Part shown: positions 1 through 64,000 of the stretch, in pieces
How positions within the stretch are numbered: position 1 is the first letter of the stretch
Layout: every line of letters starts with the position of its first letter
IMG/VR virus record: IMGVR_UViG_3300034072_001021
Location: 195,141-259,140 of that record
Reading direction: 5' to 3' (one strand)
Length of the DNA: 64,000 bases
Made by a program: the position numbers and the translations under genes
The notes under the pieces: generated by a model
Databases searched by the model: none
Seen by the model: the letters and a program-made list of their open reading frames with translations, nothing else
What the model was told of the DNA's origin: nothing

Positions 1-60
1 GATGATGAAGAAGAGGACTTCCTTTACGAAGAGGAAGAAGACGACGAAATCTACTGGTAA
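1..60 (+). CDS. 3' end of an upstream gene with an acidic C-terminus (partial)
   Basis: Frame 1 reads DDEEEDFLYEEEEDDEIYW then TAA at 58-60; the start lies outside the window. Confidence 0.5.
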   Translation, partial: DDEEEDFLYEEEEDDEIYW

Positions 61-68
61 GGTGTGTT

Positions 69-389
69 ATGGAAACCAAGAAAGACCAGCCGTGTAAGAT
101 CTTGCATTTTAAGCCAAGGCAATATACAGTGTCTATTGCAGATCTGGGTGCATCATTGATCTGTGATACATCGCTGTCTTCCATGGTTTCCGCAACCTGC
201 ATCTCGCCAATGTTGTCCGTCATTGTCTCTGATAAGTCTACCATTAGTACGGCATTGTCCGGAAATTCGGTAGACCTCAGAGACATCCTTGATCAGGCAG
301 CCAAGCTCCATGAAGACATAAACCCAGAATTGGCCAGTGCTTTCATGGAACTCCTTAACAAAATAAGGAAGGACGATAGCAATGAGTGA
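69..389 (+). CDS. hypothetical protein, 106 aa
   Basis: ORF follows the upstream stop after AAGGTG; overlaps the next start. Confidence 0.65.
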   Translation: METKKDQPCKILHFKPRQYTVSIADLGASLICDTSLSSMVSATCISPMLSVIVSDKSTISTALSGNSVDLRDILDQAAKLHEDINPELASAFMELLNKIRKDDSNE

Positions 390-759
390 CGATAAGCCCG
401 ATGACCTTCCGATCTCTGAGGCAGACATCAAACTCCTCAGTATTCAGATCGACCCGAATGATCCTGATCCAAACAAGACTGTCAGGACTATCTTGGGTAA
501 TATGGTGAGTCACACCGATGCCACTGTCCCACTTGGAATGAGTTACGAACAGAGTGCCAATTATGGCCCTGGTGATTCTTCCGGTATCGTGAAAACGGTA
601 ATCTCTGTAACGTACCACGGTCAGCAACACCGGATCGCGATTCCCTCTGAGTGTACTCTTAAGGAACTGTACATGGAAATTTCCCGTCAAGTCGCTGCGT
701 TCGACCCTAACGGTGAAATCTGCCTGGAACGCCAAGGTATGGCCACTGATGCTTGGTAA
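382..759 (+). CDS. hypothetical protein, 125 aa
   Basis: Coupled to the previous ORF and followed by a hairpin terminator. Confidence 0.7.
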   Translation: MSDDKPDDLPISEADIKLLSIQIDPNDPDPNKTVRTILGNMVSHTDATVPLGMSYEQSANYGPGDSSGIVKTVISVTYHGQQHRIAIPSECTLKELYMEISRQVAAFDPNGEICLERQGMATDAW

Positions 760-769
760 AAGACACAGG

Positions 770-803
770 GCATAGAGAGGAGGCTACGGCCTCCTCTCTA
801 TGC
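770..803. terminator. bidirectional hairpin terminator
   Basis: GCATAGAGAGGAGG / CCTCCTCTCTATGC perfect stem between convergent genes. Confidence 0.8.
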
Positions 804-805
804 TG

Positions 806-1915
806 TCACTCGAGATATTGCTTGATATTGCGGGCAATGTAGTCGGCCAAGTACTCAGCTACGTCAGCTGGGATCTGGTTGACCAGATACTTACCACTCT
901 CTGCCTCACGCAAGCTACGACGAATCCGATTCCGGTCTGCGTCGTTCTTTACGTTCTTACTGAGGTAATCGAAACGTAGCAACATTGCAATGCATGGAAG
1001 ACGTGCAATGGTCAGTGCCCAGATCGCTTGGTTGGTGTAGGCAATGTCGGGCATCTTGACGACCTGCAGAAGATTATCCTGACCAATCACCGGGATGTTG
1101 GCCATGATTTCCATGTAGGTGTGCGTCTGAGAGATGAACTTGTCCACCACATCCTTGAGCGCCTTCTCAACCCGAGGGTAGAAGTCTGCCAGATAGAACG
1201 GCATGTCGCTGTCCAGTCTGACGTAATCCTGACTGCCCAGAAGAGAATGCACGGTATTCAGAATAGCCACATCCAAATGACTGGTCAGCATATTGGGAAT
1301 GATGACCTGAGTAAGGAAGTGAGCCACTGGCTGAACGAAACCATCAGGAGCAGTGTTAGCCACTGTCATCCGCCACAAGTGGTACTGACATGCTAGAAGC
1401 GGGATATTGATTTCCACTACAGCAGTAGCGCCTTTAGCAAGACCCTTGATCTCGTTGGTACCGTCAAGTTCAATGATACCGCAACCACTGACTGGATGTG
1501 ACAGAACCCGGATAGGACTCATGTCTTTCCAGTTGAACCAGATCTGAGCAGGTGTGATTGTGTCATCAGCGATTGCAATGATGATCTCTTTTACACCTTT
1601 GCCATAGAAATAGCTGTCGGTGGTGACTCGGCCGTGGTGCGCCCCGTTACAGAACCCCATCTGACCAGCCAGACGATTCACGATGCTGGACACCCGTAGG
1701 TAGTAATCGGGAAGGTCACCGTCAAACTTGACATCTATCTGCCCAAGGATGCGCTGAAGGATATGGTCGCTCTTCAGGTAGCCTGGGTTCAATGCTCGGT
1801 AGCGTCGATACTGACCTACCTGTACATTAAGGATCTCTCGCTTAATGTTGTCAAAGGCCATCGTAGCAGTGTTTGTCTGCCGTAGCGTCAGGCCTGAATT
1901 GAAGAGTGCGTACAT
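806..1915 (-). CDS. conserved chimallivirus protein upstream of chimallin (phiKZ gp52-like by synteny)
   Basis: Long ORF; likely start MYALF at 1915 (ORF track extends to 1975); lies divergent from chimallin. Confidence 0.75.
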   Translation of the reverse strand: MYALFNSGLTLRQTNTATMAFDNIKREILNVQVGQYRRYRALNPGYLKSDHILQRILGQIDVKFDGDLPDYYLRVSSIVNRLAGQMGFCNGAHHGRVTTDSYFYGKGVKEIIIAIADDTITPAQIWFNWKDMSPIRVLSHPVSGCGIIELDGTNEIKGLAKGATAVVEINIPLLACQYHLWRMTVANTAPDGFVQPVAHFLTQVIIPNMLTSHLDVAILNTVHSLLGSQDYVRLDSDMPFYLADFYPRVEKALKDVVDKFISQTHTYMEIMANIPVIGQDNLLQVVKMPDIAYTNQAIWALTIARLPCIAMLLRFDYLSKNVKNDADRNRIRRSLREAESGKYLVNQIPADVAEYLADYIARNIKQYLE

Positions 1916-1980
1916 GGAAATGGTTCCATTGTTAATAAGTCTCAAAGGATAGCTAGACTTACAGCCAAACATCATTTCGT

Positions 1981-1992
1981 GTAAAAAATAAC
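1981..1992 (+). promoter_or_regulatory. GTAAAAAATAAC motif, putative middle/non-virion RNAP promoter element
   Basis: Identical 12-mer at 32644-32655 and a +1A variant at 10099-10111, all intergenic. Confidence 0.4.
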
Positions 1993-2153
1993 ATGTTTAC
2001 CCCTATTGTATAGGAGATGTGCTCCGGGCAGGGTTGTGACCCTGTCGCCAAGGGAGGGTATTTCCTTTTCCCGGTTTTTATCGGTGTACACGCAGTAAAA
2101 ATAAACCCCACCAACTGATACGATGAAGCACGGAATGTAAATTCCATTCGAAT

Positions 2154-2184
2154 TATTCATGTAGATACATTATCAACGTGAATA
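2154..2184 (+). promoter_or_regulatory. putative early promoter (ATACAT core)
   Basis: TATTCATGTAGATACATTATCAACGTGAATA upstream of chimallin; the same core recurs at about 10 intergenic sites. Confidence 0.65.
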
Positions 2185-2242
2185 GTGGAGCAACGCTTCA
2201 ACGTTCACTAGGCCTAGTAACAAAAACCCAAGGAGTGTTTCA

Positions 2243-4138
2243 ATGTCCGTCAACGATCCGCACAACGGTCAAGAATCCGTGAACACTGGCGCCGAGCAGC
2301 GTCAAGACCGTGCAGCCCCTCAGCAGCAACAGCGTCAGGCCCCGGTGGTTAACTCCATCCTCGACCTGAACCGTCTCCTGGGTGGCGGCATGTCCCGTCG
2401 CACCAGCGGTGAACAACTGATCGCCGCCATCGCCGCCTGCAAGTTCTGGTTCTCCGCTGACCGTCAACTGGCCGCCGCCGGTGGCATCGATCTGACCAAG
2501 ATCCAGGTGATCGGCCTGGAAGCTTCCGAGCACAACGTCGAGGTCTCCTCGGTCATCCTGGCCTACCCGGTCGAGTCCCAGGGCACCCTGCGTGTTCTGA
2601 CTCACTTCCTGGCCCTGGAATCCAGCCTGGCTGAAGAGAACCAGGTCCGTACCGTCAACCTGAACCATCGCGACTACCCGCTGCCGGTAGTGGTCTCCGA
2701 CTACATGACCGAGTCCTACATGGCTCTGGTCGATGAGATCGTGAAGAAGCACTTCGAGCAGTCCCGTCGCAACGTCGAAGTACAGCGTGCCGGCTGGCGC
2801 ACCGTCTCCCGCAAGGTCAACTTCTCCGAGCCGGAAAGCACCGAAGCCCGCAACGTCGTGTTCTACGCCCAGGCGGCCATCGTGGCCATGTACAACCACG
2901 TCTACGAGCGTGACCTGTACTTCAGCCTCGAGTGGCTGAGCAAGAACTCCACCCTCGAGATCTCGGTCGACATGTCCGGCCGTGAGGCCCACAGCGCCGA
3001 TGGCCTGCCGCGCCGCCGCGACATCGCGGTGAACGTAGCCGGTAAGGTGGCCAAGGGCGACCAGACTGCTTCGGTTGGCCTGGCCAGCCTGGGTGGTTAC
3101 GTCAGCCTGATGTACTCGCCGCCCCAGGACGAAGACCGCTGGAATCGCAACGTCCGTCGCGATACCCCGTACTTCACTCCGACCCTGATCATCAACGCCA
3201 TCGACACCGGCACCAACAGCATCACTGCTGAGCAGCTGCTGCTCGGTCTGGCCGGCGCTTCGGTGATCAGCTCCAACCAGGCGTGGGCTCAGACCTTCCT
3301 GCCGGGCGAAGTTGCCCGCGGTGAGATCGACTACCGTGACACCGGCCTCCTGGGCCTGCTCGGTCCGGACAAGACCGCTTTCGAGATCGAAGCACGTACC
3401 AACCTCGACACCGACAAGTGGGGTCAGTACTTCTTCTCCCTCGTGAACGAGAACCTGGCCTGGGCTATCGAACTCGAGGAGGGTGGTGACAACTCCTGGA
3501 TCATGGGTCTGCTGCTCGACGCTGCTTCCGACACCAGCCCGAACCGTGACGCCGTACGTCGTCTGTACGACTTCGCCGATCGTCTGACCAACAACAACTT
3601 CTCCCGTCGCGCTGCCGAACTGGACGTCACCGTCCCGCTGCAGCTGTCCGGTGCCCGTTACCTGACCGGTACCTGGATCGACGAGCGTGGTGAAGAGCGT
3701 GACCTGCGCGAGTGGGATCTGCTCCGTTGGATGGCCCAGAACCCGACCGACGAAGGCACCTCGGCCCTGAACTACCAGGACGTCATCGACCGCGTCGACC
3801 TAGACGTGGAAGTGCGCGTATCCGAGCAGTTCACCCAGCTGACCAGTGCTCTGGGCGCGTCGAACGTGAAGTTCAGCCGCTACGTCGACCTGGCGTACAT
3901 CAATCCGAAGTTCATCCAGGCCCTGGCCGCTGCTGTGGCAGACTGCAAGATCAACATCGATCAGCGCAGCGCTCACTACAGCTTCGGCGCTCGTCGTCTG
4001 CGTGGCAACACTCGCATCCGCGATTTCGTGGGTGGCGACCTGACCAACGGCATGCTGTCCAGCCGTCGGATCGGTGGCAACGAGCGTTCCCTGCGTGGTC
4101 ACGTGGGCAACGGCTTCGGCCATGGTTCGTCCTTCTAA
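2243..4138 (+). CDS. chmA: chimallin, phage nuclear shell protein
   Basis: 631 aa with a Q-rich flexible N-terminus; GTWIDERGEERDLREWDLL and NPKFIQAL match motifs recalled from known chimallins; directly upstream of the nvRNAP beta'-N gene; strong codon bias. Confidence 0.88.
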   Translation: MSVNDPHNGQESVNTGAEQRQDRAAPQQQQRQAPVVNSILDLNRLLGGGMSRRTSGEQLIAAIAACKFWFSADRQLAAAGGIDLTKIQVIGLEASEHNVEVSSVILAYPVESQGTLRVLTHFLALESSLAEENQVRTVNLNHRDYPLPVVVSDYMTESYMALVDEIVKKHFEQSRRNVEVQRAGWRTVSRKVNFSEPESTEARNVVFYAQAAIVAMYNHVYERDLYFSLEWLSKNSTLEISVDMSGREAHSADGLPRRRDIAVNVAGKVAKGDQTASVGLASLGGYVSLMYSPPQDEDRWNRNVRRDTPYFTPTLIINAIDTGTNSITAEQLLLGLAGASVISSNQAWAQTFLPGEVARGEIDYRDTGLLGLLGPDKTAFEIEARTNLDTDKWGQYFFSLVNENLAWAIELEEGGDNSWIMGLLLDAASDTSPNRDAVRRLYDFADRLTNNNFSRRAAELDVTVPLQLSGARYLTGTWIDERGEERDLREWDLLRWMAQNPTDEGTSALNYQDVIDRVDLDVEVRVSEQFTQLTSALGASNVKFSRYVDLAYINPKFIQALAAAVADCKINIDQRSAHYSFGARRLRGNTRIRDFVGGDLTNGMLSSRRIGGNERSLRGHVGNGFGHGSSF

Positions 4139-4163
4139 GTAAGGTCGGTCCGTTAAATAGTTT

Positions 4164-4200
4164 GGGGAGCTTCGGCTCCCCAGGCTATGTTCTTTTGTTT
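4164..4200 (+). terminator. intrinsic terminator after chimallin
   Basis: GGGGAGC-TTCG-GCTCCCC followed by T-rich sequence. Confidence 0.75.
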
Positions 4201-4223
4201 TAATCCCAACCACAGGAGCGAGC

Positions 4224-5687
4224 ATGAACAAACGCAATGGCATTTACTTGCGGGTGCTCAACTACGACACTATGTTCCGGCATATGTCGACCCAGGCAAT
4301 CCTCATGAACGACTTCAACATCGATCTGGAGAGCGACCGCCTGAAGTTGAATCGCCTCATTTATGCCAGCCTTGATGGTGACTCACTCAGCAACACAGCA
4401 AGCTGCGACTGTGGTGAAATCGTCGGCATGGATAATTACGGTGTGCGCTGTAACACCTGTCTGTCCACTGTCGTACCGATCACCGAAAAGCCGCTGGAAT
4501 CGAAGCTGTGGCTGCGCGTCCCTCCGGGCATCAAGGCGTTCATTAACCTGACCGTCTGGCGCATTCTTTCCAAGAACCTGACTCACTCCAACTTCAGTAT
4601 CCTCGAGTACCTGTGCAACCCCCGCTACCAACCGCCTGGCAATCTCGCGGTAGACAAGATGCGGAAACTGGAACGCCTGGAAATCCCTCGCGGCTACAAC
4701 CATTTCATCGAGAACTACGAAGCAATCCTGGTGGCGTTGTTCAAGGCCGGCCTGCTCGGGCCTTCTGCCTCGGCACGTCAGCGGCGCAAGATCATGCGCT
4801 TCCTCCAGGAAAACTACGACCGTACGTTCTCCGAGTACATGCCATTCCCGACACGCCTGGGCTTTATCCGGGAGAGCGCGAATAACCGCATCACGGCCGA
4901 CCCGAAGATGGTAGCAGCGATCAACGCCGCGCACATCCTCATCGGTATCGAGACTCGTGAGTCGGCTGAGAACCAGCCCAAGCTCACACAAGCGGTTAAA
5001 GAGGCTCGGGTAGTCACGGCGCTACAGGGCATGGATTCGTACTACAAGACTTTCGAGTCTGAAATCGTCTTCAAGAAACCGGGCATTTCCCGTAAGCTGG
5101 TATATGGCACCAAGCCGTACTTCAGTTTCCGGGCAGTGATTACCTCCCGCCAGAAGCCGCACCGCCAAGATGGATTGGAGCTGCCCTGGTCGTTGAGTAC
5201 GTTGCTGTTCAAGCTCCATCTGCAGAACAAGCTGATGGATCGGAACTACACGCCCAATGAAATGGAGGCGATGATCTACGAGAACACGCTGCGTTGGCAC
5301 CCTGAGTTGGATCGTCTGTTCAAAGAGCTACTTGCCGAGGCTCCGAATGGTACCATCCCAACGACCTTCGGGCGCAACCCGACGCTGACTCGCGGATCGA
5401 TTGGCTACAACCAGATCGACACCATCAAGACAGACCCGACGGATAACACCATCTCCCTGTCTCCGCTGAACCTGATCGACAAGAACGCCGACTACGATGG
5501 CGACGCGCTGTGGGGTGAGCTTCCGCTCGACCATAAGAACGCCAAAATCATGTCCCGCCTTGACCCGGTCACCGGCGTGATGGACCTCAATAAACCTTTC
5601 ACCGTCTCGCGAAACACGACGTTGCCGGCGCCGCTTATCGCGACCCTGACGAACTGGATCATTGAGGGCGACGCTGTATCGAAATAA
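4224..5687 (+). CDS. non-virion RNA polymerase beta' N-terminal subunit (phiKZ gp55-like)
   Basis: Zn-binding CDCG..CNTC, FGRNPTL, and catalytic NADYDGD. Confidence 0.92.
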   Translation: MNKRNGIYLRVLNYDTMFRHMSTQAILMNDFNIDLESDRLKLNRLIYASLDGDSLSNTASCDCGEIVGMDNYGVRCNTCLSTVVPITEKPLESKLWLRVPPGIKAFINLTVWRILSKNLTHSNFSILEYLCNPRYQPPGNLAVDKMRKLERLEIPRGYNHFIENYEAILVALFKAGLLGPSASARQRRKIMRFLQENYDRTFSEYMPFPTRLGFIRESANNRITADPKMVAAINAAHILIGIETRESAENQPKLTQAVKEARVVTALQGMDSYYKTFESEIVFKKPGISRKLVYGTKPYFSFRAVITSRQKPHRQDGLELPWSLSTLLFKLHLQNKLMDRNYTPNEMEAMIYENTLRWHPELDRLFKELLAEAPNGTIPTTFGRNPTLTRGSIGYNQIDTIKTDPTDNTISLSPLNLIDKNADYDGDALWGELPLDHKNAKIMSRLDPVTGVMDLNKPFTVSRNTTLPAPLIATLTNWIIEGDAVSK

Positions 5688-5702
5688 GGAGCAACCAAAC
5701 CG

Positions 5703-6326
5703 ATGGCAATTGCAGTCTATGCAAGCGACGATGACTACGGCTTCATGCGCTATGGTCTTCCCTCCACCAACGAGAGAAGCATGCTGCGTGACCGAATCGA
5801 GCACACCGCTCGCTCGCACGGGTTGCTGGATACGGACTTCTATCGCCGAGCGATAGATAAGTTCAACTCCATCGACTTCGAGCGCATTGAGCGCAAGATC
5901 GAGGCCGTCCGTCGTAAGGTGACCCACATCTTCGACCGCGACATCATTAAACCGATGTCGTCGATCGGGGAGTTCCAGCAAGCAGGTCCCAATCAAGCTC
6001 GCTGGCTCATGGCAAACCCACGGGCTAAGAAATTGTTCGAGCAAGATATGATCCATGGCTGGCGTGACATGTTCACCAATCGTAACCCAGGCCGTTATGG
6101 GGACGATGATCCTGACTACCAACAGGTGATGAACGGTCTTGCCCAGTTTGACGACGAGGGCAATGAGAAGTTCGTGCAGTATCTGCATCTCTACGATGAA
6201 GATGGCCGTACGGAACTCTCGTTCGCCGACCAAGTCAGGGTCAGGGACAGCATGTGGGCTAACTTCAACGCGTTCCTAGACGAGGGCCTTGACGACCCTT
6301 CGGACGAAAACAACGGTTCGTTGTAA
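5703..6326 (+). CDS. conserved chimallivirus hypothetical protein, 207 aa
   Basis: RBS AAGGAG, typical codon usage, core-block position. Confidence 0.8.
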   Translation: MAIAVYASDDDYGFMRYGLPSTNERSMLRDRIEHTARSHGLLDTDFYRRAIDKFNSIDFERIERKIEAVRRKVTHIFDRDIIKPMSSIGEFQQAGPNQARWLMANPRAKKLFEQDMIHGWRDMFTNRNPGRYGDDDPDYQQVMNGLAQFDDEGNEKFVQYLHLYDEDGRTELSFADQVRVRDSMWANFNAFLDEGLDDPSDENNGSL

Positions 6327-6336
6327 TAAGGAAGCA

Positions 6337-6365
6337 CAGCACATGCCTTGATGGTATGTGCTGTG
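6337..6365. promoter_or_regulatory. intergenic inverted repeat (terminator or promoter hairpin)
   Basis: ACAGCACAT-N11-ATGTGCTGT with a T-tract about 15 nt downstream. Confidence 0.5.
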
Positions 6366-6400
6366 TCTACCCTTAATTTCTTTTTTGTCCGAGGTGAACA

Positions 6401-6826
6401 ATGGCTAAAGTCGTCCCCGTCCTTGGTCCTGCAGGTTTTTCATCAGACCTCACGATCAAAGCAGATGAAGTCATGGCCAATTTCTACATTGGTCAACGAT
6501 CCCAGTCTGACATGTTTCGCGGGTTCACTGTAAGTCTGAGCGATATTATCGCCCGTTACGGTAACTCTGAAATCGAGGTAGTGCGTGAACTGCGCAGTAA
6601 ACTCGAACCCTATCTGGAGCGTCAGTTTGATGAGGTGACGCTGGATGTCACCAGCACATCTACCGACACCAGTATTCAAATACAGATCTCGGCTATGTTA
6701 CGAGACGGTAACAAGAGTGTCGATATTGCGCACGTTGTATCGTCAGCCGATTCGAAGATTCGATCCATCATCGATCTTCAAAATGACGGAAGGCCACTGC
6801 GTTTGGCTGACCAACTCTTCAAGTAA
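6401..6826 (+). CDS. conserved hypothetical protein, 141 aa
   Basis: RBS GAGGTG; stop overlaps the next ATG. Confidence 0.75.
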   Translation: MAKVVPVLGPAGFSSDLTIKADEVMANFYIGQRSQSDMFRGFTVSLSDIIARYGNSEIEVVRELRSKLEPYLERQFDEVTLDVTSTSTDTSIQIQISAMLRDGNKSVDIAHVVSSADSKIRSIIDLQNDGRPLRLADQLFK

Positions 6827-6837
6827 TGGAGCTTCAA

Positions 6838-7419
6838 ATGTCCGAGCACGAGCAAAACCAAGACAACCGCCTGGCCTCGCTGGAAGAGCGCGTAGCGCAG
6901 CTGGAAACCAGCCTGCTGCAGGCCAACGACACCATCATCGGCCTGCAACGCACCATCGTCGAAATCACCGCTGACCACGTGAACCGCATCTTCAACGATC
7001 AAGTCCTGCTGGACTCCATCGCTCAACGCGTTCTGGTCGCCGGCGCCAACGCCATCTCCTTCAAGGCCAAGGCCTCCCGTCAGCAAGCCCCCGAGCTGAT
7101 GGTCGTGGAAGGCTATCTGAAAGGCGCCATCCGCGTCACCCTGAACGATGAAGGCGTCCTGGTCGAGATGGAAGACAATCCGGGCAGCGGCAACTGGGTC
7201 ACTGGCGAAGAACTGCCGGAAGGCATGCGTTCCCCGGAAGTCGCCCACGTGTTCGGTGATCTGCTGATCTCCTACGGCGCCGAAGTCGGCAAGGCCTACT
7301 TCATCATGGAGAAGGGCGACATCGAAGCCGCACGTGCAGAAGCCAACAAGGCTGCACTGGCGCTGACTGGTCTGGGTGAAAGCAGCGAAGAACAACCTGC
7401 TCCCGAAACCACTCACTGA
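6838..7419 (+). CDS. hypothetical protein with N-terminal coiled coil
   Basis: GGAG RBS before ATG 6838; heptad LASLEERVAQLETSL; highly biased codons. Confidence 0.8.
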   Translation: MSEHEQNQDNRLASLEERVAQLETSLLQANDTIIGLQRTIVEITADHVNRIFNDQVLLDSIAQRVLVAGANAISFKAKASRQQAPELMVVEGYLKGAIRVTLNDEGVLVEMEDNPGSGNWVTGEELPEGMRSPEVAHVFGDLLISYGAEVGKAYFIMEKGDIEAARAEANKAALALTGLGESSEEQPAPETTH

Positions 7420-7426
7420 TCGGCCA

Positions 7427-7444
7427 GGGGAGGGAAACCTCCCC
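7427..7444 (+). terminator. GNRA-capped hairpin without U-tract
   Basis: GGGGAGG-GAAA-CCTCCCC in a short intergenic gap. Confidence 0.5.
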
Positions 7445-7463
7445 ATCCATTGGAGATAAGACC

Positions 7464-8054
7464 ATGCAACTGAACGAAAACGATTTCAGTGAACTGGAAG
7501 CCATGGGTCGTGATACCTGTGCTCGTCTGCGCGAATCCGACTTCGTCAAGCGCCTACTGCCGCACCTGATCCCGTCTGAAGACGGCGACACCAATCGTCG
7601 TGTCGACATCTACGTGGCAGCTGCTGGTCATGCCAATCGCATGATCGAGGTGGTCGCCGACAACAACCCTGAAAAGGTGTTGTATGTCGTTCCTCCACTG
7701 ATCTCTCAGACCCCGATGGTGATCCGTTCTGAAGACTCTCGCCCCGAGACTTCGGTCAACGTGCTGGCAGACGAGTTCGAAGTATCGATCACCACTCAGC
7801 ATCCTGGTTATGTCATTGACCAGTATGTCCGTCGTCTGGTAGACCTGGCGTATAGCCCGACCGACGCCATTTCCATGCTGTACTCGCGTATGTGGGCCTC
7901 GATCTACATGCGTTACAACATTCCGCTGGAACGCCTGTTTGGCGATCAGGCCGATGCCGTCCGGAAAGAGTTCAATCTGGATCAGACAGCAACGGCTGAA
8001 GAAAAGGGCCCAAAACTCGATGACTTCACCGAAGACGATTTCGAACCCATGTGA
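7464..8054 (+). CDS. conserved hypothetical protein, 196 aa
   Basis: RBS GGAG, acidic C-tail, core-block position. Confidence 0.8.
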   Translation: MQLNENDFSELEAMGRDTCARLRESDFVKRLLPHLIPSEDGDTNRRVDIYVAAAGHANRMIEVVADNNPEKVLYVVPPLISQTPMVIRSEDSRPETSVNVLADEFEVSITTQHPGYVIDQYVRRLVDLAYSPTDAISMLYSRMWASIYMRYNIPLERLFGDQADAVRKEFNLDQTATAEEKGPKLDDFTEDDFEPM

Positions 8055-8070
8055 ATTGACGCCCTTGGCC

Positions 8071-9213
8071 ATGGGTGTCATGAAAGCCAATCGCACTGAC
8101 AAGTTCTTTGCGACGGTCTCTGACATCCATCTGGCCCATCCTCGGACAAATACCTACCACATCATCGAGAGCCTCAGGCAGGCATTTCCCGATAATGCGG
8201 AGACAGGCAATCTAGATATCATCTTCTTTGCCGGTGATGTGTTTGACCGTCTGATGAATCTGCCTCAAGATGAGGTGGACGCCATTCAAGAATGGATCGC
8301 GGATTTCTTGAAGATCTGCGTGAAATGGAACATTCTGGTTCGTGTCCTCGAAGGTACGCCGAGTCACGACTGGCATCAGTCCAAGCAATTCGTTAACGTC
8401 AACTCGGCGTTGGAAATACAGGCCAATCTCAAGTACGTCGAAACCCTCAGCATTGAGGTGATCAATGAGCTTGGTGGTATGAGTGTCCTGTACGTTCCCG
8501 ATGAATGGAATGCCGATGCTTCAGTTACTTGGAGTCAGGTACAAGAACTCCTGAGTATTCATGGGATGCAGAAAGTCGACATCGCGTGCATGCACGGATC
8601 GTTCGACTACCAGCTCCCGATTCAGTCACCAAAGAACCACAACAGCGAAAACTACCAGTCCATCGTCAGGCACTATATCACGATCGGACATGTCCATATT
8701 CGCAGCGAGAATGGCATCATTCTGGCTCAAGGTTCATTGGATCGACTGTCGCATGGCGAGGAAGCTGCCAAGGGTCATTACAGGGCCTGCATTTCCCAAG
8801 ATGGCAATTACCATTGGTTCGTTGAAAACACCAATGCCAAGATCTACAAGACCTTGGATTGTCGGGAGATGGAGTTGACCGAAGTGTTCGAGACGATGGA
8901 GGAAATGGAGAACTTCCCTGACGGTTCTTACTTCCGCCTTCTTATCAAACGCGACTCGGTTGTGCACCATGGTCTGAAAGACCTCAGGAAGCGCTTCCCC
9001 CAGTTTACGATCACCACTCAGATGGATGAGCTTAAACGTGCAGAGGATGCCCATCTCCTGCATGCTTACGATCAGAACACGATCGTCAAGCCCATCACGA
9101 TCACCCCGACCAACGTCTGGCAGGTGCTCGACGAACACATGCGTAAGAAATACCCAGACATCCCCGCTAATCAAGCACAGTCGATTGCTAAGGTGCTTGA
9201 AAAGTATAAGTAG
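8071..9213 (+). CDS. SbcD/Mre11-like metallophosphoesterase nuclease
   Basis: Motifs SDIHL, GDVFD, GTPSHD, MHG, GHVH; start at 8071 or 8080 (track ORF begins at 7939). Confidence 0.9.
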   Translation: MGVMKANRTDKFFATVSDIHLAHPRTNTYHIIESLRQAFPDNAETGNLDIIFFAGDVFDRLMNLPQDEVDAIQEWIADFLKICVKWNILVRVLEGTPSHDWHQSKQFVNVNSALEIQANLKYVETLSIEVINELGGMSVLYVPDEWNADASVTWSQVQELLSIHGMQKVDIACMHGSFDYQLPIQSPKNHNSENYQSIVRHYITIGHVHIRSENGIILAQGSLDRLSHGEEAAKGHYRACISQDGNYHWFVENTNAKIYKTLDCREMELTEVFETMEEMENFPDGSYFRLLIKRDSVVHHGLKDLRKRFPQFTITTQMDELKRAEDAHLLHAYDQNTIVKPITITPTNVWQVLDEHMRKKYPDIPANQAQSIAKVLEKYK

Positions 9214-9221
9214 GAGTCAGC

Positions 9222-10091
9222 ATGGCCATCGATCAGTACGCCATGGAGGCCCTCTCCAGCCGGGAGAAGGGGCAAATACCCATCTCCATCGGCAGTAGTC
9301 TGGCCCTCGAGGGTGCTTTCGGCATCCTCGAGGATAACCACAATCCAAAACCAATCATCAACAATGTCGACGTCTTGTACGTTAACATCCGGACATTGAT
9401 CCGGAACATGGTCGGTTCGATTGCAGGAGACCATCTCCACAACGTTCTTCCTGAAGATCTGGCTAATACTCTGCTCAATGAACTAACCATCATTGAACAG
9501 GCTGTTAAGACAGTTTCCAACGGACGGGTTTCGGTAGTACCTTACCTGTGTAGCTATCGGAGTCTTCCCAGAAAGTTCCCGTTCGCTATCCTTAAAGCAG
9601 CTCGCACTGATCTTCAGCAGCAGGCAGCTATGAGGGAAGAGAACACGGTCATTGAGTTCAAGGAAATCGCTAAAGTCCACCACTACACCAACTTGGTGGA
9701 GACGGACATCGACCTTCCCAACGACTCTCGCCGTGTACTCCTCATGACCAACTACGCGGTTGATCTGCTTCAGCGTTATAAGTTCGGATCGGTGACGTTG
9801 CTGGAATCGCATACCGGCGCTACCAAGCCTCCGGCCTTATGGCACACCAAGCTGACCAACGGCAAAGAGTTGCCCAATATCCCGTTTGACCGGATGACCC
9901 TCCAGTTCTTCGGTGATGGTGGTAACTTATTTACAGGTTATCCAATCAAGTATCGTCGCATTCTGCTGGCGATTGCTGAAAAGAACCGCTGGACAGCTAT
10001 GACTACTAAGGACTATATCCTGAGTTCCGTGAAGAAGGCTTACGAGCCCGAATTGGAACGTCTGATCATCAGTCTTTACGCCAAAGCCTGA
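9222..10091 (+). CDS. conserved chimallivirus protein, possibly PIN/5'-3' exonuclease-like fold
   Basis: RBS AGGAG; PISIGSSLALE and VNIRTLIRN motifs; the fold is inferred only. Confidence 0.75.
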   Translation: MAIDQYAMEALSSREKGQIPISIGSSLALEGAFGILEDNHNPKPIINNVDVLYVNIRTLIRNMVGSIAGDHLHNVLPEDLANTLLNELTIIEQAVKTVSNGRVSVVPYLCSYRSLPRKFPFAILKAARTDLQQQAAMREENTVIEFKEIAKVHHYTNLVETDIDLPNDSRRVLLMTNYAVDLLQRYKFGSVTLLESHTGATKPPALWHTKLTNGKELPNIPFDRMTLQFFGDGGNLFTGYPIKYRRILLAIAEKNRWTAMTTKDYILSSVKKAYEPELERLIISLYAKA

Positions 10092-10098
10092 CGGCCAC

Positions 10099-10134
10099 GT
10101 AAAAAAATAACTCACAGACCCATGATGTGAGTGC
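10099..10134 (+). promoter_or_regulatory. A-tract motif plus inverted repeat, putative promoter
   Basis: GTAAAAAAATAAC followed by ACTCAC-N11-GTGAGT. Confidence 0.45.
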
Positions 10135-10160
10135 TCACTTCTTTAAAATTCGGAGGCGAA

Positions 10161-10928
10161 ATGAGCGAAGAACAAGGCGCCCGCGTCGAGACTATTCTGG
10201 ATGAACCCTCGCTGGTTCTGAAAGCCCGCAAGCAAGAAGGCATGGAAGGCGAACCGACCCTCCGCGCCGCGTATTACGAGAATAATCCGCGCTTCGTCGT
10301 CAAGACCAAGGTGCCGAACGATCGTAATAACGGCAAGATCGAAGCAGCGATGAGCAATCGCGCTTTCTTCGCTGTACTGCGTGCTGTGGAAATGCTGGCC
10401 AACTCGAAAGAGCCCGGCGTGATCTGTATGGACAACAAAGGTCACCGCTTCGTCGAGAAGAAACGTGATCCGAACCCGTCCATCATGAGCACCATCAAGA
10501 TCGAGAAGAACGCCGAAGGCGTGATGTCCATCTGCGTCAGCGCCGGCAAGAACCGTCCGTTGATCGAGTTCACGTTCCTGAACGAAACCTACCACCAGTT
10601 CCGCAGTGCCGAAGGCCCGATGCCAGTTGGTGTTGCTTCTCGTCTGTTCGCTCTCGGCTGGGTCGACACCATGCGCGAGTACATGACCCTGGTCATCGAG
10701 AAGAACTACAAACGCCCGGCCTGGATGGATCGTAACCGTCAAGGCGGTCAAGGTGGCGGTAGCTGGGGCGGCGGTGGTAACCGTCAAGGTGGCGGTAACA
10801 ACTGGAACGGCGGTGGCGGTCAGCAAGGCGGCAGTAGCTGGAATGGTGGCGGTGGCCAACAGCAACAGCAGCAAGCTTCCGTGTCCGGCGGCAATGATTT
10901 CAACTTCGACGACGACGTTCCGCTCTGA
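10161..10928 (+). CDS. putative single-stranded DNA-binding protein
   Basis: RBS GGAGG; G/Q/N/W-rich linker and terminal DFNFDDDVPL resembling the bacterial SSB C-tail. Confidence 0.65.
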   Translation: MSEEQGARVETILDEPSLVLKARKQEGMEGEPTLRAAYYENNPRFVVKTKVPNDRNNGKIEAAMSNRAFFAVLRAVEMLANSKEPGVICMDNKGHRFVEKKRDPNPSIMSTIKIEKNAEGVMSICVSAGKNRPLIEFTFLNETYHQFRSAEGPMPVGVASRLFALGWVDTMREYMTLVIEKNYKRPAWMDRNRQGGQGGGSWGGGGNRQGGGNNWNGGGGQQGGSSWNGGGGQQQQQQASVSGGNDFNFDDDVPL

Positions 10929-11049
10929 GTCCATGATTTCAAGGTAGAGACCAATCCATAAATCCCTAAAACGTTGATGCGTTTCGACACAGGAGCATGA
11001 ATTTGCTCCTGTGTCGCCTATACCCTTCGGCTGTATTTTATTCGAAGTG

Positions 11050-11081
11050 GTTTTGGCGATACATTATACCCTTGATCAAGT
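11050..11081 (+). promoter_or_regulatory. putative early promoter (ATACAT core at 11059)
   Basis: TTTTGGCGATACATTATACCCTTGA upstream of the gp68-like gene. Confidence 0.6.
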
Positions 11082-11095
11082 AACCATGAGGATTC

Positions 11096-12673
11096 GTGAT
11101 GCAGATTCAAATGAGGATGCCGGTCGAAGGGCCGCACGGGAAGATCGATATCTCCCACGGCGAAGAGACCCTTTCCTTGCTGATCGGCAGCTACCATTCG
11201 GCAGCTATCACAGACAAAGAGAACCTGTTCAAGGAGGTAAATGAATTCATCAACCGCATGCTCAGTGACGAAGAGCAGGCAGTGCTTTGGGGTATCTACT
11301 CCGACGTGCGCGAATACCTGGGTACCGATGGCATCGTAGGCTCCTACTTCGTTCGAGAGGAAATCGAGAAGCTGGTGCGGAAGATGTACTCCATCGTGAC
11401 TTATGACCGTCTGCGCAGTTACGTGGATCGGGCTAACTTCAAGATCCCTGGCGATGTCAGTGAGGTCTTCAAGGAGTACAACGATCGTGGTCGTGTGAAC
11501 TACCGCAATCAGACCTACATCCGTGCTGACTACATGGATCTGCAGGCGCTGGCGTTGGGTCTGCGCTTGATGGTGCCGATCTGGGGCGTATTCATCCAGA
11601 ACGTCTCTGGCGATCATGGCAATGGGTTTAAGGAATCCGAAGCCGTCAAGATGATCGAGATCGCCGGTGTGGTCAATTGGCCTCCGTACAAACGCATGCT
11701 CGACTACGTTGAAGCGTGTGTGGGCAAGGATACGTCAGCAATCTCCATGACCACCGTCATGGCTGGTCTGTCCAGTGAAGAAGTGCCGCGTCACCTGATG
11801 GCCATGGCGCTGGTGCGCAAGATCGCTGTAGGTACGATCTCCACTGGTAGCGAATCCGAGTCCATGGCTCGTAACCTGTTCAACTACGTCAATGGTACGC
11901 TCCAGCGTATGGACGGCCGCTTCCAGAGTGTCACGGGTATCGTGATGCCGAAGAAGAGTCGTGCAGTCGATAAGTCTGATGAGGATAACTCGTCTGTATG
12001 GGATGACTACTCGCAGACCACCGACATCACTGAAGGTTCTCGTCAGCTGATCGAAGTGTTCTCCGAGAAGGTTGAAACGATCATCATGCGTTCCAACGAG
12101 CCGGTCGACATCTCTCGTGTCCAACAGTGCATTGCCATCTGTTCGCGCCACGAGTCCCGTCCGATCCTGCCGTTCCAGAAAGCGTTGATCTTCTGGGTCA
12201 TTCGCAGTATCTCTCCTGATGCCCGTGATCTGCTGACCAAGCAGACCATGCTACGCCTGATGGGTATTGCTCAGGCGATCCTGGCCCACTGTGGATATTA
12301 CGAACTTGCCATTCTGATCTCCGCAGAAGAGCACATCAACGAAGAAGGCGTCTCGTTCATGCCGACCGAGACTCGTAACAAGATCACCAAACAACAGGCG
12401 GAAATCCTCGACCAACAGTATCCTTACTACCGTCAAGAAACGAAGCGCCAAGATCCAGGCAAGCGGAGCAACGTGGCAGTCACTGCGATCGACATGATCG
12501 TAGCTGAGATGTCGGGCATCGCCTGGAAACCTCATGCGCCGCGCGACATCGTGGAGAAGATCCCGATGCTGACGCAATCTGGTTACATGTATATCTCCGG
12601 CGACATCAAACGTCAGCTGGCCGATATGATAATCCGTATCAACAATACACTCAGGGGGCAACATGGAGCTTAA
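11096..12673 (+). CDS. nvRNAP promoter-specificity (sigma-like) subunit, phiKZ gp68-like
   Basis: 525 aa; size and position in the gp68-69-70-71/73-74-75 block. Confidence 0.75.
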   Translation: MMQIQMRMPVEGPHGKIDISHGEETLSLLIGSYHSAAITDKENLFKEVNEFINRMLSDEEQAVLWGIYSDVREYLGTDGIVGSYFVREEIEKLVRKMYSIVTYDRLRSYVDRANFKIPGDVSEVFKEYNDRGRVNYRNQTYIRADYMDLQALALGLRLMVPIWGVFIQNVSGDHGNGFKESEAVKMIEIAGVVNWPPYKRMLDYVEACVGKDTSAISMTTVMAGLSSEEVPRHLMAMALVRKIAVGTISTGSESESMARNLFNYVNGTLQRMDGRFQSVTGIVMPKKSRAVDKSDEDNSSVWDDYSQTTDITEGSRQLIEVFSEKVETIIMRSNEPVDISRVQQCIAICSRHESRPILPFQKALIFWVIRSISPDARDLLTKQTMLRLMGIAQAILAHCGYYELAILISAEEHINEEGVSFMPTETRNKITKQQAEILDQQYPYYRQETKRQDPGKRSNVAVTAIDMIVAEMSGIAWKPHAPRDIVEKIPMLTQSGYMYISGDIKRQLADMIIRINNTLRGQHGA

Positions 12674-14150
12674 CAAGATTCAGTTTCGCGAACGGCCGGG
12701 TTATCGCGAGCTGCATCTGCGGCCGTTCAATTCCAACGCAACGCGTGAAGATGTCGAGATCCTGAACGAAGTCACCCATGGTGGCGAGCGTCTGGAACCC
12801 TCGATCCTCTCTGGCGTGTCCGGGCGTATCATCAAGCCTTCCGCTACCACTTGCGGGGCTGTGAACATCGCCAACGGTTGGAGTGAACGTCGTCTGATGT
12901 TCGCAATGGAAGTCGTCCTCCGTCAAACGCGTACCGCAGTACAGCTGCTGGAGATCAGCGGCCACACCGATCACGTTGGCGCAGTTGACCGCGGTACTCG
13001 TGACGTGGCCCTCGACCGCGACATGCGCCTGTACTTCAACTCGATCACGGAGATCCGTCACAACTACATCGAGACGCCTCGTGCCGCAGGCTGGTCGAGT
13101 TCGGTTGGTCAGTGCGTACACGTCATCAGTCCTCACGTCCGTCCCGACTTCAGTGTCGATCGTTCGACTCAGGGCACAATGACCATGCGTCCGGAAGACA
13201 TCTTCCATTCAGATCCGCGTGATGTCCTGCAGAAGAGCTTCGAGCGTCATGTTCAGCGTGAAGGTAACTTCATGGACATGCGTCACAGTGTCGGTAGCCA
13301 AGGCCTCGTCCTGTCCGACCGTCGTAACGACACCACCACGCACTTCCTGCATCGTTCTCTGCGTGCGCTGAACACCGCACACCAGACCGGTGTAGAGCGT
13401 CAAGGTATCGAGTTCGACAACTCGGCCGTACTGCGTGATGCACGTGGTCAACTGCGTGAGCGTACGTTCGTAGGCTTTGCACCGTTGGCGGATCTGGCCC
13501 GTGACAGCAACATCATGAGCCAGGGTTTCGTTACGCTGGGTGAACTGATGGACATGAACCCGGACTTCGACTGGAATGGCGTTGAGGTGGCGTTCCTGCC
13601 GCCTGAGCTGCGTCATGACTACAGCGGTAGCACCAGTGACTGGCGTGGTCGTGACCATACCACCATTGCTGCGTCCCACATCGCTCGTGCGCTGCCAACG
13701 TACATGAACTACCACCAGATCGGTCTGTATCGTTCGCAGATCAACAACATGGGCTTTGGCGGCGAAGTGTCATTCTTGACCGACTCGTGCCGTGCTCTGA
13801 ACATCCACGATGAGATCGATCGGTCTCGCCTGGATGCGTTTGAGCAGCGTCTGCGTACTGAATTGTTCGAAGAGATGCTGCCGTGGGAAGGCTGCATGTT
13901 CGACATGAGCATCAGTGCCGAGCTGGGTCGTGACGTGTTCATCTCGTTGTCTCTGGACGGCGAACCGATGGCTGAGTTCGCATTCCCGCTCTTTGCAGAC
14001 TCCATGGTTGCTCCGGTAGTAGTTACCGACCATAGCCTGATCACCTCGATGGGTTCCACCATCAGCGGTATCGTGGATATGTTCGGCGATCGACTCGCTC
14101 GTGACAATCCCCTTCAACTGCCGCGAGGCAACACCCAGTACAAGTTCTAA
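12663..14150 (+). CDS. picA: probable phage-nucleus protein importer PicA/Imp1 (phiKZ gp69-like)
   Basis: 495 aa directly after the gp68-like gene; assigned mainly by synteny and size. Confidence 0.6.
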   Translation: MELNKIQFRERPGYRELHLRPFNSNATREDVEILNEVTHGGERLEPSILSGVSGRIIKPSATTCGAVNIANGWSERRLMFAMEVVLRQTRTAVQLLEISGHTDHVGAVDRGTRDVALDRDMRLYFNSITEIRHNYIETPRAAGWSSSVGQCVHVISPHVRPDFSVDRSTQGTMTMRPEDIFHSDPRDVLQKSFERHVQREGNFMDMRHSVGSQGLVLSDRRNDTTTHFLHRSLRALNTAHQTGVERQGIEFDNSAVLRDARGQLRERTFVGFAPLADLARDSNIMSQGFVTLGELMDMNPDFDWNGVEVAFLPPELRHDYSGSTSDWRGRDHTTIAASHIARALPTYMNYHQIGLYRSQINNMGFGGEVSFLTDSCRALNIHDEIDRSRLDAFEQRLRTELFEEMLPWEGCMFDMSISAELGRDVFISLSLDGEPMAEFAFPLFADSMVAPVVVTDHSLITSMGSTISGIVDMFGDRLARDNPLQLPRGNTQYKF

Positions 14151-14159
14151 GGAGCCGGT

Positions 14160-15548
14160 ATGGATCTTCACAAGTTCAACTCCAAGCTGCTCGGCTGCAT
14201 CGGTATCGCCGATGAAACCGGCAAAGGCCACCTGAGTCGTGTAATGGCGAATGGTTCGTCCATCCCGTTCACGATCGGCGGTAAGCGTGTCGTTCTTCCG
14301 ACCAAAGAGAACCTGCGTTCTCCGGAAGACAACACCATCGTCTTCCACCCGCTGTCCGAGAACATCACTCGCAGCGAGTCGGAAGTCCTCAAAGCCATGC
14401 GCGACACCATCATGTACCAGCTGACCGTGTGTTCTGTCACGCTGCTGACCGAGATGGCTCGCGTAGCCGCTACCCCGTCCGAGCACAAGCGCCTGGATGC
14501 TGCGTCGCAGCGTTACATGAAGAAGCTGGGTGACTTCGATGAACGCGCCTACGAGACCGTCCGTAAGGGCCTGGTTCGCGTTGGCCCGGAACCCGAGAAG
14601 CGCCTGATCTCCATCGCCCTGCGCAAAGGCAAGCAAGCCGACGGCGTGCTGCGTCGTGCCAGCTACAAGTTCCCGGTGCTGGACAGCGTCCTGGGCGATG
14701 ATCCCGATCTGCTCGGTGTCAAGTACCCTTCGAAGAAGGCCCGTCAAGCCATCCGTACGCTGTTCGAAGTGGTGCTGGGTGACGAGACCACCCGTGCTTC
14801 GTTCGACTACGGTAGCAAGAACCTGACGGCTCCGTACTTCGATGCGCTGATGAACGCGTTCTTCAACATGGCCAACCACCTGAACCAGGTGATCGAGACG
14901 CATCGTAAGCTGCTGGGCAAAGCCATCGACTCCGAAGGCAATGTCCTGGATCACGACGCTGCTGATGATCTGCTGTTCGACCTGTCCTGGTACGAGGGCA
15001 TGGACAACCTGGTGGAAATGCGTAAGCTGGTACCGCCGCAAGAAGGCAACGAAGGCAACATCATCGTCCAGGCACCGAAGGAGAAGGAAGATGCACCGGC
15101 TCGTGTAGCCGAGCGTATCGCTCCGCCTCGTGACCGCGCCCCGGCGCCCAGCCGGCAGGAATCCCGTCCCGAACCGGAAGACCTGCCGTGGGATACCGAT
15201 GATCGTGCTGCTCCGGTGATCCGTTCCGAACACCCGGTGTTGAAGCGCAAGTCCCTCGACGACTTCGGTCGCCGTGACGAGCGTGACAGTCGTGATCGCT
15301 ATTACGATGATCGTGATCGCCGTTACGACGACCGTCGCGACAGCCGTGACAGCCGCGATCGTTACTACGACGACCGTCGCGACAGCCGTGACTATCGCCG
15401 TGACGAGCGCCCGCCGGTACGCCGCATCGACTTGGGACTGGATACCGGTCGTGATCGTTACGATGATCGCCGTGACTTCCGTCGTGATGATCGTGGTCCG
15501 GCCCGTCGTGAATTCGGCGGTGGTACGCCGCGCACGATGCGCTTCTAA
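14160..15548 (+). CDS. phiKZ gp70-like protein with Arg/Asp-rich low-complexity C-terminus
   Basis: 462 aa, RBS AAGGAG, RDR/YDD repeats. Confidence 0.8.
   Translation: MDLHKFNSKLLGCIGIADETGKGHLSRVMANGSSIPFTIGGKRVVLPTKENLRSPEDNTIVFHPLSENITRSESEVLKAMRDTIMYQLTVCSVTLLTEMARVAATPSEHKRLDAASQRYMKKLGDFDERAYETVRKGLVRVGPEPEKRLISIALRKGKQADGVLRRASYKFPVLDSVLGDDPDLLGVKYPSKKARQAIRTLFEVVLGDETTRASFDYGSKNLTAPYFDALMNAFFNMANHLNQVIETHRKLLGKAIDSEGNVLDHDAADDLLFDLSWYEGMDNLVEMRKLVPPQEGNEGNIIVQAPKEKEDAPARVAERIAPPRDRAPAPSRQESRPEPEDLPWDTDDRAAPVIRSEHPVLKRKSLDDFGRRDERDSRDRYYDDRDRRYDDRRDSRDSRDRYYDDRRDSRDYRRDERPPVRRIDLGLDTGRDRYDDRRDFRRDDRGPARREFGGGTPRTMRF
15324..15392 (+). repeat. 27-nt exact direct repeat within the RD-rich tail
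   Basis: TACGACGACCGTCGCGACAGCCGTGAC at 15324-15350 and 15366-15392. Confidence 0.85.
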
Positions 15549-15555
15549 GCGGCAT

Positions 15556-15588
15556 AGAGGAGAGGGGCAACCCCTCTCCTCTTTCTTT
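15556..15588. terminator. hairpin terminator between convergent genes
   Basis: AGAGGAGAGGG-GCAA-CCCTCTCCTCT then TTCTTT. Confidence 0.8.
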
Positions 15589-15590
15589 GG

Positions 15591-15929
15591 TTAAATTCGT
15601 GCCTCAACTTGCCGGAACATCCGTTTAACGGTACCGACCATTTCAGGATTAGGTACCTTCAGTTCCTTGAAATCCTTTCGCATCTGGGTAGGACACGTGA
15701 ACCCATTGACAGCCATCATGATGATCAGATTTTCAACGGGGTATCCCAACTCAATCAGCAAGGAGGTAAAGTTGTATTCGAACTTGTGAACAATTCCTGG
15801 ATCAAGTGCTAAGTTCACAGAACCGGCCAACAGTAGCGATTTGTGAGCATGAACAAAGGTCAGGAATTCAGGCGAGTGATAGATGGTATTGCCTGAGCTT
15901 ACCATCATCGACATTAGCGATGCGCTCAT
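15591..15929 (-). CDS. small counter-oriented hypothetical protein
   Basis: 112-aa ORF filling the gap between the terminator and the next promoter. Confidence 0.65.
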   Translation of the reverse strand: MSASLMSMMVSSGNTIYHSPEFLTFVHAHKSLLLAGSVNLALDPGIVHKFEYNFTSLLIELGYPVENLIIMMAVNGFTCPTQMRKDFKELKVPNPEMVGTVKRMFRQVEARI

Positions 15930-15948
15930 CTAGAGTTCCTTGTTTGAA

Positions 15949-15981
15949 TTTTATTCAGCGATACATTATTCATACGGTAAG
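15949..15981 (+). promoter_or_regulatory. putative early promoter (ATACAT core at 15961)
   Basis: TTTTATTCAGCGATACATTAT upstream of the nvRNAP beta-C gene. Confidence 0.65.
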
Positions 15982-16011
15982 CTAATAATACCGATGTGTA
16001 AGGGGCACACA

Positions 16012-18210
16012 ATGAGTGACGAAAACCCAGACTATCATCAACTGTCGTCGTATGACGGCAACGTTCAGCTTCATCCGGAGCTGATGTCGTTGTATGGTCT
16101 CAATCCATTCATTCGTCACATCTCGGCTTCTCGAGCTGCGATGTTTACGAACAACCTTTCTCAGATGGTCGTCATCAAGAACCCGATGGCCAAACGCATC
16201 ATGTCCGGCATGGAGCGTCCGTTCGGGGAGACCACCTGTTCCATCGAATTCACCGATGATGTCGAAATTCTCGAAGTCATCCCACGATTCGCCCACACGG
16301 CAGGTGCTAACCGCATCCGCCATTCACCGCAAACAGCGGTGATCTACGAGAACCACGAGACCCACAAGATCGGCGTCAAGATGATTGTCGATTACCACAT
16401 CTCGCACCAGCACTTTGGTACCGAGTTCGTGCGTAACCGCGATGTCATCGACCAGCTGCGCCGCGGTGCACGGTTCCGTAAGGGCACCAAGCTCGCCCGT
16501 TCGCCATTGATCGATGATAATGGCAACTACTGCTACGGTCGTGAGACCAACGTGCTCATGTGCTCTGACGTGGCAGGGACTGAAGACGGCGTTAAGGTAC
16601 GCCGTGGCTACATCGAACAAATGGCTCCTACCGGTTTCGAGACCCGTGTCTTCGAGTTCGGTCGTGAGTACTTCCCCATCAATCAGTCTACTGTACCAGG
16701 CCAGTACAAGATCTTCCCGGACATTGGTGAACGTGTAAACAGCAGTGGTCTGCTGGTGGCTCTGCGTCGTTATGACCCCATCAGCGCCGTGGCCAACATG
16801 ACCAACGAAGCGCTGCTGCAGCCGGACTACATCTTCGACCGCAAACGTTTCGTGCAACACCTGGATGCGGAAGTGGTCGACATCAAAGTCGAACGCAACA
16901 CGTCCATCAATATCCCGCCCTTGCCAGTCGGGATGGAAGCGCAGTTGTTGAAGTACTACAACGCTGACACCGAGTTCTATCGGAAGATCGTTGACGTCTG
17001 GATGGATCTGCGTAAGAAGTGCAACCAGCGCAAGATCCAGCTGGAGCTGGAAGACGAGTTCAGTCAACTGGTGTACGAAGCTATCGGTCGTGTAGGGCCG
17101 GACTATCTGCGCCATGACGGCGGTTTCGGCCGTAGCGTTGATGAAACCATCAAGGTGGACAAAGTCTACCGTGGTGTCAAGATCGATGCCTGGCGCGTGG
17201 AGATCAAGTTCAAGTACCTGTCGATCCCCAACAAGGGCTACAAGATCACCGATATCGACGGCGACAAGTCCGTAGTGGTAGAGGTGGTTGATGATGAAGA
17301 CATGCCGCGCGATGAGAATGGCGTGGTGGTTGACATCGTCGTAGACCCCAACTCTCGCTGGAACCGAGTAACTCCGGCATCCCCCATCGAGATGGTGATC
17401 GGTGCATCTGGCCGTGATCTGGGTAAGCGCATCCAAGCCTCGTTCGGCTACGACATGAATGTCCAGCTGAAAGAAGAAGAGTGCGAAGATGCGGTGTATC
17501 GTCCTGAGAACCTCGAACTGGTCAAGGCAGCTTATGCTGAACTGCTCGAGTACTACAAGGTCGTAGCGCCATTCCAGTACGAAGACATGACAGATCCTGA
17601 GTTCCTGGCGAAGAACCCGGAGCACATGTACGATCATGTCAAGTCCGTGCTGCTGGATCACATGTACGGGCTGTATCTGTACATGCCGACCAACAACCCA
17701 GTCCATATGCCGACTGTGATCTCGACGATCCGCAAGCGCTGGCCGCCGTTCATTACCCCGGTGCGTTTCCGTGGTCGTGATGGCAAGATGAAAGTATCGC
17801 GCGAACCGATGCTGATCGGTCCGTCGTACTACATCAACCTGGAGAAGACCGCAGAAGACTCCTGGATGGCCGCTGCATCGTCGCGTTGCAACGTGTTTGG
17901 CACTACTGCGCGTCTGAGCAACAACGACAAGTACGACTCTCCCGGCCGCGAGTCCGGTATCCGAGTCGGCGAGTCTGAGATCCGCTCTGAGTCTGCTTAC
18001 TGTGGCGGTGAGGCAATTGCCGATCAGAAGGATGCCAGTAACAACCCGATTGCCCACAAGTTCGTGGCGCGTCGTGTACTTACCCATCCGACACCGACCA
18101 ACATGGAAGAGGCGCTGGATCGCAAGATCGTACCTGTGGGTGGTCATCGTCCGCTGGCATACATGCGGCACATGTTCGCATGCTCCGGTAAAGAACTGAC
18201 CAACGAATAA
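16012..18210 (+). CDS. non-virion RNA polymerase beta C-terminal subunit (phiKZ gp71-73-like)
   Basis: GTEDG, GYKITDIDGDKSVV, VDPNSRWNR, GIRVGESE correspond to conserved beta regions; RBS AAGGGG before ATG 16012. Confidence 0.92.
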   Translation: MSDENPDYHQLSSYDGNVQLHPELMSLYGLNPFIRHISASRAAMFTNNLSQMVVIKNPMAKRIMSGMERPFGETTCSIEFTDDVEILEVIPRFAHTAGANRIRHSPQTAVIYENHETHKIGVKMIVDYHISHQHFGTEFVRNRDVIDQLRRGARFRKGTKLARSPLIDDNGNYCYGRETNVLMCSDVAGTEDGVKVRRGYIEQMAPTGFETRVFEFGREYFPINQSTVPGQYKIFPDIGERVNSSGLLVALRRYDPISAVANMTNEALLQPDYIFDRKRFVQHLDAEVVDIKVERNTSINIPPLPVGMEAQLLKYYNADTEFYRKIVDVWMDLRKKCNQRKIQLELEDEFSQLVYEAIGRVGPDYLRHDGGFGRSVDETIKVDKVYRGVKIDAWRVEIKFKYLSIPNKGYKITDIDGDKSVVVEVVDDEDMPRDENGVVVDIVVDPNSRWNRVTPASPIEMVIGASGRDLGKRIQASFGYDMNVQLKEEECEDAVYRPENLELVKAAYAELLEYYKVVAPFQYEDMTDPEFLAKNPEHMYDHVKSVLLDHMYGLYLYMPTNNPVHMPTVISTIRKRWPPFITPVRFRGRDGKMKVSREPMLIGPSYYINLEKTAEDSWMAAASSRCNVFGTTARLSNNDKYDSPGRESGIRVGESEIRSESAYCGGEAIADQKDASNNPIAHKFVARRVLTHPTPTNMEEALDRKIVPVGGHRPLAYMRHMFACSGKELTNE

Positions 18211-18244
18211 TCGGGAGGGGCAACCCTCCCTCATGGAGATAACG

Positions 18245-20335
18245 ATGCGTCGAATCACTGCACGCAGTTTCATGAACCTCGACATCCATGCGATGTGGCC
18301 ACTGCCTGATGAAAAGATGGAAGTGGAATTCGATGACGGTGTCATCGAGACCAACACTCGCCGCATGGTGCTGAGCTGGTTCTGTTGGGAACTGCATCGT
18401 AAGTTCCCACTCACCCCGTTGAACAAATCCCACTATGTGGGCAATGGGTTCCCGAGTGCGGACATGGTGCCGAAAACCATCTCCAACATCGTCCACGACC
18501 TCCACTACACCTACTTCGGTGACGGTCATCCTGAGATCCGTGATCACGATGCTGTGTATGATCGTGAAGAGGTATGGCGGGTCGTTAAGGATGTAGGTAA
18601 CGAGATCTACAACGTCCTGTCGATCAACCTGGAAGAGTGGCAAGTATCGATCAACGCGTTCCATCTGGACGAGCTGTTCTGGTACGAACCTATCGTCAAG
18701 ATCCGCGACTCGCTGGAGCCTACCCAGATCTCCATCAGCCATGCGCTCGATGCAGCTGGGCAGATCCTGATGAAAGATCCGGCGATTCTGCACAACCCGA
18801 TCGTTCGGGGCCTGCGCAGTAAGCAGATCAAGATGGGCCAGTTCCTGCAGATCCTGGTGTGCCTGGGCTTCCGAGACGACCTGGATCAGACCATCTTCCG
18901 GAAGCCGGTGATCAAGGGCTTCTATGAAGGTCTGACCACCTTGCACGATATCATGATCGAGTCGTGCTCGGCCAAGAAGGCGCTGATGTTCACCAAGAAG
19001 CCTCTGCAGATCGTAGAGTACTTTAACCGTAAGATGCAGCTGTCTACGGTGGTGGTCGATAAGCTCCTCTGGGAAGACTGTGGGTCGGATCGCTACTCCG
19101 AGATCTACGTGGACTCCGTGATCCTGCCGCACCTGGAAGGTAAGCTGTACCTGGGCTCCAATGGTAAGCTGACGCCGGTACGTCAAGATGACCACAAGCT
19201 GGTGGGTAAAACCATCAAGATGCGCTCTGCGTTCAACTGCAAGCATCGTGGCGAAGGGGCTGTCTGTCGTGTCTGCTTCGGTGAACTGGCTTGGTCGATT
19301 CCTCGCTTCACTTCCCTCGGTCACACCTGTGCTACCGAACTGTGCCGTGAGGGTTCTCAGCGTACGCTGTCCGTCAAGCACTTGGACGGTAGTTCGATGG
19401 TGGAGGTCATCGAGATCCCGGAAGAGTATCAGTCGTACATCGAAGTCTGCGCAGCCAACACCGACGCCGATGGCGATGGTAACGTGGAACTGCAAGTGGA
19501 CGTCGAGCTACTCGGTGAAGAGATCCCGCAGAGTGCCGATGAAAGTTCGCTGATCAAGTTCAACTCGCGTATCGCCAAGATGACCCCCATGCTCATCCTG
19601 AAGTCGACTCCCGAGAAGAATATCGAGAACGCGTCCAACCTGGTGAACCTGAACAAGGACACCAACATCAAGCACCTGAACATCCATCGCTTCACTGCGT
19701 TCCGTGAAGTGCAGTTGCGGATGGTCAACCTGCGTGAAGAAGCCACTGAGGTCTACGTCCCGGTAAGCCAGGGTGCCCGTCTGGGTTCCTTGACCCGCCT
19801 GCTCCTGAACCACATTCAGGAAAATGGCTACACTGTCGACGAGAACGGTGACTTCTGCATCGACCTGAGCAACTGGGACTTCTCGTCCCCGGCGTTCAGC
19901 CTGCCGCGTCGTCATGCCAGTACGCTGGACTTCATGGCAGAGGTCGAGGCATTCATTCGCTCGCCGTCCAAGAAGTCTGAGCGCAATGGCTTTGCTGGCC
20001 GTATGCTCACCAGTTACACCGACCCTGTGACGGCACTGGTAGACTTCAGCGATCTGGTCAACTCAAAGCTGCGTGTTAACATCGCGCCCTTGGAGGTAAT
20101 CCTGCTGAGTCTCATGCGTCCTGCCGATGATCCTGACGACTATAACCTTCCGGATTACGATCGCCCGATCAAGTTCGAAGAACATCGTCGGCTGATCCAG
20201 GAACGCTCCGCTGGCCAGATCTTCGCCTACGAACGGCAACCGGACTACATCGAGGATGTCAACGCGTATTCGCCGCACAAGCGCACGCCCGGCCTGCTCG
20301 ATCCGTTTGTGTTCCCTGAGGTGATCAATACCTGA
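18245..20335 (+). CDS. non-virion RNA polymerase beta' C-terminal subunit (phiKZ gp74-like)
   Basis: EYFNRKMQL bridge-helix region, EDCGS, RSAFNC..VCRVCFG Zn site, QRTLSVKH trigger-loop region. Confidence 0.92.
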   Translation: MRRITARSFMNLDIHAMWPLPDEKMEVEFDDGVIETNTRRMVLSWFCWELHRKFPLTPLNKSHYVGNGFPSADMVPKTISNIVHDLHYTYFGDGHPEIRDHDAVYDREEVWRVVKDVGNEIYNVLSINLEEWQVSINAFHLDELFWYEPIVKIRDSLEPTQISISHALDAAGQILMKDPAILHNPIVRGLRSKQIKMGQFLQILVCLGFRDDLDQTIFRKPVIKGFYEGLTTLHDIMIESCSAKKALMFTKKPLQIVEYFNRKMQLSTVVVDKLLWEDCGSDRYSEIYVDSVILPHLEGKLYLGSNGKLTPVRQDDHKLVGKTIKMRSAFNCKHRGEGAVCRVCFGELAWSIPRFTSLGHTCATELCREGSQRTLSVKHLDGSSMVEVIEIPEEYQSYIEVCAANTDADGDGNVELQVDVELLGEEIPQSADESSLIKFNSRIAKMTPMLILKSTPEKNIENASNLVNLNKDTNIKHLNIHRFTAFREVQLRMVNLREEATEVYVPVSQGARLGSLTRLLLNHIQENGYTVDENGDFCIDLSNWDFSSPAFSLPRRHASTLDFMAEVEAFIRSPSKKSERNGFAGRMLTSYTDPVTALVDFSDLVNSKLRVNIAPLEVILLSLMRPADDPDDYNLPDYDRPIKFEEHRRLIQERSAGQIFAYERQPDYIEDVNAYSPHKRTPGLLDPFVFPEVINT

Positions 20336-20347
20336 GCTTAACAAATC

Positions 20348-20377
20348 GAAGGGAGGGCAACCTCCCTTCTTCTTTTT
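20348..20377 (+). terminator. intrinsic terminator
   Basis: GAAGGGAGG-GCAA-CCTCCCTTC plus T-tract. Confidence 0.8.
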
Positions 20378-20390
20378 CGTTTGGAGGTTT

Positions 20391-20456
20391 ATGGTGTATG
20401 TGGAAGGCGTGGGACTATATAGGATTTCTATGGACGTCCTTGGACTTGTTTTTTGA
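20391..20456 (+). CDS. possible 21-aa small ORF (MVYVEGVGLYRISMDVLGLVF)
   Basis: GGAGG RBS at good spacing; no other support. Confidence 0.25.
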   Translation: MVYVEGVGLYRISMDVLGLVF

Positions 20457-20513
20457 TAACAATGTAGGGATTCTTATGTAGAAAGGGTTTATGCGGGTTA
20501 ACAGGGCATTCCA

Positions 20514-22670
20514 ATGAAAATCGATGTGTATAGTCATGCCATCCGTGTAACTGATGTCATTACAGATCGCGACTTGCAAGCAATGATGTCGTTCTGTCGT
20601 CCGTTGGTTGAATACGGATTCGAGAAGAAAGGGAAGCGGTTTGTCCCTAAGGGTCTCCGTACATACGCGTCTGCAACACGTAATCGCAAAGAGTTCGGTT
20701 TTCATCGGAATCAACTGCAAGATTTGAAACGCCATTTGTTTCAGAATCATGGTTACGTGGAGCGACTCGTTCCGATAACTTATCATCCTATCGAAGAGAT
20801 CAAGGTCGAGAAAGTTGAATTTGAAATCCGCAAGATGCATTCTCCTCGTGAGAAGCAGGTGGGTATCATCGACTACGTACTGGATGATGAGAATCCTGCA
20901 TGGGATGCCATCATTAAGATGGTTACGTTGCAGACAGGTGGTGGTAAAGCACTGTCAGTAAAAACACCAGTACGTATACCTGGTGGCTGGAAGCTGATGG
21001 GTCAGTTGAAGGTGGGTGATGAGATCATTGCTCGCGACGGATCAACGACCACAGTGAAAGGATATTATCCTCAAGGCCCGAGAAAGATGTACCGGGTTAC
21101 ATTTGAGGATGGTCGATGGGTCGACGCTGACCTTGAACATCTGTGGTATGTCCAGACATTCTCTGGATGGAGGACGGTCACTACCGAGACCATCATGTCC
21201 ATGATGAGTCGTCGGGCCGCTGTGAGCATTCCGCTTATTGAGCCAGAACGAGATAAGCTCAGGGAGCGCTTTGTCTCCATTGTCAGAGCACTCGGAACTG
21301 CTAAAGACGGTACATTCACAGTTAAAACCACCGATGCCAACAAACTGGCCTATCAGGTCCGTTCTGTAGGCGGTAAAGCATCCGTCCGGGACATGGGCGA
21401 CGGGTATTCCGCAGTCACTGTGGAGAAGCGTCCCAAAGAAAGAACACTGGCTATCCGCTCTATTGTTCCAGTAGGTGTCGAGGAAGCTGCATGTATCGAA
21501 ATCCACCACGAAGAAAAGCTTTACGTTGTGAAGGACTTCATTGTCACCCACAACACCTTCGTGGCTCAGTACTGCATGAACCAGCTAGGTGCACGCACCA
21601 TCATCCACTTCAAGGGTGGTTACGTGCAGCGTTGGAAAGACGATCTGGAGGAAACCTTCAACTTCAAACGTGGGGAGTTCCTGATTGTCCGTGGCTCCAA
21701 AGATCTGGCAGCATTGCAGCAGATGAGTCTTGATGGTGACCTGAAAGCTAAAGTCATTATCATCACTTCGGCTACGATGCGTGATTACATCAAGGACTAC
21801 GAAGAATCCAACGGACATAGCAAGCAGTTCCCAATCAAGCCTATCGATTTCTACCCGAAATTGGGTATTGGCTTCCGGGTCACTGACGAACTGCACCAAG
21901 AGTTCCACAACAACTACAGGATCGACCTCTATACCCACGTGCCCAAGTCGCTTGGTCTGTCTGCCACCATGGTCAGCTCAGACGCTTTCAAGAACAAGGT
22001 GTACGACATCGCCTATCCGGTAATGCAACGGCATGACGGTGGCGGGTATCACGTTTACATCGGTGTGATGGCTGTACTGTATCACATGGATGAAGATGTG
22101 CGGATTCGTTACATGGGTGCCCAAGGGTACTCACACACGACATTCGAAGAATCGATCATGCGACATAAAGGCCTGCTGAAGAACTACCTCAAGATCATCG
22201 ATCATGCGATTTACCATCGCTTCGTTTCGGTGCGCGAGGAAGGTCAGTCTGCACTGGTGTTCTTCGCCAGGGTAGATATGTGCACGCTGATGGTCGAACG
22301 CCTGAAGAAGATGTACCCTGAACTGAACATCGTCCGTTACGTAGGTTCTGAGAACGATTCGTACGAAGACTTCTTGGAAGCAGACATTGCGGTATCGACG
22401 ATCGGTTCTGCCGGTACTGCTGTTGACAAGCCCAACCTGCGGTCGAGTTTCATGACCACAGCGATCGATTCGCGCCAATCTAACGAGCAAGTACTGGGTC
22501 GTACCCGTCCGCTTAAAGACTGGCCACACGTGACTCCTGAGTTCATTTACTTCGGGTGTCTAGAAATCGATAACCACATGAAGTACCACCGTAACAAGAA
22601 AACGTTCTTCCACAGCAAAGTGCTGAGTCATGGGGAAATGATTTCTCGTTACGCGTTAACCCTGAAATAA
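20514..22670 (+). CDS. SF2 helicase (phiKZ gp75-like), intein-containing
   Basis: Walker A QTGGGK/T split by an intein; motif II DELH, motif III GLSAT, motif VI QVLGRTR. Confidence 0.92.
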   Translation: MKIDVYSHAIRVTDVITDRDLQAMMSFCRPLVEYGFEKKGKRFVPKGLRTYASATRNRKEFGFHRNQLQDLKRHLFQNHGYVERLVPITYHPIEEIKVEKVEFEIRKMHSPREKQVGIIDYVLDDENPAWDAIIKMVTLQTGGGKALSVKTPVRIPGGWKLMGQLKVGDEIIARDGSTTTVKGYYPQGPRKMYRVTFEDGRWVDADLEHLWYVQTFSGWRTVTTETIMSMMSRRAAVSIPLIEPERDKLRERFVSIVRALGTAKDGTFTVKTTDANKLAYQVRSVGGKASVRDMGDGYSAVTVEKRPKERTLAIRSIVPVGVEEAACIEIHHEEKLYVVKDFIVTHNTFVAQYCMNQLGARTIIHFKGGYVQRWKDDLEETFNFKRGEFLIVRGSKDLAALQQMSLDGDLKAKVIIITSATMRDYIKDYEESNGHSKQFPIKPIDFYPKLGIGFRVTDELHQEFHNNYRIDLYTHVPKSLGLSATMVSSDAFKNKVYDIAYPVMQRHDGGGYHVYIGVMAVLYHMDEDVRIRYMGAQGYSHTTFEESIMRHKGLLKNYLKIIDHAIYHRFVSVREEGQSALVFFARVDMCTLMVERLKKMYPELNIVRYVGSENDSYEDFLEADIAVSTIGSAGTAVDKPNLRSSFMTTAIDSRQSNEQVLGRTRPLKDWPHVTPEFIYFGCLEIDNHMKYHRNKKTFFHSKVLSHGEMISRYALTLK
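20949..21554 (+). mobile_element. class-3 (Ala1, W-C-T) intein, 202 aa, with degenerate endonuclease remnant
   Basis: Starts ALSVKTPV..GW..MG.L.VGD; block B DADLEHLW; block F EAACIEI; ends IVTHN/T. Confidence 0.9.
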
Positions 22671-22672
22671 GC

Positions 22673-22696
22673 TAGGGAGGGGTCATCCCCTCCCTA
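22673..22696 (+). terminator. hairpin without U-tract
   Basis: TAGGGAGGGG-TCAT-CCCCTCCCTA. Confidence 0.55.
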
Positions 22697-22721
22697 TGCC
22701 CAACTACCAAGAGGAATGACC

Positions 22722-23681
22722 ATGATCGAGAAACACGAAGAACAGGTGCTGACAGTCATCAATCAAATGGCCCAGGTCATGGGCGATCCCAGCTACGTAT
22801 CGGCCTACCCTGCGCTGCACGGTATGTTCGTGAGCATGCGCATGGGTCTGGATGCACTCACTGGCACTATTCTTGGCAGTATGCGTCGAGAAGCGGTCCA
22901 TGGCATGGATCAGGCAGCAATGCTGTACAAGATCGTGACGGGTAAGTCGGCCGGCATTCCTGAAGGTTTCATCGAGAACTTCAACCCGCTCAACGGCATT
23001 TCCTCTTATCCAAAGCGTACGGTGTCGGGGATCGTCAACTACGCCAAGAAGTGGCACGGTCTGGACAATGAGATCCTGACGTTCAATCAGAACGGTACTA
23101 TCGCAGAGTACAATACCGAAGACAACTCGGTAAAAGTGCTCTTCGAGGGTTCCGATGCATACCTCGTGTTAGAGAGCGCTGATAGCAACCGCGCCAAGTT
23201 CCATTCCCCACTGATGTACGAGCCGCTGACCATTTCGGTAAATGTGCTGTGGATGGAGCAAACGTTCTCCAAACCCCTTATTGATTTACTGTGTGTACAA
23301 GAGCACATCGTGGACGACAGTAAGGAGGTTCTGGGCAACCTGTGGGATACGCCGGATGCACACTTCAAAACCCGAGAGATGCCGGAGGCTGGCACTCAAC
23401 TCAAGGTATTGTTGAGTGGTCGGATGTATGGTCGCGCTTGCCGTGGGTTCTGTCGCTTCAACTTCAACGGTTATCAGTTCACGCTCGAGACCGAGGAGTG
23501 CTGGGAACCCACGCGCCACCACAAGTTCAAAATCACCACGGTTACCATGGTAGACGGCGGTAGTACAGTTTACCAGTGGTACCATAACCCGATTCTGGTT
23601 ATGGATCTGCGGGACAATATCGAGCACATCATGAAAGACCTGCTCGATAAACATGAACTGGAAATGAAAGAGGAGTCCTGA
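22722..23681 (+). CDS. hypothetical protein, about 320 aa
   Basis: RBS GAGG; long ORF with phage-typical codons. Confidence 0.8.
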   Translation: MIEKHEEQVLTVINQMAQVMGDPSYVSAYPALHGMFVSMRMGLDALTGTILGSMRREAVHGMDQAAMLYKIVTGKSAGIPEGFIENFNPLNGISSYPKRTVSGIVNYAKKWHGLDNEILTFNQNGTIAEYNTEDNSVKVLFEGSDAYLVLESADSNRAKFHSPLMYEPLTISVNVLWMEQTFSKPLIDLLCVQEHIVDDSKEVLGNLWDTPDAHFKTREMPEAGTQLKVLLSGRMYGRACRGFCRFNFNGYQFTLETEECWEPTRHHKFKITTVTMVDGGSTVYQWYHNPILVMDLRDNIEHIMKDLLDKHELEMKEES

Positions 23682-23699
23682 TCCATCACAATCCATCGA

Positions 23700-23738
23700 T
23701 TCGAATTTATTTCAACAATACATAGTGCTGTTGAATAA
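23700..23738 (+). promoter_or_regulatory. putative early promoter inside an inverted repeat
   Basis: 24 nt identical to 39572-39595; TTCAACA-N11-TGTTGAA flanks ATACAT. Confidence 0.75.
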
Positions 23739-23763
23739 ACCAATCGAATCGATGGAGGTTCGC

Positions 23764-24006
23764 ATGAACATGCTCTATAAAAACATCAATGCGAACTTCC
23801 GCATTGTACTGGACTTCGGTATGGAATACAACCATGCCAAAAAGATCGTAGCTCGCCTTGCTGGCAAGATCATTCTTGACATCAAACATGACGGCGACGA
23901 TCATGTACGCATTGAGTACATCGAACACGGCATCAAAAACCGTGTACGCTTCAACAAAGTGATGGTCGAAGCTTATGACCTTGATGCTGCTCTGGCTGCA
24001 CTGTAA
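23764..24006 (+). CDS. small hypothetical protein, putatively early
   Basis: GGAGG RBS before ATG 23764; own promoter and terminator. Confidence 0.75.
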   Translation: MNMLYKNINANFRIVLDFGMEYNHAKKIVARLAGKIILDIKHDGDDHVRIEYIEHGIKNRVRFNKVMVEAYDLDAALAAL

Positions 24007-24016
24007 AAGGATTACG

Positions 24017-24061
24017 GCATAGAGGGAGGCTCAGGCCTCCCTCTATGTCTATTTCTTTTTT
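24017..24061. terminator. bidirectional hairpin terminator
   Basis: GCATAGAGGGAGGC-TCAG-GCCTCCCTCTATGT plus T-tract. Confidence 0.85.
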
Positions 24062-24077
24062 GGCTTACGGCAACAGC

Positions 24078-26948
24078 TTATAATCCGTAATATGCCAGCA
24101 CATTTTGACGGGACTTCTCGTTAGGGATGTCCTTCAGCACGTCTTCCCACTTGATCAGACGCTTCACAGCCAGGTCACGCTTTTCCGGATCAGCAGTCGA
24201 CATCAGCACCGAGGTCAGGTTGTTGAAGTTACGCAGGCCTTTGGTACCGATGGCCATCTGACCAACACCGGTGTAGATCTTCTTGGCCGAGCAGATATCT
24301 TTGCTGTGCTCGTGGAAGAAGTTCAGCAGCTCAGTCCAGCCTTGGACGAAGTCTTCGCCATCCAGACGCAGGACACGACTGATGCAGCGATCCAGCAGGG
24401 TCTGGTACGGCGCTGCTTTCACAGCGTTGTCACCAGCTTCATCACGACCTTTGGCGTAGCTCTTCAGGTCTTCGCTCACGAACTTGACAGTCATCGTCAT
24501 TGACTCCTCATGAATGTCACTGATACGCTTCTTAATGGAAGCAGCGTCCAGTTGGGTTGAAATACTGAACAGACGAGCAGCACGACTTGCAAGTGCAGCT
24601 TCATCTGTGTTGATGCCTGGAAGGATCTGACCACGGGCCCAAGCTTTGATCTCGCGCTTAGTCCAGTGTTCTACCTTACGATGGTCACGGTTCCGATCGC
24701 GGACGTAGATGCCCGACGGTGTGGATGGAACCCGAATACCGTTGAGAACATAAGATCTGGCATCTTCACGGTACCAGAAGACCGGTACTTTGAATCTGAC
24801 GTAGATCTCTTCCCAGAGGTCTTCTTCAGGCGCCTTCTCAGTAGCTGAGATTTGCTTTCGCAACCATGCCTTCAGTTCAGCGTCACGCCATTCGATTGGC
24901 AGCTTATTTGGACGAGTGGGATCATTGATGAACACACCGTCTTCGAGCGCCAATGGACGTACGTTGGATTTCAGATAATCAACAACCTCATCGACAGACC
25001 AGTGCACAGCACTTGTGTTGAACTGCACGCTAATCAAACGCTTTGCACGTTCGATGCACTCTGGATCACGCACCGAGAAATCAGCATGGACTTCGTCATT
25101 GGCCAAAGCCTTGATTTCGTCCCACGACCATGACAGAGGACTGTCCAACTTACGCAACCGATCTTCAACCAGAACACCGTTGGTGGTCTTGAGAGGGTTC
25201 ACCGAGTTGCGGTAGAAGTTGTAGATGTGATCGTCAGTCCAGTGCGGATCGATCCTGAACTTAGAACGGATAGCCAGAAGAACATCTGCTTCAGAGAAGT
25301 TAGATGCTTTCACATCACCTTTCAGATACCCGATCAACTCCTCCTCACTTGCGTAATTCGGATTTGTGATTTCAGGCAGTTCTTCAGCAGGCGTCTCACC
25401 ATTTGCAATGTAAGCAATCGCTTGCTCATCATTGTAACGGTCTGGCACTCGGAACTTGATCCGAGCAGAAAGCAGCACCAGGCTCTTGGGTTTGCTGGTG
25501 TTGGCCTTACCTTGAGCCCAGGCCTTCAATGTCTCTGTAGACCAGTCTGCCGGATGTTCCTTGTCACGGTTCCGATCATTGAGCAGTACGCCGCTGTTAA
25601 AGCCCTCTGGGAGCTTCCCTGTAGCGAAGTAAGCATGAAGGTCAACGTCTGTCCAGTTATCGACAGCTGTCGTACAACGCGCTCGTAGAGCGGCCATGAG
25701 CGTGGCATGTGTGACATTCATCCCCATGGGGATCAGACCCCACACCCAGCCGATCAGCTCAGACGCAGTCCATTCGGAGGCAGTCAGGAACTTACGCCGT
25801 TCGACATTGTCGATGACTTCCTTACCGATAGCGTGACAGAGTGCATTTACCAGTTCTTTATCTTCGGTAACGACCACGGAAACTTGAGAAGGTTCTTCGT
25901 GAACTTCCTCATTGACCACAATGGGTTCTTCCGACGTGCCCTCACTGACGACATCATCAACTGGGAGATCGTCTGCCGATGCAACTTCTTCGACAACGAC
26001 GGGTTCTTCGTCATGGTCTTCTTGGACGACCTCTGCTTCATCCTCGGTTGGATTACTTTCGGTAACCTCATCGATGACTTCCTCTTCTACCGGATAACGG
26101 GCAGCAAGTACAGCAGACGCTTCAGTATCACCACTTTCAATCAGACTGTTCAGTTGATCGTCCGAGTAAGAAGCGTAATCATGAGTGAAGCTCGGGACTT
26201 CTCCAGTGGACACCCAATGACGAAGCTCGTCGATACCCCAGAACCATTCACCACCAAAGTGACTGATCGCTGTCTTCAACAACTCGGGGTTATCGGACTC
26301 GATCTCACCGAGTACCCAAGCGTGCAGCTCAGGATCACTCCACTTGTCCGCCTCTTTATCGAGACGATTACGATCATTGACCAACACACCTGTGCTAGTC
26401 ATTGCCGGATAAACAGATTTCTGGATGTACTGGCAGTAATCTTCGAACGTGATGCCCATCGGCAACTCGAAACGGTTACATGCCTCATCAATGGCGTACA
26501 TCTGGTATTTCTCAGGGGTTCCGAAGAACCCCATGCCCAGATCAATCAACTCACTGTCATTCCAGTGAGTGGCATCTTTGACCCAGCGATCTGGATCGTT
26601 GACGTAGTTGCCGTTGATGGTCTTCTCAGGGACCTTCTCGAAGAGCAGCCAGTTGTCGAGGTCTTCTTCACCCCAACTTACAGCATCTTTATCTTCGAGC
26701 ACGGCCTTGGAACGCACTGCTACGTAGAACTCAGTGGTGCCGGTAGTGTAGTTGGTGAACAGTTCGCCAGACGCTAGGGCGTACAGTTCAGCCAGACTCC
26801 ACTCGTTGAGAGGTTTGGCCTCACGCTCAACGTCGCCCACCCAGAGACCGTTACTGGTCTTGGCTGGTTCTCTCCCGAACTGCTCGTACAAAGAGACTTC
26901 TCTCTTCGACCAAGCAGCAGGATAGCGGCCGTCGTATTTGTCGGACAT
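24078..26948 (-). CDS. 956-aa protein with tandem Trp-rich repeats and a distinct C-terminal domain (phiKZ gp79-like position)
   Basis: Recurrent GV(L/F)(V/I)NDxxR...W(S/T)xxELxAWxxG units; adjacent to the vRNAP subunit gene. Confidence 0.85.
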   Translation of the reverse strand: MSDKYDGRYPAAWSKREVSLYEQFGREPAKTSNGLWVGDVEREAKPLNEWSLAELYALASGELFTNYTTGTTEFYVAVRSKAVLEDKDAVSWGEEDLDNWLLFEKVPEKTINGNYVNDPDRWVKDATHWNDSELIDLGMGFFGTPEKYQMYAIDEACNRFELPMGITFEDYCQYIQKSVYPAMTSTGVLVNDRNRLDKEADKWSDPELHAWVLGEIESDNPELLKTAISHFGGEWFWGIDELRHWVSTGEVPSFTHDYASYSDDQLNSLIESGDTEASAVLAARYPVEEEVIDEVTESNPTEDEAEVVQEDHDEEPVVVEEVASADDLPVDDVVSEGTSEEPIVVNEEVHEEPSQVSVVVTEDKELVNALCHAIGKEVIDNVERRKFLTASEWTASELIGWVWGLIPMGMNVTHATLMAALRARCTTAVDNWTDVDLHAYFATGKLPEGFNSGVLLNDRNRDKEHPADWSTETLKAWAQGKANTSKPKSLVLLSARIKFRVPDRYNDEQAIAYIANGETPAEELPEITNPNYASEEELIGYLKGDVKASNFSEADVLLAIRSKFRIDPHWTDDHIYNFYRNSVNPLKTTNGVLVEDRLRKLDSPLSWSWDEIKALANDEVHADFSVRDPECIERAKRLISVQFNTSAVHWSVDEVVDYLKSNVRPLALEDGVFINDPTRPNKLPIEWRDAELKAWLRKQISATEKAPEEDLWEEIYVRFKVPVFWYREDARSYVLNGIRVPSTPSGIYVRDRNRDHRKVEHWTKREIKAWARGQILPGINTDEAALASRAARLFSISTQLDAASIKKRISDIHEESMTMTVKFVSEDLKSYAKGRDEAGDNAVKAAPYQTLLDRCISRVLRLDGEDFVQGWTELLNFFHEHSKDICSAKKIYTGVGQMAIGTKGLRNFNNLTSVLMSTADPEKRDLAVKRLIKWEDVLKDIPNEKSRQNVLAYYGL

Positions 26949-26958
26949 GGAATGATCC

Positions 26959-28260
26959 TTAGGTAAAGGCCTTATGAAGATCGAGTTCGGCCGTTTTCAG
27001 TTCCTTAGCGTGCGCCGAGGCCATCATGATATCCATGAACTTCGATGCGACAGAGGTGTTTTCAGCAGCCAGACCAAACGGAAGTGCAGCCAATGCCTCG
27101 CCTGCGCACTTAGCACAGAAACCATCGCCCGGCGTCTTACAGAATGCAGGCGAACGAGTCAGCACTGACTTACCTTCGAGTGATTTGGCACGGGCTTCAT
27201 CGAGCAACACCACTCCTTTATCTGTGATTTCCCACAGACCGGCGTAGTATTCGCCTTGACCCGGTTCGATATTGCGAACAATACCCAACTTGCTGCCACA
27301 ATCGTCCTCTGCAATGCTGGTGTTCTGGAACACACGCATGAAGAACTTCACGGCTTCACCGCCGAGAGCGGTCAGAGCACCACGATAGAAGGAACCGGCA
27401 CGAGTGGAGTTGAACATTGGCACTACTTTGGAGGTATCCCAGCCTTCGTTCAGGCTATTGACCACCAGTTCAGCGCTACCGCCCTCGTTAAAGCCAGCTT
27501 CAGGACCGTGAATCAGGAACATACGCTTACGAGCAGTGCCGAAAGTCTTGTTGGAAATCAAGAAACCCTCGGAAGGGTCGTCTTTGATCCACTTACGATC
27601 CATGTCGATCAGCTCATTCTGAATTTTCGAGACGACTACCGGGTCATGGAGACGATCTTCGTTCTCTTTCAGGCGCTGAGCACGCACATCTTTAACTTTC
27701 GGGTCGGTAGTCAGTGCTTTAGGTGACAACGTCGGCACAAAAAGCTGCACGAAACCAGCCAGAGCACCCACACAACGACCAAATCGCATGTACATCTTGA
27801 CCGGAATCTGGTCTTCAGTCGGTTCGACACCTGAAATCTCCGGATCATCGACCAATTTCTTGGCAATGATGCGCTCGATAGCCGAAATACTACACGGACC
27901 GACTTGATAACTGATGCGTTTACCGAACGGTTCGACCAGAGCGATCCAGTTGAACAGCAAATCGCCGTATGTGGAGGTCACTTCAGCCTCACAATTGGGA
28001 ATTGTGTCCGGTGTTACGGTAATTTGATCAGCCGGATAGTAGAGAGGGGTCATCGGCTTGGAACCATCGACCACAACCCACTCGTTTCCGTGATCGAGAG
28101 GTACGTACATCTCAGTGCTGTTGACGTTGTAGCGCACGTCGTAGGGTTGAGGCACGTAATCCTTCGGATCTTTGACGACACTGAACGCCCGAATGACCCA
28201 TTCCTTCCGGGCGTAGGCTTTTGCTTGCAGTGCCTTTACATAAAGCTCTTCGCGATTCAT
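26959..28260 (-). CDS. virion RNA polymerase beta' middle subunit (phiKZ gp80-like)
   Basis: EDDCGS, RSPAFC...FCAKCAG Zn site, bridge-helix-like GSFYRG...GG. Confidence 0.88.
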   Translation of the reverse strand: MNREELYVKALQAKAYARKEWVIRAFSVVKDPKDYVPQPYDVRYNVNSTEMYVPLDHGNEWVVVDGSKPMTPLYYPADQITVTPDTIPNCEAEVTSTYGDLLFNWIALVEPFGKRISYQVGPCSISAIERIIAKKLVDDPEISGVEPTEDQIPVKMYMRFGRCVGALAGFVQLFVPTLSPKALTTDPKVKDVRAQRLKENEDRLHDPVVVSKIQNELIDMDRKWIKDDPSEGFLISNKTFGTARKRMFLIHGPEAGFNEGGSAELVVNSLNEGWDTSKVVPMFNSTRAGSFYRGALTALGGEAVKFFMRVFQNTSIAEDDCGSKLGIVRNIEPGQGEYYAGLWEITDKGVVLLDEARAKSLEGKSVLTRSPAFCKTPGDGFCAKCAGEALAALPFGLAAENTSVASKFMDIMMASAHAKELKTAELDLHKAFT

Positions 28261-28263
28261 GGG

Positions 28264-29085
28264 TTACTCCGACAGCTGCTTCACACGACTCTTGACGTGC
28301 TTGAAGATTTGCTGGGTTGAGAAAATATCGTCATGCAGGTTCTCAACGTAGAACATGACTTCGTCTTGAAGCGCTTCGTTCGATACGTTGGTGTGCAGGG
28401 CGATCGAAATGAGGTCGTCTGCCACGACTTCCGGCTTCCCGGAGAGAAGACGTTCCTTGTTCTCATTGATGAGTGTCATCGGGTCTTCGTAGAGAACGCC
28501 GTTCTGAAGCGATTCCAGACCGATGGTCGTTGCAGTACCGACCAGATTCTGATGTTTATTCAGAACCTGTACGATTTCCTGCAGACCTTGTTTGGCAACT
28601 TCAGTGTTCTCGATATTTCGCTGGACAGTTTCATTGATAACAATGATGACATCCATCGGTACATCCAGAACGTACTCCATGAGTTCTTCAGGAATCCGAT
28701 TGGTCAGTAGCGCGAGGATGTCGGTGAAAATCTCAATGCTGTCTTCACCAGCCTCGATGATGGCTTTGATTTCTTCATCAAAGTCACTGGGCTTGAAATG
28801 AAGTGCATCGAGGATCTCTGCCAGAATGTCCATGCGCAGACGTTCGAGATCCAGACCAATGTTCATCTGCTGAAGCAGTGCAGCAACTTGGGTGTAGATG
28901 ATCCCGATGGCACGATCTGACAGGGTCAGTTGGTCGTGGACGTTAGCCTCCATCTTGAGGTTAACGATTTGATCACGCCACAGAACAGCGTCGTGTTTCT
29001 GAAGTGCAGCAGCCAATGAAGAAACCCCGGCCATCACTTCGGGACTTACGCGGTTGACGAGAATGTCCGAGAGTTCTTGAAACAT
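28264..29085 (-). CDS. conserved hypothetical protein, 273 aa
   Basis: Co-oriented with the vRNAP subunit gene; RBS AAAGGT. Confidence 0.8.
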   Translation of the reverse strand: MFQELSDILVNRVSPEVMAGVSSLAAALQKHDAVLWRDQIVNLKMEANVHDQLTLSDRAIGIIYTQVAALLQQMNIGLDLERLRMDILAEILDALHFKPSDFDEEIKAIIEAGEDSIEIFTDILALLTNRIPEELMEYVLDVPMDVIIVINETVQRNIENTEVAKQGLQEIVQVLNKHQNLVGTATTIGLESLQNGVLYEDPMTLINENKERLLSGKPEVVADDLISIALHTNVSNEALQDEVMFYVENLHDDIFSTQQIFKHVKSRVKQLSE

Positions 29086-29100
29086 CGGTGTTTACCTTTC

Positions 29101-29134
29101 ATAAAAAAAGTTTACTCAACCTAGTATGAGTAAA
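29101..29134. promoter_or_regulatory. divergent intergenic A-tract plus inverted repeat containing TATG
   Basis: TTTACTCA-ACCTAGTA-TGAGTAAA; TATG is the reported phiKZ late-promoter core. Confidence 0.45.
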
Positions 29135-29182
29135 AGTACAAATAATTGGCCGCCCTTAATTTAATAACACAAGGTCTGTGAA

Positions 29183-29587
29183 ATGAGTGAAGTGCCCAAG
29201 ACACCATACCAAAGTTTGGAACAGCTTAAAAACAGAGCGTTCAATAGCCTGTATCGTTATGCCCAGTCGACCCGTGACATCGCGGTTCACAACTGGTTAT
29301 CTGTCGAGCGTAAAGAACGTGCTCTCGTTCTAGCGGGCTTCATCAAGAAAGACCTTGGAGAATTCCGCATCCGTCACAGCAACCTCGGCGTTGACTTCGA
29401 CAAGCTGCCGGGCAAAGTCCGTCAGCACCCCCATCACCCCGAGATGCTGAAGATCGGTGGTCGATACATTACCTTAATCGATGAACTGGAAGCTACCGTC
29501 GGCGCACGTGTGCGTGAGATGGTCGAGCTGGTCACCTATGACATCGACGAAATGAACGAAACCGTCAAGAAACAGGCCCAATCATGA
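29183..29587 (+). CDS. hypothetical protein, 134 aa
   Basis: ATGA-coupled to the next gene. Confidence 0.75.
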   Translation: MSEVPKTPYQSLEQLKNRAFNSLYRYAQSTRDIAVHNWLSVERKERALVLAGFIKKDLGEFRIRHSNLGVDFDKLPGKVRQHPHHPEMLKIGGRYITLIDELEATVGARVREMVELVTYDIDEMNETVKKQAQS

Positions 29588-31191
29588 GTGACGAACAAAA
29601 CAACGAAGGCATGGAATCCATCGACGGCGATCCGATGGCAGAAAATGCAATCCCGAATGATGATGCGGCTCCTGCAGCTCTCTTCGAGGAAGCTACTGTC
29701 GCTGCAGCAGCGAACATCGAGAACGAAAACCATGTTGAAGGCAGCGAGATTGCTAGCCCGATCGACATGGAGCAGATCTGGGCGGATCTGGACAAGCCGA
29801 ATAGCCACGTCACGATGGATTCGACTCCGACCGTCCGTCGTAAGACCGATCCCAACAAGCCGTATCTGGCTGGTCTGAAGGTTGGTATCGAAGAGATGGA
29901 AGCAATCCTCCAATCTCGTGGCCTGACCAACCTGTCCGATGAAAAGATCGCCAACCTCAGTCAGGAAGATCAGCGCCTGATCAACCTGGCCCGTGCACTG
30001 TCGCCTATTTGGCAGAACGTGTACTTCGACGATCTGGACAAGACGGGTGACTGGCATCAGACCCTGCTGCACAACGAGACCAAGCTCTCGGCAGGTCGTG
30101 TACGCCCCGAGAACATGAAAGATCCGGTGCTGGCTATCCGGGCTACGTTCGGTCAGGGCTCGGTCGTTCAGGTTCCGCTGTGGAACACTGGCCTGTGGGT
30201 TTCTTTCCGTGCGCCAACTCTGCAAGAGCTGGCTGACTTCGATCAGCGTACGCGCATGGAGAAGATGAACCTCGGTCGTTCGAGTAATGGCATGTCCTTC
30301 TCGAACATCGAAGTGTACACTGTCGAGACCTATGCACGTTTCGCCCTGGAACATGTCGTCTCGGTCAACTATCAGTTCGAAACCGGCAACCATGTCGAAG
30401 AGCTGATGACTGTCATCAAGAACCGCGATTACCAGCAGGTAATCTGGGGTATGGTGATGGCGATGTATCCGGATGGTTATCCGTTCCGTCAGCCGTGTGT
30501 GGCCAACACCGACACCTGCAACCATGTGGATGAACTGGTCATCAACTTTGCTCGTATGGGCTTCGTTGATCGCAGCAAGTTCACCGAGAAGCAGGCGCTC
30601 ATGATGGCTTCCCGTAAGACCATCCGTGATCGCAAGTGGCTGGAAGAGTATCAGCGTGAGTTCACGTTCTTCGAGAAACGTATCGTCATCAACGATACCC
30701 TCACTGCTGTACTGCGCGTCCCGACACTGCACGACCAGATCACTGCCGGTCATCTGTGGGTGGAAGGTATCGCCAAGGCAACCAACGAAGCCTTCGGTGC
30801 TCGCCTGTCCGAACTGGAACGCTATCGCCACATCATGCGTTCGGGTGAATTGACCAACCTGCGTCAGCACAGCCACTGGATCGCCAACTTCGAACACGCC
30901 GTTGACCAAGACAGCGCACCGCGCATCATCGACGATTACGAGAACAAAGATCGTATTCTCGAAATGCTCAGTGAAATGCCTGACGTCAGCACCAAGCTGT
31001 CCGAAGACATCCTTAAGTGGATCGGTGAATCGACTGTCTCGTACGTGGCCATGCCGAAGTACAAGTGTCCGTCGTGCCAGAAGGAAGCTGAAGATCAGAG
31101 TCACCCGCACCTGATCCCGATTGACGTGAGCTACGTTTTTTTCACCCTAGCCGTGTTGAAAATCAGCCAAGTAGAAGGCGCGGCGGTGTAA
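29584..31191 (+). CDS. conserved protein with acidic N-terminus and C-terminal CPSC motif (possible tail/baseplate assembly factor)
   Basis: 535 aa; function inferred only. Confidence 0.8.
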   Translation: MSDEQNNEGMESIDGDPMAENAIPNDDAAPAALFEEATVAAAANIENENHVEGSEIASPIDMEQIWADLDKPNSHVTMDSTPTVRRKTDPNKPYLAGLKVGIEEMEAILQSRGLTNLSDEKIANLSQEDQRLINLARALSPIWQNVYFDDLDKTGDWHQTLLHNETKLSAGRVRPENMKDPVLAIRATFGQGSVVQVPLWNTGLWVSFRAPTLQELADFDQRTRMEKMNLGRSSNGMSFSNIEVYTVETYARFALEHVVSVNYQFETGNHVEELMTVIKNRDYQQVIWGMVMAMYPDGYPFRQPCVANTDTCNHVDELVINFARMGFVDRSKFTEKQALMMASRKTIRDRKWLEEYQREFTFFEKRIVINDTLTAVLRVPTLHDQITAGHLWVEGIAKATNEAFGARLSELERYRHIMRSGELTNLRQHSHWIANFEHAVDQDSAPRIIDDYENKDRILEMLSEMPDVSTKLSEDILKWIGESTVSYVAMPKYKCPSCQKEAEDQSHPHLIPIDVSYVFFTLAVLKISQVEGAAV

Positions 31192-31199
31192 GCATTCAG

Positions 31200-31622
31200 A
31201 TGAACCTCCATGTGGGCGATCGGAGGTTCGGTTACACGCAGCTACAGAACTACGAGGAACCCTCTGTTCTGGACAAGGTGCTGTCTTCGTCCGAAAAGAC
31301 GCTGGACAGCATTGCTGCACAAATTGTGACTACTGAATGCTACGACGATTATTTTGGAATCTACGGGAACAGTTCCCAAGGCGACAGCCCTCTATCTTTG
31401 ATAGGGATGCATGAACCTGAAGACCTGGCTCTCGTAGACCCGTACGACGTGTACCTTGAGCGGTACTTGGCTGCCAACGTACTTAAGTTTACGGGGATGA
31501 CGTTTCAAGAGTTCATGACTCTTACCAAAGATCGTGGTGAAGCTATCCTTCGGCGTTGCGATGCCATGGCATCGAAAGAAGACTCAGAAGTAGCCCATCT
31601 GGTTGCTGGAATGAAGCCATAA
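31200..31622 (+). CDS. conserved hypothetical protein, 140 aa
   Basis: Co-transcribed with the previous gene and followed by a terminator. Confidence 0.75.
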   Translation: MNLHVGDRRFGYTQLQNYEEPSVLDKVLSSSEKTLDSIAAQIVTTECYDDYFGIYGNSSQGDSPLSLIGMHEPEDLALVDPYDVYLERYLAANVLKFTGMTFQEFMTLTKDRGEAILRRCDAMASKEDSEVAHLVAGMKP

Positions 31623-31654
31623 AGGCAGGGGGTAAATCCCCCTGCTTTCTATTT
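31622..31654 (+). terminator. intrinsic terminator
   Basis: GCAGGGGG-TAAAT-CCCCCTGC plus TTTCTATTT. Confidence 0.7.
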
Positions 31655-31665
31655 CGAATTAAAGG

Positions 31666-31691
31666 AAGTTATACATTATAAAGATATAACC
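31666..31691 (+). promoter_or_regulatory. putative early promoter (ATACAT core at 31671)
   Basis: GTTATA-CATTATAAAGA-TATAAC inverted repeat around the core. Confidence 0.65.
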
Positions 31692-31750
31692 AACACCAAA
31701 CTCTATCTGGCTCGGGCCATCCTCGTTGGACAATCTCTACGGAGACTATA

Positions 31751-32197
31751 ATGTCATTGGACATCATCGAAGCCGATCTCTTCGATATCCAGGCAGATAC
31801 CAAAGTCATCACGATTAACCTCGTTGGTGCCATGGGTGCAGGTGTCGCAAAGACTGCCAGAGATACAATCCCTGGACTGTATAAGCATTACAAGAAGATG
31901 TATCCGACTATCACACCGGATCAATTCATCCAGTATACCTACGGTGGAGTGAAATACCTCCTCGTCCCCACGAAGATTGATTGGAAAGCTCCATCGCCTC
32001 GTGACCTCGTATTGTCCAACCTTCACCGGTTGGCGTATCTGACCCGACGCTATAACGGGTTTGGTACAGTAGCCTTGCCACCAATGGGGTGTGGTAATGG
32101 TGGGCTGGATTGGGAGAATGATATCGTGAATTTCTATCACGCGTTGTTCGACCACCATCCTAGTAAATTTATAGCAGTAATAAAACCAAACCAGTAA
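31751..32197 (+). CDS. macrodomain ADP-ribosylglycohydrolase (DarG/Poa1-like)
   Basis: ADLF, NLVGAMGAGVA, ALPPMGCGNGGLDW. Confidence 0.88.
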   Translation: MSLDIIEADLFDIQADTKVITINLVGAMGAGVAKTARDTIPGLYKHYKKMYPTITPDQFIQYTYGGVKYLLVPTKIDWKAPSPRDLVLSNLHRLAYLTRRYNGFGTVALPPMGCGNGGLDWENDIVNFYHALFDHHPSKFIAVIKPNQ

Positions 32198-32206
32198 GGG
32201 GAAACA

Positions 32207-32647
32207 ATGGAAACTGTACGTCTTACCAACATCGGCAAACACCATCTTCCGAATATCCCACATGACGCGCCGTTGATCAGTATCAACGACCGTTACTCTC
32301 CGGCTCCGGAGATCCCGAACCGTGACAAACGGCCTGTGCTGTTTGTCACGTTCTTTCCGGGTGACCACCTGACCAGTACCGAGCGCCATGAGGGCATGAC
32401 GCCAGACCTGGCCAAGAAGATCGTCAAGTTCGTGGAAGAGCACCGCGACAAGAAGCACATCTTCGTTCAGTGCGGTGAAGGTCGTATCCGTTCCTGGACG
32501 ATCTGCAGTGTACTGGAACGCATGCTCGACTTCACTGTTCATGATACCGAGCGTGCGACCATCAAGCAAGGCATGGTGGACAAATACACCCACCACATCC
32601 TGATGTCCACGATCGTGGATATGGAGCAGGCTGGTGAACTGCTGTAA
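32207..32647 (+). CDS. protein-tyrosine/dual-specificity phosphatase-like protein
   Basis: CX5R loop HIFVQCGEGRIRS; LISI N-terminal strand. Confidence 0.8.
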   Translation: METVRLTNIGKHHLPNIPHDAPLISINDRYSPAPEIPNRDKRPVLFVTFFPGDHLTSTERHEGMTPDLAKKIVKFVEEHRDKKHIFVQCGEGRIRSWTICSVLERMLDFTVHDTERATIKQGMVDKYTHHILMSTIVDMEQAGELL

Positions 32648-32655
32648 AAAATAAC
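32644..32655 (+). promoter_or_regulatory. GTAAAAAATAAC motif just upstream of structured RNA A
   Basis: Identical to 1981-1992. Confidence 0.4.
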
Positions 32656-32672
32656 GGCAGTAAGCTATATTT

Positions 32673-33098
32673 TGTAGAAGTGTCTGTCGCTCGAGTTGCC
32701 CCCGATAAGAGCGACAGACATGACTACACATCGTCCTTGCTGAATGAAGCCCGCGATGAAAAACAAGAGGCAGAAACAACGAGTGGGGTTAGTCGCCACT
32801 CTTGTCCAAAATGGTGAACTTACGGGGTAGCCTGAAAACTGTACCGGCTTAGTCAGCTGGTGAACCGTACGATCCTCTTCTGGATCTGGAGCGTAGCCCT
32901 CTCCATTCGGAGACGGTTAACTCCAGGGACTAATCCAGTTTTGGGTAAGTTGTTTGCGTATCTTTCTGCATAGCCTGACGAGGGCATAGCAGGACAGGAC
33001 GCACGCAGCCGTTGAGTCCTATAGATCCACCGGTGAGGCCGCCCGAAAGGGCCGCCGGGCTGCCGGGTACGGATTTGCTGGCCAGCCTATAGGACTCA
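32673..33098 (+). ncRNA. candidate large structured RNA A (about 425 nt)
   Basis: 12-bp stems 32681-32692/32709-32720 and 33013-33024/33087-33098, nested hairpins, a GAAA tetraloop, no credible ORF; strand inferred from flanking genes. Confidence 0.65.
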
Positions 33099-33131
33099 TA
33101 GTACTAATTCAACCACCATGAGGACGACCTC

Positions 33132-33302
33132 GTGATCCCAAGTGTGAATCTCTCCTCTCTGCGTCAGCTCAATCGTGATCGCGATTCGACGGACAACCGT
33201 CAGAAGACGCTTGATCGCGTTGCAGAGTACCGTGCTGCAGATGAGAAAGTCAAGCAGGTCTGTCAAGAGAAAGACCTCGAGATTCCTGAGATGCATTGTT
33301 AG
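33132..33302 (+). CDS. small hypothetical protein, 56 aa (not in ORF track)
   Basis: GTG start after GAGG; reads VIPSVNLSSLRQLNRDRD...EIPEMHC; stop overlaps the next RBS. Confidence 0.55.
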   Translation: MIPSVNLSSLRQLNRDRDSTDNRQKTLDRVAEYRAADEKVKQVCQEKDLEIPEMHC

Positions 33303-33311
33303 GAGTTTCTC

Positions 33312-33764
33312 ATGGAAATGTTCCTCGGTGTAAAGATCGTCGCAGCCAAACCCATGACCCGTCTGGAATACAACCAGTACCGTGGATGGGAACTGCCTAA
33401 GGACGAGCGTGGTGATGATGAAGGTTATCTCGTCGAGTACTTCGAGAGCGAACCCAACCATCCAGACCACAAAGGTTACATCAGCTGGTCTCCCAAAGAG
33501 CAGTTCGATAAAGCACATTACTCCATGGGCTTTGTGGGCGACCTACCTCCGTTCATTCAACGAATTCATGGTGAAGCTGCACAGCTCGTGCAAAACTGCA
33601 CCAAGATCACTGACTTCATTACCAAGTGCAATGAAGGACAGATCGAGAACATCAACCCACAGTACCTCGACCTCATGATTCGCCAACGTGCGGTCATGGA
33701 GACCCATCTGGGAATCCTGCGTGATCGTCTCGAAATGCTCGCTAAAGGGAAATCCACCCTATAG
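33312..33764 (+). CDS. two-domain candidate anti-defence nucleotide-sponge protein
   Basis: N-domain GVKIVAAKPMT..Y..YRGW..EGYLVEY..YISWSPKEQFDKA; C-terminal helical hairpin LMIRQRAVMETHLGILRDRL. Confidence 0.8.
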   Translation: MEMFLGVKIVAAKPMTRLEYNQYRGWELPKDERGDDEGYLVEYFESEPNHPDHKGYISWSPKEQFDKAHYSMGFVGDLPPFIQRIHGEAAQLVQNCTKITDFITKCNEGQIENINPQYLDLMIRQRAVMETHLGILRDRLEMLAKGKSTL

Positions 33765-33777
33765 TGTGCATATTACC

Positions 33778-34390
33778 GAAATACGAGTAATGGCAGAACA
33801 GACGGCAGCTATCACGGCGGCTTAAGGTGTTCTGTAAAGGGGTGGTTCCCGTTCCGTTACTGGTTTATCTTGAGATATACTCTGCCAATGGCTGACTGAC
33901 CGAGTGCACACTCCCTCAGGCTTCTGTAGCAAGAGAAGAACACAGCCAAGGGGCGGCGTTCTCAAGATTACAGGTGTTGGCTTCACCCAGCATCAAGTCC
34001 CAACGATTTATGGTAGCTTAAGTTCGAAGCGCCGATCGCCATTGTGCAGATAAGGCAGCGCGGATCGGATTGGGAGATTCCCGGTCGGCTACCACCCGTT
34101 AGGACATCCGTGTCCTTGATTCCATGTCAGTCGGCAACAGCTCTTCGTGGCAGTTCGCATTCAACGACTCGGCAGCCTACGTGGCGGCCAACTGGATAGA
34201 GGCACGGGTGTCCGTCTAAATCGGCAGACCTCGTGAGCTGTTGATCCAACCGACAACGATCAGAAACCTCCCTTCGTCGGGCGGCCAGATAGGTCATTAG
34301 TTGGTTGAAGACTCAGGGTGCCATCAGAACTGCACCCATGTACGCAAGTACATACCGAGGGGTTAAAGTCCCAAGCTCTGGCTCGTTTTC
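33778..34390 (+). ncRNA. candidate large structured RNA B (about 610 nt)
   Basis: Closing helix 33778-33787/34382-34390; helices 33867-33875/33960-33968 and 33891-33900/34126-34135; ends 3 nt before tRNA-Asn; no ORF of 60 aa or more in any frame. Confidence 0.7.
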
Positions 34391-34393
34391 AAT

Positions 34394-34468
34394 TCACGCT
34401 TAGCAAAGTGGTAATGCAGCAGACTGTTAATCTGCCTACCCCTGGTTCGAATCCAGGAGCGTGAGCCA
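34394..34468 (+). tRNA. tRNA-Asn (GTT)
   Basis: Acceptor TCACGCT/AGCGTGA, anticodon arm GCAGA-CTGTTAA-TCTGC, TTCGAAT loop, encoded CCA. Confidence 0.95.
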
Positions 34469-34469
34469 T

Positions 34470-34650
34470 ATCCGTAAACTACTGTTTCGACAGGAGGGGT
34501 GAAAATCCCAACACGGTGTCCCAGAAGTACCGGCGTAAGCTGGGTTCTCCGGGCCTTAACCTAGCTGGTTGACTGGTCGGTGCTTTGCATCTAAGTCCGC
34601 TTCAGGACATCAACTATAAATAGGGCTGGAGACAGCCCCATTTATTCTCT
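34470..34650 (+). ncRNA. candidate structured RNA C ending in a GNRA terminator-like hairpin
   Basis: GGGG-TGAAAAT-CCC T-loop-like element, GGC-GTAA-GCT, GGGCTG-GAGA-CAGCCC then T-rich. Confidence 0.4.
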
Positions 34651-34670
34651 TTCGTCAGAAAGGGAAGAAT

Positions 34671-34796
34671 TCAAGTGATTGGAAACCGTGCACCGTGTGA
34701 TTCGGGCTTAGCCTTAAGACACCATTAACGTCTGAGGGGTGATCCTTTACAACCGCATCTGCAGTTGTGGTGGTTTGACTCCACCCGCTTGTCTCA
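34671..34796 (+). ncRNA. tRNA-like element with expanded core
   Basis: T-arm GGTGG-TTTGACT-CCACC (34769-34785); CAAGTG/CGCTTG acceptor-like pairing. Confidence 0.35.
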
Positions 34797-34800
34797 AACC

Positions 34801-34887
34801 GGGGAGCCCCCAGAGGGTGCTAATCTAGCCCGCTACATCCGTACTCTCCCGTCGGGTACACCAGGGTGTCTGGCCTGCTCCCCACCT
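34801..34887 (+). pseudogene. degenerate tRNA-like element
   Basis: Perfect 7-bp GGGGAGC/GCTCCCC followed by ACCT; internal CCCG/CGGG and CCAG/CTGG stems; no TTC loop. Confidence 0.45.
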
Positions 34888-34892
34888 ATTTC

Positions 34893-34966
34893 GCCTCTAT
34901 AGCTGGAAGGTCAAGCAGCTCACTTGTAATGAGCCGATCTCAGTTCGATTCTGAGTGGAGGCACCA
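34893..34966 (+). tRNA. tRNA-Thr (TGT)
   Basis: Acceptor GCCTCTA/TGGAGGC, anticodon arm GCTCA-CTTGTAA-TGAGC, TTCGATT loop, encoded CCA. Confidence 0.95.
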
Positions 34967-34970
34967 TATT

Positions 34971-35341
34971 GGGACTGATCGGCGTCGTCACTGGTTATTC
35001 TGAAACCTAAATGCGCAAGCACATGGTTATGGATATAAACGATCAACGAAAGTGAAGTCGTTGCAATGACGAACGATCAGCCCCTCTCAAGCGCGCTTGT
35101 AAGAATGTACTCGGTTGCCGATCCAAAGTAACCCTCGTAAGGTGAATTCAGCGTATAGACCTCAGGATGAGGGAAAATGCCCGGACACGAGAGGAACACA
35201 TTCTTACAAGTGGATTATTTACCGTGTAGTCTCTCAGGCGGGACACTCTCCACAGGAGCCTTCGGCACCACCACCCCACCCTATAGTGACTGGTGACCTG
35301 TTGGTGTGGAGAGGCATGTTCGATTCTAGTGCACGGTACCC
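34971..35341 (+). ncRNA. candidate structured RNA D (about 370 nt, tmRNA-sized, tRNA-like ends)
   Basis: Starts 4 nt after tRNA-Thr; 13-bp perfect helix 35096-35108/35198-35210; GNRA and UUCG hairpins; GGGACTG/CGGT(A)CCC end pairing. Confidence 0.6.
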
Positions 35342-35477
35342 TATTTCGATGATCGGCCTCGACTGCTGGCAGTGTGCCCTCAGGGTTGTGGAGATAACCT
35401 GAACGGATGACGGCAGTAAGGGCGGTGTCCACTACCCTAGAAACTTGGGTCATCGAACGAACAAAAGGACAGTGAAT

Positions 35478-35933
35478 GTGAAATGGGTCACCTGGATCGT
35501 TTCGTTATTGTTCGTGTTTGTCATGCACTACGCCGACGCTTACCCTCTCACCGAGATCAAACTTCTCAGTGATGACGTGACCAGCGTTTATGATGGCGAT
35601 ACGCTCACTGTCCAAGTGCCCTACATTCCAGACGTGTTTGGTAAAGACCTCTCCATCCGGATTGTGGGTATTGACACACCTGAGATGCGTAGTACGTGCG
35701 CAACTAAGGAACAACGTGATCGTGAGAAAGCTTTGGCCATCAGGGCCAGAGACGTAGTGGTTGCCATGGTTACATCGGGTCATCGAGTGACCCTGACCAA
35801 CCTCGATCGAGATAAATACTTCCGTATGCTAGCAAGTGTTTATGTCGACGGACGAAGTGTTTCCGATGAGCTGATAGCTCAAGGACTAGCCGTCCCTTAT
35901 TCAGGCGACACCAAGATAGGCTGGTGTGGCTAA
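35478..35933 (+). CDS. thermonuclease (SNase-like) with N-terminal signal/TM anchor
   Basis: VYDGDT, IRIVGIDTPE, DKYFRMLA, LIAQGLA; hydrophobic WVTWIVSLLFVFVM; GTG start after AAAGGA. Confidence 0.9.
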   Translation: MKWVTWIVSLLFVFVMHYADAYPLTEIKLLSDDVTSVYDGDTLTVQVPYIPDVFGKDLSIRIVGIDTPEMRSTCATKEQRDREKALAIRARDVVVAMVTSGHRVTLTNLDRDKYFRMLASVYVDGRSVSDELIAQGLAVPYSGDTKIGWCG

Positions 35934-35944
35934 TGATTCCACTG

Positions 35945-35985
35945 GTTTTATTTTTGCAGATACATTACTCATCTGACAAATAACC
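35945..35985 (+). promoter_or_regulatory. putative early promoter inside a long imperfect hairpin
   Basis: GGTTTTATTTTTG-CAGAT-ACATTACTC-ATCTG-ACAAATAACC. Confidence 0.65.
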
Positions 35986-35995
35986 AATGGAGGTT

Positions 35996-36544
35996 ATGAT
36001 GGGTAAACTAACGGGCTGGACTGTCGACGACGAGGAAGAAGTATTCGTTCCCTGTCCAGACTATCCAGACCTTTTCGACATAGGTTCTAAAGGGACTCTT
36101 AGAAGCCGCCGTACTGGTAAAATCTTATCCCAAACCCCTGACCATAAAGGCTACCTTAGACATGCCACTAAAATAGGCGGTCGTTCAGGTAAGTCGATTT
36201 GCGTAAGGGTTCATGTTCAGGTTGCTAAAGCATTTGTTGGAAGAGAATCTGACGATCTGCAAGTAAACCATCTGACAGGCGATAAGGCAAAGAACGATTA
36301 TACATCTCTCGAATGGTGCACTGGTAGTCAGAACTTAGAGCATGCACATGCTACTGGCTTAATGCGTAATGCCAAGGGAGTTGACCATCCATTAGCAGCA
36401 CTTTCTCCCGAAGATGTTGCGGTTATACTTTCTCTTAAAGGGAAGGTTAGTCAGAGAGAACTCGGAAGAAGATTTGGGGTAAATAAATCAACCATAGCCA
36501 GAGTCCATAATGGAATCGGTTATGGTGAAGAAGACCCTAGCTAG
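35996..36544 (+). CDS. free-standing HNH homing endonuclease (NUMOD4-like N-terminus, HTH C-terminus)
   Basis: VHVQVAKAF..QVNHLTGDKAKN..LEWCT..QN; C-terminal SQRELGRRFGVNKSTIARV. Confidence 0.88.
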   Translation: MMGKLTGWTVDDEEEVFVPCPDYPDLFDIGSKGTLRSRRTGKILSQTPDHKGYLRHATKIGGRSGKSICVRVHVQVAKAFVGRESDDLQVNHLTGDKAKNDYTSLEWCTGSQNLEHAHATGLMRNAKGVDHPLAALSPEDVAVILSLKGKVSQRELGRRFGVNKSTIARVHNGIGYGEEDPS

Positions 36545-36588
36545 TACTCCGCCAAACAACACCACTCCAAACCAAAAGAGTAATTGAG

Positions 36589-36765
36589 ATGACCACCACT
36601 GTACGAGTTGAAGCTCACTGCGCTAACAACAAGCAAGTTGTCGTGACCATCCAGAACCGTGTTTCCGGTGAGGTGCATGAAACGTTCATCTTGCAGGACG
36701 GTGAAAAAGCTGATCGCGTTGTCTACGACGATCGTCAGCTGCTGACCCATGAAGAATTGAAGTAA
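36589..36765 (+). CDS. small hypothetical protein, 58 aa (not in ORF track)
   Basis: MTTTVRVEAHCANNKQVVVTIQNR...HEELK; phage-like codons; upstream AAGAG. Confidence 0.65.
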   Translation: MTTTVRVEAHCANNKQVVVTIQNRVSGEVHETFILQDGEKADRVVYDDRQLLTHEELK

Positions 36766-36772
36766 AAGTTTT

Positions 36773-36975
36773 GGGATCTTAGCATAGTCCTGTGGGCTTT
36801 TGACACGGGGTGGTTAATGCGCCTTGCGGTACTCTTATCGGTGTATAGGGCAGTAGCGCATGTGGGTGGTTCTGCATGTTAGCGAAATCCCACAAGACCA
36901 GTGGGTTAATCAGGAATCCGAACGGTAAGAAAAGACGCAAAGGAGAAGGGGGTTCGAATCCTCAATTTCCCGCCA
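36773..36975 (+). ncRNA. candidate RNA E: tRNA-framed 203-nt RNA with insertions
   Basis: 5' GGGATCT-TAGCATAG..TGGTTAATGC D-arm with inserted hairpin; 3' GGGG-TTCGAAT-CCTC and ATTTCCC-G-CCA. Confidence 0.6.
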
Positions 36976-37127
36976 AACACGCCTCCTCAGAAGGGAGCTA
37001 GCCGCCTCCGAGGTCCATCCGGAGGAGGGTTCGATGTGTAACACCCAGATGGACTGTTGTACGATCTGGACATGTACCAGCCGCAGCAAGTGACTACGGT
37101 TGAAGCAGTAACCGAAACAAGCCTCTG

Positions 37128-37156
37128 ACTCCCTGCTGGTCAAACCGGCAGGGAGT
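37128..37156 (+). terminator. hairpin terminator closing the RNA cluster
   Basis: ACTCCCTGCTGGT-CAA-ACCGGCAGGGAGT. Confidence 0.7.
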
Positions 37157-37190
37157 TATGCTCCTATTCCATAAACGCAAGGGGTAAACC

Positions 37191-37571
37191 ATGAATATCC
37201 AACACATTCGTCAAATCCACAAGAAAGATGTACATGCACTGTATATCTGGAACGGGGATACCGTATCCATGCTGGAGAATAACATCTCCGTCCAAGTCTA
37301 TGTCAACGAGACCCCCATCGAAATCGACAGTGATTCTGTCATGATCAACGATGATGGCTCTGGTTACATTTTCAACGTCCGCTCCAATGATGTTGAGTGG
37401 CTGAAAACCTACGTAAAGGAAATGTTCCCTCATTTGATCGATGTAGGTCACCCCGTCGTAGATGGTGAAATATTCGATACGTGGTTTGCTTTCGTGGATG
37501 AACGTGGCGCCAAGGTCATCAACAACGATGACGCTGGCTGCACCATCGTGCAGTGGCCTGCCAATGGCTAA
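37191..37571 (+). CDS. hypothetical protein, 126 aa
   Basis: RBS AAGGGG; overlaps the next start. Confidence 0.75.
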   Translation: MNIQHIRQIHKKDVHALYIWNGDTVSMLENNISVQVYVNETPIEIDSDSVMINDDGSGYIFNVRSNDVEWLKTYVKEMFPHLIDVGHPVVDGEIFDTWFAFVDERGAKVINNDDAGCTIVQWPANG

Positions 37572-37755
37572 GGATCGTTTCTCCGAAAGTACGGAAAGCA
37601 TCTACCGCAACAGCCGGTACGTAGTCTCTCGCGAATTCGGTATAGCACCGAATGGCAATCGTTTCAACGGCATGTGGGTAGTACGTGATATCAAGACTGG
37701 CGAGTACGTTGAGCATTCCGCTCATCGACACGACATGCTTGAGAAGTACGTATGA
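37564..37755 (+). CDS. small hypothetical protein, 63 aa
   Basis: MAKDRFSESTES...; followed by a terminator. Confidence 0.6.
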   Translation: MAKDRFSESTESIYRNSRYVVSREFGIAPNGNRFNGMWVVRDIKTGEYVEHSAHRHDMLEKYV

Positions 37756-37787
37756 GGGGAGGAGGGCGATCCCTCCTCTTCTTTTTT
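37756..37787 (+). terminator. intrinsic terminator
   Basis: GGGGAGGAGGG-CGAT-CCCTCCTCTT plus T-tract. Confidence 0.75.
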
Positions 37788-37798
37788 GCCTGATTCTT

Positions 37799-38392
37799 AT
37801 GACATTAACCAACTTGGTCACTGCTATGATTTCGATGGAAGCAGCAAAGAAAGAATGGCATCCTGAGTTCACTCCTTCCTTTACTCCGGAGGAGATGCTC
37901 AAGATGGGTGTCTTCGAAGGCAAGTACATCAATATCATCAAGGGTATCCCTAGCTCGTGGAAGAAACTTCCTAAAGTCGTAGGCCCGAAGGATGAAGCTG
38001 ATGTGGAGCTGAACTACTATAAGATCAAGTCACGTCAGCCTCTGTCTGTCTGGAAGAAGAACGGATGGATCATGACGGATGAAGGCGGATGGTTCCATTG
38101 GTACTGTCTCTACTATCTGGGTCGTCGTCTCGGCAAAGAAGATGACACTCAGGTAGGGCGCTGGAAGAGCTTTGTGGCACGTCACATGGGTCAAGTCAAA
38201 GCCAGTTGCCGCCTCAACGATGAGAAGTGCCATACTAAGCAACGTCAAGGTCTTCTTCAGTGGGCTTGGGATTCGACCACGGCGTTCACTGATGAACAAC
38301 GTGAGAAGAACCTCAAGCGTATGCTGAAGCTGACAGGAACATCTCTACCAGAAGTATCTCAGGAAAGCTTACCGCCTTCCTTCAGATGGTGA
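37799..38392 (+). CDS. conserved Trp/Tyr-rich protein with putative SME propeptide (candidate head-packaged cargo)
   Basis: FTPEEML.MGVFEGKY, GWF.WYC.YY.GRR, QVGRW..F..RH; N-terminal ISME/AA. Confidence 0.8.
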   Translation: MTLTNLVTAMISMEAAKKEWHPEFTPSFTPEEMLKMGVFEGKYINIIKGIPSSWKKLPKVVGPKDEADVELNYYKIKSRQPLSVWKKNGWIMTDEGGWFHWYCLYYLGRRLGKEDDTQVGRWKSFVARHMGQVKASCRLNDEKCHTKQRQGLLQWAWDSTTAFTDEQREKNLKRMLKLTGTSLPEVSQESLPPSFRW

Positions 38393-38430
38393 CATAATGA
38401 GAGGAGGGCATCTGCCCTCCTCTCTATGCC
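38393..38430. terminator. bidirectional hairpin terminator
   Basis: GAGAGGAGGGCA-TC-TGCCCTCCTCTC with TATGCC flank, between convergent genes. Confidence 0.8.
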
Positions 38431-38431
38431 G

Positions 38432-38785
38432 TTACGATTTGACTTCAGGTTCTTCTTTCTTGTGCTCACGACGATCTTGGATCACAGTAGGTTTACCACT
38501 GAATGCCACACCCGTCAGTATTGCACCAAAACTCAAATGGAATAGACCACCTCCAGACAACGTGTACGGCTGATACTGCCGATACATGTATTCGTAGAGA
38601 AGGTTCTTGAGCGCAGGTTCTAATCCATTGGTCATCGTGATGAAGTCAGCCACAGGCTCACGATGCCAACCTATCCAGCTTGGATATATAACGAAATCAA
38701 AAACACAGATGACGGTATAGATAAGAGCACACGCCGGTTTCCAGTTATCCATCATCCATTTAAACATAACTGCTATCCGATTCAT
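38432..38785 (-). CDS. holin-like membrane protein (GTA 3TM-holin-like)
   Basis: WKPACALIYTVICVFDFVIYP and YQPYTLSGGGLFHLSFGAIL. Confidence 0.7.
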   Translation of the reverse strand: MNRIAVMFKWMMDNWKPACALIYTVICVFDFVIYPSWIGWHREPVADFITMTNGLEPALKNLLYEYMYRQYQPYTLSGGGLFHLSFGAILTGVAFSGKPTVIQDRREHKKEEPEVKS

Positions 38786-38843
38786 GGTTGTGGTCTCGAC
38801 TGTAGAGTCATAGGATCTGGTTAACTCAATCGTCTAATCAAAC

Positions 38844-38875
38844 TTATTTTAACAGCACATGATGAACTTGAATAA
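38844..38875 (+). promoter_or_regulatory. variant putative early promoter (GCACAT core)
   Basis: TTATTTTAACAGCACATGATGAACTTGAATAA aligns with the 39572 promoter. Confidence 0.5.
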
Positions 38876-38898
38876 CAAGCCATAAGGTGGAGGAACTA

Positions 38899-39516
38899 AT
38901 GCTGAGTCAACGGAAGGTTGAGCAAGTACTTGCCAACCAGAGCAGTATCGCTCGGAAGCTTTACGAAATCATGACGGTCGATCAGAAATGGAGCGTCCAT
39001 CAGGTCTTGATCGAGTTCAAAAACGTTCACGGCAATATGCCAGAACGTAAGGTGATGTCGGGCTGCCTGAACGACCTTACCGACTCAGGCCTGCTGAAAC
39101 GCAGTGGAGCCGACCTGTACAGCAAAACACCTACCCGTAAGCCGTCTGTTTCTAAAGACATGGTAGCCAAGGTAGCCGACCCCATTGCTGTCAGTTCCCG
39201 CGCGCCGGTGGTGGCAGCTACTCCCAAACCGACTGTCTCCAAACCTGCAGCACCTGTCATCCCACATTCCACTGTTCCTAAAGAGGTTCCCATGGTCTCG
39301 AAGCCAGCATCCACTGCAAAACAAGTCAACAAAGATCCGCTGGAAGTATTGGCAGGTCTGGTCAACGAAGCTCTGGAAGCCAGCAATAAACTGGTAACCA
39401 TGGCGGCTGCTCTGGAGAGTGTGTCCTTGGAGCTGAAAGCCGAGCGTGAAAAGACCAAGGCATACTCCGAGAAGATCCAGCGTCTCGATGCCTTGCTGGC
39501 CGAGTTCAAGTCGTAA
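38899..39516 (+). CDS. hypothetical protein: winged-helix-like N-terminus, Pro/Ala/Lys linker, C-terminal coiled coil
   Basis: GGAGG RBS; LNDLTDSGLLKR wing-like motif. Confidence 0.75.
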   Translation: MLSQRKVEQVLANQSSIARKLYEIMTVDQKWSVHQVLIEFKNVHGNMPERKVMSGCLNDLTDSGLLKRSGADLYSKTPTRKPSVSKDMVAKVADPIAVSSRAPVVAATPKPTVSKPAAPVIPHSTVPKEVPMVSKPASTAKQVNKDPLEVLAGLVNEALEASNKLVTMAAALESVSLELKAEREKTKAYSEKIQRLDALLAEFKS

Positions 39517-39522
39517 TACCGA

Positions 39523-39546
39523 GGAGGGCGGGATATCCCGCCCTCC
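39523..39546 (+). terminator. hairpin terminator
   Basis: GGAGGGCGGG-ATAT-CCCGCCCTCC. Confidence 0.7.
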
Positions 39547-39571
39547 CTTATTACGTACCCTTATTTTTTTA

Positions 39572-39610
39572 TTCGAATTTATTTCAACAATACATGATGC
39601 TGGTGAACAA
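39572..39610 (+). promoter_or_regulatory. putative early promoter
   Basis: TTCGAATTTATTTCAACAATACAT identical to 23700-23723. Confidence 0.75.
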
Positions 39611-39635
39611 TCCCCGATGATCTAAGGAGATCACA

Positions 39636-40376
39636 ATGTACAACCAAAACGAATTTGAGATCAACGAACACGGTAACGTGATCGTGACCCTTGAAGAAGG
39701 CGCAGAAGTGAACTACGGTCGTCTGCGACTCATCACTTCTGAGTCAGGCCGGATGCTGGTTACGGATCTTCGTAACTATGGTGACGTAGTGGAGATCTTC
39801 GGATCTGAAAGCCTGTCTATGGAACTGTTCGATGGGCGCGCCAACTTCAAACTGACTATCCAGGTCGGTGATGAAGGGTTGGCGGGTACCTTCCGTTTCT
39901 GGCCAGTGGTCAATGAAGACGTCGATCCTCTCTGCCGACTGTTTGCTGTGCAAACAGGTAAGCGAGTGACGGTCGAATCGATGGCAAGGATTCTTGCTGC
40001 GTACGAAGGCTGGGATCGTGGACAGGAAAGTGTGGAGAAGTCACATGGACTCGACAACTATTACGAAGGAATCGACCCCGACGTAATTGAAGCTACCACC
40101 TGGCCACGCATCGAGATGACATTCGACCTGGCTAAAGCGATCCTTGCCGAAAGCATCCGTGATGAACTTCGCGATCATGCATTCGGTGATAAGGAACTCT
40201 ACTGGCGCAATAAGTACGGTCATCTCATAGCCACTGGCTATTACGGTCGAGATTCTACTGACTGTGCCATGGCCGGGTTTGATGTTCATTTCGATGGTGT
40301 CGAAGCTCGCGAGTTAGTGGGTCTTGGTACGTTGGGAGACGTTGAACGCAATGATTCGTTGGATGACAACGAGTAA
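39636..40376 (+). CDS. hypothetical acidic protein, 246 aa, putatively early
   Basis: RBS AAGGAG, own promoter. Confidence 0.8.
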   Translation: MYNQNEFEINEHGNVIVTLEEGAEVNYGRLRLITSESGRMLVTDLRNYGDVVEIFGSESLSMELFDGRANFKLTIQVGDEGLAGTFRFWPVVNEDVDPLCRLFAVQTGKRVTVESMARILAAYEGWDRGQESVEKSHGLDNYYEGIDPDVIEATTWPRIEMTFDLAKAILAESIRDELRDHAFGDKELYWRNKYGHLIATGYYGRDSTDCAMAGFDVHFDGVEARELVGLGTLGDVERNDSLDDNE

Positions 40377-40431
40377 GTAATAACTCGGGGTCGATATCGA
40401 CCCCGATTACCCTTAGACCTGAGGAGGTCAC

Positions 40432-40839
40432 ATGTCTCAACAAGCAATTATCTATGCACAGGCTCTTAACTTCACATGCACAATCGAAGATAAGAAAGTG
40501 TTCATTACTGCACTGGCGTTCTCGCTGTGCATTTTGTTGATCAGTATGCTCGCGACATCCTATTGGAAAGGCACCCCTAAAGGTGCTTTCAGTCGCATCA
40601 ACCTGATCACCATGTTCTTCTGTATCCTTGGCACCGGTTTCTACCTGCAAGACCAAGATCGGGTATGTGAGTTCGCTCTCATTAACGAGAAAGGCACATG
40701 GATGCAAAAGGATGTTCGTACGATGTTCAGGCCATTTGAAGGAGTTCAATTGATCCTGATTTACGACGAGCATGACAAACGGTGGGTGGCAACACCACCT
40801 GTCGATAAACTCCTGATGTCTCCGACGAACGGTCGTTGA
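40432..40839 (+). CDS. hypothetical membrane protein, 135 aa
   Basis: RBS GAGGAGG; two hydrophobic segments. Confidence 0.7.
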   Translation: MSQQAIIYAQALNFTCTIEDKKVFITALAFSLCILLISMLATSYWKGTPKGAFSRINLITMFFCILGTGFYLQDQDRVCEFALINEKGTWMQKDVRTMFRPFEGVQLILIYDEHDKRWVATPPVDKLLMSPTNGR

Positions 40840-40917
40840 CAAGCAATGGAGTTGCTGTAAAATGGAGCATGGATGAGAATTATCTCATCCATGTAAAATC
40901 AATCTAACGGAGAAATT

Positions 40918-41124
40918 ATGAAGAATGGTAAAAAGAAGAACGGCAAAGCCGTAATCAAGGAAGAAAAACAAGTAGCTAAAAAGCTAGTGCGTAAGGTCAA
41001 GAAATTGATCGTCAAACACAAATGGAAGATAACCAAGTTTGCAGTGATGGGGGTTTACAGAAATTGGGACGTCATAGAACCGCAACTTGCAATATGGATG
41101 GAGGTCATCAAGACTCTGTTCTAA
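40918..41124 (+). CDS. small Lys-rich protein, 68 aa
   Basis: RBS GGAG; followed by a bidirectional terminator. Confidence 0.6.
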   Translation: MKNGKKKNGKAVIKEEKQVAKKLVRKVKKLIVKHKWKITKFAVMGVYRNWDVIEPQLAIWMEVIKTLF

Positions 41125-41139
41125 TGGAAACAACATAGT

Positions 41140-41195
41140 GACCACTGCAGAGGTTAGCGCCTCTGCAGTGGTCTACTGTGCTTTTTTCTTTTTTG
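41140..41195. terminator. bidirectional terminator
   Basis: 14-bp stem GACCACTGCAGAGG/CCTCTGCAGTGGTC plus T-tract. Confidence 0.85.
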
Positions 41196-42920
41196 TTACG
41201 CCACGTTTTTCAGTTCATCATTGAACAGTTCGAGCAGTTCGAAAGGATCAGGTGCCTTCATGACTTCGGTCATGATCTCAATTGAGTTCACAGGCCCACC
41301 AGTCAAGTTAACACCCACCAACCGTTGTTTGCTAGGTGTCACACCTGCGATACGACACACCTCGTACATGGTGGTCATCTTCGACAGGTTCATGATGATC
41401 TCGCCGTTTGGATACGTCGAACCGATGTCGGCGTCGGACGTATAACGACGTACGAAACTGTGCACGGTGGGGAGGTCCCTTACCATGCAAATGCCATTTC
41501 GTTCCACACTGTGCGTTGGTAGTGTGACGATCCACTCATCCTTACCCAGCAGCAGGTTATCCAATTCATCGCTCATGCGATCGCTGAGAGTGCCTGCAAC
41601 CATGCCATCCTTAAGCATGTCGAAGTAGAACGCATTGACGTTACGCTTCGGGTTGGAGTTGAAGATACTGTACTCGGACGACTCAGACAGAATACTGATC
41701 TGAGTGTTGAGGTCGGTGACCTTCTCATCCAGCATTTCCACACTAATACAGTCGTATACGTTATAGACTACGTAGTTGACTTTGTAGTCCTTCTGCATCT
41801 GCATGTGCCATTCGACACTACCAGGGTGCGCAGACGAATCACCAGTAGGGAAGTAGAGTTTGCCCCATTCCTCACCTAAGTTCTTCTTCAGGATTGCATC
41901 CAGAGCGTAGCTAGGCTCCTTACCCTTAGCACGACGGATATTACGGTAAACCGCAGCCGAGTCAATCCAGATGTGCGAGGACGGAGTATCGACCACATGC
42001 CAACGGTCGTACCATGCCAAGTTCTCTGACTTACCGTCAGCTTTCACTTTCTGGTCAGGACCACGACGGTAATGGAAGTTACGGAACTCCCGTGGCACTG
42101 AAGGATCAGAGAAGACATCGGCCAGGTTGTAACCACCACGTTCCAGCTCACGGATCATGACGGTCATGTCGAAGTCCATGTTCCAGAAGCTAACGAAGTC
42201 AGGCTTCCAGTCATGGCATCGATCGATACACCGCTTGATCATATCGCCACCAGACTTCATGATGACGATCTCGAACTCCACGCCACGTGGTTTGACGATG
42301 TGACCTAGATACTGGTTCAGAGCGTTCTTGATGGTGTTGATCGGATCGGGAATACCTTCGATCCAGGTATCAAGAATAGTCACAACCGCCTTGTTCTTGA
42401 ACGTGACGGTCGAAATGATCACATCTTTACCGTCACCGTTCCACATGTCGGTTTCGGTGTCGAGTACGGCCACTTGGTTGTGCTTGAACAGACCTGGCCA
42501 TTTCTCTTGATACTGGCGCTTGATCAGTGTTGCAGGAGAGATGTCGGCACCGTAGATGTATTGATTACGGCACAGGGTCTTCAACTGCTGATTGGGGTTA
42601 CCATATCCCAGGCGCTTGACGATGCTCTTGTTCAGATCGCGCTGAGTGCTTTCGCACTTCAGTAGACGATCTTCATACTCGACTTCTTTTTTGTCGGTAT
42701 GGTTGCGGTATTTTTCTTTTGTGATCCAGAACGGCCGAGGGCGGTTCTTGTAGAAGCGTAGGCGTGGAACTGTAGTACCGTCTTTAAGGTGAACAATTTC
42801 CTTGACGGTTAGAAGGTCATCGGAGTCGTTGAGTGCATGTGTCGAGTAGATCGCGTGCTTACATTCAATTCCCAAAATGTCCTCTTGGGAGATCTTTGGT
42901 GCAACCGATGTTTCAGACAT
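41196..42920 (-). CDS. split family-B DNA polymerase subunit: 3'-5' exonuclease plus motif A (phiKZ gp82-like)
   Basis: ExoI VLDTETD, ExoII WNMDFD, ExoIII YNVYD, motif A DADIGSTYPN. Confidence 0.88.
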   Translation of the reverse strand: MSETSVAPKISQEDILGIECKHAIYSTHALNDSDDLLTVKEIVHLKDGTTVPRLRFYKNRPRPFWITKEKYRNHTDKKEVEYEDRLLKCESTQRDLNKSIVKRLGYGNPNQQLKTLCRNQYIYGADISPATLIKRQYQEKWPGLFKHNQVAVLDTETDMWNGDGKDVIISTVTFKNKAVVTILDTWIEGIPDPINTIKNALNQYLGHIVKPRGVEFEIVIMKSGGDMIKRCIDRCHDWKPDFVSFWNMDFDMTVMIRELERGGYNLADVFSDPSVPREFRNFHYRRGPDQKVKADGKSENLAWYDRWHVVDTPSSHIWIDSAAVYRNIRRAKGKEPSYALDAILKKNLGEEWGKLYFPTGDSSAHPGSVEWHMQMQKDYKVNYVVYNVYDCISVEMLDEKVTDLNTQISILSESSEYSIFNSNPKRNVNAFYFDMLKDGMVAGTLSDRMSDELDNLLLGKDEWIVTLPTHSVERNGICMVRDLPTVHSFVRRYTSDADIGSTYPNGEIIMNLSKMTTMYEVCRIAGVTPSKQRLVGVNLTGGPVNSIEIMTEVMKAPDPFELLELFNDELKNVA

Positions 42921-43047
42921 GTTCGTTCCTTTACAGAATTCTTTTCAGAGCTAAACCTCTAGGCAAATTATAATGCCGACCAGTAACAATTTACACCAAT
43001 CTCTATGATTGGTCCTTACGCCACACCCTCCATAAAGAGATTCTGTC

Positions 43048-44379
43048 ATGAACAAAGCCCTTCAGGCATCGATGGAAGCCATCGATTTTCAGCGTAACTC
43101 TACGCTGATTAAAGAACTCGCCATGCAGTTCGATTCGGCAATGAAAAATCCGACCACCGAAGTCATCAAATCGATCGCTCCGGCTCTCGAGAAGATTGCG
43201 AACAAGCACACTGGCATGAAGTTCCGCTTCAACTTCGTTCGTGGCGACGGACACAATGCTTTCGTTATCCCGCCACAAGCTGACCAGGCCAACCCCATGC
43301 GCCCTGATGCAGTCGCTGAGCGTGTTCGTCGACTGGGTCGTCCTGCTTCTGAACAAGAACTGTTCAAGGGCACTGTCGACATCAAGACGGGTAAGGTGAG
43401 CGGTATCTATTCCGAGATCCCGGTAGACATCTTCCTGGCTGTTGAATTCTTCAATGGTTCTCTGGGCCAGAATTTCAATGGCGAACACCTGGCTGCGATT
43501 ACCGCCCATGAAATGGGTCATGGTTTCGGTTATTTGCGTTATCTCGGTCAGATGGTGATCAGTAACGTGGTGGTCGCCGAGATTGCCCGTCGTCAACACG
43601 AAGGTACCGACAACAAGATCGTGCAAGAAGTCGTCAAGGTAGCCGAACAGAAGACTGGCTGGCGCCTGCGTGATCTGGGCACTATCAATCGTGATACCGA
43701 TCCTCTGGTCATCCAGCAGATCGTCATGGCAGGTATGGTCGAGAGCATTCGTTCCGAGATGGGAACCAAGTTCTACGATCGTCGTGCGTTCGAGTTCACA
43801 GCTGATCAGTTCGTGGCTCGTCATGGCGGTGCTGCTCTCATCGTAGAAGCTCTCGATGCGCTGTACAAGTACTATCCGGGCGGCATTCGCGAATATCGCG
43901 GTCGTACGTCGAACATCATGGCGTCAATCACTGGCTACTGCATGTTGCTCGTCAGCACTCTGGGTACTGGCGTCGGTGTAGCTGCCATGGGTCTCATCAA
44001 CCCAGTAGCGGGTGCCACACTGTTGATTTACAGTGTCCTGGGCGTCGTAGTCACACTCTTCGGTAACGTCGATGACGGTATCTATGACCCGATTCCCAAG
44101 CGATTCGCTGCCATGCGTCGTGAACTGATCGCTTCCTCCAAGGATCAGAACCTCACCACTGCTCAGCGCGCCGAAATCATTCGTCAGATCGAGTCTATCG
44201 ACAACATCCTGGACAAGATGACGGACAAGTCCTACTTCGGTCCGCAACTCATCGGCGAATGGCTGGTGGGTGTGTTCACAGGCCGTCCTGCTGAACAGAA
44301 GTTTCAACGTATGCTCGAAGAGCTGGTCAACAACCGCCTCTACGAAATGTCCAACAAACTCCAAGCTAAAACGGTGTAA
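43048..44379 (+). CDS. probable virion protein with zincin (HEXXH) motif and hydrophobic segments
   Basis: AITAHEMGHGF, EFTADQF, N-terminal ASME site. Confidence 0.8.
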   Translation: MNKALQASMEAIDFQRNSTLIKELAMQFDSAMKNPTTEVIKSIAPALEKIANKHTGMKFRFNFVRGDGHNAFVIPPQADQANPMRPDAVAERVRRLGRPASEQELFKGTVDIKTGKVSGIYSEIPVDIFLAVEFFNGSLGQNFNGEHLAAITAHEMGHGFGYLRYLGQMVISNVVVAEIARRQHEGTDNKIVQEVVKVAEQKTGWRLRDLGTINRDTDPLVIQQIVMAGMVESIRSEMGTKFYDRRAFEFTADQFVARHGGAALIVEALDALYKYYPGGIREYRGRTSNIMASITGYCMLLVSTLGTGVGVAAMGLINPVAGATLLIYSVLGVVVTLFGNVDDGIYDPIPKRFAAMRRELIASSKDQNLTTAQRAEIIRQIESIDNILDKMTDKSYFGPQLIGEWLVGVFTGRPAEQKFQRMLEELVNNRLYEMSNKLQAKTV

Positions 44380-44381
44380 GC

Positions 44382-44816
44382 ATGAACATCCAGAAACTGC
44401 TGCAAATCCTCGATACCTGCGAGAAGCCCGAACTGCGTAAGGCTTTCCTGGAATCGACCCTGGCCATCGAGCTGGGCTACTCGGTGACCTTGCCTTCTTC
44501 CAAAGTGGAATCGGTGGTGGCTTATTTCGAGCAGTTCCATGCCGAAGCTGTCAAGCGTGTCATCGGCGAAATGAACGAGATGTATCCGATCGCCGTGAAC
44601 GTGGTGTACAACATGGCTGTGGACGTGTTCCGCAACCGCTACGCCATCTGCCACGAGCCGATGCTCCTGAGCTGTGAAGACATCGCCGCTCAACTGTCCC
44701 GCCCGGCCTTCGCTGCATCGGTAGATGCTGCACATGCTGAAGCTGTCCTGTGCAAGAACTCCTCGCTCCTGCGCAGTGACATCGGCCAGTTCATCCGCCG
44801 GTTCATCACTCAGTAA
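44382..44816 (+). CDS. hypothetical (probable virion) protein, 144 aa
   Basis: Co-transcribed within the structural cluster. Confidence 0.75.
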   Translation: MNIQKLLQILDTCEKPELRKAFLESTLAIELGYSVTLPSSKVESVVAYFEQFHAEAVKRVIGEMNEMYPIAVNVVYNMAVDVFRNRYAICHEPMLLSCEDIAAQLSRPAFAASVDAAHAEAVLCKNSSLLRSDIGQFIRRFITQ

Positions 44817-44864
44817 TAGCCGTGTAGGGGAGCTAAGGCTCCCCTGCCTATTTGGAGATTGTCA

Positions 44865-46274
44865 ATGGACATGGTTTCTGAAAGCGGTGCTATCACCGAT
44901 GTGAATGAAATTGCTGCAGCACTAGGATTGACCCCGGAAGTGATCAAGGCCGAAGACGAAGCCGTTATGGCTACTTCGCTCGAAGATCTCCTCGAGGCAA
45001 TCAACCAGACAGAGGAAATGGTTGCTGGTGAAGATGTCGATATCGACGTTCTTACTCCAGCCATGGAATCCATCCTCAATATCGCAAACGAAATCCAAGG
45101 CGCTGGCGCTATCTCCCGTGCTGACGCTATCACTCTTCGTCAGATGACCACTTCTCTCGAAGGGTTCCAGGATCTGTTTGCAACGATGCCGATGAACTCC
45201 TTCACCGAAATGCCATCGAAGGTAAACTTCGATGCATCGATGGAAGGCATCTTCGGTGACATCGGCCGCAAGATCGTAGAGTTCGTTAAAGCTATCGTTA
45301 AATGGCTGCGTGAACGTGCTAAGGCGTTCATCGGGTTTTTCCGGAGTAACCGCGTCAAGGTTAAACAGACCGAAGAAGCGGCAAAGAAAGTAGACGACGC
45401 GCTTGAGGCATCGGTTAAAGCAATGAAAGCCACTTCCAGCGAGATCGATGAGATTCTGGCAAGTGGTTTGTTCACTGCGTCTGCTAATGCTCAGGCTGCC
45501 GACAACATCAGCAAGACAGCTGAATCGCTCCGTGCACAACGTGCTCAGTTCGATGAACTCCGTCGTAAGCTCGGTGAGAAGAACGTTGGCGGCTGGGCAA
45601 ACGGTGTTAAGGCCCGTACTCAGGCAAGTTCGTTCCAGCTCGATGTACCGATGTTGGCTACATCCCTGGCATACGGTTCTCGTTCGGGTGGCGTTGCTCA
45701 TGCGGTATTGTCCCTCCAACTCATCGCTATGAAACTTGGTCGCAATGCGATCGACTCGACTAAGAACGACGTAGCGCCAGGGCTGATCGAGGACATCGTA
45801 GCTCTGGACAAGAAGCTGTTCGAAGAAAGCAAACTCACTAAACCAGACAACACAGTGGACAGTGTGGCAAAAGCCATCAGGGACATTGTCTCTCGGCTAC
45901 GTGAAGAAGCTGCTGATGTTGACGTGTTGACTGTAAGTGATCCGGAAAATGAAATCCGAAAAATCATCTCGTCTTTCAACACAGCTCAACTGTCCGGCAA
46001 AACAGACACCATGGGCAAAGCAGTTATCACTTCTTCTGAAGCAGCCAACAAGCGCATCACTGCTCTTGAGGCAGAGATCATCAAGGCAAACAATGCTGGC
46101 GAGAAGCTGGTTGAAAACGATGAGCGGATTGTTCAAGTCCGTCGTCTGAAAACCATCGTCAAGTCATTCGAGGACGTTGAGTATATCTTCACTTCGATCA
46201 TGGCGGCGTTTGCTAAGGTAACCACCATCGGTGGTAATCTGGCTAAGAACCCCGGTTCTGCAAAAGCAGCATAA
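44865..46274 (+). CDS. internal head protein with acidic propeptide
   Basis: SLE, SME, SLE and ASMEG sites precede the helical mature domain. Confidence 0.8.
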   Translation: MDMVSESGAITDVNEIAAALGLTPEVIKAEDEAVMATSLEDLLEAINQTEEMVAGEDVDIDVLTPAMESILNIANEIQGAGAISRADAITLRQMTTSLEGFQDLFATMPMNSFTEMPSKVNFDASMEGIFGDIGRKIVEFVKAIVKWLRERAKAFIGFFRSNRVKVKQTEEAAKKVDDALEASVKAMKATSSEIDEILASGLFTASANAQAADNISKTAESLRAQRAQFDELRRKLGEKNVGGWANGVKARTQASSFQLDVPMLATSLAYGSRSGGVAHAVLSLQLIAMKLGRNAIDSTKNDVAPGLIEDIVALDKKLFEESKLTKPDNTVDSVAKAIRDIVSRLREEAADVDVLTVSDPENEIRKIISSFNTAQLSGKTDTMGKAVITSSEAANKRITALEAEIIKANNAGEKLVENDERIVQVRRLKTIVKSFEDVEYIFTSIMAAFAKVTTIGGNLAKNPGSAKAA

Positions 46275-46276
46275 AG

Positions 46277-46310
46277 GCATAGAGAGCAGCCCTAGGGCTG
46301 CTCTCTATGC
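46277..46310. terminator. bidirectional hairpin terminator
   Basis: GCATAGAGAGCAGCCC-TA-GGGCTGCTCTCTATGC. Confidence 0.85.
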
Positions 46311-46312
46311 TG

Positions 46313-49231
46313 TTACACCGAGTGTGCGTAGAAGTCGATCTCGATACTGTCTTCGACACCGTAGGTGGCGTTAGGTAGCGCTACCAGCTTCTTCGCAATG
46401 CACAGGCGAGACGACTCGTCAGCCATGGAGATCAGATCGTAGTTACGACTGCCGCCAAGGTTCTTCAGAGTCACACCCAGTACATCGGTACCCATCACTT
46501 CCTTCAACTTGGTTTCAAGACCGTTGCGGGTCACTTGAAGCTCCTTGAATTCAGCAGTGATGGTCTTACGAGTGCTACGACGAATCTCTTCTTTCAGTGC
46601 CTCGTTTTGAAGCACAGACGGAGTGACGTAGTACTTGATCTCCAGGTGTTGACCAGCCTGGATATTGGTCTCGACGCTCTCATCAACAATCGCCTTGACC
46701 AGACCCACAGTCGCTTTCGGATGGAACCACAGAATGGTGTTCTCCAGGAGCTTATCGCGGATTGGTTTCAGAGTGATGTTTACCCATTCAACGATCTGGT
46801 CAGGAACTGTGTCCTTGTATTCCAGGTCAGTTTGGGTGTTGACGAAGTAGTAGACGCCGTCCAACAGGCAAAGTTCCACTTGACGCAGGACTGCCCGTGG
46901 AGATGCAACGATCGGAGCACCATTCTGAAGAATGATGTCGCCACGGCGATGCAGGTAAACCACCTGGTCGTTCTCGATCACCGTTTCTCCTACACGGTGT
47001 TCGTAAACGATGTACGGCTTGTCGTCCTGATCGCGTTCGATCACGATGGCGCCCGTTTCCGGATCGCGTGCAGGGATATTGCTGGTGTAGATCATCGGTA
47101 CATCTTCATCGTACCGCAAGTACTGCTCTTCACCCACAGTCGAACGAGCACGTGCCCACAGACCATCGAGAGAAGAACCCAGCTTCAGAGTTACCTGTTC
47201 GTGGTAGAGACCAGTGACCTCAGTACCAATCAGGAACTTGCCCATGTCGTTGTCAATGGTGGTTTCTTGACCATCTTCCACGACTGTGTTATCCACACCG
47301 TAGAAGATATCGAAGACTGTGCTCATCTTGGCAGGATACGGATGAGGTGCAACACCTTCACCTTCGAACCCGTCCAGATAAACGTAGTCATTCGAATCAA
47401 CATCCCAAGTCGAACCAAACTGGAACTCGAAGATCCATTCCTTGCTTTCGATGTCACGACCCACCAGATTACCGTTGAGATAAACTCGTGACACTTCACC
47501 CGGAGGAACGTAAGCCAGCTGAGCTACGAGAGCATCATCTTCCAGATCTTTAAGGGTATCAGTGCTGTCGGTCATGACCTGCAGTGCCCAACCATTCTCA
47601 GTCCGAATGAACCGATGAGTGTTGGTGCTCACGCCCACCCCCAGTGTCCCGTTGTCCGTCACGAAGAACCGACGCGTGATCTCTGGAGAGCCGAAGTAGT
47701 ACGGCCGTACTTTGAACACGTTGTTGGTGATGTCGTAAACGTAATGGAACGGAGTGTAGAAGTAGTTGTGATTGCGGACATTGTCGATCAGCAAGTCACT
47801 TGGCAACGACATGATCGTATTTCGCGATTCACGATCAACAATCGACAGATAACCACCTTCGTCCTTGTACAGAGTCGAAGGCAGGATGGTGATGCGTTGA
47901 CCGTTGTCCATCACGTCTGCCATGGACAGAATTTCAGAGATGGATTTATTCAGCGGTACGACGTTGGCACCAATGCCGGTCGAGATCTCTTTGATGTCGG
48001 GGATCGGAAGTTCCCGACTGGCAGCGTAGAGACGATTGGTGACGTTGTCGATGTCAGTCACGCAGCTGAACCCAGCATCTGTCAGTCGATCCAGTTGAGT
48101 CTGGATCTGCACATTGGTGATCGGGATCTCGATGTTACCGAGAGCGTTGTTGATCACCCGCTGCTTCAGCTTCTCGAAGCTGATGGCGTTACTACCACCG
48201 GTGGCAGGAAGACCTGCAAGGAAGTAGCTACTAACCATACGCGACGTGGGGCCTGTGTATTTGCCGTTGTCGTCGTTATCGTAGTCGAGATACTCAACCG
48301 TGAACATGTCGGCGCTGTAGCCCTGCACAGCGAGTTCTAGAGCCCCTTTGGAGCTGTAGATATCGATCCGCAGGGCACGGTTCACCAGGCCATTACTGAA
48401 ATACACCTGAGGCACACTGACGTTCAGTTCACCAGCATTATTCAGCTGCAAAACAGCAGTCGGTGTGTACGGGTCATAGACCTGATCACTGTGCGTGGTC
48501 TTGATCTCTTTCCACTTACCGTTGGCTTCCATGTGATAGACACGGCAGTAGTAGAACGAGTCGTTGAACGCGTACGACTTGCTGAAGACCTTGGCTGCAG
48601 ACAGTTGAGCTGTGTAGCTCTTCATGTCCAACTGAACGACCGGAACTTCCATCTGGATGAATTCACGACGTTCACTGTTGTAGTTGACGATGTTCCAATT
48701 GACGTTGTTCGTCTCCAACTGTTTCATCGGACTCGGCTTCGAGTTGTCGAACACGATCTGCATACCGCCGTGAGGCATCACACGGACTTCGATCGGATAC
48801 AGCGACATGAAAGGGACACCACCTGCCCAGACCTTGGTGTGACGAGGGATGACAATCTTCTTCATCCCAGCTTCACCAGTCTCGACTGCCTTGGCCATCA
48901 ACTCTTCCTTGTCATAGACCATGAGGATCTCACTGGTCGACGGAGAGGAGAAGACGTTCAGGTAATCGACATCGCTCATGTGACGATACAGTTCTTCACG
49001 GGACATGGCCAGTTCAGGGTACTGTACACGATTGAGGAACTCGTCCTTACGGGCTACGTTAGCGAACAACGTAGCTGAGAATTCCATCAGGTAAGCGAAG
49101 GCGTTGTTGGAGTCCACGATCTGAACTTCATTGTTGGTGATGGTCTCGACGTATTCGATACCTGCACCAAAGATGGACATCGGATTGAGCTTCGCCTGCT
49201 CGATCATCTCGTCCAATTGACGTCTTGACAT
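46313..49231 (-). CDS. large virion structural protein, probable baseplate (phiKZ gp87-like)
   Basis: 972 aa, beta-rich; counter-oriented pair typical of this cluster. Confidence 0.75.
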   Translation of the reverse strand: MSRRQLDEMIEQAKLNPMSIFGAGIEYVETITNNEVQIVDSNNAFAYLMEFSATLFANVARKDEFLNRVQYPELAMSREELYRHMSDVDYLNVFSSPSTSEILMVYDKEELMAKAVETGEAGMKKIVIPRHTKVWAGGVPFMSLYPIEVRVMPHGGMQIVFDNSKPSPMKQLETNNVNWNIVNYNSERREFIQMEVPVVQLDMKSYTAQLSAAKVFSKSYAFNDSFYYCRVYHMEANGKWKEIKTTHSDQVYDPYTPTAVLQLNNAGELNVSVPQVYFSNGLVNRALRIDIYSSKGALELAVQGYSADMFTVEYLDYDNDDNGKYTGPTSRMVSSYFLAGLPATGGSNAISFEKLKQRVINNALGNIEIPITNVQIQTQLDRLTDAGFSCVTDIDNVTNRLYAASRELPIPDIKEISTGIGANVVPLNKSISEILSMADVMDNGQRITILPSTLYKDEGGYLSIVDRESRNTIMSLPSDLLIDNVRNHNYFYTPFHYVYDITNNVFKVRPYYFGSPEITRRFFVTDNGTLGVGVSTNTHRFIRTENGWALQVMTDSTDTLKDLEDDALVAQLAYVPPGEVSRVYLNGNLVGRDIESKEWIFEFQFGSTWDVDSNDYVYLDGFEGEGVAPHPYPAKMSTVFDIFYGVDNTVVEDGQETTIDNDMGKFLIGTEVTGLYHEQVTLKLGSSLDGLWARARSTVGEEQYLRYDEDVPMIYTSNIPARDPETGAIVIERDQDDKPYIVYEHRVGETVIENDQVVYLHRRGDIILQNGAPIVASPRAVLRQVELCLLDGVYYFVNTQTDLEYKDTVPDQIVEWVNITLKPIRDKLLENTILWFHPKATVGLVKAIVDESVETNIQAGQHLEIKYYVTPSVLQNEALKEEIRRSTRKTITAEFKELQVTRNGLETKLKEVMGTDVLGVTLKNLGGSRNYDLISMADESSRLCIAKKLVALPNATYGVEDSIEIDFYAHSV

Positions 49232-49243
49232 GAGTCACTCCAA

Positions 49244-50467
49244 TTAAACAGTTGTGGCCGTAGTGGTGGTCTGAGCTGTGGTTTCTTCGGCCATCATCGT
49301 GTTAGGAAGTTTGGGGCCGTCTGCAGGATACGCTTTGGTGAACACCCCTTTACGGATGCTCTCGTATTCTGACTTAGGAATCCACCATTCCAGCTCGTTG
49401 TCATTCATCATGTTGATCCAAGGAAAACCCTTATAGTTAAAAAGCTTCCTTTCGTCTGATGGAATCTTGACCATCGCTTTCTGGCGCTGTCCATCGCCCA
49501 TGTCCGGATTGAACATGACGACGACTTTATTGAACTCCCACAGGGTTATGGGGTCGTTGTATTCTGCAACTGTACATTCAAATGTTGTTTGTACAGATTT
49601 GTTGTTTTCGTTGTAGGGGTTGTCACGCTGGTAGTTGAACGACGTACCCATGGAAAGACCCACTGGCATTGCCGCGCCACACGCAGCCCACTTCTGAACG
49701 AACTTGCCAGACCAGTCCATCGAGAAACGATAGATGCGGGTCATGTAATCAATTTCATTCTGGACGATGTTGTAACCGGCAGGCAGAATCTTGGTGCCCA
49801 GGTACACACCCCCTATGTAAAGAAGCCACGTAAATAGCGTCAATGATATAGGGTCACCTAGTGTGTTTTCAAAGGTACAGTCCAGTGAAAAACGACCATT
49901 GATCTCAGCAATTGAGTCGTTCATCATCCACACTTCCTTGGCCATACCTTCGTTGGTAGAGTATGCATGGAGTGTCAGATCGGGCCACCCGGACATGTTG
50001 GTCAGGGTGTTGCTGAGAAGCGGCATAAAAGCTTGTTTGTTGTCGAAGATCTGATTGTCTTTAGGAGACTCATCACGATCATCCCAGCCATCCGGCCAGA
50101 GCATCCGACGGACGATTCGTCCGTAAGAATCGGGCTTGGAATTGGCCAAAACTGTCAATTGACGCATCGCCATGATGTTATCGTATGACAGGTTCAAATT
50201 TGGACGTGTAAAGAACGTCAAACCCTGCATGTCAGTGTTAGCGGGAACGGCACTGCCTTGCTGAGTTCTGTTGTACCCTCCAAGCAAATCTTGGAACCTT
50301 GAACCAAAGGCGCCGCTGCCTTGTTCTCTGGTGAGCCGGCTCATTAACGCATTATCACCATCGAAGCCACCATTCTTAGCGATGGTGTCTAGGATTTTGA
50401 GCATGCCGTTACCGAGCGTATCATCGCCCTGGTTACCGGTTTTAACCTTGAAATACTCACTCATCAC
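49244..50467 (-). CDS. virion structural protein, tube/baseplate-like (phiKZ gp88-like)
   Basis: 407 aa; FFTRPNLNL motif; synteny. Confidence 0.72.
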   Translation of the reverse strand: MMSEYFKVKTGNQGDDTLGNGMLKILDTIAKNGGFDGDNALMSRLTREQGSGAFGSRFQDLLGGYNRTQQGSAVPANTDMQGLTFFTRPNLNLSYDNIMAMRQLTVLANSKPDSYGRIVRRMLWPDGWDDRDESPKDNQIFDNKQAFMPLLSNTLTNMSGWPDLTLHAYSTNEGMAKEVWMMNDSIAEINGRFSLDCTFENTLGDPISLTLFTWLLYIGGVYLGTKILPAGYNIVQNEIDYMTRIYRFSMDWSGKFVQKWAACGAAMPVGLSMGTSFNYQRDNPYNENNKSVQTTFECTVAEYNDPITLWEFNKVVVMFNPDMGDGQRQKAMVKIPSDERKLFNYKGFPWINMMNDNELEWWIPKSEYESIRKGVFTKAYPADGPKLPNTMMAEETTAQTTTTATTV

Positions 50468-50493
50468 ACTGTACCTTAAATAAGGAACTTTCC

Positions 50494-51792
50494 ATGAAAT
50501 CGACAGTCTCTAACGAGGGCCTGGTCCTCGGCGGGGTTTTGGCCAAAGGTGCCATTAGTGTGGCTGGAGGCCTGCTCGTTAAATACGGCCCTCAAATAGC
50601 CAAGACCATTGCTGAAAAGGTTACCGACATCGCCGGTACCAAAGCAATTGAACGGGCTAAAGAACAACTGGCCAATAGCAACGGAGTGGGTTCCGATCTC
50701 GTTCGCTTCACACAATCTGCACGAGTTGAGCCGATTCTTCTGATGGACAAGAACGCAGTCAACGTACCGTTCATTCAGGACGTGGTACACACTGCCTTCA
50801 ATATGTTCACCGGCTACTGGCTGTTGGCGGTTTCGCTCGATGCCAAGATCAACGGCATTTCCGTCGGTCGTCGTCTGGACAAGTTTGCCACTGATCGTTC
50901 GCTGGGCGATGCCACGCTTACCATGCTCACCGAGAGTACTGGTTTCGGTAAAACATCGATGGAAAGTTTCGGTCTTCCGTTCATTGAAGAGATTCTTCAA
51001 GAAGAAACTGCATCGATGGAAGCAGTCGAAGACAAGGCAATGGCCGAAGCTGCCGAAGCTGCCGCTGAGCTTGCAGGTGAGAAGAAAGAAGAAGAAAACA
51101 AAATCACTGGTGGTACTGGTGTAACCAACGCTGCCAAGTATGTCGAGAAGATCACCAACCTGGCTGTTGGTAGCGTCATCGACGTATCGATCAAGGAAGA
51201 TGGTAAGGAAGCCGTCGTTCCGGTAACCATTCGTCTGCGTGTCGCTGGCATGCCGTCCGACGTCATGGTTCAGACCCTGGCTGTAGGTGGTAAGGACGTT
51301 ACCTTCCGTAGCCGCTGGCGCGCCTGGCGTGCTGGTGAGATCGGTTTCTGGTCTGACTTCGTTCTGGCCATGGATCGTGTTGACGCTCACCGCGCTGCCA
51401 TGATGAAGGATGAGACCGGCTACTACAAGGCCGTGTATGGTCGTGCGACCAACAACCAACTGACCCAGGAAATCCTGAAGAACGGCCCATCCCTGTCGAC
51501 TGCCAGCTCCATCATCGTGATGACTGAGCAGACTGCCAAGGATCTGGAACGTCGCATCAGCGGTGAACTGAAGAACTTCAAGACCCGCCAGGGTATCTTC
51601 GGTCACACCTACTCGATGCTCATGATCATCGTCGATCCTGACTGGGAGTCGGTCACCATCTACACCCGTGGTATCGAAATGCCGACCAAGCTGACTGCTC
51701 GGGACATCAAGACTGCCGGCAAGTCCGACAGTAAAGAACTGATGGAAATCCTCAAGAGCTACCAGCTGGGCCGCGCTCCGGGCCGGTTCTGA
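50494..51792 (+). CDS. inner-body/head protein (phiKZ gp89-like)
   Basis: 432 aa; SNE and SME sites; synteny. Confidence 0.72.
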   Translation: MKSTVSNEGLVLGGVLAKGAISVAGGLLVKYGPQIAKTIAEKVTDIAGTKAIERAKEQLANSNGVGSDLVRFTQSARVEPILLMDKNAVNVPFIQDVVHTAFNMFTGYWLLAVSLDAKINGISVGRRLDKFATDRSLGDATLTMLTESTGFGKTSMESFGLPFIEEILQEETASMEAVEDKAMAEAAEAAAELAGEKKEEENKITGGTGVTNAAKYVEKITNLAVGSVIDVSIKEDGKEAVVPVTIRLRVAGMPSDVMVQTLAVGGKDVTFRSRWRAWRAGEIGFWSDFVLAMDRVDAHRAAMMKDETGYYKAVYGRATNNQLTQEILKNGPSLSTASSIIVMTEQTAKDLERRISGELKNFKTRQGIFGHTYSMLMIIVDPDWESVTIYTRGIEMPTKLTARDIKTAGKSDSKELMEILKSYQLGRAPGRF

Positions 51793-51820
51793 TCCCTCTC
51801 TCATTAGGAAATAAGAGAAA

Positions 51821-52708
51821 ATGAAACTCCTCGACTATGTTCGAAAACTGGGCAAATCTCTGTCCAAGGATGAGCTGCGTGAATCCATCCGTGTATTCAT
51901 GCAGGGTCTCCAGAAAGCCATCGAAAGCTTCATGAACGCCGAGACCACGGTTCAGTCGTTCAAGTCGAAAGCCGGCCGCGACTTCGAAGCCAACTTCGAC
52001 AAGGCGATTCGTCGTCCCCCGAAACTGTCGGTGTTCGGCTACATCCGTCAAGTGATGGCCAACATGGCCGTGACTGCTGAGATGCTGTCGGCGCTGGCTG
52101 ACAAGCAATTCGGTCAAGACGTCGTCGTCGAAGGCATTACCTACAAACGTGCAGAACTCCTGCGCACTATCGGGTACATGGACTTCGTGGTGTCGTACTC
52201 GATGCAGTTGCTGCATTATCTCCTGGTCGCTGAGGCGTCTGTGGTATCGAAGAGTCATGCCGATGGTCAAGAGCGTCCCAAGCCCGAACTGGCTTGGCTG
52301 ATGAACAACCAGAAAGCCTACCTGACCCTGCTGACTACCTTTGCTCGCCCCAGTCGTGAACTGGCTACGCTTCTGGATGCCATTCCGGACATCGCCATCG
52401 GTGACGATGACGAGCGTGTGATCGTTCCTCAGGTCGGTATCAACAAGATCGACCCGCTGAAAAACAACTTCATTCCGCTGGTCACCAAAGGTGCGATGTC
52501 GATCGGCCTGGCCTGGGTTCACTTCCAGGTACATCGTTACGAGCGTCTGAAAGAAGATGCTCGCTCGATCCAACTGCGCCTGGAACAACTGCGTCTGCAA
52601 GCCGAAGGCAAGCAAGATGCTCAACTCGAGCGCACCATCGAGAAGTACGAGCAGTACCTGAACCGTACTGCTGAGAAAATCGCCAAGATGGAGGAGAAGT
52701 GGACATGA
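51821..52708 (+). CDS. inner-body/head protein (phiKZ gp90-like)
   Basis: 295 aa with C-terminal coiled coil; synteny. Confidence 0.72.
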   Translation: MKLLDYVRKLGKSLSKDELRESIRVFMQGLQKAIESFMNAETTVQSFKSKAGRDFEANFDKAIRRPPKLSVFGYIRQVMANMAVTAEMLSALADKQFGQDVVVEGITYKRAELLRTIGYMDFVVSYSMQLLHYLLVAEASVVSKSHADGQERPKPELAWLMNNQKAYLTLLTTFARPSRELATLLDAIPDIAIGDDDERVIVPQVGINKIDPLKNNFIPLVTKGAMSIGLAWVHFQVHRYERLKEDARSIQLRLEQLRLQAEGKQDAQLERTIEKYEQYLNRTAEKIAKMEEKWT

Positions 52709-53232
52709 CAGTCCTACGTACCCATCGCGGTTTCGTTCTGGACAGTCGGTCTTCTCATCCGGAAGGCTACATCGACCTCCCGCTGGTAGATACCCTCTAT
52801 CAGCGCATGGAGGCCACTCATGACTGGCACGATGATTTCGAATATCTCGAGCAAGTTGTGAAGGCTGCCAAGCAGCTGCTGTTCACGAAAGACGACCGGT
52901 TCATCCTGACATCTCAACTGAAAGAACCGCTTCCTCATTGGGTTCTGAAGTTCACGTTGTCGACTCTGGACTTCCTGAACGGGAAACCTCGCCAGCTCAG
53001 CCTGGAGAATTTCCGTGATCTTATGGTGTTCCATCCGCAAGATGCCGTCACGCACGATCACTCCAAAGCGATCCGTGACAACAACTACGGCTGGATGTTC
53101 CAGGCTACCCCCGGTGACATCGTCTCTGCGTGGTTGTCCCAGGAAGATGGTTTGACTGATCTGGTGATGTCACTTTACCTGATCGGCGGTAAGTTGCCGA
53201 GTGATTGGCATTCCAAGTCTGAGGCTCTCTGA
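52705..53232 (+). CDS. conserved hypothetical protein (phiKZ gp91-like position)
   Basis: ATGA overlap with the previous gene. Confidence 0.75.
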   Translation: MTVLRTHRGFVLDSRSSHPEGYIDLPLVDTLYQRMEATHDWHDDFEYLEQVVKAAKQLLFTKDDRFILTSQLKEPLPHWVLKFTLSTLDFLNGKPRQLSLENFRDLMVFHPQDAVTHDHSKAIRDNNYGWMFQATPGDIVSAWLSQEDGLTDLVMSLYLIGGKLPSDWHSKSEAL

Positions 53233-53333
53233 GCCTCAGATTCATCCCTACACCTATGGTGTGCAGAGGTACACGCGTTGTCCTAGGTTCAACCGTACCT
53301 CTTTCTTTGTTTGCAAACATGGAGAACAACCCA

Positions 53334-54575
53334 ATGCGTAACAGCATTCTGCAAAGCGCCCTTTCCGTATCCCTGGAGTCCGATGACCTCCCGATGGAAG
53401 GCGCCGAACTGAACCCGGTCACCGAGACCACTACCGTTCAAGTGGACGAAGTCCTGGAAGAAGTGCGTGAAGCCGGCGATGCCGTCGAAGAGCACGAAGA
53501 AGCCGTCGAAGAACTGGACGGTGCTGCCGAGTCCCTCGAGTCCCTGATCGCCTCCCTGGAAAGCGCCATCGCCGATGGCGGCATGTCCCCGCAGACCGCC
53601 GACGTTCACAGCCGCGCCATGGCCAACGCCGTTCGTCGCCTGCCGATCGATGCCAGCCAGTTCACCGTCTCCAACGAGTCCTTCGGCGGCACCGGCGACA
53701 AGCTGGTTGCTTCGCAAGAAGCTCTGGAAGGCGCCAAGGCCATGCTGTCCAAGATCTGGGCTGCCATCAAGAACACCGTGATCAACGCCTGGAAAGCCGT
53801 GGTCAACTTCGTCCAGACCCTGGGCAAGTCCGCCGCCGCTCTGAACAAGGCCGGCAAGCTGCTGATCGCCAGCGCCAACTCCGTGAAGGGTGACGCCAAG
53901 GGCAAGAAGATCGACGCCACCGGCGTAGCCAAGCTGCTGCACGTGAACGGTGACTTCGACGGTAACGTTGCCGGCAAGCTGGCCACCATCGTTTCCAACG
54001 GCGCTCAAGTCGTGAACTCTGCCAAGGTCGCTCAGTCCGAGCTGACCAAGCTGGCTGGCGCCATCGCCACCGGCCGCACCACCACCGAAGAGCAAGCAGC
54101 TGGCCACGAAGCCATCCTGAAAGCTCTGCCGAAAGGCGCTCTGCCGGGCGGTCGCGAGATCGTCGAAAGCGAAGGTGGCATGCCGAAGCTGACCGCCAAG
54201 GTCGATCTGAAGCTGGCCAAAGTCGAGCTGGACGTGCCGGACGCTGCCGCCATCAAGGGCATCGGCCAGGGCATCATCAAGATCGCCCAGTTCATCGAAG
54301 ACTACGACAAGAAGTACTTCAAGGGCCTGCAGAAGTCCATCGACGAGTTCGTCACCAAGCAGGACAAGCTGATCGTCCGCATGGAGCTGGAAGACAAGGC
54401 CGAGACCGCCAAGGTTCGTGCTGAGCTGAACGGCTTCAAGAAGATCTCTTCGATCGCTCGCGCTGTCGGCCCGGACTACCTGGGCTACGCTGCCAACGCC
54501 GCCAAGGCCTCCTTCAACTTCGGTAAGAAGGCTCTGGCTGCCCTGGGTGGCAAGGCTGAAGCTGCCGCTGCCTAA
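53334..54575 (+). CDS. probably abundant internal head protein (gp93/gp162 paralog family)
   Basis: Acidic propeptide with SLE, SNE, ALE sites; extreme codon bias; RBS GGAG before ATG 53334. Confidence 0.8.
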   Translation: MRNSILQSALSVSLESDDLPMEGAELNPVTETTTVQVDEVLEEVREAGDAVEEHEEAVEELDGAAESLESLIASLESAIADGGMSPQTADVHSRAMANAVRRLPIDASQFTVSNESFGGTGDKLVASQEALEGAKAMLSKIWAAIKNTVINAWKAVVNFVQTLGKSAAALNKAGKLLIASANSVKGDAKGKKIDATGVAKLLHVNGDFDGNVAGKLATIVSNGAQVVNSAKVAQSELTKLAGAIATGRTTTEEQAAGHEAILKALPKGALPGGREIVESEGGMPKLTAKVDLKLAKVELDVPDAAAIKGIGQGIIKIAQFIEDYDKKYFKGLQKSIDEFVTKQDKLIVRMELEDKAETAKVRAELNGFKKISSIARAVGPDYLGYAANAAKASFNFGKKALAALGGKAEAAAA

Positions 54576-54594
54576 GCAGTAGCAACCTCGCGCT

Positions 54595-54628
54595 AGACCT
54601 ACCGGCTTCACGGCCGGTAGGTCTTTTA
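54595..54628 (+). terminator. intrinsic terminator
   Basis: AGACCTACCGGC/GCCGGTAGGTCT plus TTTT. Confidence 0.8.
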
Positions 54629-54688
54629 TTCCGTTTAGACGAATTCTATGGTGAATTGCCCTACTTAATTTTCTCAGAGAACTTTCCT

Positions 54689-55948
54689 ATGTCCGAGCAA
54701 GACCTGCTTACTCCGGTAGGCGACATTAGCGAGGGCTTCTACGATATCCTGGAGTCTCGTCGAGAGATTGTGGAAGGGAATGCTGAACTCGAATCTTTGT
54801 TCAATGCGACAGATGCACTCGAGTCACTTTCCAACCACCTCGACACCTACGACGTCGTTTCCACGGAACATCGGCAAGCACTTATCGTCAGTTTCGAAAA
54901 CCTGGTGGCAGGTAGTGGTCTGACAGTCAATGACATCATCCCTGAACTGGATGGTCATGCGGAAGGTCGTGTTTCCACTGAAAGCCTCAAGGACAAGCTC
55001 TACAATCTGTGGAAACGGATCGTAGCAGCCATCCTTGCAGTACTGGCTTCAATCAAGCGGTTCTGGAACAAGGTAGCATCGTTCCGTGGCCGTCTGCACA
55101 TGCATGCCGAACACATGGCCAAACTGGGTGCTGTCAGGAAACTGGCAACCATCAAGAACCCAGAAGTGACCATGGGCATCGAGATCAAATCGTTCATCCA
55201 GGGTGACCGTCCGATCTATGATCCGGATGGTGTCATTCGTGCACTGACCGCTGCTCTTGATCAGTACAAGACCTTTACCGACATCTACGGTAAAGAGATG
55301 GTCGGCATTGGTAGCCATTTCGAATCGATCCTCACGGGTAGCAAGTCTGGTCAAGAAGCCCTGCTCGATACCTGTGCCGTGTTCGAAGGACTGCCAATTA
55401 CCAAAATAGCCAGTAAGGTGAAGGCACTCGTTTATCGAGATCCTCGCTTTGGCAATCGCCTGACCATGGCCGCTCCTCCGGTCATCGGCGGTTGGACGCT
55501 GTTCTTTATCACGCTCGAGAAAGAGCAAGAAGAACTGAAAGAAACCAACCTGATTGCTTACGCCATGGCACTGCGCACTGTCGGTGTGAAGTTTGCGTAC
55601 AGTAACCCGAACGGTTTCAACATCAATGGTGGTAAGATGAAGACTGCTCACGGTAGCCAGGTACAGACCATGGCACTGCGAGTTATCGACATCCTCAATA
55701 CCATCGAAGCTCAAGAGAAGGCTGCTGCTGTCTCTCGTATCGAGGGTCAGATCAAAGCAGTGTTGCGTGGTGGCGAACGTTATCAGGCCCGTGTCTACGA
55801 TGGCAATGGTCATGATCAGAGCGTCCTGCGGTTTGCACGTAACTACGCCTCCTGGGCTATCGGGCCGGTTGACCAAATGGCAACAAATCTCCTTTCCGTA
55901 TCTCGCAGTGTACTCATGTACTGCAAGAAGTCTCTCGAACACAACTGA
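54689..55948 (+). CDS. internal head protein paralog
   Basis: ALES and STES sites followed by LYNLWKRIVAAI, the shared post-propeptide helix. Confidence 0.8.
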   Translation: MSEQDLLTPVGDISEGFYDILESRREIVEGNAELESLFNATDALESLSNHLDTYDVVSTEHRQALIVSFENLVAGSGLTVNDIIPELDGHAEGRVSTESLKDKLYNLWKRIVAAILAVLASIKRFWNKVASFRGRLHMHAEHMAKLGAVRKLATIKNPEVTMGIEIKSFIQGDRPIYDPDGVIRALTAALDQYKTFTDIYGKEMVGIGSHFESILTGSKSGQEALLDTCAVFEGLPITKIASKVKALVYRDPRFGNRLTMAAPPVIGGWTLFFITLEKEQEELKETNLIAYAMALRTVGVKFAYSNPNGFNINGGKMKTAHGSQVQTMALRVIDILNTIEAQEKAAAVSRIEGQIKAVLRGGERYQARVYDGNGHDQSVLRFARNYASWAIGPVDQMATNLLSVSRSVLMYCKKSLEHN

Positions 55949-55959
55949 GGTCTCAACGA

Positions 55960-57375
55960 ATGAAACCCTCCCTGGAATCTCTGCTCCAAGACTCCTTGAG
56001 CGAACTCAAGGACATGAATGGCGCGAACCTTCCGGCACAGCCGGGCCCTGTCGAATCGCTGGACGTGATCACTCACGAACAAGTACGTCAGGAAGTGCTC
56101 GACCATATCAACGGCGAGCGTGACTCGGTCGAGAACGAAGTCAACAACTTCGACGCTGATGCATTCATCGAGCAGAACGCCATCGATCACGGTCGTCTTC
56201 GTCAAGAGATCGGTGAAGTGCGTGAACTGGTCGGCTCCGTGGTATCTGCCATGGAAATGCTGTCCTGCGTCACCTCCATGGAAAGCATCGACGAAGGTGC
56301 TGTCGCCATGGCGAACACCGCACTGGGCACCATCGCTGTCCAGACCGCTCAGGACAACATCCCGGCCTTCGTGGTCGAAGATGGCAAGATGACTACTGCT
56401 TCCATGGAAAGCGTGGTTGACTTCATCGTCACTTCCCTGAAGAAGATGAAGAAGTGGATCAAGGAGAAGTGGGACAACATCGTCATCGGCTGGCGCCGTG
56501 GTATCCGTACCGACCAAGTGACTCGCCTGCGTATCGAAGCCATCCAGAAGCGCATTGCTTCCATCGGCGGTGACTACGGTATCCCGGTCAAGCAGATGCG
56601 CTACAACCCGGAAATGGTCGGCTACCTCTATCGTGACGGCTCGCCGATCGCGTTCGAGAAGAGCGCCCTGACTGCTGCTCTGGCTGAAGCTATCGAGTAC
56701 ACCTCCTGGGCTAACAAGAACCTCGCTGCCGACGCCTCCAAGCGCAGTCTGGCCATCTCCGACAACGTCGGTAAGGTGTTGATGACTCGCGACGGCGTTG
56801 AAGCCGAGAAGATGCTGCGCGAGATGTTCAAGGAAGTGAGTGGTAAGAACCCGTCCGAAGCTTTCCTGGCCTACGGTAAGGAAGTCACTGGCGGTGCTAC
56901 CTTCCTCGACCCGCACGCTGCAGCTGGCCGACCGAGCCGTGATGTCGAGTGGATCGCTGAGCTGGCGGACTATATCCGTGTACCGTTCGGTCACGTACGT
57001 TTCCGCAAGTCTGGCCAGTTCTCCACCAAGGCCAACACCCTGGAAGAGATCAGCGCGGCCCTGGAAGTCGCCATCGAAGCGATCGAAAGCGAAGCCTACA
57101 ACGACTACAACTGGTATAACGAGATCTCCGGCGCCTGGAACTCGGCTTACCAGATGTACGACCGCATGATCAACACTGTGAACGGTGTGTACCTGCCGCA
57201 CATGAACAACGAACTGTGGCGCGCGCTCGACGTCGCCTGCAGTGCCATGTTCGTGATGGTGGAGCGTGCCTACTACCAGACGATCTACATGCGTTCCCCG
57301 TCGTTCCGTCTGATCCAAGGCCTGGTCTACGTCTGCGAAGAGCAGATGAAAGCCTACGCCGCTGTCAACCGTTAA
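55960..57375 (+). CDS. internal head protein paralog
   Basis: SLES and SMES x2, then VVDFIVTSLKKMKKWIKE. Confidence 0.8.
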   Translation: MKPSLESLLQDSLSELKDMNGANLPAQPGPVESLDVITHEQVRQEVLDHINGERDSVENEVNNFDADAFIEQNAIDHGRLRQEIGEVRELVGSVVSAMEMLSCVTSMESIDEGAVAMANTALGTIAVQTAQDNIPAFVVEDGKMTTASMESVVDFIVTSLKKMKKWIKEKWDNIVIGWRRGIRTDQVTRLRIEAIQKRIASIGGDYGIPVKQMRYNPEMVGYLYRDGSPIAFEKSALTAALAEAIEYTSWANKNLAADASKRSLAISDNVGKVLMTRDGVEAEKMLREMFKEVSGKNPSEAFLAYGKEVTGGATFLDPHAAAGRPSRDVEWIAELADYIRVPFGHVRFRKSGQFSTKANTLEEISAALEVAIEAIESEAYNDYNWYNEISGAWNSAYQMYDRMINTVNGVYLPHMNNELWRALDVACSAMFVMVERAYYQTIYMRSPSFRLIQGLVYVCEEQMKAYAAVNR

Positions 57376-57383
57376 TGCGACAT

Positions 57384-57420
57384 ATACAGGGGAGCCTAAG
57401 GCTCCCCTGTATGCCGTTTT
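57384..57420 (+). terminator. hairpin terminator
   Basis: ATACAGGGGAGCC-TAA-GGCTCCCCTGTAT then GCCGTTTT. Confidence 0.8.
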
Positions 57421-57427
57421 GATTCGA

Positions 57428-57461
57428 CTATTTTTCAACAATACATAGTGGTGTTGAATAG
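57428..57461 (+). promoter_or_regulatory. putative early promoter
   Basis: TTTCAACAATACATAGTGGTGTTGAATA, one mismatch to 23710-23737. Confidence 0.75.
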
Positions 57462-57502
57462 GAAGAATGATCTTCCATAACCATGCCTAAGGAGGCTACG
57501 CG

Positions 57503-58096
57503 ATGATTTACAATAGCAGTCTGAAAAGCGTTTTCGACCGTATCAATGCTTTCGCCGATGGCGACCGCATTGTGTTTTCGGATGAGACTGGTCTCATCCA
57601 TTATGGTGTGATGCAGTGCACCGCGGTGGCAAATGTCGACGTAAGTTCGACACTGCTCCATCGTATTGCCAAGGCGACCGGCCACCCTCTTATCAAAGAG
57701 AGCGGTCGGAATACCCTGCAGCTTGATCATAATATCAAGCTGCATGAGGGCACTAACCTGGGCTCGGTGCATGTCAAGGAAGGGTATTACGTATATCCTT
57801 TCGAGAACACCAAAGCTCGTCTCAAGATCAATGGGTATAAAGGTCCTCTGGATCTCCCTGGGGTCAAAGCACCGGCTTCTCTCAAAAAGGAGGAGAAGGT
57901 TCCGACATGGGGCGAGTTGTCGGAAGCTGAGATGGACTATGAAGCACGCTGCAAGCGTGCCGACTGGTACTATAGTTTCTCTGACGACCAGCGGGTGTGG
58001 CGAGCTGGCAAAGCCGAGTGCGAGGCTTTGCAGAAAGAAGCCATGTCCAATGGCGGGAACTATGATCTGATCTACAAGTACTACAGTACTCGTTGA
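57503..58096 (+). CDS. hypothetical protein, putatively early, inserted in the structural cluster
   Basis: RBS AAGGAGG; own promoter and terminator. Confidence 0.8.
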   Translation: MIYNSSLKSVFDRINAFADGDRIVFSDETGLIHYGVMQCTAVANVDVSSTLLHRIAKATGHPLIKESGRNTLQLDHNIKLHEGTNLGSVHVKEGYYVYPFENTKARLKINGYKGPLDLPGVKAPASLKKEEKVPTWGELSEAEMDYEARCKRADWYYSFSDDQRVWRAGKAECEALQKEAMSNGGNYDLIYKYYSTR

Positions 58097-58105
58097 TCGT
58101 CATAG

Positions 58106-58150
58106 GTAGGGTGGCTGATGCCACCCTACTCCCGTTTCTTTTTTCTTTTA
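58106..58150 (+). terminator. intrinsic terminator
   Basis: GTAGGGTGGC-TGAT-GCCACCCTAC plus long T-tract. Confidence 0.85.
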
Positions 58151-58192
58151 TTGCCCGATTTTATGACAATCTTCATTGACGGGGAGTCCCCC

Positions 58193-59851
58193 ATGCCCAA
58201 CCTGATTATTCCGATACCGGTCACATTAGATTCAGTCTCCCGCAGGGTGGCTAAGTCTGTAATCGATAATGTCATGCGTATCACGAATATCGACCAAACT
58301 ACACGTGTGGAGATTCGTGGCGAGCAAGGTATGGCTTCCCAGCCTGGCTCCGAAATCGAAGACAAAGGCATCACCAACCGCTTTATTCATGAAGGTCGTG
58401 TGATGGTGTCGTTCCGTGAAACCTACGTTGATACCGAAGTGATCAACGCTGAGGTGCGTCACCCCTACGCCCAACCTATTTTTTCTGATCCCTCAATCGG
58501 GGTAATGATCAAGCCTATCTACAGCAACACCGAGATGGAACTGAACTTTACCTACCGGGCAAAGAGCAAACAAGAAGCCATCGTCTGGCGTGACGACGTC
58601 AAAGTGAGAATGGGTGACAACCGTCAATCTCACCTCCATGAAGTCGACTATCATTTCCCAGTACCAGGTTTCTGCGCTAAGCTCCTGATGCACATCCATT
58701 CTCTTCGTGAGAACGTGGCGGGATACGGTGAGTCGTTGGGCGAGTACCTCAAGCGTCATTACACCAAGCGTGCTACAGTCCTGGTCAATCAAGCAGGCGA
58801 TCTGGAAAACAGTCTGCTGGTGATTGCTGAGAAGCAGCTGGGTGTACAGGGTTGGTTTGACTTCGATCTTCCTGTTGAGGAAGAAAAGAATGAAGAAGGT
58901 CCAAGCTACCTGATCCAGTTCAACTACAAGTTCAGTTACAACAAGCCCGTCGAAGTCAATGTGCTCTATCCGCAAGTGGTGCACAACCAACTGATCTCGA
59001 CTGACTTCTTGGTGACTCGTCCTCGCACTGAAGATCCTCTTCAACTGCCGACGTACAAGAGCGATTACCGGTTTGCTCTGGATCACTTCGACTATCTGGC
59101 GCGGATTCCTCCTCGTGCCATTGGTGGTGTCGCTATCCCGGCATTTGACGAATGGATTCCCAAGCAGATCGTACCCTACACCACGACGTTCATGAGTATC
59201 ATGGTGGTGTTTGAAGCCAAGGATCTCAATCTGGTGATTGGCTCCAAGGAGATTCAGGATATCGGGTTCGAACCTGACATCCTGCAGTTCATGCGTGTCG
59301 CCGGCAGTAAGATGGTTACACTCGGCCGTTGTCCGATCCACTTCTCATTGTTCCGGGGCGATGAGTACATCGCCGACGGCGACCTTGATGTAGTGGTCAT
59401 GGATCATGCGTTTGAGATCCGTACTAAGACACCGGTTGACCTTCGTCAGAACTACCATTTGCGGATGGGGTTCTGTACTGAAATCTCCAAATACACCGAT
59501 GAAGCTCTGATGAGTCTCCATCACAATGGTTTCGTTGCTCTGCGGTTGTTCCAGTCTGTGGTCAATCGACTGGATGTTGAAGACGCTCAAGCCAACTGGA
59601 TGACCGAGGATGGTAAACTGAGTATCGAATACATCAAGCGATTCTTCGCCATGCTTCGCTATCAGCGCATCGGCTACAACAGTGACCCTGGTCATAACCC
59701 AGGCGATCGTCCTGGTTATTCGACTGGTGTTAACAACGACCGTGAGAATGAAGAGAGCTGGTTCGAGAACGATCGTAACTTCGGTTACCGCATGGACACT
59801 CCGTACGTCGAGATCCTGACGATTATCGCTCAGAACAAGAACAGAGGCTAG
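58193..59851 (+). CDS. virion structural protein (phiKZ gp98-like position)
   Basis: RBS GGGGAG before ATG 58193; long ORF; synteny. Confidence 0.75.
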   Translation: MPNLIIPIPVTLDSVSRRVAKSVIDNVMRITNIDQTTRVEIRGEQGMASQPGSEIEDKGITNRFIHEGRVMVSFRETYVDTEVINAEVRHPYAQPIFSDPSIGVMIKPIYSNTEMELNFTYRAKSKQEAIVWRDDVKVRMGDNRQSHLHEVDYHFPVPGFCAKLLMHIHSLRENVAGYGESLGEYLKRHYTKRATVLVNQAGDLENSLLVIAEKQLGVQGWFDFDLPVEEEKNEEGPSYLIQFNYKFSYNKPVEVNVLYPQVVHNQLISTDFLVTRPRTEDPLQLPTYKSDYRFALDHFDYLARIPPRAIGGVAIPAFDEWIPKQIVPYTTTFMSIMVVFEAKDLNLVIGSKEIQDIGFEPDILQFMRVAGSKMVTLGRCPIHFSLFRGDEYIADGDLDVVVMDHAFEIRTKTPVDLRQNYHLRMGFCTEISKYTDEALMSLHHNGFVALRLFQSVVNRLDVEDAQANWMTEDGKLSIEYIKRFFAMLRYQRIGYNSDPGHNPGDRPGYSTGVNNDRENEESWFENDRNFGYRMDTPYVEILTIIAQNKNRG

Positions 59852-59855
59852 TGAA

Positions 59856-61253
59856 ATGCCAATCCCAGAAATCCCGAACATCGACACCGTGCAACCCACT
59901 CCTGAGGTTGCTCCTGTCGTGATTCAACCGCCGACGTTCAAGTCGGCTACGGTGGACACTGATCTGGTCAACTACGACCAGCTCACCACCTACGTGGCGG
60001 GTCAGGCATGGTACGTCGATTACTTCAAACGTGTGCGGGGTCGTGATGACGACAACCGCCCGTATGAAGCCGATCTCCATGCAGTGTACCAACAGTACAG
60101 TCTGATCAAAGGGTTTGAGTTCAAGGTTACCAGTCCTCTGGCTCCTTCCCAAGATGCCACCACCAAGGACATGTCCCTGAAAGGCACCGCCAATGTCTAC
60201 GGTATCCTGATCCCTAACGAGGGTGACGTATTCCTGGCCGACATTGGCGATGGTCGCGAAGGCATGTTCACGATCACTCGTTCCACCCGCATGTCCCACT
60301 ACAACTCGACGATCCATGAAGTCGAGTATTCGATGACGCACCAAGGTTCTAAAGAACTGCGGGACGATATCATGTCGAAGACTGTCGAGGTGTCCGTCTT
60401 CCATAAGGACTTCCTCGATACTGGGAACATGCCGTTGCTGTCCGAAGAGCAGACTGCTCTGGTCAACAACATGAAGGAGCACTACGGTCGCCTGATAGCG
60501 CTGTATTTCCACGACTTCTTCTCTCACAACTACAAGACGCTTCTGGTACCCAACCAGCATGTAGTCACCTACGATCCGTTCATCGTCCGTTACATCAAGA
60601 CAATCTTGACGACCGACGATCATCCAGTCATGCGCCACATCAAAGAGTTCAACGTGCAAGGCGATCAGACCATGTACGAGTTCACTCTGTGGAACTGCCT
60701 GGAATCGATGGATCATAACCTGCTGGCTATGAGCGTTCATAAGGCCGGTCTGGTGGATGTCAAGCAGTTTTACAACGGTAAACCGACCCTGAACAGTGTG
60801 TATTACACCGGTGTCGGCTGTGTGGTGTATCCGGATATGTCTCCAACGACCGTAGACGCTGGCTACTGCGGTTTTAGCGATCCGATGCTAGAGGACATCG
60901 TCCGCGGTGCAGCACGCTTCAGAGAGCTTAATAGGCTGTTTAAATCCACATTGGAAATGGACAAGTCTGTTGAGATCTACGAGGTGGGTTCGCCTGAGAA
61001 CACTCCACAGATCAAGCGCGTTACTGTTGACGATTACTACGTCTTCAGTGAGCAGTTCTATCGTCATACCGGCGAGATCAAACTGTCCAAGCTTGAAGCC
61101 GTGACTATGGCCGCTCTGAAAGGAGAAGCCATCGACATCCGTATCCTCAACGAACTGTGCACCTGGGCACCGAAGTGGGATAACGTGGAACGGTTCTACT
61201 ACATTCCGATCCTGCTTCATCTGCTTAAGGTCTACAAGCGGAGAATCAAGTAA
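59856..61253 (+). CDS. virion structural protein (phiKZ gp99-like position)
   Basis: 465 aa; PNEGDVFLADIGDGR motif. Confidence 0.75.
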   Translation: MPIPEIPNIDTVQPTPEVAPVVIQPPTFKSATVDTDLVNYDQLTTYVAGQAWYVDYFKRVRGRDDDNRPYEADLHAVYQQYSLIKGFEFKVTSPLAPSQDATTKDMSLKGTANVYGILIPNEGDVFLADIGDGREGMFTITRSTRMSHYNSTIHEVEYSMTHQGSKELRDDIMSKTVEVSVFHKDFLDTGNMPLLSEEQTALVNNMKEHYGRLIALYFHDFFSHNYKTLLVPNQHVVTYDPFIVRYIKTILTTDDHPVMRHIKEFNVQGDQTMYEFTLWNCLESMDHNLLAMSVHKAGLVDVKQFYNGKPTLNSVYYTGVGCVVYPDMSPTTVDAGYCGFSDPMLEDIVRGAARFRELNRLFKSTLEMDKSVEIYEVGSPENTPQIKRVTVDDYYVFSEQFYRHTGEIKLSKLEAVTMAALKGEAIDIRILNELCTWAPKWDNVERFYYIPILLHLLKVYKRRIK

Positions 61254-61826
61254 ATGTCGCTGCGCGATGCAGAGAGCATACGGAAACACATCTTCGGAGG
61301 GAAGACCTACCTCTACGCCATTCCTGGCTATCACCGTTACTCGAAAGAGTACAACCAGATCGTAGGTCATCTGAGTACCGGCAGTGCGAAAGGCGACATT
61401 GACGCCATGAACGAGTACGTGAACGTCGGTGGTTCGATCGCTGATATCTTGCGCCTGTTTGAAAAGGGCGCAGATATCAAGTTCCAAGATCCGAGAGACC
61501 TCGTAGAAATCTACGAGGTCATTGTGGCTCACGTCAACAACTGGGTACATTACGTCAACACCGACCCGAACGTCAAAGACGCACCTCTGAAGTCGCTTCA
61601 ACTGATGACAGAGTTTGCTGAATGCATTCGTGATCGTGTCATTGGCTACAAGCCCAAAGTCGAAGACATTCCTGAACTCAACCGTGTTAAAGCGCTGTTC
61701 GGTTCTGTGGGTGGTATCGAGGCTATCTTCTCCGACACCAACGTTGGTGAAGAAGTGCACTCGCCATCACCCATGGTGGATCGCATTGCAGAGATGCTCA
61801 ACAAGCGTAAACAAGGTAAGTTCTAA
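61254..61826 (+). CDS. conserved hypothetical protein, 190 aa
   Basis: Abuts the previous gene. Confidence 0.75.
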   Translation: MSLRDAESIRKHIFGGKTYLYAIPGYHRYSKEYNQIVGHLSTGSAKGDIDAMNEYVNVGGSIADILRLFEKGADIKFQDPRDLVEIYEVIVAHVNNWVHYVNTDPNVKDAPLKSLQLMTEFAECIRDRVIGYKPKVEDIPELNRVKALFGSVGGIEAIFSDTNVGEEVHSPSPMVDRIAEMLNKRKQGKF

Positions 61827-61843
61827 TCTCAACAGGTGTTACC

Positions 61844-63217
61844 ATGGAATTCACCCAAACCTCACTTGGTGAGGAGTATAGCCTCATTCAACAGCAGAAG
61901 TTCGACACCTATGCTGAGTATGAGGCCGCCTTCATCACTGACGAAGGTGAGTACCCTGTAATTACGGTAGTCAGTATCGAATGGATTCGTGATTACCGTA
62001 ATGCATCTGCCGATGAGACACAGATCACCGTAGGCATTGAGTGGGGCAAGTATCTGAACCGGGTCTTGCCGTTCAAAGAGAACCTGAAGATGCGGGTGAC
62101 CAAACGGATCATCAACCGCAATGGGTTTGAACTCCCACTCCCCATGATGGAACAGACATTCATTGCTCACCTTCCTCAGGAAGAGGAAACTGACGCCATG
62201 GGCAATCGCCCAGAGACAGCCAGTGAGCGAGTGTCTGATCTGATGGGTATCAAGAAGGTCAGTGTGCAGTTGGAGGAAGAAGCTTTCTCCAGGACGCGTT
62301 CCGAAATGGTCGGTGGCGTCTTCCGTGACTCGAGACCGTATGACATCTTGATTGCGTTGCTCAACAACTCGATCAAGAACATGGATCTGGATAAAGAGAA
62401 CTCCATCAAAGGGATCTCCGCAGTCCCGCCCAACAACATGCAGAAGCGTTCGCACACAGTTCTTCCGCATGGTGTCCCGCTCGTAGCAGTGGCCAACAAA
62501 CTCCAGAAGCAATTCGGTGGTATCTACAACTGTGGTATTGGTTGTTATCTGCAGAAGGGCTTCTGGTACGTCTGGCCTCTGTACAACTACAAGTTGTACG
62601 ACACTGCTGAAAAGACAGCGTTGTTCATTCTCCCTCCCAGCACCCGCTATCGAGGGATCGAATACACCTATCGTAAGAACGGCACTAACTTCGTGGTCAT
62701 GGTCACGGGTGGTTATTCGAAGGTAGACCCTTCTGAAGGCAAGTTGCTGAACGAAGGTAATGGTACGCGCTTTGCCAACACTGATGTCATGATGGAATCA
62801 TTCGTCAGCGTGAAGGGTAACAAGGCAACTGCGTTCCGTAACAACAACGCTAACGAGTACGAAGCTGTTCCCAGAAAGGGCACTAAGATGAATCGGGTGA
62901 CTGACGACATGGCTCAGTCGAATCCGTTCAATGAGGCGTCTAAGATTGCCGAGCGCAACGCTGCTTACGTGATCATGAACTGGGAAAACAGCGATCCAGA
63001 CCTTATCTTCCCCGGCCTACAGGCTGAAGTGGCCTTCATCGCTAACGGTAAAGAGCATTTCATCAATGGTGTTGTCGTGCATGCTCATGCATACTCGGCT
63101 CTGGCAGGTAAAGGTATCCATCAGAAGGCACATCAGGTCACTACCCAGGTAGTCGTGATGATTGATCGTCTGGCTCCGTCTTACAAGGCGTTTCTTGACA
63201 GTCAACAAAACGAATAA
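61844..63217 (+). CDS. probable baseplate hub/tail-tip protein (phiKZ gp101-like)
   Basis: 457 aa; GIYNCGIGCYLQ and NSDPDLIFPG; synteny. Confidence 0.7.
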   Translation: MEFTQTSLGEEYSLIQQQKFDTYAEYEAAFITDEGEYPVITVVSIEWIRDYRNASADETQITVGIEWGKYLNRVLPFKENLKMRVTKRIINRNGFELPLPMMEQTFIAHLPQEEETDAMGNRPETASERVSDLMGIKKVSVQLEEEAFSRTRSEMVGGVFRDSRPYDILIALLNNSIKNMDLDKENSIKGISAVPPNNMQKRSHTVLPHGVPLVAVANKLQKQFGGIYNCGIGCYLQKGFWYVWPLYNYKLYDTAEKTALFILPPSTRYRGIEYTYRKNGTNFVVMVTGGYSKVDPSEGKLLNEGNGTRFANTDVMMESFVSVKGNKATAFRNNNANEYEAVPRKGTKMNRVTDDMAQSNPFNEASKIAERNAAYVIMNWENSDPDLIFPGLQAEVAFIANGKEHFINGVVVHAHAYSALAGKGIHQKAHQVTTQVVVMIDRLAPSYKAFLDSQQNE

Positions 63218-63226
63218 AAAATAATG

Positions 63227-63258
63227 AAACAGTACATTATCATGACGATAGTGCACTG
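63227..63258 (+). promoter_or_regulatory. variant putative early promoter (GTACAT core)
   Basis: ACAGTACATTATCATGACGATAGTGCACTGT, imperfect hairpin. Confidence 0.5.
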
Positions 63259-63275
63259 TATTGAGGTCCACAGCT

Positions 63276-64000
63276 ATGGAAGATAAACATACGCTGGGGC
63301 GTGTAGAGGTCAAAGCAGGAGAAATACTTACCTTTACTTACGATGATCCTTCCCCAGCCAATCGTCGTCATGTCACCGTGGTTGCTCTTTCCGATATTAA
63401 CCTAAGTGATGAGATGGCCGCATTTTACGACCAGCTGGATCGATCGTCCGATGACATTTACACAGAGAACGCTTTGCCTGCTTTCGTGGAATGGCTCTGT
63501 GATAAACGTCTTCTTCATGTCGGTACCGAGGTGTCTGTTCACCTCGGTACTGTCGGAAGACCTGCAGCAAGACTCGCAGGCGAACATCGGTTCAAAATCA
63601 ATCCAGAATCATTCTGGGAGGAGAAACTCAGCCATCGTTACATGAGTAACTCCTTTGTCGTCTACAACCATCAAGAACACATGCTCACCGTCATGATGGG
63701 CATTGAAGCACCGTTCTCGATTCTTGCAGATATCATCAACCTCGAAGGAAAGCACCTCGGCATCCTTCATCTATCCGTTCTGTCTAATGGTCGTCACACG
63801 ACTCTTAGTTCAGAAGACCTGGAGGTTATACGTTCGGCGTTGCAAGCCGACATATCGCTTCATGTGCAAGAGATCAGTGCTCTGGTAGAGCGTGTTACTC
63901 TCTTGACCAATCCAGAGTTTGGCTTGAACAGCTTCAACATACACTTCGAAACCCCTTCACCCACCGAAAGAAAGTACGAGAAACTAAAGGACCCTGCTAA
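63276..64000 (+). CDS. hypothetical protein, runs off the window (more than 241 aa; not in ORF track)
   Basis: ATG at 63276 after GAGG; frame MEDKHTLGRVEVKAGE... stays open to the end of the window. Confidence 0.75.
   Translation, partial: MEDKHTLGRVEVKAGEILTFTYDDPSPANRRHVTVVALSDINLSDEMAAFYDQLDRSSDDIYTENALPAFVEWLCDKRLLHVGTEVSVHLGTVGRPAARLAGEHRFKINPESFWEEKLSHRYMSNSFVVYNHQEHMLTVMMGIEAPFSILADIINLEGKHLGILHLSVLSNGRHTTLSSEDLEVIRSALQADISLHVQEISALVERVTLLTNPEFGLNSFNIHFETPSPTERKYEKLKDPA

What the first reader, a model, noticed from the sequence alone, without database searches (positions are those of the whole stretch)
23700..23738. Putative early promoters sit inside inverted repeats, suggesting hairpin/cruciform recognition by the virion RNAP
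Seen: an ATACAT core at 2165, 11059, 15961, 23718, 31671, 35960, 39590 and 57441, with variants at 38855 and 63232, all intergenic and on the + strand. Most are flanked by inverted repeats whose sequences differ between sites: TATTCATG/CGTGAATA, TTCAACA-N11-TGTTGAA, GTTATA-N11-TATAAC, CAGAT/ATCTG. The outer arms change together (TTTATT/AATAAA at 23706 versus CTATT/AATAG at 57428). The sites at 11059 and 15961 show little pairing. Known: phiKZ early promoters have an AT-rich TATATTAC-like core, and N4 virion RNAP recognises hairpin promoters. Inference: structure may be part of promoter identity here, which I do not recall being described for multisubunit phage vRNAPs.
Basis: partly seen in the sequence, partly recalled or inferred. 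Interest (0 to 1): 0.6.

Follow-up and report, generated by a model that had tools for sequence, protein, structure and literature searches.

The report
phiKZ-type early promoters, no hairpin needed
The ATACAT sites are ordinary early promoters of a nucleus-forming jumbo phage, built like the mapped early promoters of phage phiKZ, and the inverted repeats around some of them are a by-product of the promoter consensus in one subclass, not a hairpin the polymerase reads.

Summary
The motif is real. All ten window sites belong to a family of 27 sites in the 259-kb phage genome. All are on the + strand and intergenic. The only close relative, Pseudomonas phage pPa_SNUABM_DT01, has 25 more.

The full consensus runs ATTCGAA, a T-rich stretch, TTCAaca, ATACAT-nAT, six bases, then G. 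Anchored on that G, it matches the phiKZ early-promoter consensus at 20 of 26 comparable positions. The sites also sit at the same syntenic places: before the nuclear-shell gene, the gp68 homologue and the non-virion RNAP genes. They are therefore phiKZ-type virion-RNAP early promoters, with the conserved G as the predicted start site.

The hairpin idea is not supported:
- Inverted repeats occur only in one subclass (22 of 52 sites). There they are part of a conserved extended consensus, and the 3' arm is the start-site element TGAA.
- The other 28 sites pair at background level.
- Stems around the core are no more frequent than in GC-matched natural DNA.
- Orthologous promoters do not preserve them.
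- The homologous phiKZ columns pair in only 41% of cells.
- Loops of 8-15 nt with short AT-rich stems do not fit N4-like extrusion.

No transcript 5' ends could be obtained.

The parts
23699..23735 (+). Class R early promoter, the site of the finding. ATTCGAA 23699-23705, TTCAACA 23711-23717, ATACAT 23718-23723, TGTTGAA 23729-23735. Predicted start G at 23733; downstream ATG at 23764 (80-aa ORF).
2146..2182 (+). Class T early promoter upstream of the nuclear-shell (chimallin, phiKZ gp54) gene at 2243-4138 and the nvRNAP gp55 homologue at 4224-5687. Predicted start G at 2180. It has an 11-pair stem with two G:T pairs in a different register (i+j=8).
11040..11076 (+). Class T early promoter upstream of the phiKZ gp68 homologue (11096-12673). 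No inverted repeat.
15942..15978 (+). Class T early promoter upstream of the nvRNAP gp71-73 and gp74 homologues (about 16015-20335). No enclosing inverted repeat.
31652..31688 (+). Class T early promoter. GTTATA/TATAAC 6-bp repeat of -1.4 kcal/mol. Only 3 of its 6 pairs are kept in the DT01 orthologue. Position +15 is A here.
35941..35977 (+). Class T early promoter with a CAGAT/ATCTG 5-bp repeat. It lies at the edge of a segment that is replaced in metagenomic relatives.
38836..38872 (+). Class R early promoter with the variant core GCACAT. Arms TTTAACA / ACTTGAA pair at only 4 positions plus one G:T.
39571..39607 (+). Class R early promoter. TTCAACA / TGGTGAA pair at 6 of 7 positions, with an A:G mismatch inside the stem.
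57422..57458 (+). Class R early promoter in a repeated terminator-promoter-5'UTR cassette. It has TTCAACA-N11-TGTTGAA and is followed by the GGAAGA-atga-TCTTCC hairpin.
63213..63249 (+). Class T early promoter with the variant core GTACAT. Its best fold puts the core in a stem, not in a loop.
57383..57413 (.). GC-rich terminator-like hairpin just upstream of promoter 57441. It belongs to the CATAGAG...CTCTATG(CC) hairpin family. This family and the 5'UTR stems are the intergenic hairpins supported by compensatory changes.

Best explanation
The ATACAT sites are early promoters read by the virion-packaged multisubunit RNA polymerase of a nucleus-forming (Chimalliviridae-type) jumbo phage. They are homologous in layout to the mapped early promoters of phiKZ.

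Recognition is of a long linear duplex motif. Numbered from the predicted start G, it reads:
- ATTCGAA at -34 to -28;
- a T/A-rich stretch at -27 to -23;
- TTCAaca at -22 to -16;
- an extended -10-like block ATACAT-nAT at -15 to -7;
- five unspecified bases at -6 to -2;
- T at -1, G at +1, and a weakly preferred A at +2.

The 'inverted repeat' is the chance partial complementarity of two of these blocks, TTCA at -22 to -19 and TGAA at -1 to +3. In one promoter subclass (class R, where the base after ATACAT is A or G) it extends to 6-7 bp. Members of that subclass are near-identical copies of a terminator-promoter-5'UTR cassette.

Shown: the motif, its strand bias, its conservation in a second phage, the match to phiKZ and the synteny.
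Inferred: the start site, the early timing and the polymerase involved.
For: Motif and family
- 27 sites in the genome, all on the + strand; 25 more in DT01, 25 on + against one weak minus hit.
- DT01 pattern scan: 9 forward, 1 reverse, 0 in the controls.
- G at +15 in 49 of 52 sites and T at +14 in 41 of 52. This is exactly six bases after the conserved block, as in AR9 (AAATATATATTAT-(6N)-G with G as the start) and as stated for phiKZ and phiR1-37 (PMC5312081).

Match to phiKZ
- TATATTAC occurs 33 times forward and 9 reverse in phiKZ.
- 26 of those promoters show T at -1 in 26/26, G at +1 in 23/26, and ATTCAAA at -34 to -28.
- Their consensus agrees with ours at 20 of 26 positions.

Synteny
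- Window 2243-28260 is colinear with phiKZ gp54, gp55, gp68, gp71-74 and gp75, with gp80 and gp81 on the other strand.
- phiKZ early cores sit at matching places: 45568 before gp54, 57984 before gp68, 70339 after gp75.
- Predicted 5' UTRs are mostly 21-66 nt. phiKZ UTRs are typically 31-40 nt (PMC8244752).

Against a hairpin
- Class T (28 sites) pairs in 24-29% of cells in every register. Class R pairs in 59% (columns -8..-1) or 66% (the seven helix pairs), and only at one register.
- No excess of stems over GC-matched natural windows.
- Mean fold energy is -2.84 kcal/mol against -2.56 +/- 0.25 for natural windows (P=0.14).
- On the 52-site alignment 58.5% of cells pair against 55.3% in column shuffles, so the pairing is almost all column composition.
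- Homologous phiKZ columns pair in 41% of cells.
- Nine of ten DT01 class R sites carry an A:G or G:G mismatch in the middle of the stem.
Against: - No transcript 5' ends exist for this phage or for DT01. The public runs holding the sequence are wastewater assemblies kept as contigs. The start site, the timing and the polymerase rest on homology.
- Cognate 5' and 3' halves fold better than chimeras of non-cognate halves: -2.84 against -2.19 +/- 0.16 kcal/mol, 0 of 300.
- Column shuffles within class R give a small excess of pairs: 101 against 92.8 +/- 2.6, P=0.002.
- A few changes look compensatory: A-T to G-C at -1/+11 between the two phages' consensus, C-G to T-A at -2/+12 in D100754, and the perfect TTCACTG/CAGTGAA at D244818.
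- These signals are small and are confounded by paralogy and orthology of the copies. They mean a weak structural or dyad constraint in class R cannot be excluded.
Confidence: 0.77

Rival explanations
1. One reading: the virion RNAP recognises an extruded DNA hairpin or cruciform, as N4 does, with the ATACAT core presented in the loop.
For: - Perfect 7-bp repeats enclose the core at 23718, 57441 and two further genome copies. There are different-sequence stems at 2165, 31671, 35960 and at D244818.
- Four of the ten window sites fold with z below -2.4 against dinucleotide shuffles.
- Cognate halves fold better than chimeric halves.
Against: - More than half of the sites have no stem, including those before the nuclear-shell and nvRNAP genes.
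- No enrichment over GC-matched natural DNA.
- Register and loop content vary: the symmetry centre lies anywhere from +3.5 to +8, and the core is sometimes in a stem.
- Loops are 8-15 nt with AT-rich stems of 5-7 bp and energies of -1.4 to -5.9 kcal/mol as a free single strand. N4 uses a 3-nt loop on a 5-7-bp stem lying entirely upstream of +1, present at every promoter, and needs gyrase and SSB (PMC4496689).
- The 3' arm overlaps the predicted start site.
- Orthologues do not retain the stems, and the homologous phiKZ promoters lack the dyad.
Confidence: 0.06
2. The dyad in class R promoters is real but acts on duplex DNA. TTCRAC at -22, its inverted copy at the start site, and the palindromic ATTCGAAT 11 bp upstream would be half-sites for a dimeric or repeated DNA-binding module. 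That module could be a polymerase specificity subunit, a co-injected factor or an early repressor, and it would set class R apart from class T in strength or timing.
For: - Three copies of a TTC(G/A)A(A/C)-like hexamer lie at fixed spacing: direct copies 11 bp apart and one inverted copy.
- Class R and class T are cleanly separable in both phages.
- Class R pairing is confined to one register.
- ATTCGAAT is a perfect 8-bp palindrome.
Against: - The same blocks, ATTCAAA and TTAAACAG, occur in phiKZ without the dyad.
- The inverted copy is largely the start-site TGA, which class T and phiKZ also conserve.
- There is no candidate protein and no expression data.
- The similarity among class R copies runs for about 100 nt beyond the promoter, which points to cassette duplication rather than selection on the dyad.
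Confidence: 0.12
3. The stem-loop acts in RNA. It would be transcribed by read-through from the upstream operon and serve as a processing or stability signal, with ATACAT in the loop.
For: - G:T (G:U) combinations are frequent at two pairs: C/T opposite G at -5/+15 and A/G opposite T at -4/+14. Counting wobbles raises pairing from 46% to 58.5%.
- The site 2165 stem needs two G:U pairs.
Against: - Strong terminator-like hairpins lie just upstream of many sites.
- The transition-type variation is equally expected for plain promoter positions.
- Allowing G:T gives no excess over natural windows.
- The motif's homology with mapped phiKZ promoters explains its conservation without any RNA role.
Confidence: 0.04

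Closest known systems
phiKZ early (virion RNAP) promoters: TATATTAC block, T-rich upstream element, start 6 nt downstream (Ceyssens 2014, as cited in PMC7598289 and PMC5312081; dRNA-seq in PMC8244752)
   Same: - The layout is the same when anchored on the start G: ATTC(G/A)AA at -34 to -28, a T-rich stretch, TT(C/A)AAC(A)(A/G) at -22 to -15, an extended -10-like AT-rich block ending at -7, five unspecified bases, then T at -1 and G at +1.
- 20 of 26 consensus positions are identical.
- Strong bias to one strand.
- The same syntenic positions: before gp54, before gp68 and after gp75.
   Different: - The core reads ATACAT-tAT instead of TATATTAC.
- The host genome is 51% GC, so the motif stands out more.
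- C replaces A at -20, which creates the TTCA/TGAA complementarity.
- No experimental start sites exist here.
AR9 early promoters: AAATATATATTAT-(6N)-G (PMC5312081)
   Same: A conserved AT-rich block, exactly six unspecified bases and a conserved initiating G. The promoters are read by an injected multisubunit RNAP.
   Different: AR9 has uracil DNA and is not a nucleus-forming phage. The block sequences differ, and no ATTCGAA upstream element is reported.
N4 virion RNAP hairpin promoters (PMC4496689)
   Same: The promoters are used by a virion-delivered polymerase. Some sites here have inverted repeats around a conserved core.
   Different: N4 has a single-subunit T7-like RNAP. Its hairpin has a 5-7-bp stem and a 3-nt loop centred at -11, present in all promoters and lying entirely upstream of +1. 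It is extruded by gyrase-driven supercoiling and stabilised by SSB, and its non-conserved stem bases are free as long as they pair. None of these features is met here.
PeSL promoter-terminator cassettes of T4-type phages (PMC2839356, PMC4122927)
   Same: The class R copies are repeated composite units: a terminator stem-loop, an early promoter and a 5'UTR. They mostly precede short, poorly conserved ORFs (46-246 aa in 11 of 12 genome copies; the twelfth precedes a 465-aa ORF). Metagenomic relatives break or swap sequence at two of them.
   Different: The promoter type is different (phage RNAP, not sigma-70). A recombination role is only suggested by contig break points, which repeats can also cause.

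Membership tests
Chimalliviridae / phiKZ-type virion-RNAP early promoter | A highly conserved AT-rich block of about 10 nt centred near -10 | tested here: met
   ATACAT is invariant at ACAT, and A at +7 and T at +8 are near-invariant in 52 sites. With the start at G+15 the block spans -15 to -7.
Chimalliviridae / phiKZ-type virion-RNAP early promoter | A conserved start nucleotide 6 nt downstream of the block | tested here: inconclusive
   At sequence level this is met: G in 49 of 52 sites six bases after the block, preceded by T in 41 of 52, as in 26 phiKZ promoters. No 5'-end data were available to confirm initiation there.
Chimalliviridae / phiKZ-type virion-RNAP early promoter | A T-rich element upstream of about -19 | tested here: met
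   There is a T/A-rich stretch at -27 to -23 and TT at -22/-21, plus ATTCGAA at -34 to -28, matching phiKZ ATTCAAA.
Chimalliviridae / phiKZ-type virion-RNAP early promoter | Located upstream of early operons, including non-virion RNAP subunit genes, in a genome that encodes both RNAP sets | tested here: met
   Sites precede the homologues of gp54 (nuclear shell), gp55, gp68 and gp71-74. The homologue of vRNAP subunit gp80 lies on the opposite strand next to a virion protein gene and has no such site.
Chimalliviridae / phiKZ-type virion-RNAP early promoter | Transcription within minutes of infection, independent of host RNAP and of new protein synthesis | not testable with these tools
   This needs RNA from infected cells with rifampicin or chloramphenicol. 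Only metagenome contigs were available.
N4-type hairpin promoter | An inverted repeat present at every promoter of the class | tested here: not met
   28 of 52 sites pair at background level (24-29%) in all registers. On the full alignment 41.5% of helix cells are unpaired.
N4-type hairpin promoter | A short, unusually stable hairpin (5-7-bp stem, 3-nt loop) able to extrude at physiological supercoiling | tested here: not met
   Loops of the core-enclosing stems are 8-15 nt with AT-rich stems. Single-strand DNA folds give -1.4 to -5.9 kcal/mol in the window, and several DT01 sites are near 0. Extrusion itself was not testable.
N4-type hairpin promoter | Non-conserved stem positions covary so that pairing is kept | tested here: inconclusive
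   There is a small excess over column shuffles (58.5% against 55.3%, 4 of 500; class R 101 against 92.8). This is within what related copies can produce. Orthologue comparison shows as many disruptions as compensations.
N4-type hairpin promoter | The hairpin lies upstream of the start site at a fixed distance | tested here: not met
   The 3' arm (-4 to +3) overlaps the predicted start G. Symmetry centres vary by 4-5 nt between sites.

The most novel reading that the evidence does not exclude
In the class R subset only, the complementarity between -22..-16 and -4..+3 is functional. It might let the displaced non-template strand fold back once the promoter melts, or it might bind a dyad-symmetric factor. 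Either would give a subset of virion-RNAP promoters a distinct strength or shut-off behaviour. That would be a structure- or dyad-assisted variant of multisubunit phage RNAP initiation.
Probability: 0.1. Interest if true: 0.55.

Novelty: new member of a known kind. Interest (0 to 1): 0.22.

Why it matters
The result gives a usable early-promoter model for a little-studied clade of nucleus-forming Pseudomonas jumbo phages (this genome and pPa_SNUABM_DT01). It supplies 27 and 25 sites, a predicted start site and two subclasses.

It also shows that the promoter layout is conserved with phiKZ, although the polymerase subunits compared here share only about 27-34% identity. That helps annotation, timing predictions and engineering of these phages.

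It removes a tempting but unsupported parallel with N4. How the virion RNAP recognises promoters remains unsolved, and these data give no reason to expect DNA secondary structure to be part of it.

Tried and rejected
- RNA evidence. The one run search found only wastewater and sediment libraries kept as assembled contigs. Laying four of them on 34500-40400 showed relatives and mosaic break points but cannot show starts, strands or levels.
- Literature. The primary phiKZ transcription paper (Ceyssens 2014) is not held. The phiKZ dRNA-seq paper has no held supplement with start coordinates. The 6-nt rule is therefore taken from PMC5312081 and from the phiKZ sequences themselves.
- PaBG as the identity of the phage: rejected. 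PaBG-type phages use a sigma-70-like factor and are not described with phiKZ-type RNAPs.
- A host sigma-70 reading of the motif: rejected, from the sequence itself. TTCGAA and TACATa are only 13 bp apart.
- Chimera tests. Swapping 5' and 3' halves between sites gave P values from 0.02 to 0.3 for stem length and below 0.003 for fold energy. I do not take this as support for a hairpin. GC-matched natural windows fold equally well, and ortholog and paralog pairs count one event several times.
- Shine-Dalgarno hairpins in the 5' UTRs looked specific to these transcripts. They are as common at other genes: 37% against 28-29% with stems of at least 5 bp, P=0.44.
- The 'outer arms change together' claim was checked against the other cassette copies and fails.

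Full report
**What the window is.** The window is the last 64 kb of a single-contig, 259,140-bp genome with 51% GC. The only close relative among deposited phages is Pseudomonas phage pPa_SNUABM_DT01. It shows 78% DNA identity over coding pieces, and one RNAP subunit is 70% identical as protein.

Profile matches and tblastn against phiKZ show that window 2243-28260 is colinear with a phiKZ gene block:
- gp54, the nuclear shell protein;
- gp55, a non-virion RNAP subunit;
- an SbcD-like nuclease;
- gp68, the fifth subunit of the non-virion RNAP;
- gp71-73 and gp74, non-virion RNAP subunits;
- gp75, a helicase.

The homologues of gp80 (a virion RNAP subunit and head protein) and gp81 (a virion protein) lie on the minus strand. 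The phage is therefore a nucleus-forming, two-RNAP jumbo phage.

**The observation.** All ten coordinates carry ATACAT or the stated variants on the + strand, in intergenic DNA. A weight matrix built from them and run over the whole genome finds 27 sites. All are on the + strand and score 18-39 bits, against 16.6 bits for the best minus-strand hit. There is no additional site in the window.

DT01 has 25 sites with the same matrix, again all on +. A simple pattern gives 9 forward, 1 reverse and 0 in reversed-pattern controls.

Seventeen sites pair up as orthologues by their downstream genes.

A gap-free alignment of all 52 sites (A1) gives this consensus, counted from the A of ATACAT:

| Position | Consensus |
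|---|---|
| -22 to -13 | TCgATTCgAa |
| -12 to -8 | T/A-rich |
| -7 to -1 | TTCAaca |
| 0 to +5 | ATACAT |
| +6 to +8 | nAT |
| +9 to +13 | five unspecified bases |
| +14 | T (41 of 52) |
| +15 | G (49 of 52) |
| +16 | A |

**What the sites are.** The literature describes virion-RNAP early promoters of jumbo phages as a conserved AT-rich block centred near -10 (PMC7598289). For AR9 the consensus is AAATATATATTAT-(6N)-G, with G as the start. phiKZ and phiR1-37 are stated to have a conserved start 6 nt after the block (PMC5312081). phiKZ also has a T-rich element upstream of -19 and 5' UTRs mostly of 31-40 nt (PMC8244752).

The present motif has exactly this layout: the block ends at +8, six bases follow, then the conserved G.

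I fetched phiKZ and collected its TATATTAC sites, 33 forward against 9 reverse. After removing seven intragenic look-alikes, the 26 remaining show T at -1 in 26 of 26 and G at +1 in 23 of 26, with ATTCAAA at -34 to -28. Anchored on the start G, the phiKZ consensus and ours agree at 20 of the 26 positions where both have a majority letter.

The positions match too. phiKZ cores lie before gp54 (45568), before gp68 (57984) and after gp75 (70339). Ours lie before the gp54 homologue (2165), before the gp68 homologue (11059) and after the helicase block (23718).

Predicted 5' UTRs from the G to the first start codon with a ribosome-binding site are mostly 21-66 nt.

I therefore read the sites as phiKZ-type early promoters with the start at core+15, which is 23733 for the site of the finding. 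The timing, the start and the polymerase are inferred by homology. No 5'-end data exist.

**The inverted repeats.** Five tests speak against a recognised hairpin.

1. *Frequency.* Allowing any register and loops of 6-16 nt, stems that enclose the core occur as follows, compared with GC-matched natural windows from the two genomes:

| Stem length | Observed (of 52) | Expected | P |
|---|---|---|---|
| at least 5 bp | 12 | 8.5 | 0.14 |
| at least 6 bp | 6 | 3.1 | 0.09 |
| at least 7 bp | 4 | 1.4 | 0.056 |

Three of the four stems of at least 7 bp are copies of one sequence. With G:T pairs allowed there is no excess at all. Mean single-strand DNA fold energy is -2.84 kcal/mol, against -2.56 +/- 0.25 for natural windows.

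2. *Two classes.* Splitting by the base after ATACAT separates 22 class R sites (A or G) from 28 class T sites (T).
   - Class R includes window sites 23718, 38855, 39590 and 57441. These sites share an extended consensus, TTCAACa...ggTGAa.
   - Class T includes window sites 2165, 11059, 15961, 31671, 35960 and 63232.
   - Class R pairs in 59% of cells over columns -8..-1, or 66% over the seven helix pairs, and only in the one register that aligns those two blocks.
   - Class T pairs in 24-29% of cells in every register. The promoters before the nuclear-shell and non-virion RNAP genes are in class T.

3. *Composition, not covariation.* On alignment A1 the seven-pair helix has 58.5% of cells paired when G:U is counted. 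Column shuffles give 55.3 +/- 1.3, and versions with the partner slid by one to three columns give 31-49%. Four of the seven pairs are unpaired in about half of the sites. Watson-Crick pairs alone make up 46%, against 41% expected from the columns. The small excess is within what related copies can produce. Inside class R it is 101 against 92.8 pairs.

4. *Orthologues.* Across the 17 orthologous pairs, the best stem of one phage is mostly not retained in the other.
   - The 31671 stem keeps 3 of 6 pairs.
   - Nine of ten DT01 class R sites carry an A:G or G:G mismatch in the middle of the arm.
   - There are isolated compensatory-looking changes: A-T to G-C at -1/+11, C-G to T-A at -2/+12 in one site, and a perfect TTCACTG/CAGTGAA at D244818. 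They are matched by as many disruptions.

5. *Geometry.* The 3' arm (-4 to +3 from the start) is the conserved start-site element. phiKZ and class T also keep its TG(A). The 5' arm corresponds to phiKZ TTAAACA. A single difference, C instead of A at -20, creates TTCA opposite TGAA. The homologous phiKZ columns pair in only 41% of cells.
   - Symmetry centres differ by up to 4-5 nt between sites. At 63232 and genome site 36966 the core lies in a stem rather than a loop.
   - Loops of 8-15 nt and AT-rich stems of 5-7 bp give -1.4 to -5.9 kcal/mol even as a free single strand.
   - N4 promoters have a 3-nt loop on a 5-7-bp stem. The stem is present at all promoters and lies wholly upstream of +1. 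Extrusion needs gyrase and SSB (PMC4496689).

**The claim that outer arms change together.** The claim rests on 23706 against 57428. It fails when the other copies are read. Genome sites 54910 and 163780 have the same 3' AATAGG as 57441 but carry A opposite the G. That GG opens a separate downstream hairpin, GGAAGA-atga-TCTTCC.

**Why class R copies look alike.** Class R copies are alike over about 100 nt or more. Each copy consists of:
- a GC-rich terminator-like hairpin ending in CTnTATGCCG;
- the promoter;
- a 5'-UTR hairpin, in five of the eight copies aligned;
- a short stem around the ribosome-binding site.

They mostly precede short ORFs. This resembles the promoter-terminator cassettes (PeSLs) of T4-type phages (PMC2839356, PMC4122927). 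Cassette duplication, or strong selection on the whole unit, explains several perfect copies of the same 7-bp repeat without any selection on pairing.

**What remains open.** Three signals mean that a weak dyad or structural constraint in class R is not excluded:
- Cognate halves fold better than chimeric ones.
- There is a small within-class excess of pairs.
- The palindromic ATTCGAAT lies 11 bp upstream of TTCAAC.

I give about 0.1 to a functional dyad and 0.06 to true hairpin recognition.

**Limits.** One run search and one read-laying run were available, and both returned contigs only.

**Verdict.** The motif is a real early-promoter family, a new member of a known kind. The hairpin interpretation is not supported.

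Noticed in passing
window 769-804, 15554-15584, 22672-22697, 24016-24049, 38398-38425, 46276-46311, 57383-57413 (clear family members); 31622-31648 and 58105-58130 (divergent stems caught by the same scan); about 45 loci genome-wide: A family of long GC-rich hairpins (stems of 11-17 bp, loops of 3-4 nt) lies at gene 3' ends, often between convergent genes. The stem base is conserved ((GG)CATAGAG...CTCTATG(CC)), and the interior varies with full compensation. Many have no U-tract. They are probably (bidirectional) terminators for the phage RNAPs. The TATG at the 3' base equals the phiKZ late-promoter consensus, with G as +1, so a combined terminator and late-promoter role is conceivable.
   Followed up: partly
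window 23699-23735, 38836-38872, 39571-39607, 57422-57458 versus 2146-2182, 11040-11076, 15942-15978, 31652-31688, 35941-35977, 63213-63249: The early promoters fall into two classes in both phages. Class R (ATACAT followed by A or G) has the full ATTCGAA and TTCAAC...GGTGAA consensus and mostly precedes short ORFs. Class T (ATACAT-TATC) has weak upstream elements and precedes the conserved early genes (nuclear shell, gp68, nvRNAP subunits). Whether they differ in timing or strength is unknown.
   Followed up: partly
window 57459-57502; genome 54910, 59486, 105233 and 163780 regions; DT01 100754 and 227596: Five of the eight aligned genome copies of the class R cassette share a 5'-UTR hairpin, GGAAGA-atga-TCTTCC, starting about 5 nt after the predicted start. 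DT01 has a compensated variant, GGAGA-ataa-TCTCC. It is probably a 5'-terminal RNA stem.
   Followed up: partly
window 35934-36976 and 39571-39606: Wastewater and sediment contigs of close relatives diverge or swap sequence from 35719 or 35934 up to 36976; the 35934 break lies 26 nt upstream of the 35960 promoter core. Several contigs share only the 36-bp promoter core at 39571-39606, with other flanks. This is compatible with cassette-mediated gene shuffling, or simply with assembly breaks at repeats.
   Followed up: no
window-wide, e.g. 23745-23763, 39619-39632, 57485-57496: Many ribosome-binding sites sit at the loop/3'-arm junction of a short hairpin whose arms differ from gene to gene. 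This is not specific to promoter-proximal genes: 37% against 28-29% have stems of at least 5 bp, P=0.44.
   Followed up: yes
window 34394-34468 and 34893-34966: tRNA-Asn(GTT) and tRNA-Thr(TGT) genes lie on the + strand. DT01 has tRNA-Asn and tRNA-Asp at the corresponding place.
   Followed up: no
window 2243-28260: The gene order is colinear with phiKZ gp54-gp81, at only 24-34% protein identity: nuclear shell, nvRNAP gp55, SbcD-like nuclease, gp68, gp71-74, helicase gp75. vRNAP gp80 and virion protein gp81 are inverted relative to phiKZ.
   Followed up: partly

What the first reader, a model, noticed from the sequence alone, without database searches (positions are those of the whole stretch)
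32644..37156. Cluster of large, unassigned structured RNAs interleaved with tRNAs and putative counter-defence enzymes
Seen: about 2.5 kb of non-coding sequence in an otherwise gene-dense genome. It resolves into at least five heavily paired units (A 32673-33098, B 33778-34390, C 34470-34796, D 34971-35341, E 36773-36975), separated from real tRNAs by only 3-6 nt. T-loop-like hairpins recur (GGGG-TTAAAGT-CCC near 34360, GGGG-TGAAAAT-CCC near 34496, GGTGG-TTTGACT-CCACC at 34769, GGGG-TTCGAAT-CCTC at 36949), as do GNRA/UUCG caps. Known: large phage ncRNAs (GOLLD, ROOL) sit beside tRNAs, and tRNAs or tRNA-like ends guide RNase P/RNase Z processing. Inference: one long transcript is cut at tRNA and tRNA-mimic boundaries into several large RNAs of unknown function, possibly decoys for anticodon nucleases or tRNA-sensing defences, or RNP scaffolds. 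This is the best candidate here for an undescribed system.
Basis: partly seen in the sequence, partly recalled or inferred. Interest (0 to 1): 0.85.

Follow-up and report, generated by a model that had tools for sequence, protein, structure and literature searches.

The report
Structured RNA island beside phage tRNAs
A giant bacteriophage carries a 4.5-kb island in which two tRNA genes are interleaved with several conserved, folded RNAs that match no known RNA family, among them a tRNA look-alike with one giant arm; what they do is unknown, but evolution is clearly preserving them.

Summary
Window 32648-37190 (+ strand) of a DT01-like, phiKZ-type jumbo phage has 2,439 nt in five gene-free blocks around tRNA-Asn and tRNA-Thr. 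No Rfam family matches them (E<=10), and ORFs inside them hit no Pfam/PHROG family. Single-sequence folding is not decisive (coding controls give similar z-scores). Comparison with about 14 related phage lineages is decisive. The blocks resolve into modules (A, B-head/B-core/B3, C3, D, E, E') that recur in variable order. Several are better conserved than neighbouring genes (E' 98-99% identical where third codon positions are 44-60%). A, B and E' show compensatory changes well above shuffled controls. E is a discrete 210-nt cassette with a tRNA frame (acceptor, D arm, T arm, encoded CCA) whose anticodon arm is replaced by a ~125-nt domain. Protein cassettes (Tad2-like sponge, SNase, HNH homing endonuclease) are interspersed. 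Most likely this is a hyperplastic tRNA-operon-like island whose spacers are functional RNAs released by tRNA processing. Function is unknown; tRNA-mimic or host-interaction roles are plausible but untested. These are new RNA families of a known kind (GOLLD/ROOL, T4 RNA C/D).

The parts
32648..32727 (+). Head of block A: the repeat ATAACGGCAGTAAG (32651-32664; second copy at 35407-35420), then a 20-bp-arm hairpin (32673-32728).
   Evidence: Shared with L028. In L033, L036 and L059 this position is occupied by a B-head module.
32728..33110 (+). RNA module A (~380 nt). The 5' domain has two hairpins with UUAGUC loops. An internal loop GACUAA is complementary to those loops. A large multibranch 3' domain is closed by a 12-bp helix (33013-33024 / 33087-33098).
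   Evidence: Consensus folding energy -108.6 against -37.1 +/- 5.1 for column shuffles; 38 compensatory pairs against a shuffle maximum of 17. The 5' domain is conserved with covariation in 7 lineages. Folding favours the + strand.
33132..33302 (+). 56-aa ORF, probably a real small gene.
   Evidence: A gene is called at the same place in L028. No family hit.
33312..33764 (+). 150-aa protein. The N-terminal half resembles DUF2829 (Tad2 family); the C-terminal half matches PF21825 (crAss001_48 / Sequestin).
   Evidence: DUF2829 = Tad2 per bioRxiv 10.1101/2023.05.01.538930.
33786..33861 (+). B-head: outer helix P1 (33786-33793 / 33854-33861), a long hairpin P2, and the hairpin GGGGUGGUUCCCG (33839-33851).
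   Evidence: The hairpin is invariant in six lineage types (W, L029, L030, L041-type, L061, DT01). L058 has a diverged version that keeps only the central UGGU. P1 and P2 change sequence but keep pairing in W, L029, L030, L041/L059, L061, L058 and DT01. These helices were read by eye; the automatic alignment failed on them.
33862..34213 (+). B core, including domain B3 (34102-34213). B3 is closed by a 12-13-bp long-range helix.
   Evidence: W against DT01: consensus energy -88.7 against -16.5 +/- 3.6 for shuffles; 18 compensatory pairs against a shuffle maximum of 12. The B3 closing helix is GGACAUCCGUG/CACGGGUGUCC in W and L033, and GGAAAAGGCC/GGCCUUUUCC in DT01, L030 and L029. Positions 34000-34226 are 97.4% identical to L033.
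34214..34393 (+). 3' extension of B, with the hairpin GGGGUUAAAGUCCC (34358-34371). It is part of an indel (34227-34610) that carries tRNA-Asn.
   Evidence: Absent from L033 and DT01. No homologue was found to test its structure. z = -1.8.
34394..34468 (+). tRNA-Asn (GTT), CCA encoded.
   Evidence: 66.8 bits.
34469..34610 (+). C5: spacer after tRNA-Asn, with the hairpin GGGGUGAAAAUCCC (34495-34508).
   Evidence: Part of the 34227-34610 indel. Only a 23-nt match elsewhere. Status uncertain.
34611..34892 (+). RNA module C3. It contains a T-arm-like hairpin (34769-34785) joined without a gap to the 3' strand of a closing helix (34672-34677 / 34786-34791), followed by a 3' multibranch domain that runs up to tRNA-Thr.
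   Evidence: 94.3% identical to L033 and 81% to L058, with compensatory changes in the T-arm-like stem and other helices. The T-arm is not kept in the L036-type copy.
34893..34966 (+). tRNA-Thr (TGT), CCA encoded.
   Evidence: 58.2 bits.
34967..35444 (+). Block D, made of sub-modules: D5 (34967-35084), D-mid a (~35107-35197), D-mid b (~35221-35339) and D3 (35340-35444). D3 holds the second ATGACGGCAGTAAG repeat and lies upstream of a protein cassette.
   Evidence: D5 and D3 are shared with L033. D-mid a is shared with L055/L057 and D-mid b with L058 at about 80%, with a few compensatory pairs. This is the weakest unit: z = -1.7.
35445..35933 (+). Staphylococcal-nuclease-fold protein (162 aa).
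   Evidence: PF00565 at 3.7e-11. Sits at a different place in the islands of L055, L058 and L061.
35987..36544 (+). Free-standing HNH/NUMOD4/HTH homing-endonuclease-type gene (185 aa).
   Evidence: Found only in the window among the relatives mapped.
36589..36765 (+). 58-aa ORF, conserved across the clade.
   Evidence: 20 homologues at 48-100% identity. No family hit.
36767..36976 (+). E: a tRNA-like cassette. The mature-like RNA would be 36773-36975: GGGAUCU-UA, D stem GCAU/AUGC (with a 31-nt insert in the D loop), a 7-bp 'anticodon' stem opening into a ~105-nt three-way-junction domain, a 4-5-nt variable loop, T arm 36948-36964, then AUUUCCC-G-CCA.
   Evidence: Precise insertion relative to L033 and L036. 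99.5% identical to L058 and 98.6% to L061/L062, with unrelated flanks. A short variant lies at L042 102-282 (84%), whose MFE is a cloverleaf. Not called by default ARAGORN or by the Rfam tRNA model. Relaxed intron-mode ARAGORN calls the L042 copy.
36976..37166 (+). E': a ~190-nt RNA that closes the island. It has hairpin h1; hairpin h2 whose invariant loop GGUCCAUC can pair with the invariant GAUGGACU (pseudoknot); two small hairpins; and an 11-bp terminal hairpin (37128-37156) followed by the invariant GUUAUG.
   Evidence: Covariance model R1 finds one copy per island in 14 sequences (156-230 bits) and none in the phiKZ, LucasX or FLC9 loci. 97.4% of cells are paired; 12 pairs change on both sides, reached by 0 of 500 shuffles. 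The pseudoknot has 8 bp in 14 of 14 sequences, with one A-U to G-U change. 98-99% identical across five lineages.
37191..37571 (+). 126-aa protein of unknown function, usually the first gene after E'.
   Evidence: In L036 a different gene follows E'.

Best explanation
The region is a hyperplastic tRNA/ncRNA island of a DT01-like, phiKZ-type jumbo phage.

Shown: between a conserved structured leader (B-head, B3) and a conserved structured trailer (E') lie cassettes that relatives gain, lose and reorder. These are tRNA genes, a tRNA-like gene (E), other structured RNA modules (A, C3, D parts) and small protein genes (Tad2-like sponge, SNase, homing endonuclease). The RNA modules are genes in their own right. 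They lie on the + strand, are kept by selection for sequence and base pairing, and belong to no described RNA family.

Inferred: the island is transcribed by the phage's own RNA polymerase as one or a few tRNA-operon-like precursors. Host RNase P (at tRNA 5' ends, and probably at the acceptor/T-arm frame of E), together with RNase E and 3' exonucleases (just after the encoded CCA ends), would release the spacers as discrete stable RNAs. E' would be capped at its 3' end by its terminal hairpin.

Speculative: because the modules behave as accessory cassettes, carry tRNA-like parts and sit among anti-defence-type genes, their most likely role is in host takeover. They may act as tRNA mimics or sponges that engage tRNA-binding host factors or tRNA-targeting defences, rather than in core replication or assembly.

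My confidence by layer: about 0.85 that these are conserved structured RNA genes; about 0.55 that they are co-transcribed with the tRNAs and released by tRNA processing; about 0.25 for the tRNA-mimic or host-interaction role. The overall figure given refers to the first two layers together.
For: Identity of the phage: the window is IMGVR_UViG_3300034072_001021, a 259-kb contig. Its hub protein is 63% identical to Pseudomonas phage pPa_SNUABM_DT01. Split RNAP beta subunits lie nearby.

No known family. No protein signal in the blocks.

Conserved structure:
- A: -108.6 against -37.1 +/- 5.1; 38 compensatory pairs against a maximum of 17.
- B: -88.7 against -16.5 +/- 3.6; 18 against a maximum of 12.
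- E': 12 covarying pairs, 0/500 shuffles reach this.
- C3 and D parts show compensatory changes.
- G-U pairs and folding energies favour the + strand for A, B, E and E'.

Constraint: E' is 98-99% identical where the adjacent gene has 44-60% identity at third codon positions. B3 is 97% and C3 is 94%, against 65% at third positions of the Tad2-like gene.

Cassette behaviour: module order and content differ among about 14 lineages. A compact form in L030 joins B-head, B3 and E' with no tRNA between them. E is a discrete 210-nt unit with unrelated flanks in three genomes.

tRNA frame of E. E' starts right after a tRNA CCA end in L044 and L048, and right after E in the window.

Adjacency to tRNAs.
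Against: - There are no transcript data, so co-transcription, cleavage sites and RNA stability are all inferred.
- Single-sequence stability does not exceed that of coding controls.
- All homologues come from one narrow clade. None was found in IMG/VR beyond the window's own contig, in GTDB genomes, or at the syntenic sites of LucasX and FLC9 or the tRNA region of phiKZ. The covariation counts therefore rest on few independent events.
- Near-identity of E, and partly of E', may reflect recent gene conversion or cassette transfer rather than constraint.
- Some island sequence is clearly debris: a chimeric pseudo-tRNA in L036 and a B-head region in L033 that has lost its pairing partner.
- Segments 34214-34393 and 34469-34610 have no informative homologues.
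- Nothing ties any module to a defence system.
Confidence: 0.55

Rival explanations
1. The modules are cis-acting parts of a tRNA operon and its neighbours: a 5' leader, spacers and a 3' trailer or terminator. They would set transcription, processing order, precursor stability or expression of the next gene, and would have no life of their own as RNAs. E' in particular could be a terminator/insulator or a translational operator for whatever gene follows.
For: B-head/B3 always open the island and E' always closes it. E' ends in a strong covarying hairpin followed by an invariant GUUAUG. In the window-like sequences the 3' strand of the hairpin contains a GGGAG Shine-Dalgarno-like stretch just before that AUG. 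A protein gene always follows within about 30-50 nt.
Against: L030 keeps B-head, B3 and E' although it has no tRNA to express. The reading frame after the conserved AUG is not conserved: short uORFs of differing sequence, in frame or out of frame with the gene. The downstream gene differs in L036. A, C3 and E move as independent cassettes, and 150 nt of E' upstream of the hairpin is 98-99% conserved. That is far more than a terminator needs.
Confidence: 0.2
2. Much of the non-coding DNA is evolutionary debris of a recombination hot spot: decayed tRNA genes, remnants of cassettes and homing-endonuclease scars. Apparent conservation would be due to recent exchange between co-infecting phages.
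For: There are chimeric and low-scoring pseudo-tRNAs in relatives (L036 225-306; DT01 7841-7912). L033 has a truncated helix partner. Indels are sharp (34227-34610; 35085-35339; 36767-36975). An HNH homing endonuclease lies in the island. E is 99.5% identical in otherwise ~71-83% identical backgrounds. Single-sequence z-scores are ordinary.
Against: Debris does not keep base pairing through compensatory changes. It also does not stay 80% identical with covariation between the window and the DT01/L030 branch, where neighbouring proteins have diverged to about 50-63%. Modules A, B, C3 and E' occur in most of the 14 lineages.
Confidence: 0.1
3. The conserved folds act at the DNA level, as hairpins in single-stranded DNA or as protein-binding sites: a replication or recombination origin, or target sites for cassette exchange.
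For: Cassette-like turnover between fixed boundary elements recalls integron-type or homing-type exchange. Short repeats sit at module borders: ATRACGGCAGTAAG twice and CCACCCTATAGTG twice.
Against: Many conserved G-U pairs would be C-A mismatches on the other strand. Consensus energies favour the + strand for A, B and E. The modules carry tRNA-type features (T arm, D arm, CCA) and have the orientation of the tRNAs. No integrase or recombinase gene lies in the island.
Confidence: 0.05
4. Some blocks are unrecognised self-splicing or self-cleaving RNAs (introns or ribozymes) associated with the homing endonuclease or with tRNA genes. For example, E could be a tRNA with a novel intron in its anticodon arm.
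For: The island holds a homing-endonuclease gene. E has a complete tRNA frame interrupted exactly at the anticodon arm. Relaxed ARAGORN in intron mode reads the L042 copy as a tRNA with a 101-nt intron.
Against: There is no match to any intron or ribozyme family in Rfam at E<=10. The insert (~105 nt) is smaller than known group I introns (own knowledge). Removing it leaves no 7-nt anticodon loop, because the 7-bp stem continues into further helices. No split protein or tRNA exons flank A, B, C or D. The relaxed ARAGORN run produced many obviously spurious calls.
Confidence: 0.05

Closest known systems
GOLLD and ROOL large ornate RNAs of phages and prophages
   Same: They are large (hundreds of nt), elaborately folded non-coding RNAs of unknown function, encoded by phages and often next to or linked with tRNA islands (bioRxiv 10.1101/2024.12.08.627333, read).
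   Different: There is no sequence or structure match to the Rfam models of either family at E<=10. Here there are several smaller modules (about 120-430 nt) rather than one 600-800-nt RNA. The host clade is a Pseudomonas-type jumbo phage. Multimerisation is untested.
Stable RNAs C and D (species 1 and 2) of the phage T4 tRNA gene cluster, with the SegB homing endonuclease in the same cluster
   Same: They are non-tRNA stable RNAs encoded among phage tRNA genes, matured with them from common precursors, with function still unknown. A homing endonuclease gene sits in the same region, and the region is plastic.
   Different: The T4 RNAs are about 120-140 nt and unrelated in sequence. Here the modules are larger, more numerous and reshuffled between relatives. 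Processing is not shown here.
tmRNA and bacterial Y-RNA-like YrlA (tRNA-like domain joined to a large extra domain; own knowledge)
   Same: E has a tRNA-like acceptor/T-arm/D-arm frame with a 3' CCA, and a large structured domain where the anticodon arm should end.
   Different: E has G3-C70 rather than G3-U70, and no conserved tag reading frame: one-nt indels separate the W and L042 copies. It is only ~200 nt and keeps a regular D stem. ARAGORN and Rfam call neither tmRNA nor YrlA. In YrlA the RNA ends lie in the Ro-binding stem, not in the acceptor.
Functional by-products of tRNA operons, such as the 3' external transcribed spacer of E. coli glyW-cysT-leuZ, which acts as an sRNA sponge (own knowledge)
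   Same: E' is the last element of a tRNA-containing unit. It starts right after a tRNA or tRNA-like CCA end in several lineages and ends in the terminal hairpin.
   Different: E' is much longer and more structured, with a probable pseudoknot. It persists where no tRNA is present (L030). No target complementarity was sought or found.
phiKZ ncRNA of ~100 nt from the PHIKZ298 3' UTR, in the tRNA-bearing part of the phiKZ genome (PMC8545117)
   Same: It is an abundant, processed, structured non-coding RNA of a phiKZ-type jumbo phage, near its tRNA genes.
   Different: The E' model and the B-head and E' motifs find nothing in that phiKZ region. The phiKZ RNA is a simple two-hairpin 3' UTR fragment.

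Membership tests
tRNA (for unit E) | Seven-bp acceptor stem with a discriminator base and 3' CCA | tested here: inconclusive
   GGGAUCU against AUUUCCC gives 5 of 7 pairs (positions 5-68 and 6-67 are U-U and C-U), identical in W, L058, L061 and L042. G73 and CCA are encoded.
tRNA (for unit E) | D arm and T arm (5-bp stem, 7-nt UUCRANN loop) in canonical positions | tested here: met
   U8-A9, then D stem GCAU/AUGC. The D loop is 10 nt in L042 and 31 nt in W. The T arm is GGGGG-UUCGAAU-CCUCA (W) or GGGGG-UUUAAAU-CCCUC (L042), directly before the acceptor 3' strand.
tRNA (for unit E) | Five-bp anticodon stem with a 7-nt anticodon loop, and a score above threshold with tRNA models | tested here: not met
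   A 7-bp stem continues into a ~105-nt three-way-junction domain. There is no hit with ARAGORN at default settings or with Rfam tRNA at E<=10.
tmRNA | tRNA-Ala-like domain (G3-U70), pseudoknots and a conserved tag-peptide frame; detection by ARAGORN or Rfam | tested here: not met
   No tmRNA call at default settings. No Rfam hit in the window. E has G3-C70, and 1-nt indels between the W and L042 copies break any frame.
GOLLD RNA | Match to the curated covariance model (conserved 3' domain) | tested here: not met
   cmscan of 32000-37800 at E<=10, and of seven related loci at E<=1, gave no hit.
ROOL RNA | Match to the curated covariance model | tested here: not met
   Same searches, no hit.
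Group I / group II introns and small self-cleaving ribozymes | Catalytic core recognised by Rfam models; flanking exons of an interrupted gene | tested here: not met
   No hit at E<=10. No split gene flanks any block.
RNase P RNA, 6S RNA, SRP RNA, T-box leader | Match to the curated covariance models | tested here: not met
   No hit at E<=10. The resemblance of the B-head hairpin loop UGGU to CCA-pairing motifs is by eye only.
Phage tRNA-cluster stable RNAs (the T4 RNA C/D kind) | Non-tRNA RNA gene located within a phage tRNA cluster on the same strand | tested here: met
   The islands of relatives carry 0-4 tRNAs among the same modules.
Phage tRNA-cluster stable RNAs (the T4 RNA C/D kind) | Co-transcription with the tRNAs, and release as stable RNAs by tRNA-processing nucleases | not testable with these tools
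   No transcriptome data were available. Only adjacency is shown: 0-6 nt to the tRNA ends, and E' starting after CCA.

The most novel reading that the evidence does not exclude
The island encodes a tRNA-centred RNA system with no described counterpart. E would be a processed, possibly CCA-active tRNA mimic whose giant arm recruits a partner. The conserved UGGU loop of B-head would pair with tRNA 3' ACCA ends, as T-box leaders and RNase P L15 do. The ultra-conserved pseudoknotted E' would work with them, or assemble into RNA-only particles as ROOL and GOLLD do. Together they would capture, shield or report on tRNA ends, and so defeat tRNA-targeting host immunity or control phage translation.
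Probability: 0.12. Interest if true: 0.85.

Novelty: new variant of a known kind. Interest (0 to 1): 0.62.

Why it matters
Large structured RNAs next to phage tRNA genes (GOLLD, ROOL, the T4 stable RNAs) are a long-standing puzzle. They are abundant, conserved and still have no known function. This island adds several new families in a culturable lineage: Pseudomonas phage pPa_SNUABM_DT01 carries the B and E' homologues. Genetics and RNA biochemistry on them are therefore feasible.

Three features stand out. E' is conserved at near-rRNA level while its neighbour genes are saturated at silent sites. E is a mobile cassette with a full tRNA frame but a ~125-nt arm in place of the anticodon arm. 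And RNA modules are shuffled like accessory genes among anti-defence-type proteins.

If these RNAs act on tRNA-binding host factors or defences, they would extend phage counter-defence from proteins and spare tRNAs to designed tRNA mimics. If they only organise tRNA expression, they would show how a phiKZ-type phage handles non-coding transcripts.

Tried and rejected
- Known RNA families. Rfam at gathering threshold over the whole window, at E<=10 over the region, and at E<=1 over seven related loci gave only tRNAs.
- Hidden tRNAs or tmRNA. Default ARAGORN gave nothing extra. Relaxed settings (-ps80, intron mode) gave mostly spurious calls, so only the L042 E call was noted.
- Hidden or broken protein genes. 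ORFs of 40-101 aa in the blocks had no PHROG or Pfam hit.
- Thermodynamic stability as evidence. Dropped after coding controls gave comparable z-scores.
- Sigma-70 promoters and intrinsic terminators. Counts were at or below shuffle expectation, and the phage has its own RNAP, so this is uninformative. phiKZ promoter motifs could not be transferred.
- Wider distribution. Motif scans of IMG/VR found only the window's own contig plus chance hits. Of ten metagenome hits to the 19-nt B-head motif, four (L032, L034, L038, L039) and all three GTDB hits look like chance, being in unrelated contexts. The E' pattern is absent from GTDB genomes.
- Related jumbo phages. The syntenic sites in LucasX and FLC9 and the phiKZ tRNA region lack the modules.
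- Paralogy between units. Only short shared motifs were found.
- uORF after E'. The AUG is conserved, but the peptide and frame are not.
- T-arm in C3 as a general feature. It is kept in W, L033 and L058 but not in the L036-type copy.
- B-head helices. The automatic alignment of B-head failed, so its helices were read by eye.

Full report
WHAT THE REGION IS

The window is part of IMGVR_UViG_3300034072_001021, a 259-kb viral contig. The same sequence occurs as metagenome contig Ga0247725_1000019. Its 535-aa baseplate-hub-like protein is 63% identical to that of Pseudomonas phage pPa_SNUABM_DT01. It is 26-33% identical to proteins of Xanthomonas, Erwinia, Burkholderia and Serratia jumbo phages. 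Split RNA polymerase beta-subunit genes lie a few kb upstream. This is therefore a phiKZ-type jumbo phage with its own transcription apparatus. Sigma-70 promoter scans are uninformative here.

CHECK OF THE OBSERVATION

ARAGORN and Rfam find two tRNAs in the 64 kb: Asn(GTT) 34394-34468 and Thr(TGT) 34893-34966. Around them lie five blocks without supported genes:
- 32648-33130
- 33765-34393
- 34469-34892
- 34967-35444
- 36766-37190

Together they make 2,439 nt, in a window that is otherwise about 90% ORF-covered. The ORFs inside the blocks (40-101 aa) hit nothing in PHROGs or Pfam. Rfam finds no other family at E<=10, and none in seven related loci.

Two meet strict T-arm criteria, against 0.04 expected by shuffling. 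Four of the five strict T-arm hairpins on the + strand of the whole window lie in this island.

The claim of heavy pairing cannot rest on single-sequence folding. The blocks give z = -6.2, -3.0, -3.3, -1.7 and -2.1. Nineteen 300-nt coding controls from the same window average -1.36 and reach -5.1. Unit E gives +0.75.

RELATIVES

No phage record matches at high identity. DT01 shares short non-coding stretches. Three routes recovered about 14 related lineages:
- the flanking proteins: the Tad2-like 150-aa protein, the 126-aa protein and the 58-aa protein;
- exact look-up of their contigs;
- a 19-nt motif scan of metagenomes.

The loci are L028-L031, L033, L036, L040-L048 and L055-L062. Several come from contigs of about 250 kb with the same gene order.

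Mapping the window's segments onto these loci shows that the blocks are mosaics of modules. The modules recur in the backbone order A, B, C, tRNA-Thr, D, orf58, E, E'. Cassettes are inserted, deleted or moved:
- L030 has only B-head, B3 and E', joined in about 390 nt with no tRNA.
- L036 and L059 have B-head, a pseudo-tRNA, a short A, part of C3, orf58 and E'.
- L058 has tRNA-Asn, A, B, two ORFs, C3, tRNA-Thr, D parts, tRNA-Leu, tRNA-Ser, orf58, E, SNase and E'.
- The window alone has the HNH gene.

Relative to L033, the window has sharp indels at 34227-34610 (carrying tRNA-Asn), 35085-35339 and 36767-36975 (E).

CONSERVED STRUCTURE

Module A (32728-33110).
- Four sequences at 73% mean identity give a consensus energy of -108.6 kcal/mol, against -37.1 +/- 5.1 for column-shuffled alignments.
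- There are 38 compensatory pairs, against a shuffle maximum of 17.
- Its 5' domain is kept in seven lineages. It has covarying hairpins and invariant loops, among them two UUAGUC loops. An internal loop GACUAA could pair with these.

Module B.
- B-head has an outer helix and a long hairpin that change sequence but keep pairing across seven lineage types.
- Both flank the hairpin GGGGUGGUUCCCG, which is invariant in six of those types. In L058 it has diverged and keeps only the central UGGU.
- This was read by eye, because MAFFT and RNAalifold failed on the segment.
- The B core of the window and DT01 gives -88.7 against -16.5 +/- 3.6, with 18 compensatory pairs against a shuffle maximum of 12.
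- The long helix that closes B3 is entirely different in sequence in the W/L033 and the DT01/L030/L029 groups.

Module C3.
- It is 94% identical to L033 and 81% to L058.
- Compensatory changes occur in several helices. One is a T-arm-like hairpin joined without a gap to the 3' strand of a closing helix, as in a tRNA.
- That feature is not kept in the L036-type copy.

Module D.
- D is composite. Two sub-modules recur at about 80% identity in L055/L057 and in L058, with a few compensatory pairs.
- It is the weakest unit.

Strand. For A, B, E and E' the + strand folds better than the - strand, and G-U pairs are frequent. This argues for RNA rather than DNA structure.

UNIT E

The segment 36767-36976 is a discrete cassette. 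It is 99.5% identical to L058 and 98.6% to L061/L062, with completely different flanks. In those genomes the neighbouring genes are only about 71% identical. A shorter variant (84% identical) lies in L042 just after a tRNA-Met-like gene.

With the two variants aligned properly, the consensus is a cloverleaf, and the MFE of the L042 copy alone is also a cloverleaf. Its parts are:
- an acceptor stem (5 of 7 pairs);
- U8-A9;
- a 4-bp D stem. The D loop is 10 nt in L042 and carries a 31-nt insert in the window;
- a 7-bp covarying stem that continues into a ~105-nt three-way-junction domain instead of an anticodon loop;
- a short variable loop;
- a regular T arm;
- G73 and an encoded CCA.

Default tRNA and tmRNA finders do not call it. 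It has no G3-U70 and no conserved reading frame, so it is not a tmRNA.

UNIT E'

A covariance model built from 11 sequences finds exactly one copy per island in 14 sequences (156-230 bits). It finds none in the phiKZ, LucasX or FLC9 loci.
- 97.4% of cells are paired.
- 12 pairs change on both sides, reached by 0 of 500 shuffles. Slid controls give 0-5.
- The covariation is concentrated in hairpin h2 and the terminal hairpin.
- The loop of h2 (GGUCCAUC) can form 8 bp with the invariant GAUGGACU in all 14 sequences. One A-U to G-U change preserves the pairing.
- The competing local helix that RNAalifold predicts is broken in DT01 and L030. A pseudoknot is therefore likely but not proven.

E' (without its terminal hairpin) is 98-99% identical in five lineages whose adjacent gene is 64-78% identical, with 44-60% identity at third codon positions. 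It is 80% identical to DT01 and L030.

E' begins directly after a tRNA CCA end (L044, L048), after E (window), after an ORF (L033, L036, L055, L058), or after B3 (L030). An invariant GUUAUG follows the terminal hairpin, but the frame and peptide after it are not conserved. The E' pattern is absent from 185,579 GTDB genomes, so it is not copied from a host.

HOW IT MOST LIKELY WORKS

Shown:
- The modules are conserved, structured, strand-specific, and next to tRNAs.
- Both tRNAs and E encode CCA.
- E has a tRNA frame.
- The modules turn over as cassettes between a fixed leader and a fixed trailer.
- The protein cassettes are a DUF2829/Tad2-like plus Sequestin-domain protein, an SNase-fold nuclease, a homing-type HNH endonuclease and, just upstream, macro/phosphatase-like proteins.

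Inferred:
- Transcription as tRNA-operon-like precursors.
- Release of the spacers by RNase P, and by RNase E plus exonucleases. RNase Z is unlikely because CCA is encoded (established knowledge for gammaproteobacteria).
- The terminal hairpin defines the 3' end of E'.

Speculative: accessory, host-directed roles such as tRNA mimicry or sponging. E cannot be an anticodon-nuclease decoy in the simple sense, because it has no anticodon loop. Enzymes that read the acceptor/T-arm elbow or the CCA end are better candidates.

The homing endonuclease and the sharp, near-identical cassettes suggest that gene conversion drives the mosaicism. This is the role described for SegB in the T4 tRNA cluster (own knowledge).

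LIMITS

- There are no transcript data.
- The clade is narrow.
- Part of the near-identity may reflect recent exchange rather than constraint.
- Some segments have no informative homologues (34214-34393, 34469-34610).
- Some island DNA in relatives is evident debris: the chimeric pseudo-tRNA in L036, and the lost helix partner in L033.

COMPARISON AND NOVELTY

The closest kinds are:
- GOLLD and ROOL, which are large ornate phage RNAs near tRNA islands;
- the stable RNAs of the T4 tRNA cluster;
- tmRNA and YrlA, for the architecture of E;
- spacer-derived RNAs of tRNA operons, for E';
- the phiKZ PHIKZ298 3'-UTR RNA.

None is a family match. I class the finding as new RNA families, and one new tRNA-mimic architecture, within a known kind of system. 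It is real and worth experiments, but its function is open.

Noticed in passing
window 36767-36976; L058 7283-7492; L061 7284-7493: The E cassette is 98.6-99.5% identical in three phage genomes whose neighbouring genes are about 71% identical, and its flanks are unrelated. This points to recent horizontal spread of a tRNA-like cassette.
   Followed up: partly
L036 225-306 (same in L040, L059, L060): A chimeric pseudo-tRNA. It has a tRNA-Asn-like 5' half, a GAAA tetraloop where the anticodon loop should be, a long variable arm, a good T arm, and a non-complementary acceptor 3' strand. Rfam tRNA scores it 29.3 bits.
   Followed up: partly
L001 (MW735835) 7841-7912: An unannotated, low-scoring tRNA-Lys(CUU)-like element right after CDS PA10_00181 in phage DT01. 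It is seen only with relaxed ARAGORN settings.
   Followed up: no
L042 303-437; L030 10793-10930: A conserved ORF of about 45 aa with a CPRC motif (zinc-ribbon-like) lies inside what first looked like non-coding island sequence. Small genes can hide in these islands.
   Followed up: no
window 33840, 34358, 34495, 34736: A small hairpin of the form GGGGU-N(2-5)-UCCC recurs. The k-mers GGGGT (9 against 0.9 expected), GGCAG (12 against 2.1) and GGTGGTT (4 against 0.34) are enriched in the non-coding blocks relative to the rest of the window. This may be a protein- or nuclease-binding motif.
   Followed up: partly
window 32651-32664 and 35407-35420; 33754-33766 and 35276-35288: Two exact or near-exact direct repeats (ATRACGGCAGTAAG and CCACCCTATAGTG) lie at or near the borders of modules. 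They are candidate promoter, processing or recombination signals.
   Followed up: no
window 34893-34966 compared with L033 1521-1597 and L058 6227-6300: tRNA-Thr is only 70% identical to the L033 copy, although the adjoining C3 module is 94% identical. It is 96% identical to the L058 copy. tRNA alleles are swapped independently of their flanks.
   Followed up: no
window 20514-22670: The 718-aa helicase-like protein has an internal stretch (residues about 135-245) that hits PHROG families annotated as large terminase, DnaC-like helicase loader and DNA primase. The LucasX DnaB-like helicase in the fetched locus is annotated as intein-containing, so an intein or inserted domain is possible.
   Followed up: no
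window 31751-32647: Two small proteins lie upstream of the island: a macro/phosphatase-like protein (PHROG 335, weak Pfam Macro hit) and a homologue of the DT01 'putative protein tyrosine phosphatase'. With the Tad2-like gene they give the neighbourhood an anti-defence flavour.
   Followed up: no

What the first reader, a model, noticed from the sequence alone, without database searches (positions are those of the whole stretch)
33312..33764. Candidate two-in-one immune-signal sponge
Seen: two modules. From memory, the N-domain (GYLVEY...YISWSPK..F) is the phage domain often fused to DUF2829/Tad2 and may be the Acb4-type cyclic-nucleotide sponge. The C-terminal helical hairpin resembles the crAss001_48-like family. 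Both family labels are unverified. Inference: a fusion that could sequester CBASS and Thoeris-type signals, which the phage nucleus cannot block.
Basis: inference. Interest (0 to 1): 0.6.

Follow-up and report, generated by a model that had tools for sequence, protein, structure and literature searches.

The report
Thoeris-signal sponge with unexplained partner domain
This small gene of a nucleus-forming giant phage most likely makes a protein that soaks up a bacterial alarm molecule (3'cADPR), and it is fused to a very conserved small domain of unknown job that turns up next to five different phage "sponge" families.

Summary
The ORF at 33312-33764 (+) is real: 150 aa, with a good ribosome-binding site and hundreds of homologues.

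**C-terminal hairpin (aa 79-141).** It matches Pfam PF21825 above threshold. That family is now characterised as Sequestin, a dimeric sponge for 3'cADPR, the signal of type I Thoeris. All four published ligand-contact residues are kept (R84, E88, Q125, R139). A homodimer is predicted (score 0.83, best control 0.00).

**N-terminal domain (aa 1-72).** It is not Acb4:
- it has no PF13876 match;
- its fold differs from Acb4's;
- Acb4 sits beside it as a separate domain in other proteins.

It is a large family without a Pfam model (2,474 cluster representatives). Members occur alone or fused to Tad2, Sequestin, Acb4, the Acb2/Tad1 hairpin and RyR-Tad. It is homologous to the N-domain of RyR-Tad gp68, which forms a strand-swapped dimer of unknown function. 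It is far more conserved than the sponge domain (66% against 35% identity).

**Context.** The phage encodes chimallin and PhuZ homologues, so the phage-nucleus context holds.

**Verdict.** This is a probable anti-Thoeris sponge. The CBASS claim is unsupported. The N-domain is the open lead.

The parts
33312..33764 (+). Whole gene, 150 aa: N-domain fused to a Sequestin domain
   Evidence: The ORF is listed. It has 599 homologues. The AF2 model has pLDDT 95.3. A homodimer is predicted with ipSAE 0.83 against a best control of 0.00.
33301..33305 (+). Shine-Dalgarno AGGAG, 6 nt upstream of the ATG. It overlaps the TAG stop of the upstream small ORF.
   Evidence: Read directly from the sequence.
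33312..33527 (+). N-terminal conserved domain (aa 1-72). It is a small beta-rich fold, matches phrog_872 and has no Pfam family.
33546..33734 (+). Sequestin domain (aa 79-141), Pfam PF21825 / crAss001_48, a helical hairpin
   Evidence: PF21825 matches at E 1.6e-9 with 37.9 bits in the whole protein, and 40.2 bits for the domain alone, against a cut-off of 24.8. It is the only PF21825 match in the genome. Helices run 80-107 and 116-144.
33561..33563 (+). Codon of R84, equivalent to SequestinA R8 and T4 Y16O R7 (phosphate contact)
   Evidence: The column is invariant in alignments A1 and A3.
33573..33575 (+). Codon of E88, equivalent to SequestinA E12 and Y16O E11 (ribose contact, essential)
   Evidence: The column is invariant in A1 and A3. 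It lies in the predicted dimer interface.
33684..33686 (+). Codon of Q125, equivalent to SequestinA Q47 and Y16O Q45 (essential)
   Evidence: The column is invariant in A1 and A3. It lies in the predicted dimer interface.
33726..33728 (+). Codon of R139, equivalent to SequestinA R61 and Y16O R59 (essential)
   Evidence: The column is at least 90% conserved in A1 and invariant in A3. It lies in the predicted dimer interface.
33132..33302 (+). Small upstream ORF (56 aa, GTG start). It is conserved next to the gene in the related phage, and its stop overlaps this gene's ribosome-binding site.
   Evidence: The ORF is listed. tblastn to pPa_SNUABM_DT01 PA10_00178 gives E 4.6e-10. It has no Pfam or PHROG family.

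Best explanation
The gene encodes a homodimeric anti-defence protein of a nucleus-forming jumbo phage, probably one that infects Pseudomonas.

C-terminal domain. The C-terminal helical hairpin is a Sequestin-family sponge. Two hairpins pack into a dimer. The conserved R84, E88, Q125 and R139 at the interface form pockets that bind 3'cADPR (also called 1''-3' gcADPR). That is the signal made by the ThsB TIR protein of type I Thoeris. With the signal sequestered, the ThsA NADase is not switched on and NAD+ is not depleted.

N-terminal domain. The 72-aa N-terminal domain is a separate, mobile and very conserved module. It dimerises by swapping its first beta strand. My best reading is that it has an activity of its own, binding or processing some other conserved small molecule or target, and is more than a structural clamp.

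Basis of each step. Family membership, residue conservation and the predicted dimer are shown here. Ligand binding and Thoeris inhibition are inferred from characterised relatives. The N-domain's own activity is inference.
For: Sequestin membership:
- PF21825 matches above the curated cut-off.
- PF21825 is Sequestin: 10 of 13 tested members inhibit type I Thoeris. One purified member (SequestinA) depleted and then released 3'cADPR in vitro, and lysates of cells expressing family members no longer activated ThsA.
- The Sequestin domain of Ab09 gp59 has been crystallised as an antiparallel dimer.
- The R/E/Q/R residues whose mutation kills SequestinA and SequestinB are invariant here, and they align with those of T4 Y16O and Ab09 gp59.

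Dimer:
- The predicted homodimer scores 0.83 against a best control of 0.00. That mark was reached by 20 of 30 solved homodimers and 1 of 23 monomers. Runs agree in at least 93% of contacts, and partner pLDDT is at least 89.
- The interface contains E88, Q125 and R139, and strand beta1 (residues 2-7) pairs with residues 9-12 and 69-72 of the other chain.
- This matches the strand-swapped N-domain dimer reported for gp68.

N-domain independence:
- It occurs as stand-alone ORFs of 73-84 aa.
- It occurs as a separate gene directly upstream of separate Acb4 and Sequestin genes (L016).
- Mean pairwise identity is 66% in the N-domain against 35% in the sponge domain of the same proteins. Of the 33 positions at least 90% conserved, 27 lie outside the predicted dimer interface.

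Context:
- A syntenic orthologue exists in Pseudomonas phage pPa_SNUABM_DT01.
- The genome encodes chimallin and PhuZ homologues.
Against: - No binding or plaque data exist for this protein or for any N-domain+Sequestin fusion. The tested Sequestins A-J are stand-alone proteins of 65-87 aa.
- 3 of the 13 tested PF21825 proteins were inactive.
- The only tested N-domain, gp68 residues 1-86, showed no anti-Thoeris-I activity. That copy lacks the YRGW and NHPDH motifs.
- The N-domain is acidic (mean net charge -4.6), unlike the positively charged pockets typical of sponges.
- The dimer is a prediction and may reflect the model's memory of similar complexes.
Confidence: 0.7

Rival explanations
1. 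The N-domain is an Acb4-type cyclic-nucleotide sponge, so the protein sequesters both CBASS and Thoeris signals.
For: The N-domain is found in the same proteins and gene cassettes as genuine sponges, Acb4 among them. Dual-sponge fusions are a documented strategy.
Against: Acb4 is PF13876. No PF13876 match exists in this protein or anywhere in the genome. hhalign against N4 gp48 gives 0.3% probability. Acb4 has a dsRBD alpha-beta-beta-beta-alpha fold, while this domain is beta-beta-alpha-beta-beta-alpha-beta. No sponge structure appears among the PDB fold matches. PF13876 sits next to this domain as a distinct unit in P0085.
Confidence: 0.04
2. The N-domain is only a structural accessory. It is a strand-swapped dimerisation clamp that stabilises or orients whatever sponge domain it is fused to, and it has no ligand or target of its own.
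For: In the gp68 crystal the domain forms a beta1-swapped dimer, and gp68_N alone has no anti-Thoeris activity. The predicted dimer here shows the same swap. The domain is fused to sponges that all act as oligomers.
Against: Sequestin, Tad2 and Acb4 oligomerise without it. It exists as a stand-alone gene in many phages, for example next to dUTPase in one lineage. Of its 33 best-conserved residues, 27 lie outside the predicted interface, among them R17, R24, W26, E32, D36, E37, N49, H53, Y56, W59 and K62. It is far more conserved than its partners.
Confidence: 0.25
3. The N-domain inhibits a host protein directly, for example a TIR, NADase or other defence component, as Tad3-Tad8 do. It would not bind a small molecule.
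Confidence: 0.15
4. The protein has no role in counter-defence. The helical hairpin would be a generic coiled coil with a structural or regulatory job.
For: Helical hairpins give many unspecific fold matches.
Against: The HMM match is specific and above threshold, and all four functional residues are invariant. The family's partners are overwhelmingly known sponges.
Confidence: 0.04

Closest known systems
Sequestin family (Pfam PF21825, formerly crAss001_48). Members include SequestinA-J, T4 Y16O and the C-domain of Pseudomonas phage Ab09 gp59.
   Same: It is a helical hairpin of about 60 aa with an HMM match above the cut-off. The R/E/Q/R ligand-contact residues are conserved. It is predicted to form a dimer with those residues at the interface. 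It is encoded by a phage.
   Different: Here the hairpin follows a 72-aa N-terminal domain. The experimentally tested Sequestins are stand-alone or fused to Acb4. The loop between the helices is 2-3 residues longer than in T4 Y16O and the other aligned Sequestins. Sequence identity to T4 Y16O and Ab09 gp59 is only 16%.
N-terminal domain of RyR-Tad (Pectobacterium phage vB_PatP_CB1 gp68)
   Same: The two domains are homologous (hhalign 97.1% probability, E 4.9e-11). Both lie N-terminal to a gcADPR sponge. The beta1 strand-swapped dimer seen in the gp68 crystal is reproduced by the prediction here.
   Different: The gp68 copy is degenerate and lacks the YRGW and NHPDH motifs. Its partner is a RyR-repeat domain, not Sequestin. 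Its coordinates were not in the PDB copy searched.
Escherichia phage N4 gp49 (N-domain + Tad2-like/DUF2829)
   Same: It has the same N-domain, about 48% identical. The domain is again fused to a Thoeris sponge domain, and the gene lies next to N4 gp48, an Acb4.
   Different: The partner is Tad2-like (PF11195) rather than Sequestin. N4 is a podovirus and does not form a nucleus.
Acb4 (Bacillus phage SPO1; Pfam PF13876, N4 gp48)
   Same: It is a small phage anti-defence module found in the same fusions and cassettes.
   Different: It is unrelated in sequence and in fold (dsRBD-like tetramer that binds 3'3'-cGAMP). It is absent from this protein and from this genome.
Pseudomonas phage pPa_SNUABM_DT01 PA10_00177
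   Same: It is the syntenic orthologue: 48% identical over 148 aa, with PF21825 at 46.7 bits. The gene neighbourhood is the same: hub protein, a 140-aa ORF, a Macro-like ORF, a phosphatase-like ORF, then this gene and tRNA-Asn.
   Different: It is 263 aa long, with an extra C-terminal region of about 115 aa that has no family. In the record it is annotated only as hypothetical, with a decoration-protein note.

Membership tests
Sequestin (PF21825) | Match to the PF21825 profile above Pfam's gathering score | tested here: met
   The whole protein scores 37.9 bits and the domain alone 40.2 bits, against a cut-off of 24.8. In the genome scan the match scores 39.5 bits and is flagged as over the cut-off.
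Sequestin (PF21825) | Alpha-helical hairpin of about 60-80 aa | tested here: met
   AF2 gives helices 80-107 and 116-144, with block pLDDT of 95-98.
Sequestin (PF21825) | Conserved signal-contact residues (SequestinA R8, E12, Q47, R61; SequestinB R7, E11, Q45, R59) | tested here: met
   R84, E88, Q125 and R139 align with R7, E11, Q45 and R59 of T4 Y16O and with the equivalent residues of Ab09 gp59. These columns are invariant in A3 and invariant or at least 90% conserved in A1.
Sequestin (PF21825) | Homodimer (or tetramer) with pockets at the protomer interface | tested here: met
   This is a prediction only: ipSAE 0.83 against a best control of 0.00. Residues 83, 86-88, 124-125 and 138-139 lie in the interface, and residue 135 contacts 125 of the other chain.
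Sequestin (PF21825) | Binds and releases 3'cADPR and cancels type I Thoeris defence | not testable with these tools
   This needs biochemistry and plaque assays. 10 of 13 tested family members were active.
Acb4 (PF13876, Phage_gp49_66) | Match to the PF13876 profile | tested here: not met
   There is no hit at E<=10 on the N-domain, none on the whole protein and none in the whole genome at E<=0.1.
Acb4 (PF13876, Phage_gp49_66) | dsRBD-like alpha-beta-beta-beta-alpha fold | tested here: not met
   The model topology is beta-beta-alpha-beta-beta-alpha-beta. No Acb4 (9E4W) or dsRBD entry appears among the listed PDB fold matches. hhalign against N4 gp48 gives 0.3% probability.
Acb4 (PF13876, Phage_gp49_66) | Tetramer that binds 3'3'-cGAMP | not testable with these tools
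   No assay is available here.
Tad2 (PF11195, DUF2829) | Match to the PF11195 profile | tested here: not met
   There is no hit in the protein or in the genome. In relatives PF11195 lies C-terminal to the N-domain as a separate unit, for example P0043 residues 76-161.
Unnamed N-domain family (phrog_872; N-domains of N4 gp49 and RyR-Tad gp68) | Sequence homology to the family | tested here: met
   phrog_872 matches at E 1.5e-23. Identity to the N-domains of Tad2 fusions is 65-72%. hhalign to gp68 gives 97.1% probability. ESM-Atlas fold matches reach TM 0.86-0.87.
Unnamed N-domain family (phrog_872; N-domains of N4 gp49 and RyR-Tad gp68) | Dimer with a swapped beta1 strand, as in the gp68 crystal | tested here: met
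   This is a prediction only. Residues 3-7 of one chain contact residues 9-12 and 69-72 of the other, with expected errors of 0.5-0.7 A. The crystal is described.
Unnamed N-domain family (phrog_872; N-domains of N4 gp49 and RyR-Tad gp68) | A defined biochemical function | not testable with these tools
   None is known. The only test reported, gp68_N against type I Thoeris, was negative.

The most novel reading that the evidence does not exclude
The 72-aa N-domain is itself a new, widespread anti-defence module: a sponge, a signal-processing enzyme or a binder of a universal target. It is the commonest unannotated fusion partner of phage sponge domains, namely Tad2, Sequestin, Acb4, the Acb2/Tad1 hairpin and RyR-Tad. 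This protein would then be a true two-in-one inhibitor. About 50 of the 150 best N-domain representatives match none of the partner Pfam families; roughly 45 of them carry an unannotated extra region, which would then flag further undiscovered sponge families.
Probability: 0.4. Interest if true: 0.8.

Novelty: new variant of a known kind. Interest (0 to 1): 0.55.

Why it matters
Nucleus-forming jumbo phages shield their DNA from nucleases. They should still be exposed to small-molecule alarm systems that kill the cell from the cytoplasm, so a Sequestin-type sponge in such a phage fits that expected weakness and can be tested.

The wider point is the N-domain.
- Sequestin was itself discovered because it is fused to known sponges.
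- By the same logic, this domain is the next candidate. It has no Pfam family and 2,474 cluster representatives. It is fused to five unrelated sponge families, also occurs alone, and is much more conserved than its partners.
- Finding its ligand or target could add a new class of immune-evasion module.
- It could also serve as a search handle for unknown sponge domains.

Tried and rejected
- **PDB by sequence.** Searching with the protein, the full-length profile and the N-domain profile gave nothing relevant. The gp68 and Ab09 Sequestin crystal structures are evidently not in the copy searched (one search found only RyR-repeat entries).
- **Fold searches, full model.** Foldseek found no match with E<=0.001, and the VIA search returned only generic helical hairpins.
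- **tblastn of the Sequestin domain against phages.** It was too insensitive, giving 3 weak hits. I replaced it with a PF21825 scan of the T4, Ab09 and N4 records.
- **TadIV-1 and Tad3-8.** I considered them as identities for the N-domain. I rejected TadIV-1 from its published description as a two-helix protein with a flexible loop. Tad3 is described with N-terminal helices, and Tad4, Tad6 and Tad7 act through active-site-blocking loops. No sequence or structure comparison with Tad3-8 was made.
- **Literature on the N-domain.** Searches for N4 gp49, or for Tad2 with an N-terminal domain, found only the gp68 remark.
- **Own protein in the published Sequestin table.** It was not found in the stored part, and the file is truncated.
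- **NARP1 genes near the Macro-like neighbour.** None are present in the genome.
- **Sequencing runs.** No read-based check was made and I tried no other route.
- **Tree of N-domains labelled by partner.** Partner labels are almost random on the tree: 74 changes against 81.4 +/- 3.3 when shuffled, and 22 against 27.1 +/- 2.4 for Tad2 versus Sequestin. The tree is a FastTree of a 75-aa domain and is poorly resolved. It shows only that N-domains do not sort by partner.

Full report
**1. Observation**

The window holds an ORF at 33312-33764 on the + strand, giving 150 aa. An AGGAG ribosome-binding site at 33301-33305 lies 6 nt before the ATG. It overlaps the TAG stop of a 56-aa upstream ORF. The word search found 599 proteins at E<=1e-3, the best 91% identical, so this is a real gene and not a chance frame.

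AlphaFold2, run on an alignment of 59 full-length homologues, gives a confident model (pLDDT 95.3, pTM 0.82). A beta-beta-alpha-beta-beta-alpha-beta domain spans residues 1-73. A helical hairpin follows, with helices 80-107 and 116-144.

**2. The C-terminal module**

- Residues 79-141 match Pfam PF21825 (crAss001_48) at E 1.6e-9 and 37.9 bits, against a curated cut-off of 24.8. The domain alone scores 40.2 bits. This is the only PF21825 match in the 259-kb genome.
- PF21825 is no longer a family of unknown function. Tal et al. (bioRxiv 10.1101/2025.07.12.664507) found it as the commonest family fused to Tad2 and to Acb4.
  - They showed that 10 of 13 tested members cancel type I Thoeris.
  - They showed that one purified member (SequestinA) binds and releases 3'cADPR, and named the family Sequestin.
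  - Dimer models place the ligand between protomers, contacted by R8, E12, Q47 and R61 of SequestinA. Alanine substitutions of E, Q and R abolish activity.
[quoted passage not shown] - I fetched T4 Y16O, a validated 64-aa Sequestin, and Ab09 gp59, and aligned them with the present C-domain and six relatives. The columns holding R84, E88, Q125 and R139 are invariant. They coincide with R7, E11, Q45 and R59 of Y16O.
- In the 59-sequence family alignment, R84, E88 and Q125 are invariant and R139 is at least 90% conserved.

**3. The N-terminal module is not Acb4**

- Acb4 is Pfam PF13876, a dsRBD-like tetramer that binds 3'3'-cGAMP.
- The N-domain gives no Pfam hit even at E<=10.
- PF13876 finds nothing anywhere in the genome.
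- A profile of the N-domain against N4 gp48, a genuine Acb4, gives 0.3% probability.
- The topology differs from a dsRBD.
- In proteins such as P0085, PF13876 (residues 21-92) sits beside the N-domain and PF21825 as a third, separate unit.

**4. What the N-domain is**

Family and fold:
- It matches phrog_872 (E 1.5e-23, function unknown).

Relation to known proteins:
- It is homologous to the N-terminal domain of Pectobacterium phage CB1 gp68, "RyR-Tad" (hhalign 97.1% probability, E 4.9e-11, 69 columns).
[quoted passage not shown] It has no anti-Thoeris-I activity on its own. In the crystal it forms a dimer by inserting strand beta1 into the other protomer.
- The gp68 copy lacks the YRGW and NHPDH motifs that are nearly invariant elsewhere. 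Its negative result therefore says little about canonical copies.
- N4 gp49 is the N-domain plus a Tad2-like domain, and it lies next to gp48, an Acb4.

Size and partners:
- A profile search of 1.84 billion cluster representatives found 2,474 members at E<=1e-3 and 1,284 at E<=1e-10.
- Among the best 150, Pfam finds Tad2-like in 48, Sequestin in 40, Acb4 in 13, the Acb2/Tad1 hairpin in 2, and WDGH and DUF7307 in 1 each. About 50 have no partner family.
- By my own HMM labelling, 55 of the 150 show only the N-domain. About 10 of these are stand-alone (105 aa or less). About 45 carry extra regions that mostly do not resemble one another.
- ESM-Atlas structure matches give the same picture. There are clusters of N+Tad2, N+Sequestin, Acb4+N+Sequestin and N+Sequestin+Tad2, and stand-alone clusters of 114 and 58 members.

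Gene context elsewhere:
- On one N4-like contig a stand-alone N-domain gene is followed directly by separate Acb4 and Sequestin genes (L016).
- In another phage lineage it overlaps the end of a dUTPase gene.

Conservation:
- Within the 59 N+Sequestin proteins, the N-domain averages 66% pairwise identity and the Sequestin domain 35%.
- Of the 33 N-domain positions at least 90% conserved, 27 lie outside the predicted dimer interface.
- The domain is acidic, with a mean net charge of -4.6.
- N-domains do not sort by partner on a tree: 74 label changes against 81.4 +/- 3.3 when shuffled. The tree is poorly resolved.

**5. Assembly**

- A two-copy prediction of the full protein scored ipSAE 0.83 (three runs, 0.83-0.84) against 0.00 for the best of three controls.
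- That mark was reached by 20 of 30 proteins solved as homodimers and by 1 of 23 solved as single chains.
- Runs agree in at least 93% of contacts, and partner pLDDT is at least 89.
- My own alignment was used, so these calibration counts hold only roughly.
- The interface has two parts.
  - Residues 1-13 and 67-76 of the N-domain, with residues 3-7 of one chain against 9-12 and 69-72 of the other. This is the beta1 swap described for gp68.
  - Hairpin residues 83-146, which include E88, Q125 and R139, with residue 135 touching 125 of the partner chain.
- This supports dimerisation but does not show it.

**6. Genome context**

- The window is the last 64 kb of a complete 259,140-bp virus record with direct terminal repeats.
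- The genome encodes a homologue of phiKZ chimallin gp54 (E 4.2e-22, window 2543-4060). It also encodes a homologue of the tubulin PhuZ (E 2.7e-30, upstream of the window). The phage-nucleus premise is therefore sound.
- The nearest isolate is Pseudomonas phage pPa_SNUABM_DT01.
  - It shares the local gene order, with these protein identities: hub protein 64%, a 140-aa ORF 62%, a Macro-like ORF 59%, a phosphatase-like ORF 42%, and this gene 48%. tRNA-Asn follows.
  - Its orthologue PA10_00177 carries PF21825 plus an extra C-terminal region of about 115 aa.
- No Tad2 or Acb4 domain occurs in the genome.

**7. Mechanism**

- Shown here: Sequestin membership, conserved contact residues and a predicted dimer with those residues at the interface.
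- Inferred from characterised relatives: the dimer sequesters 3'cADPR made by ThsB, so ThsA is not activated and NAD+ is spared.
- Inferred from general knowledge: a protein shell around the DNA does not stop a cytoplasmic NADase response, which would make such a sponge useful to this phage.
- For the N-domain I favour an independent activity. The stand-alone genes, the conservation outside the interface and the five unrelated partner families point that way. A purely structural clamp and a direct protein inhibitor remain live rivals.
- Nothing supports binding of CBASS signals.

**8. Novelty**

- N-domain+Sequestin proteins already appear in the published Sequestin homologue table. At least 34 in the stored part carry YISWSPK. 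All Sequestins tested there are stand-alone.
- The gene is therefore a variant of a known sponge kind. The N-domain is the uncharacterised part and the real lead.

**9. Limits**

- No ligand, host or expression data could be obtained.

Noticed in passing
window 31751-32197 (+) and 32207-32647 (+): Two accessory ORFs lie directly upstream. One is Macro-like: phrog_335 'phosphatase' at E 4e-23, with Pfam Macro at E 0.006, below the cut-off. The other is a weak match to a dual-specificity phosphatase. Both are syntenic with pPa_SNUABM_DT01 (59% and 42% identity). Macro-domain ADPR-1''-phosphate phosphatases are a published phage counter-defence. This genome, however, has no NARP1-type genes, so the role of these ORFs is open. 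Together with the sponge gene they may form a small island of genes that handle ADP-ribose derivatives.
   Followed up: partly
window 33132-33302 (+): A 56-aa ORF with a GTG start ends on the sponge gene's ribosome-binding site. It is homologous to PA10_00178 of pPa_SNUABM_DT01 (E 4.6e-10). There it lies just downstream of the orthologous sponge gene instead of upstream. It has no Pfam or PHROG family.
   Followed up: partly
L017 10207-10998 (pPa_SNUABM_DT01 PA10_00177): The orthologue in the related isolate is annotated as hypothetical with a 'decoration protein' note. It is in fact N-domain + Sequestin (PF21825, 46.7 bits) plus a C-terminal extension of about 115 aa with no family.
   Followed up: partly
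window 33765-35444: This is a 1.7-kb stretch with no long ORF. It holds tRNA-Asn (34394-34468) and tRNA-Thr (34893-34966), and the rest is unexplained. No sigma-70-type promoter or intrinsic terminator pattern was found in 32500-34500.
   Followed up: partly
window 2543-4060 (+); G000:C1:185665-186618: A chimallin (nuclear shell) homologue matches phiKZ gp54 at 24% identity, E 4.2e-22. A PhuZ tubulin homologue matches at 27% identity, E 2.7e-30. They mark this 259-kb phage as a distant nucleus-forming relative of phiKZ.
   Followed up: yes
L016 4001-4881: An N4-like 75-kb metagenomic contig carries three consecutive small genes: a stand-alone N-domain (82 aa), Acb4 (120 aa) and Sequestin (76 aa). 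These are the unfused version of the three-domain proteins seen elsewhere.
   Followed up: no
proteins P0271, P0287, P0288, P0291 (residues about 77-205), with about 45 further N-domain proteins: Many N-domain proteins carry partner regions of 60-160 aa with no Pfam family, and these regions mostly do not resemble one another. One small cluster of four has a partner of about 120 aa. These are candidate undiscovered sponge or anti-defence domains.
   Followed up: partly
window 35445-35933 (+) and 35987-36544 (+): Just past the tRNAs lie an SNase-like nuclease with an N-terminal hydrophobic segment (Pfam SNase, E 3.7e-11) and an HNH/NUMOD4 homing-endonuclease-like ORF (phrog_59, E 9e-33).
   Followed up: no
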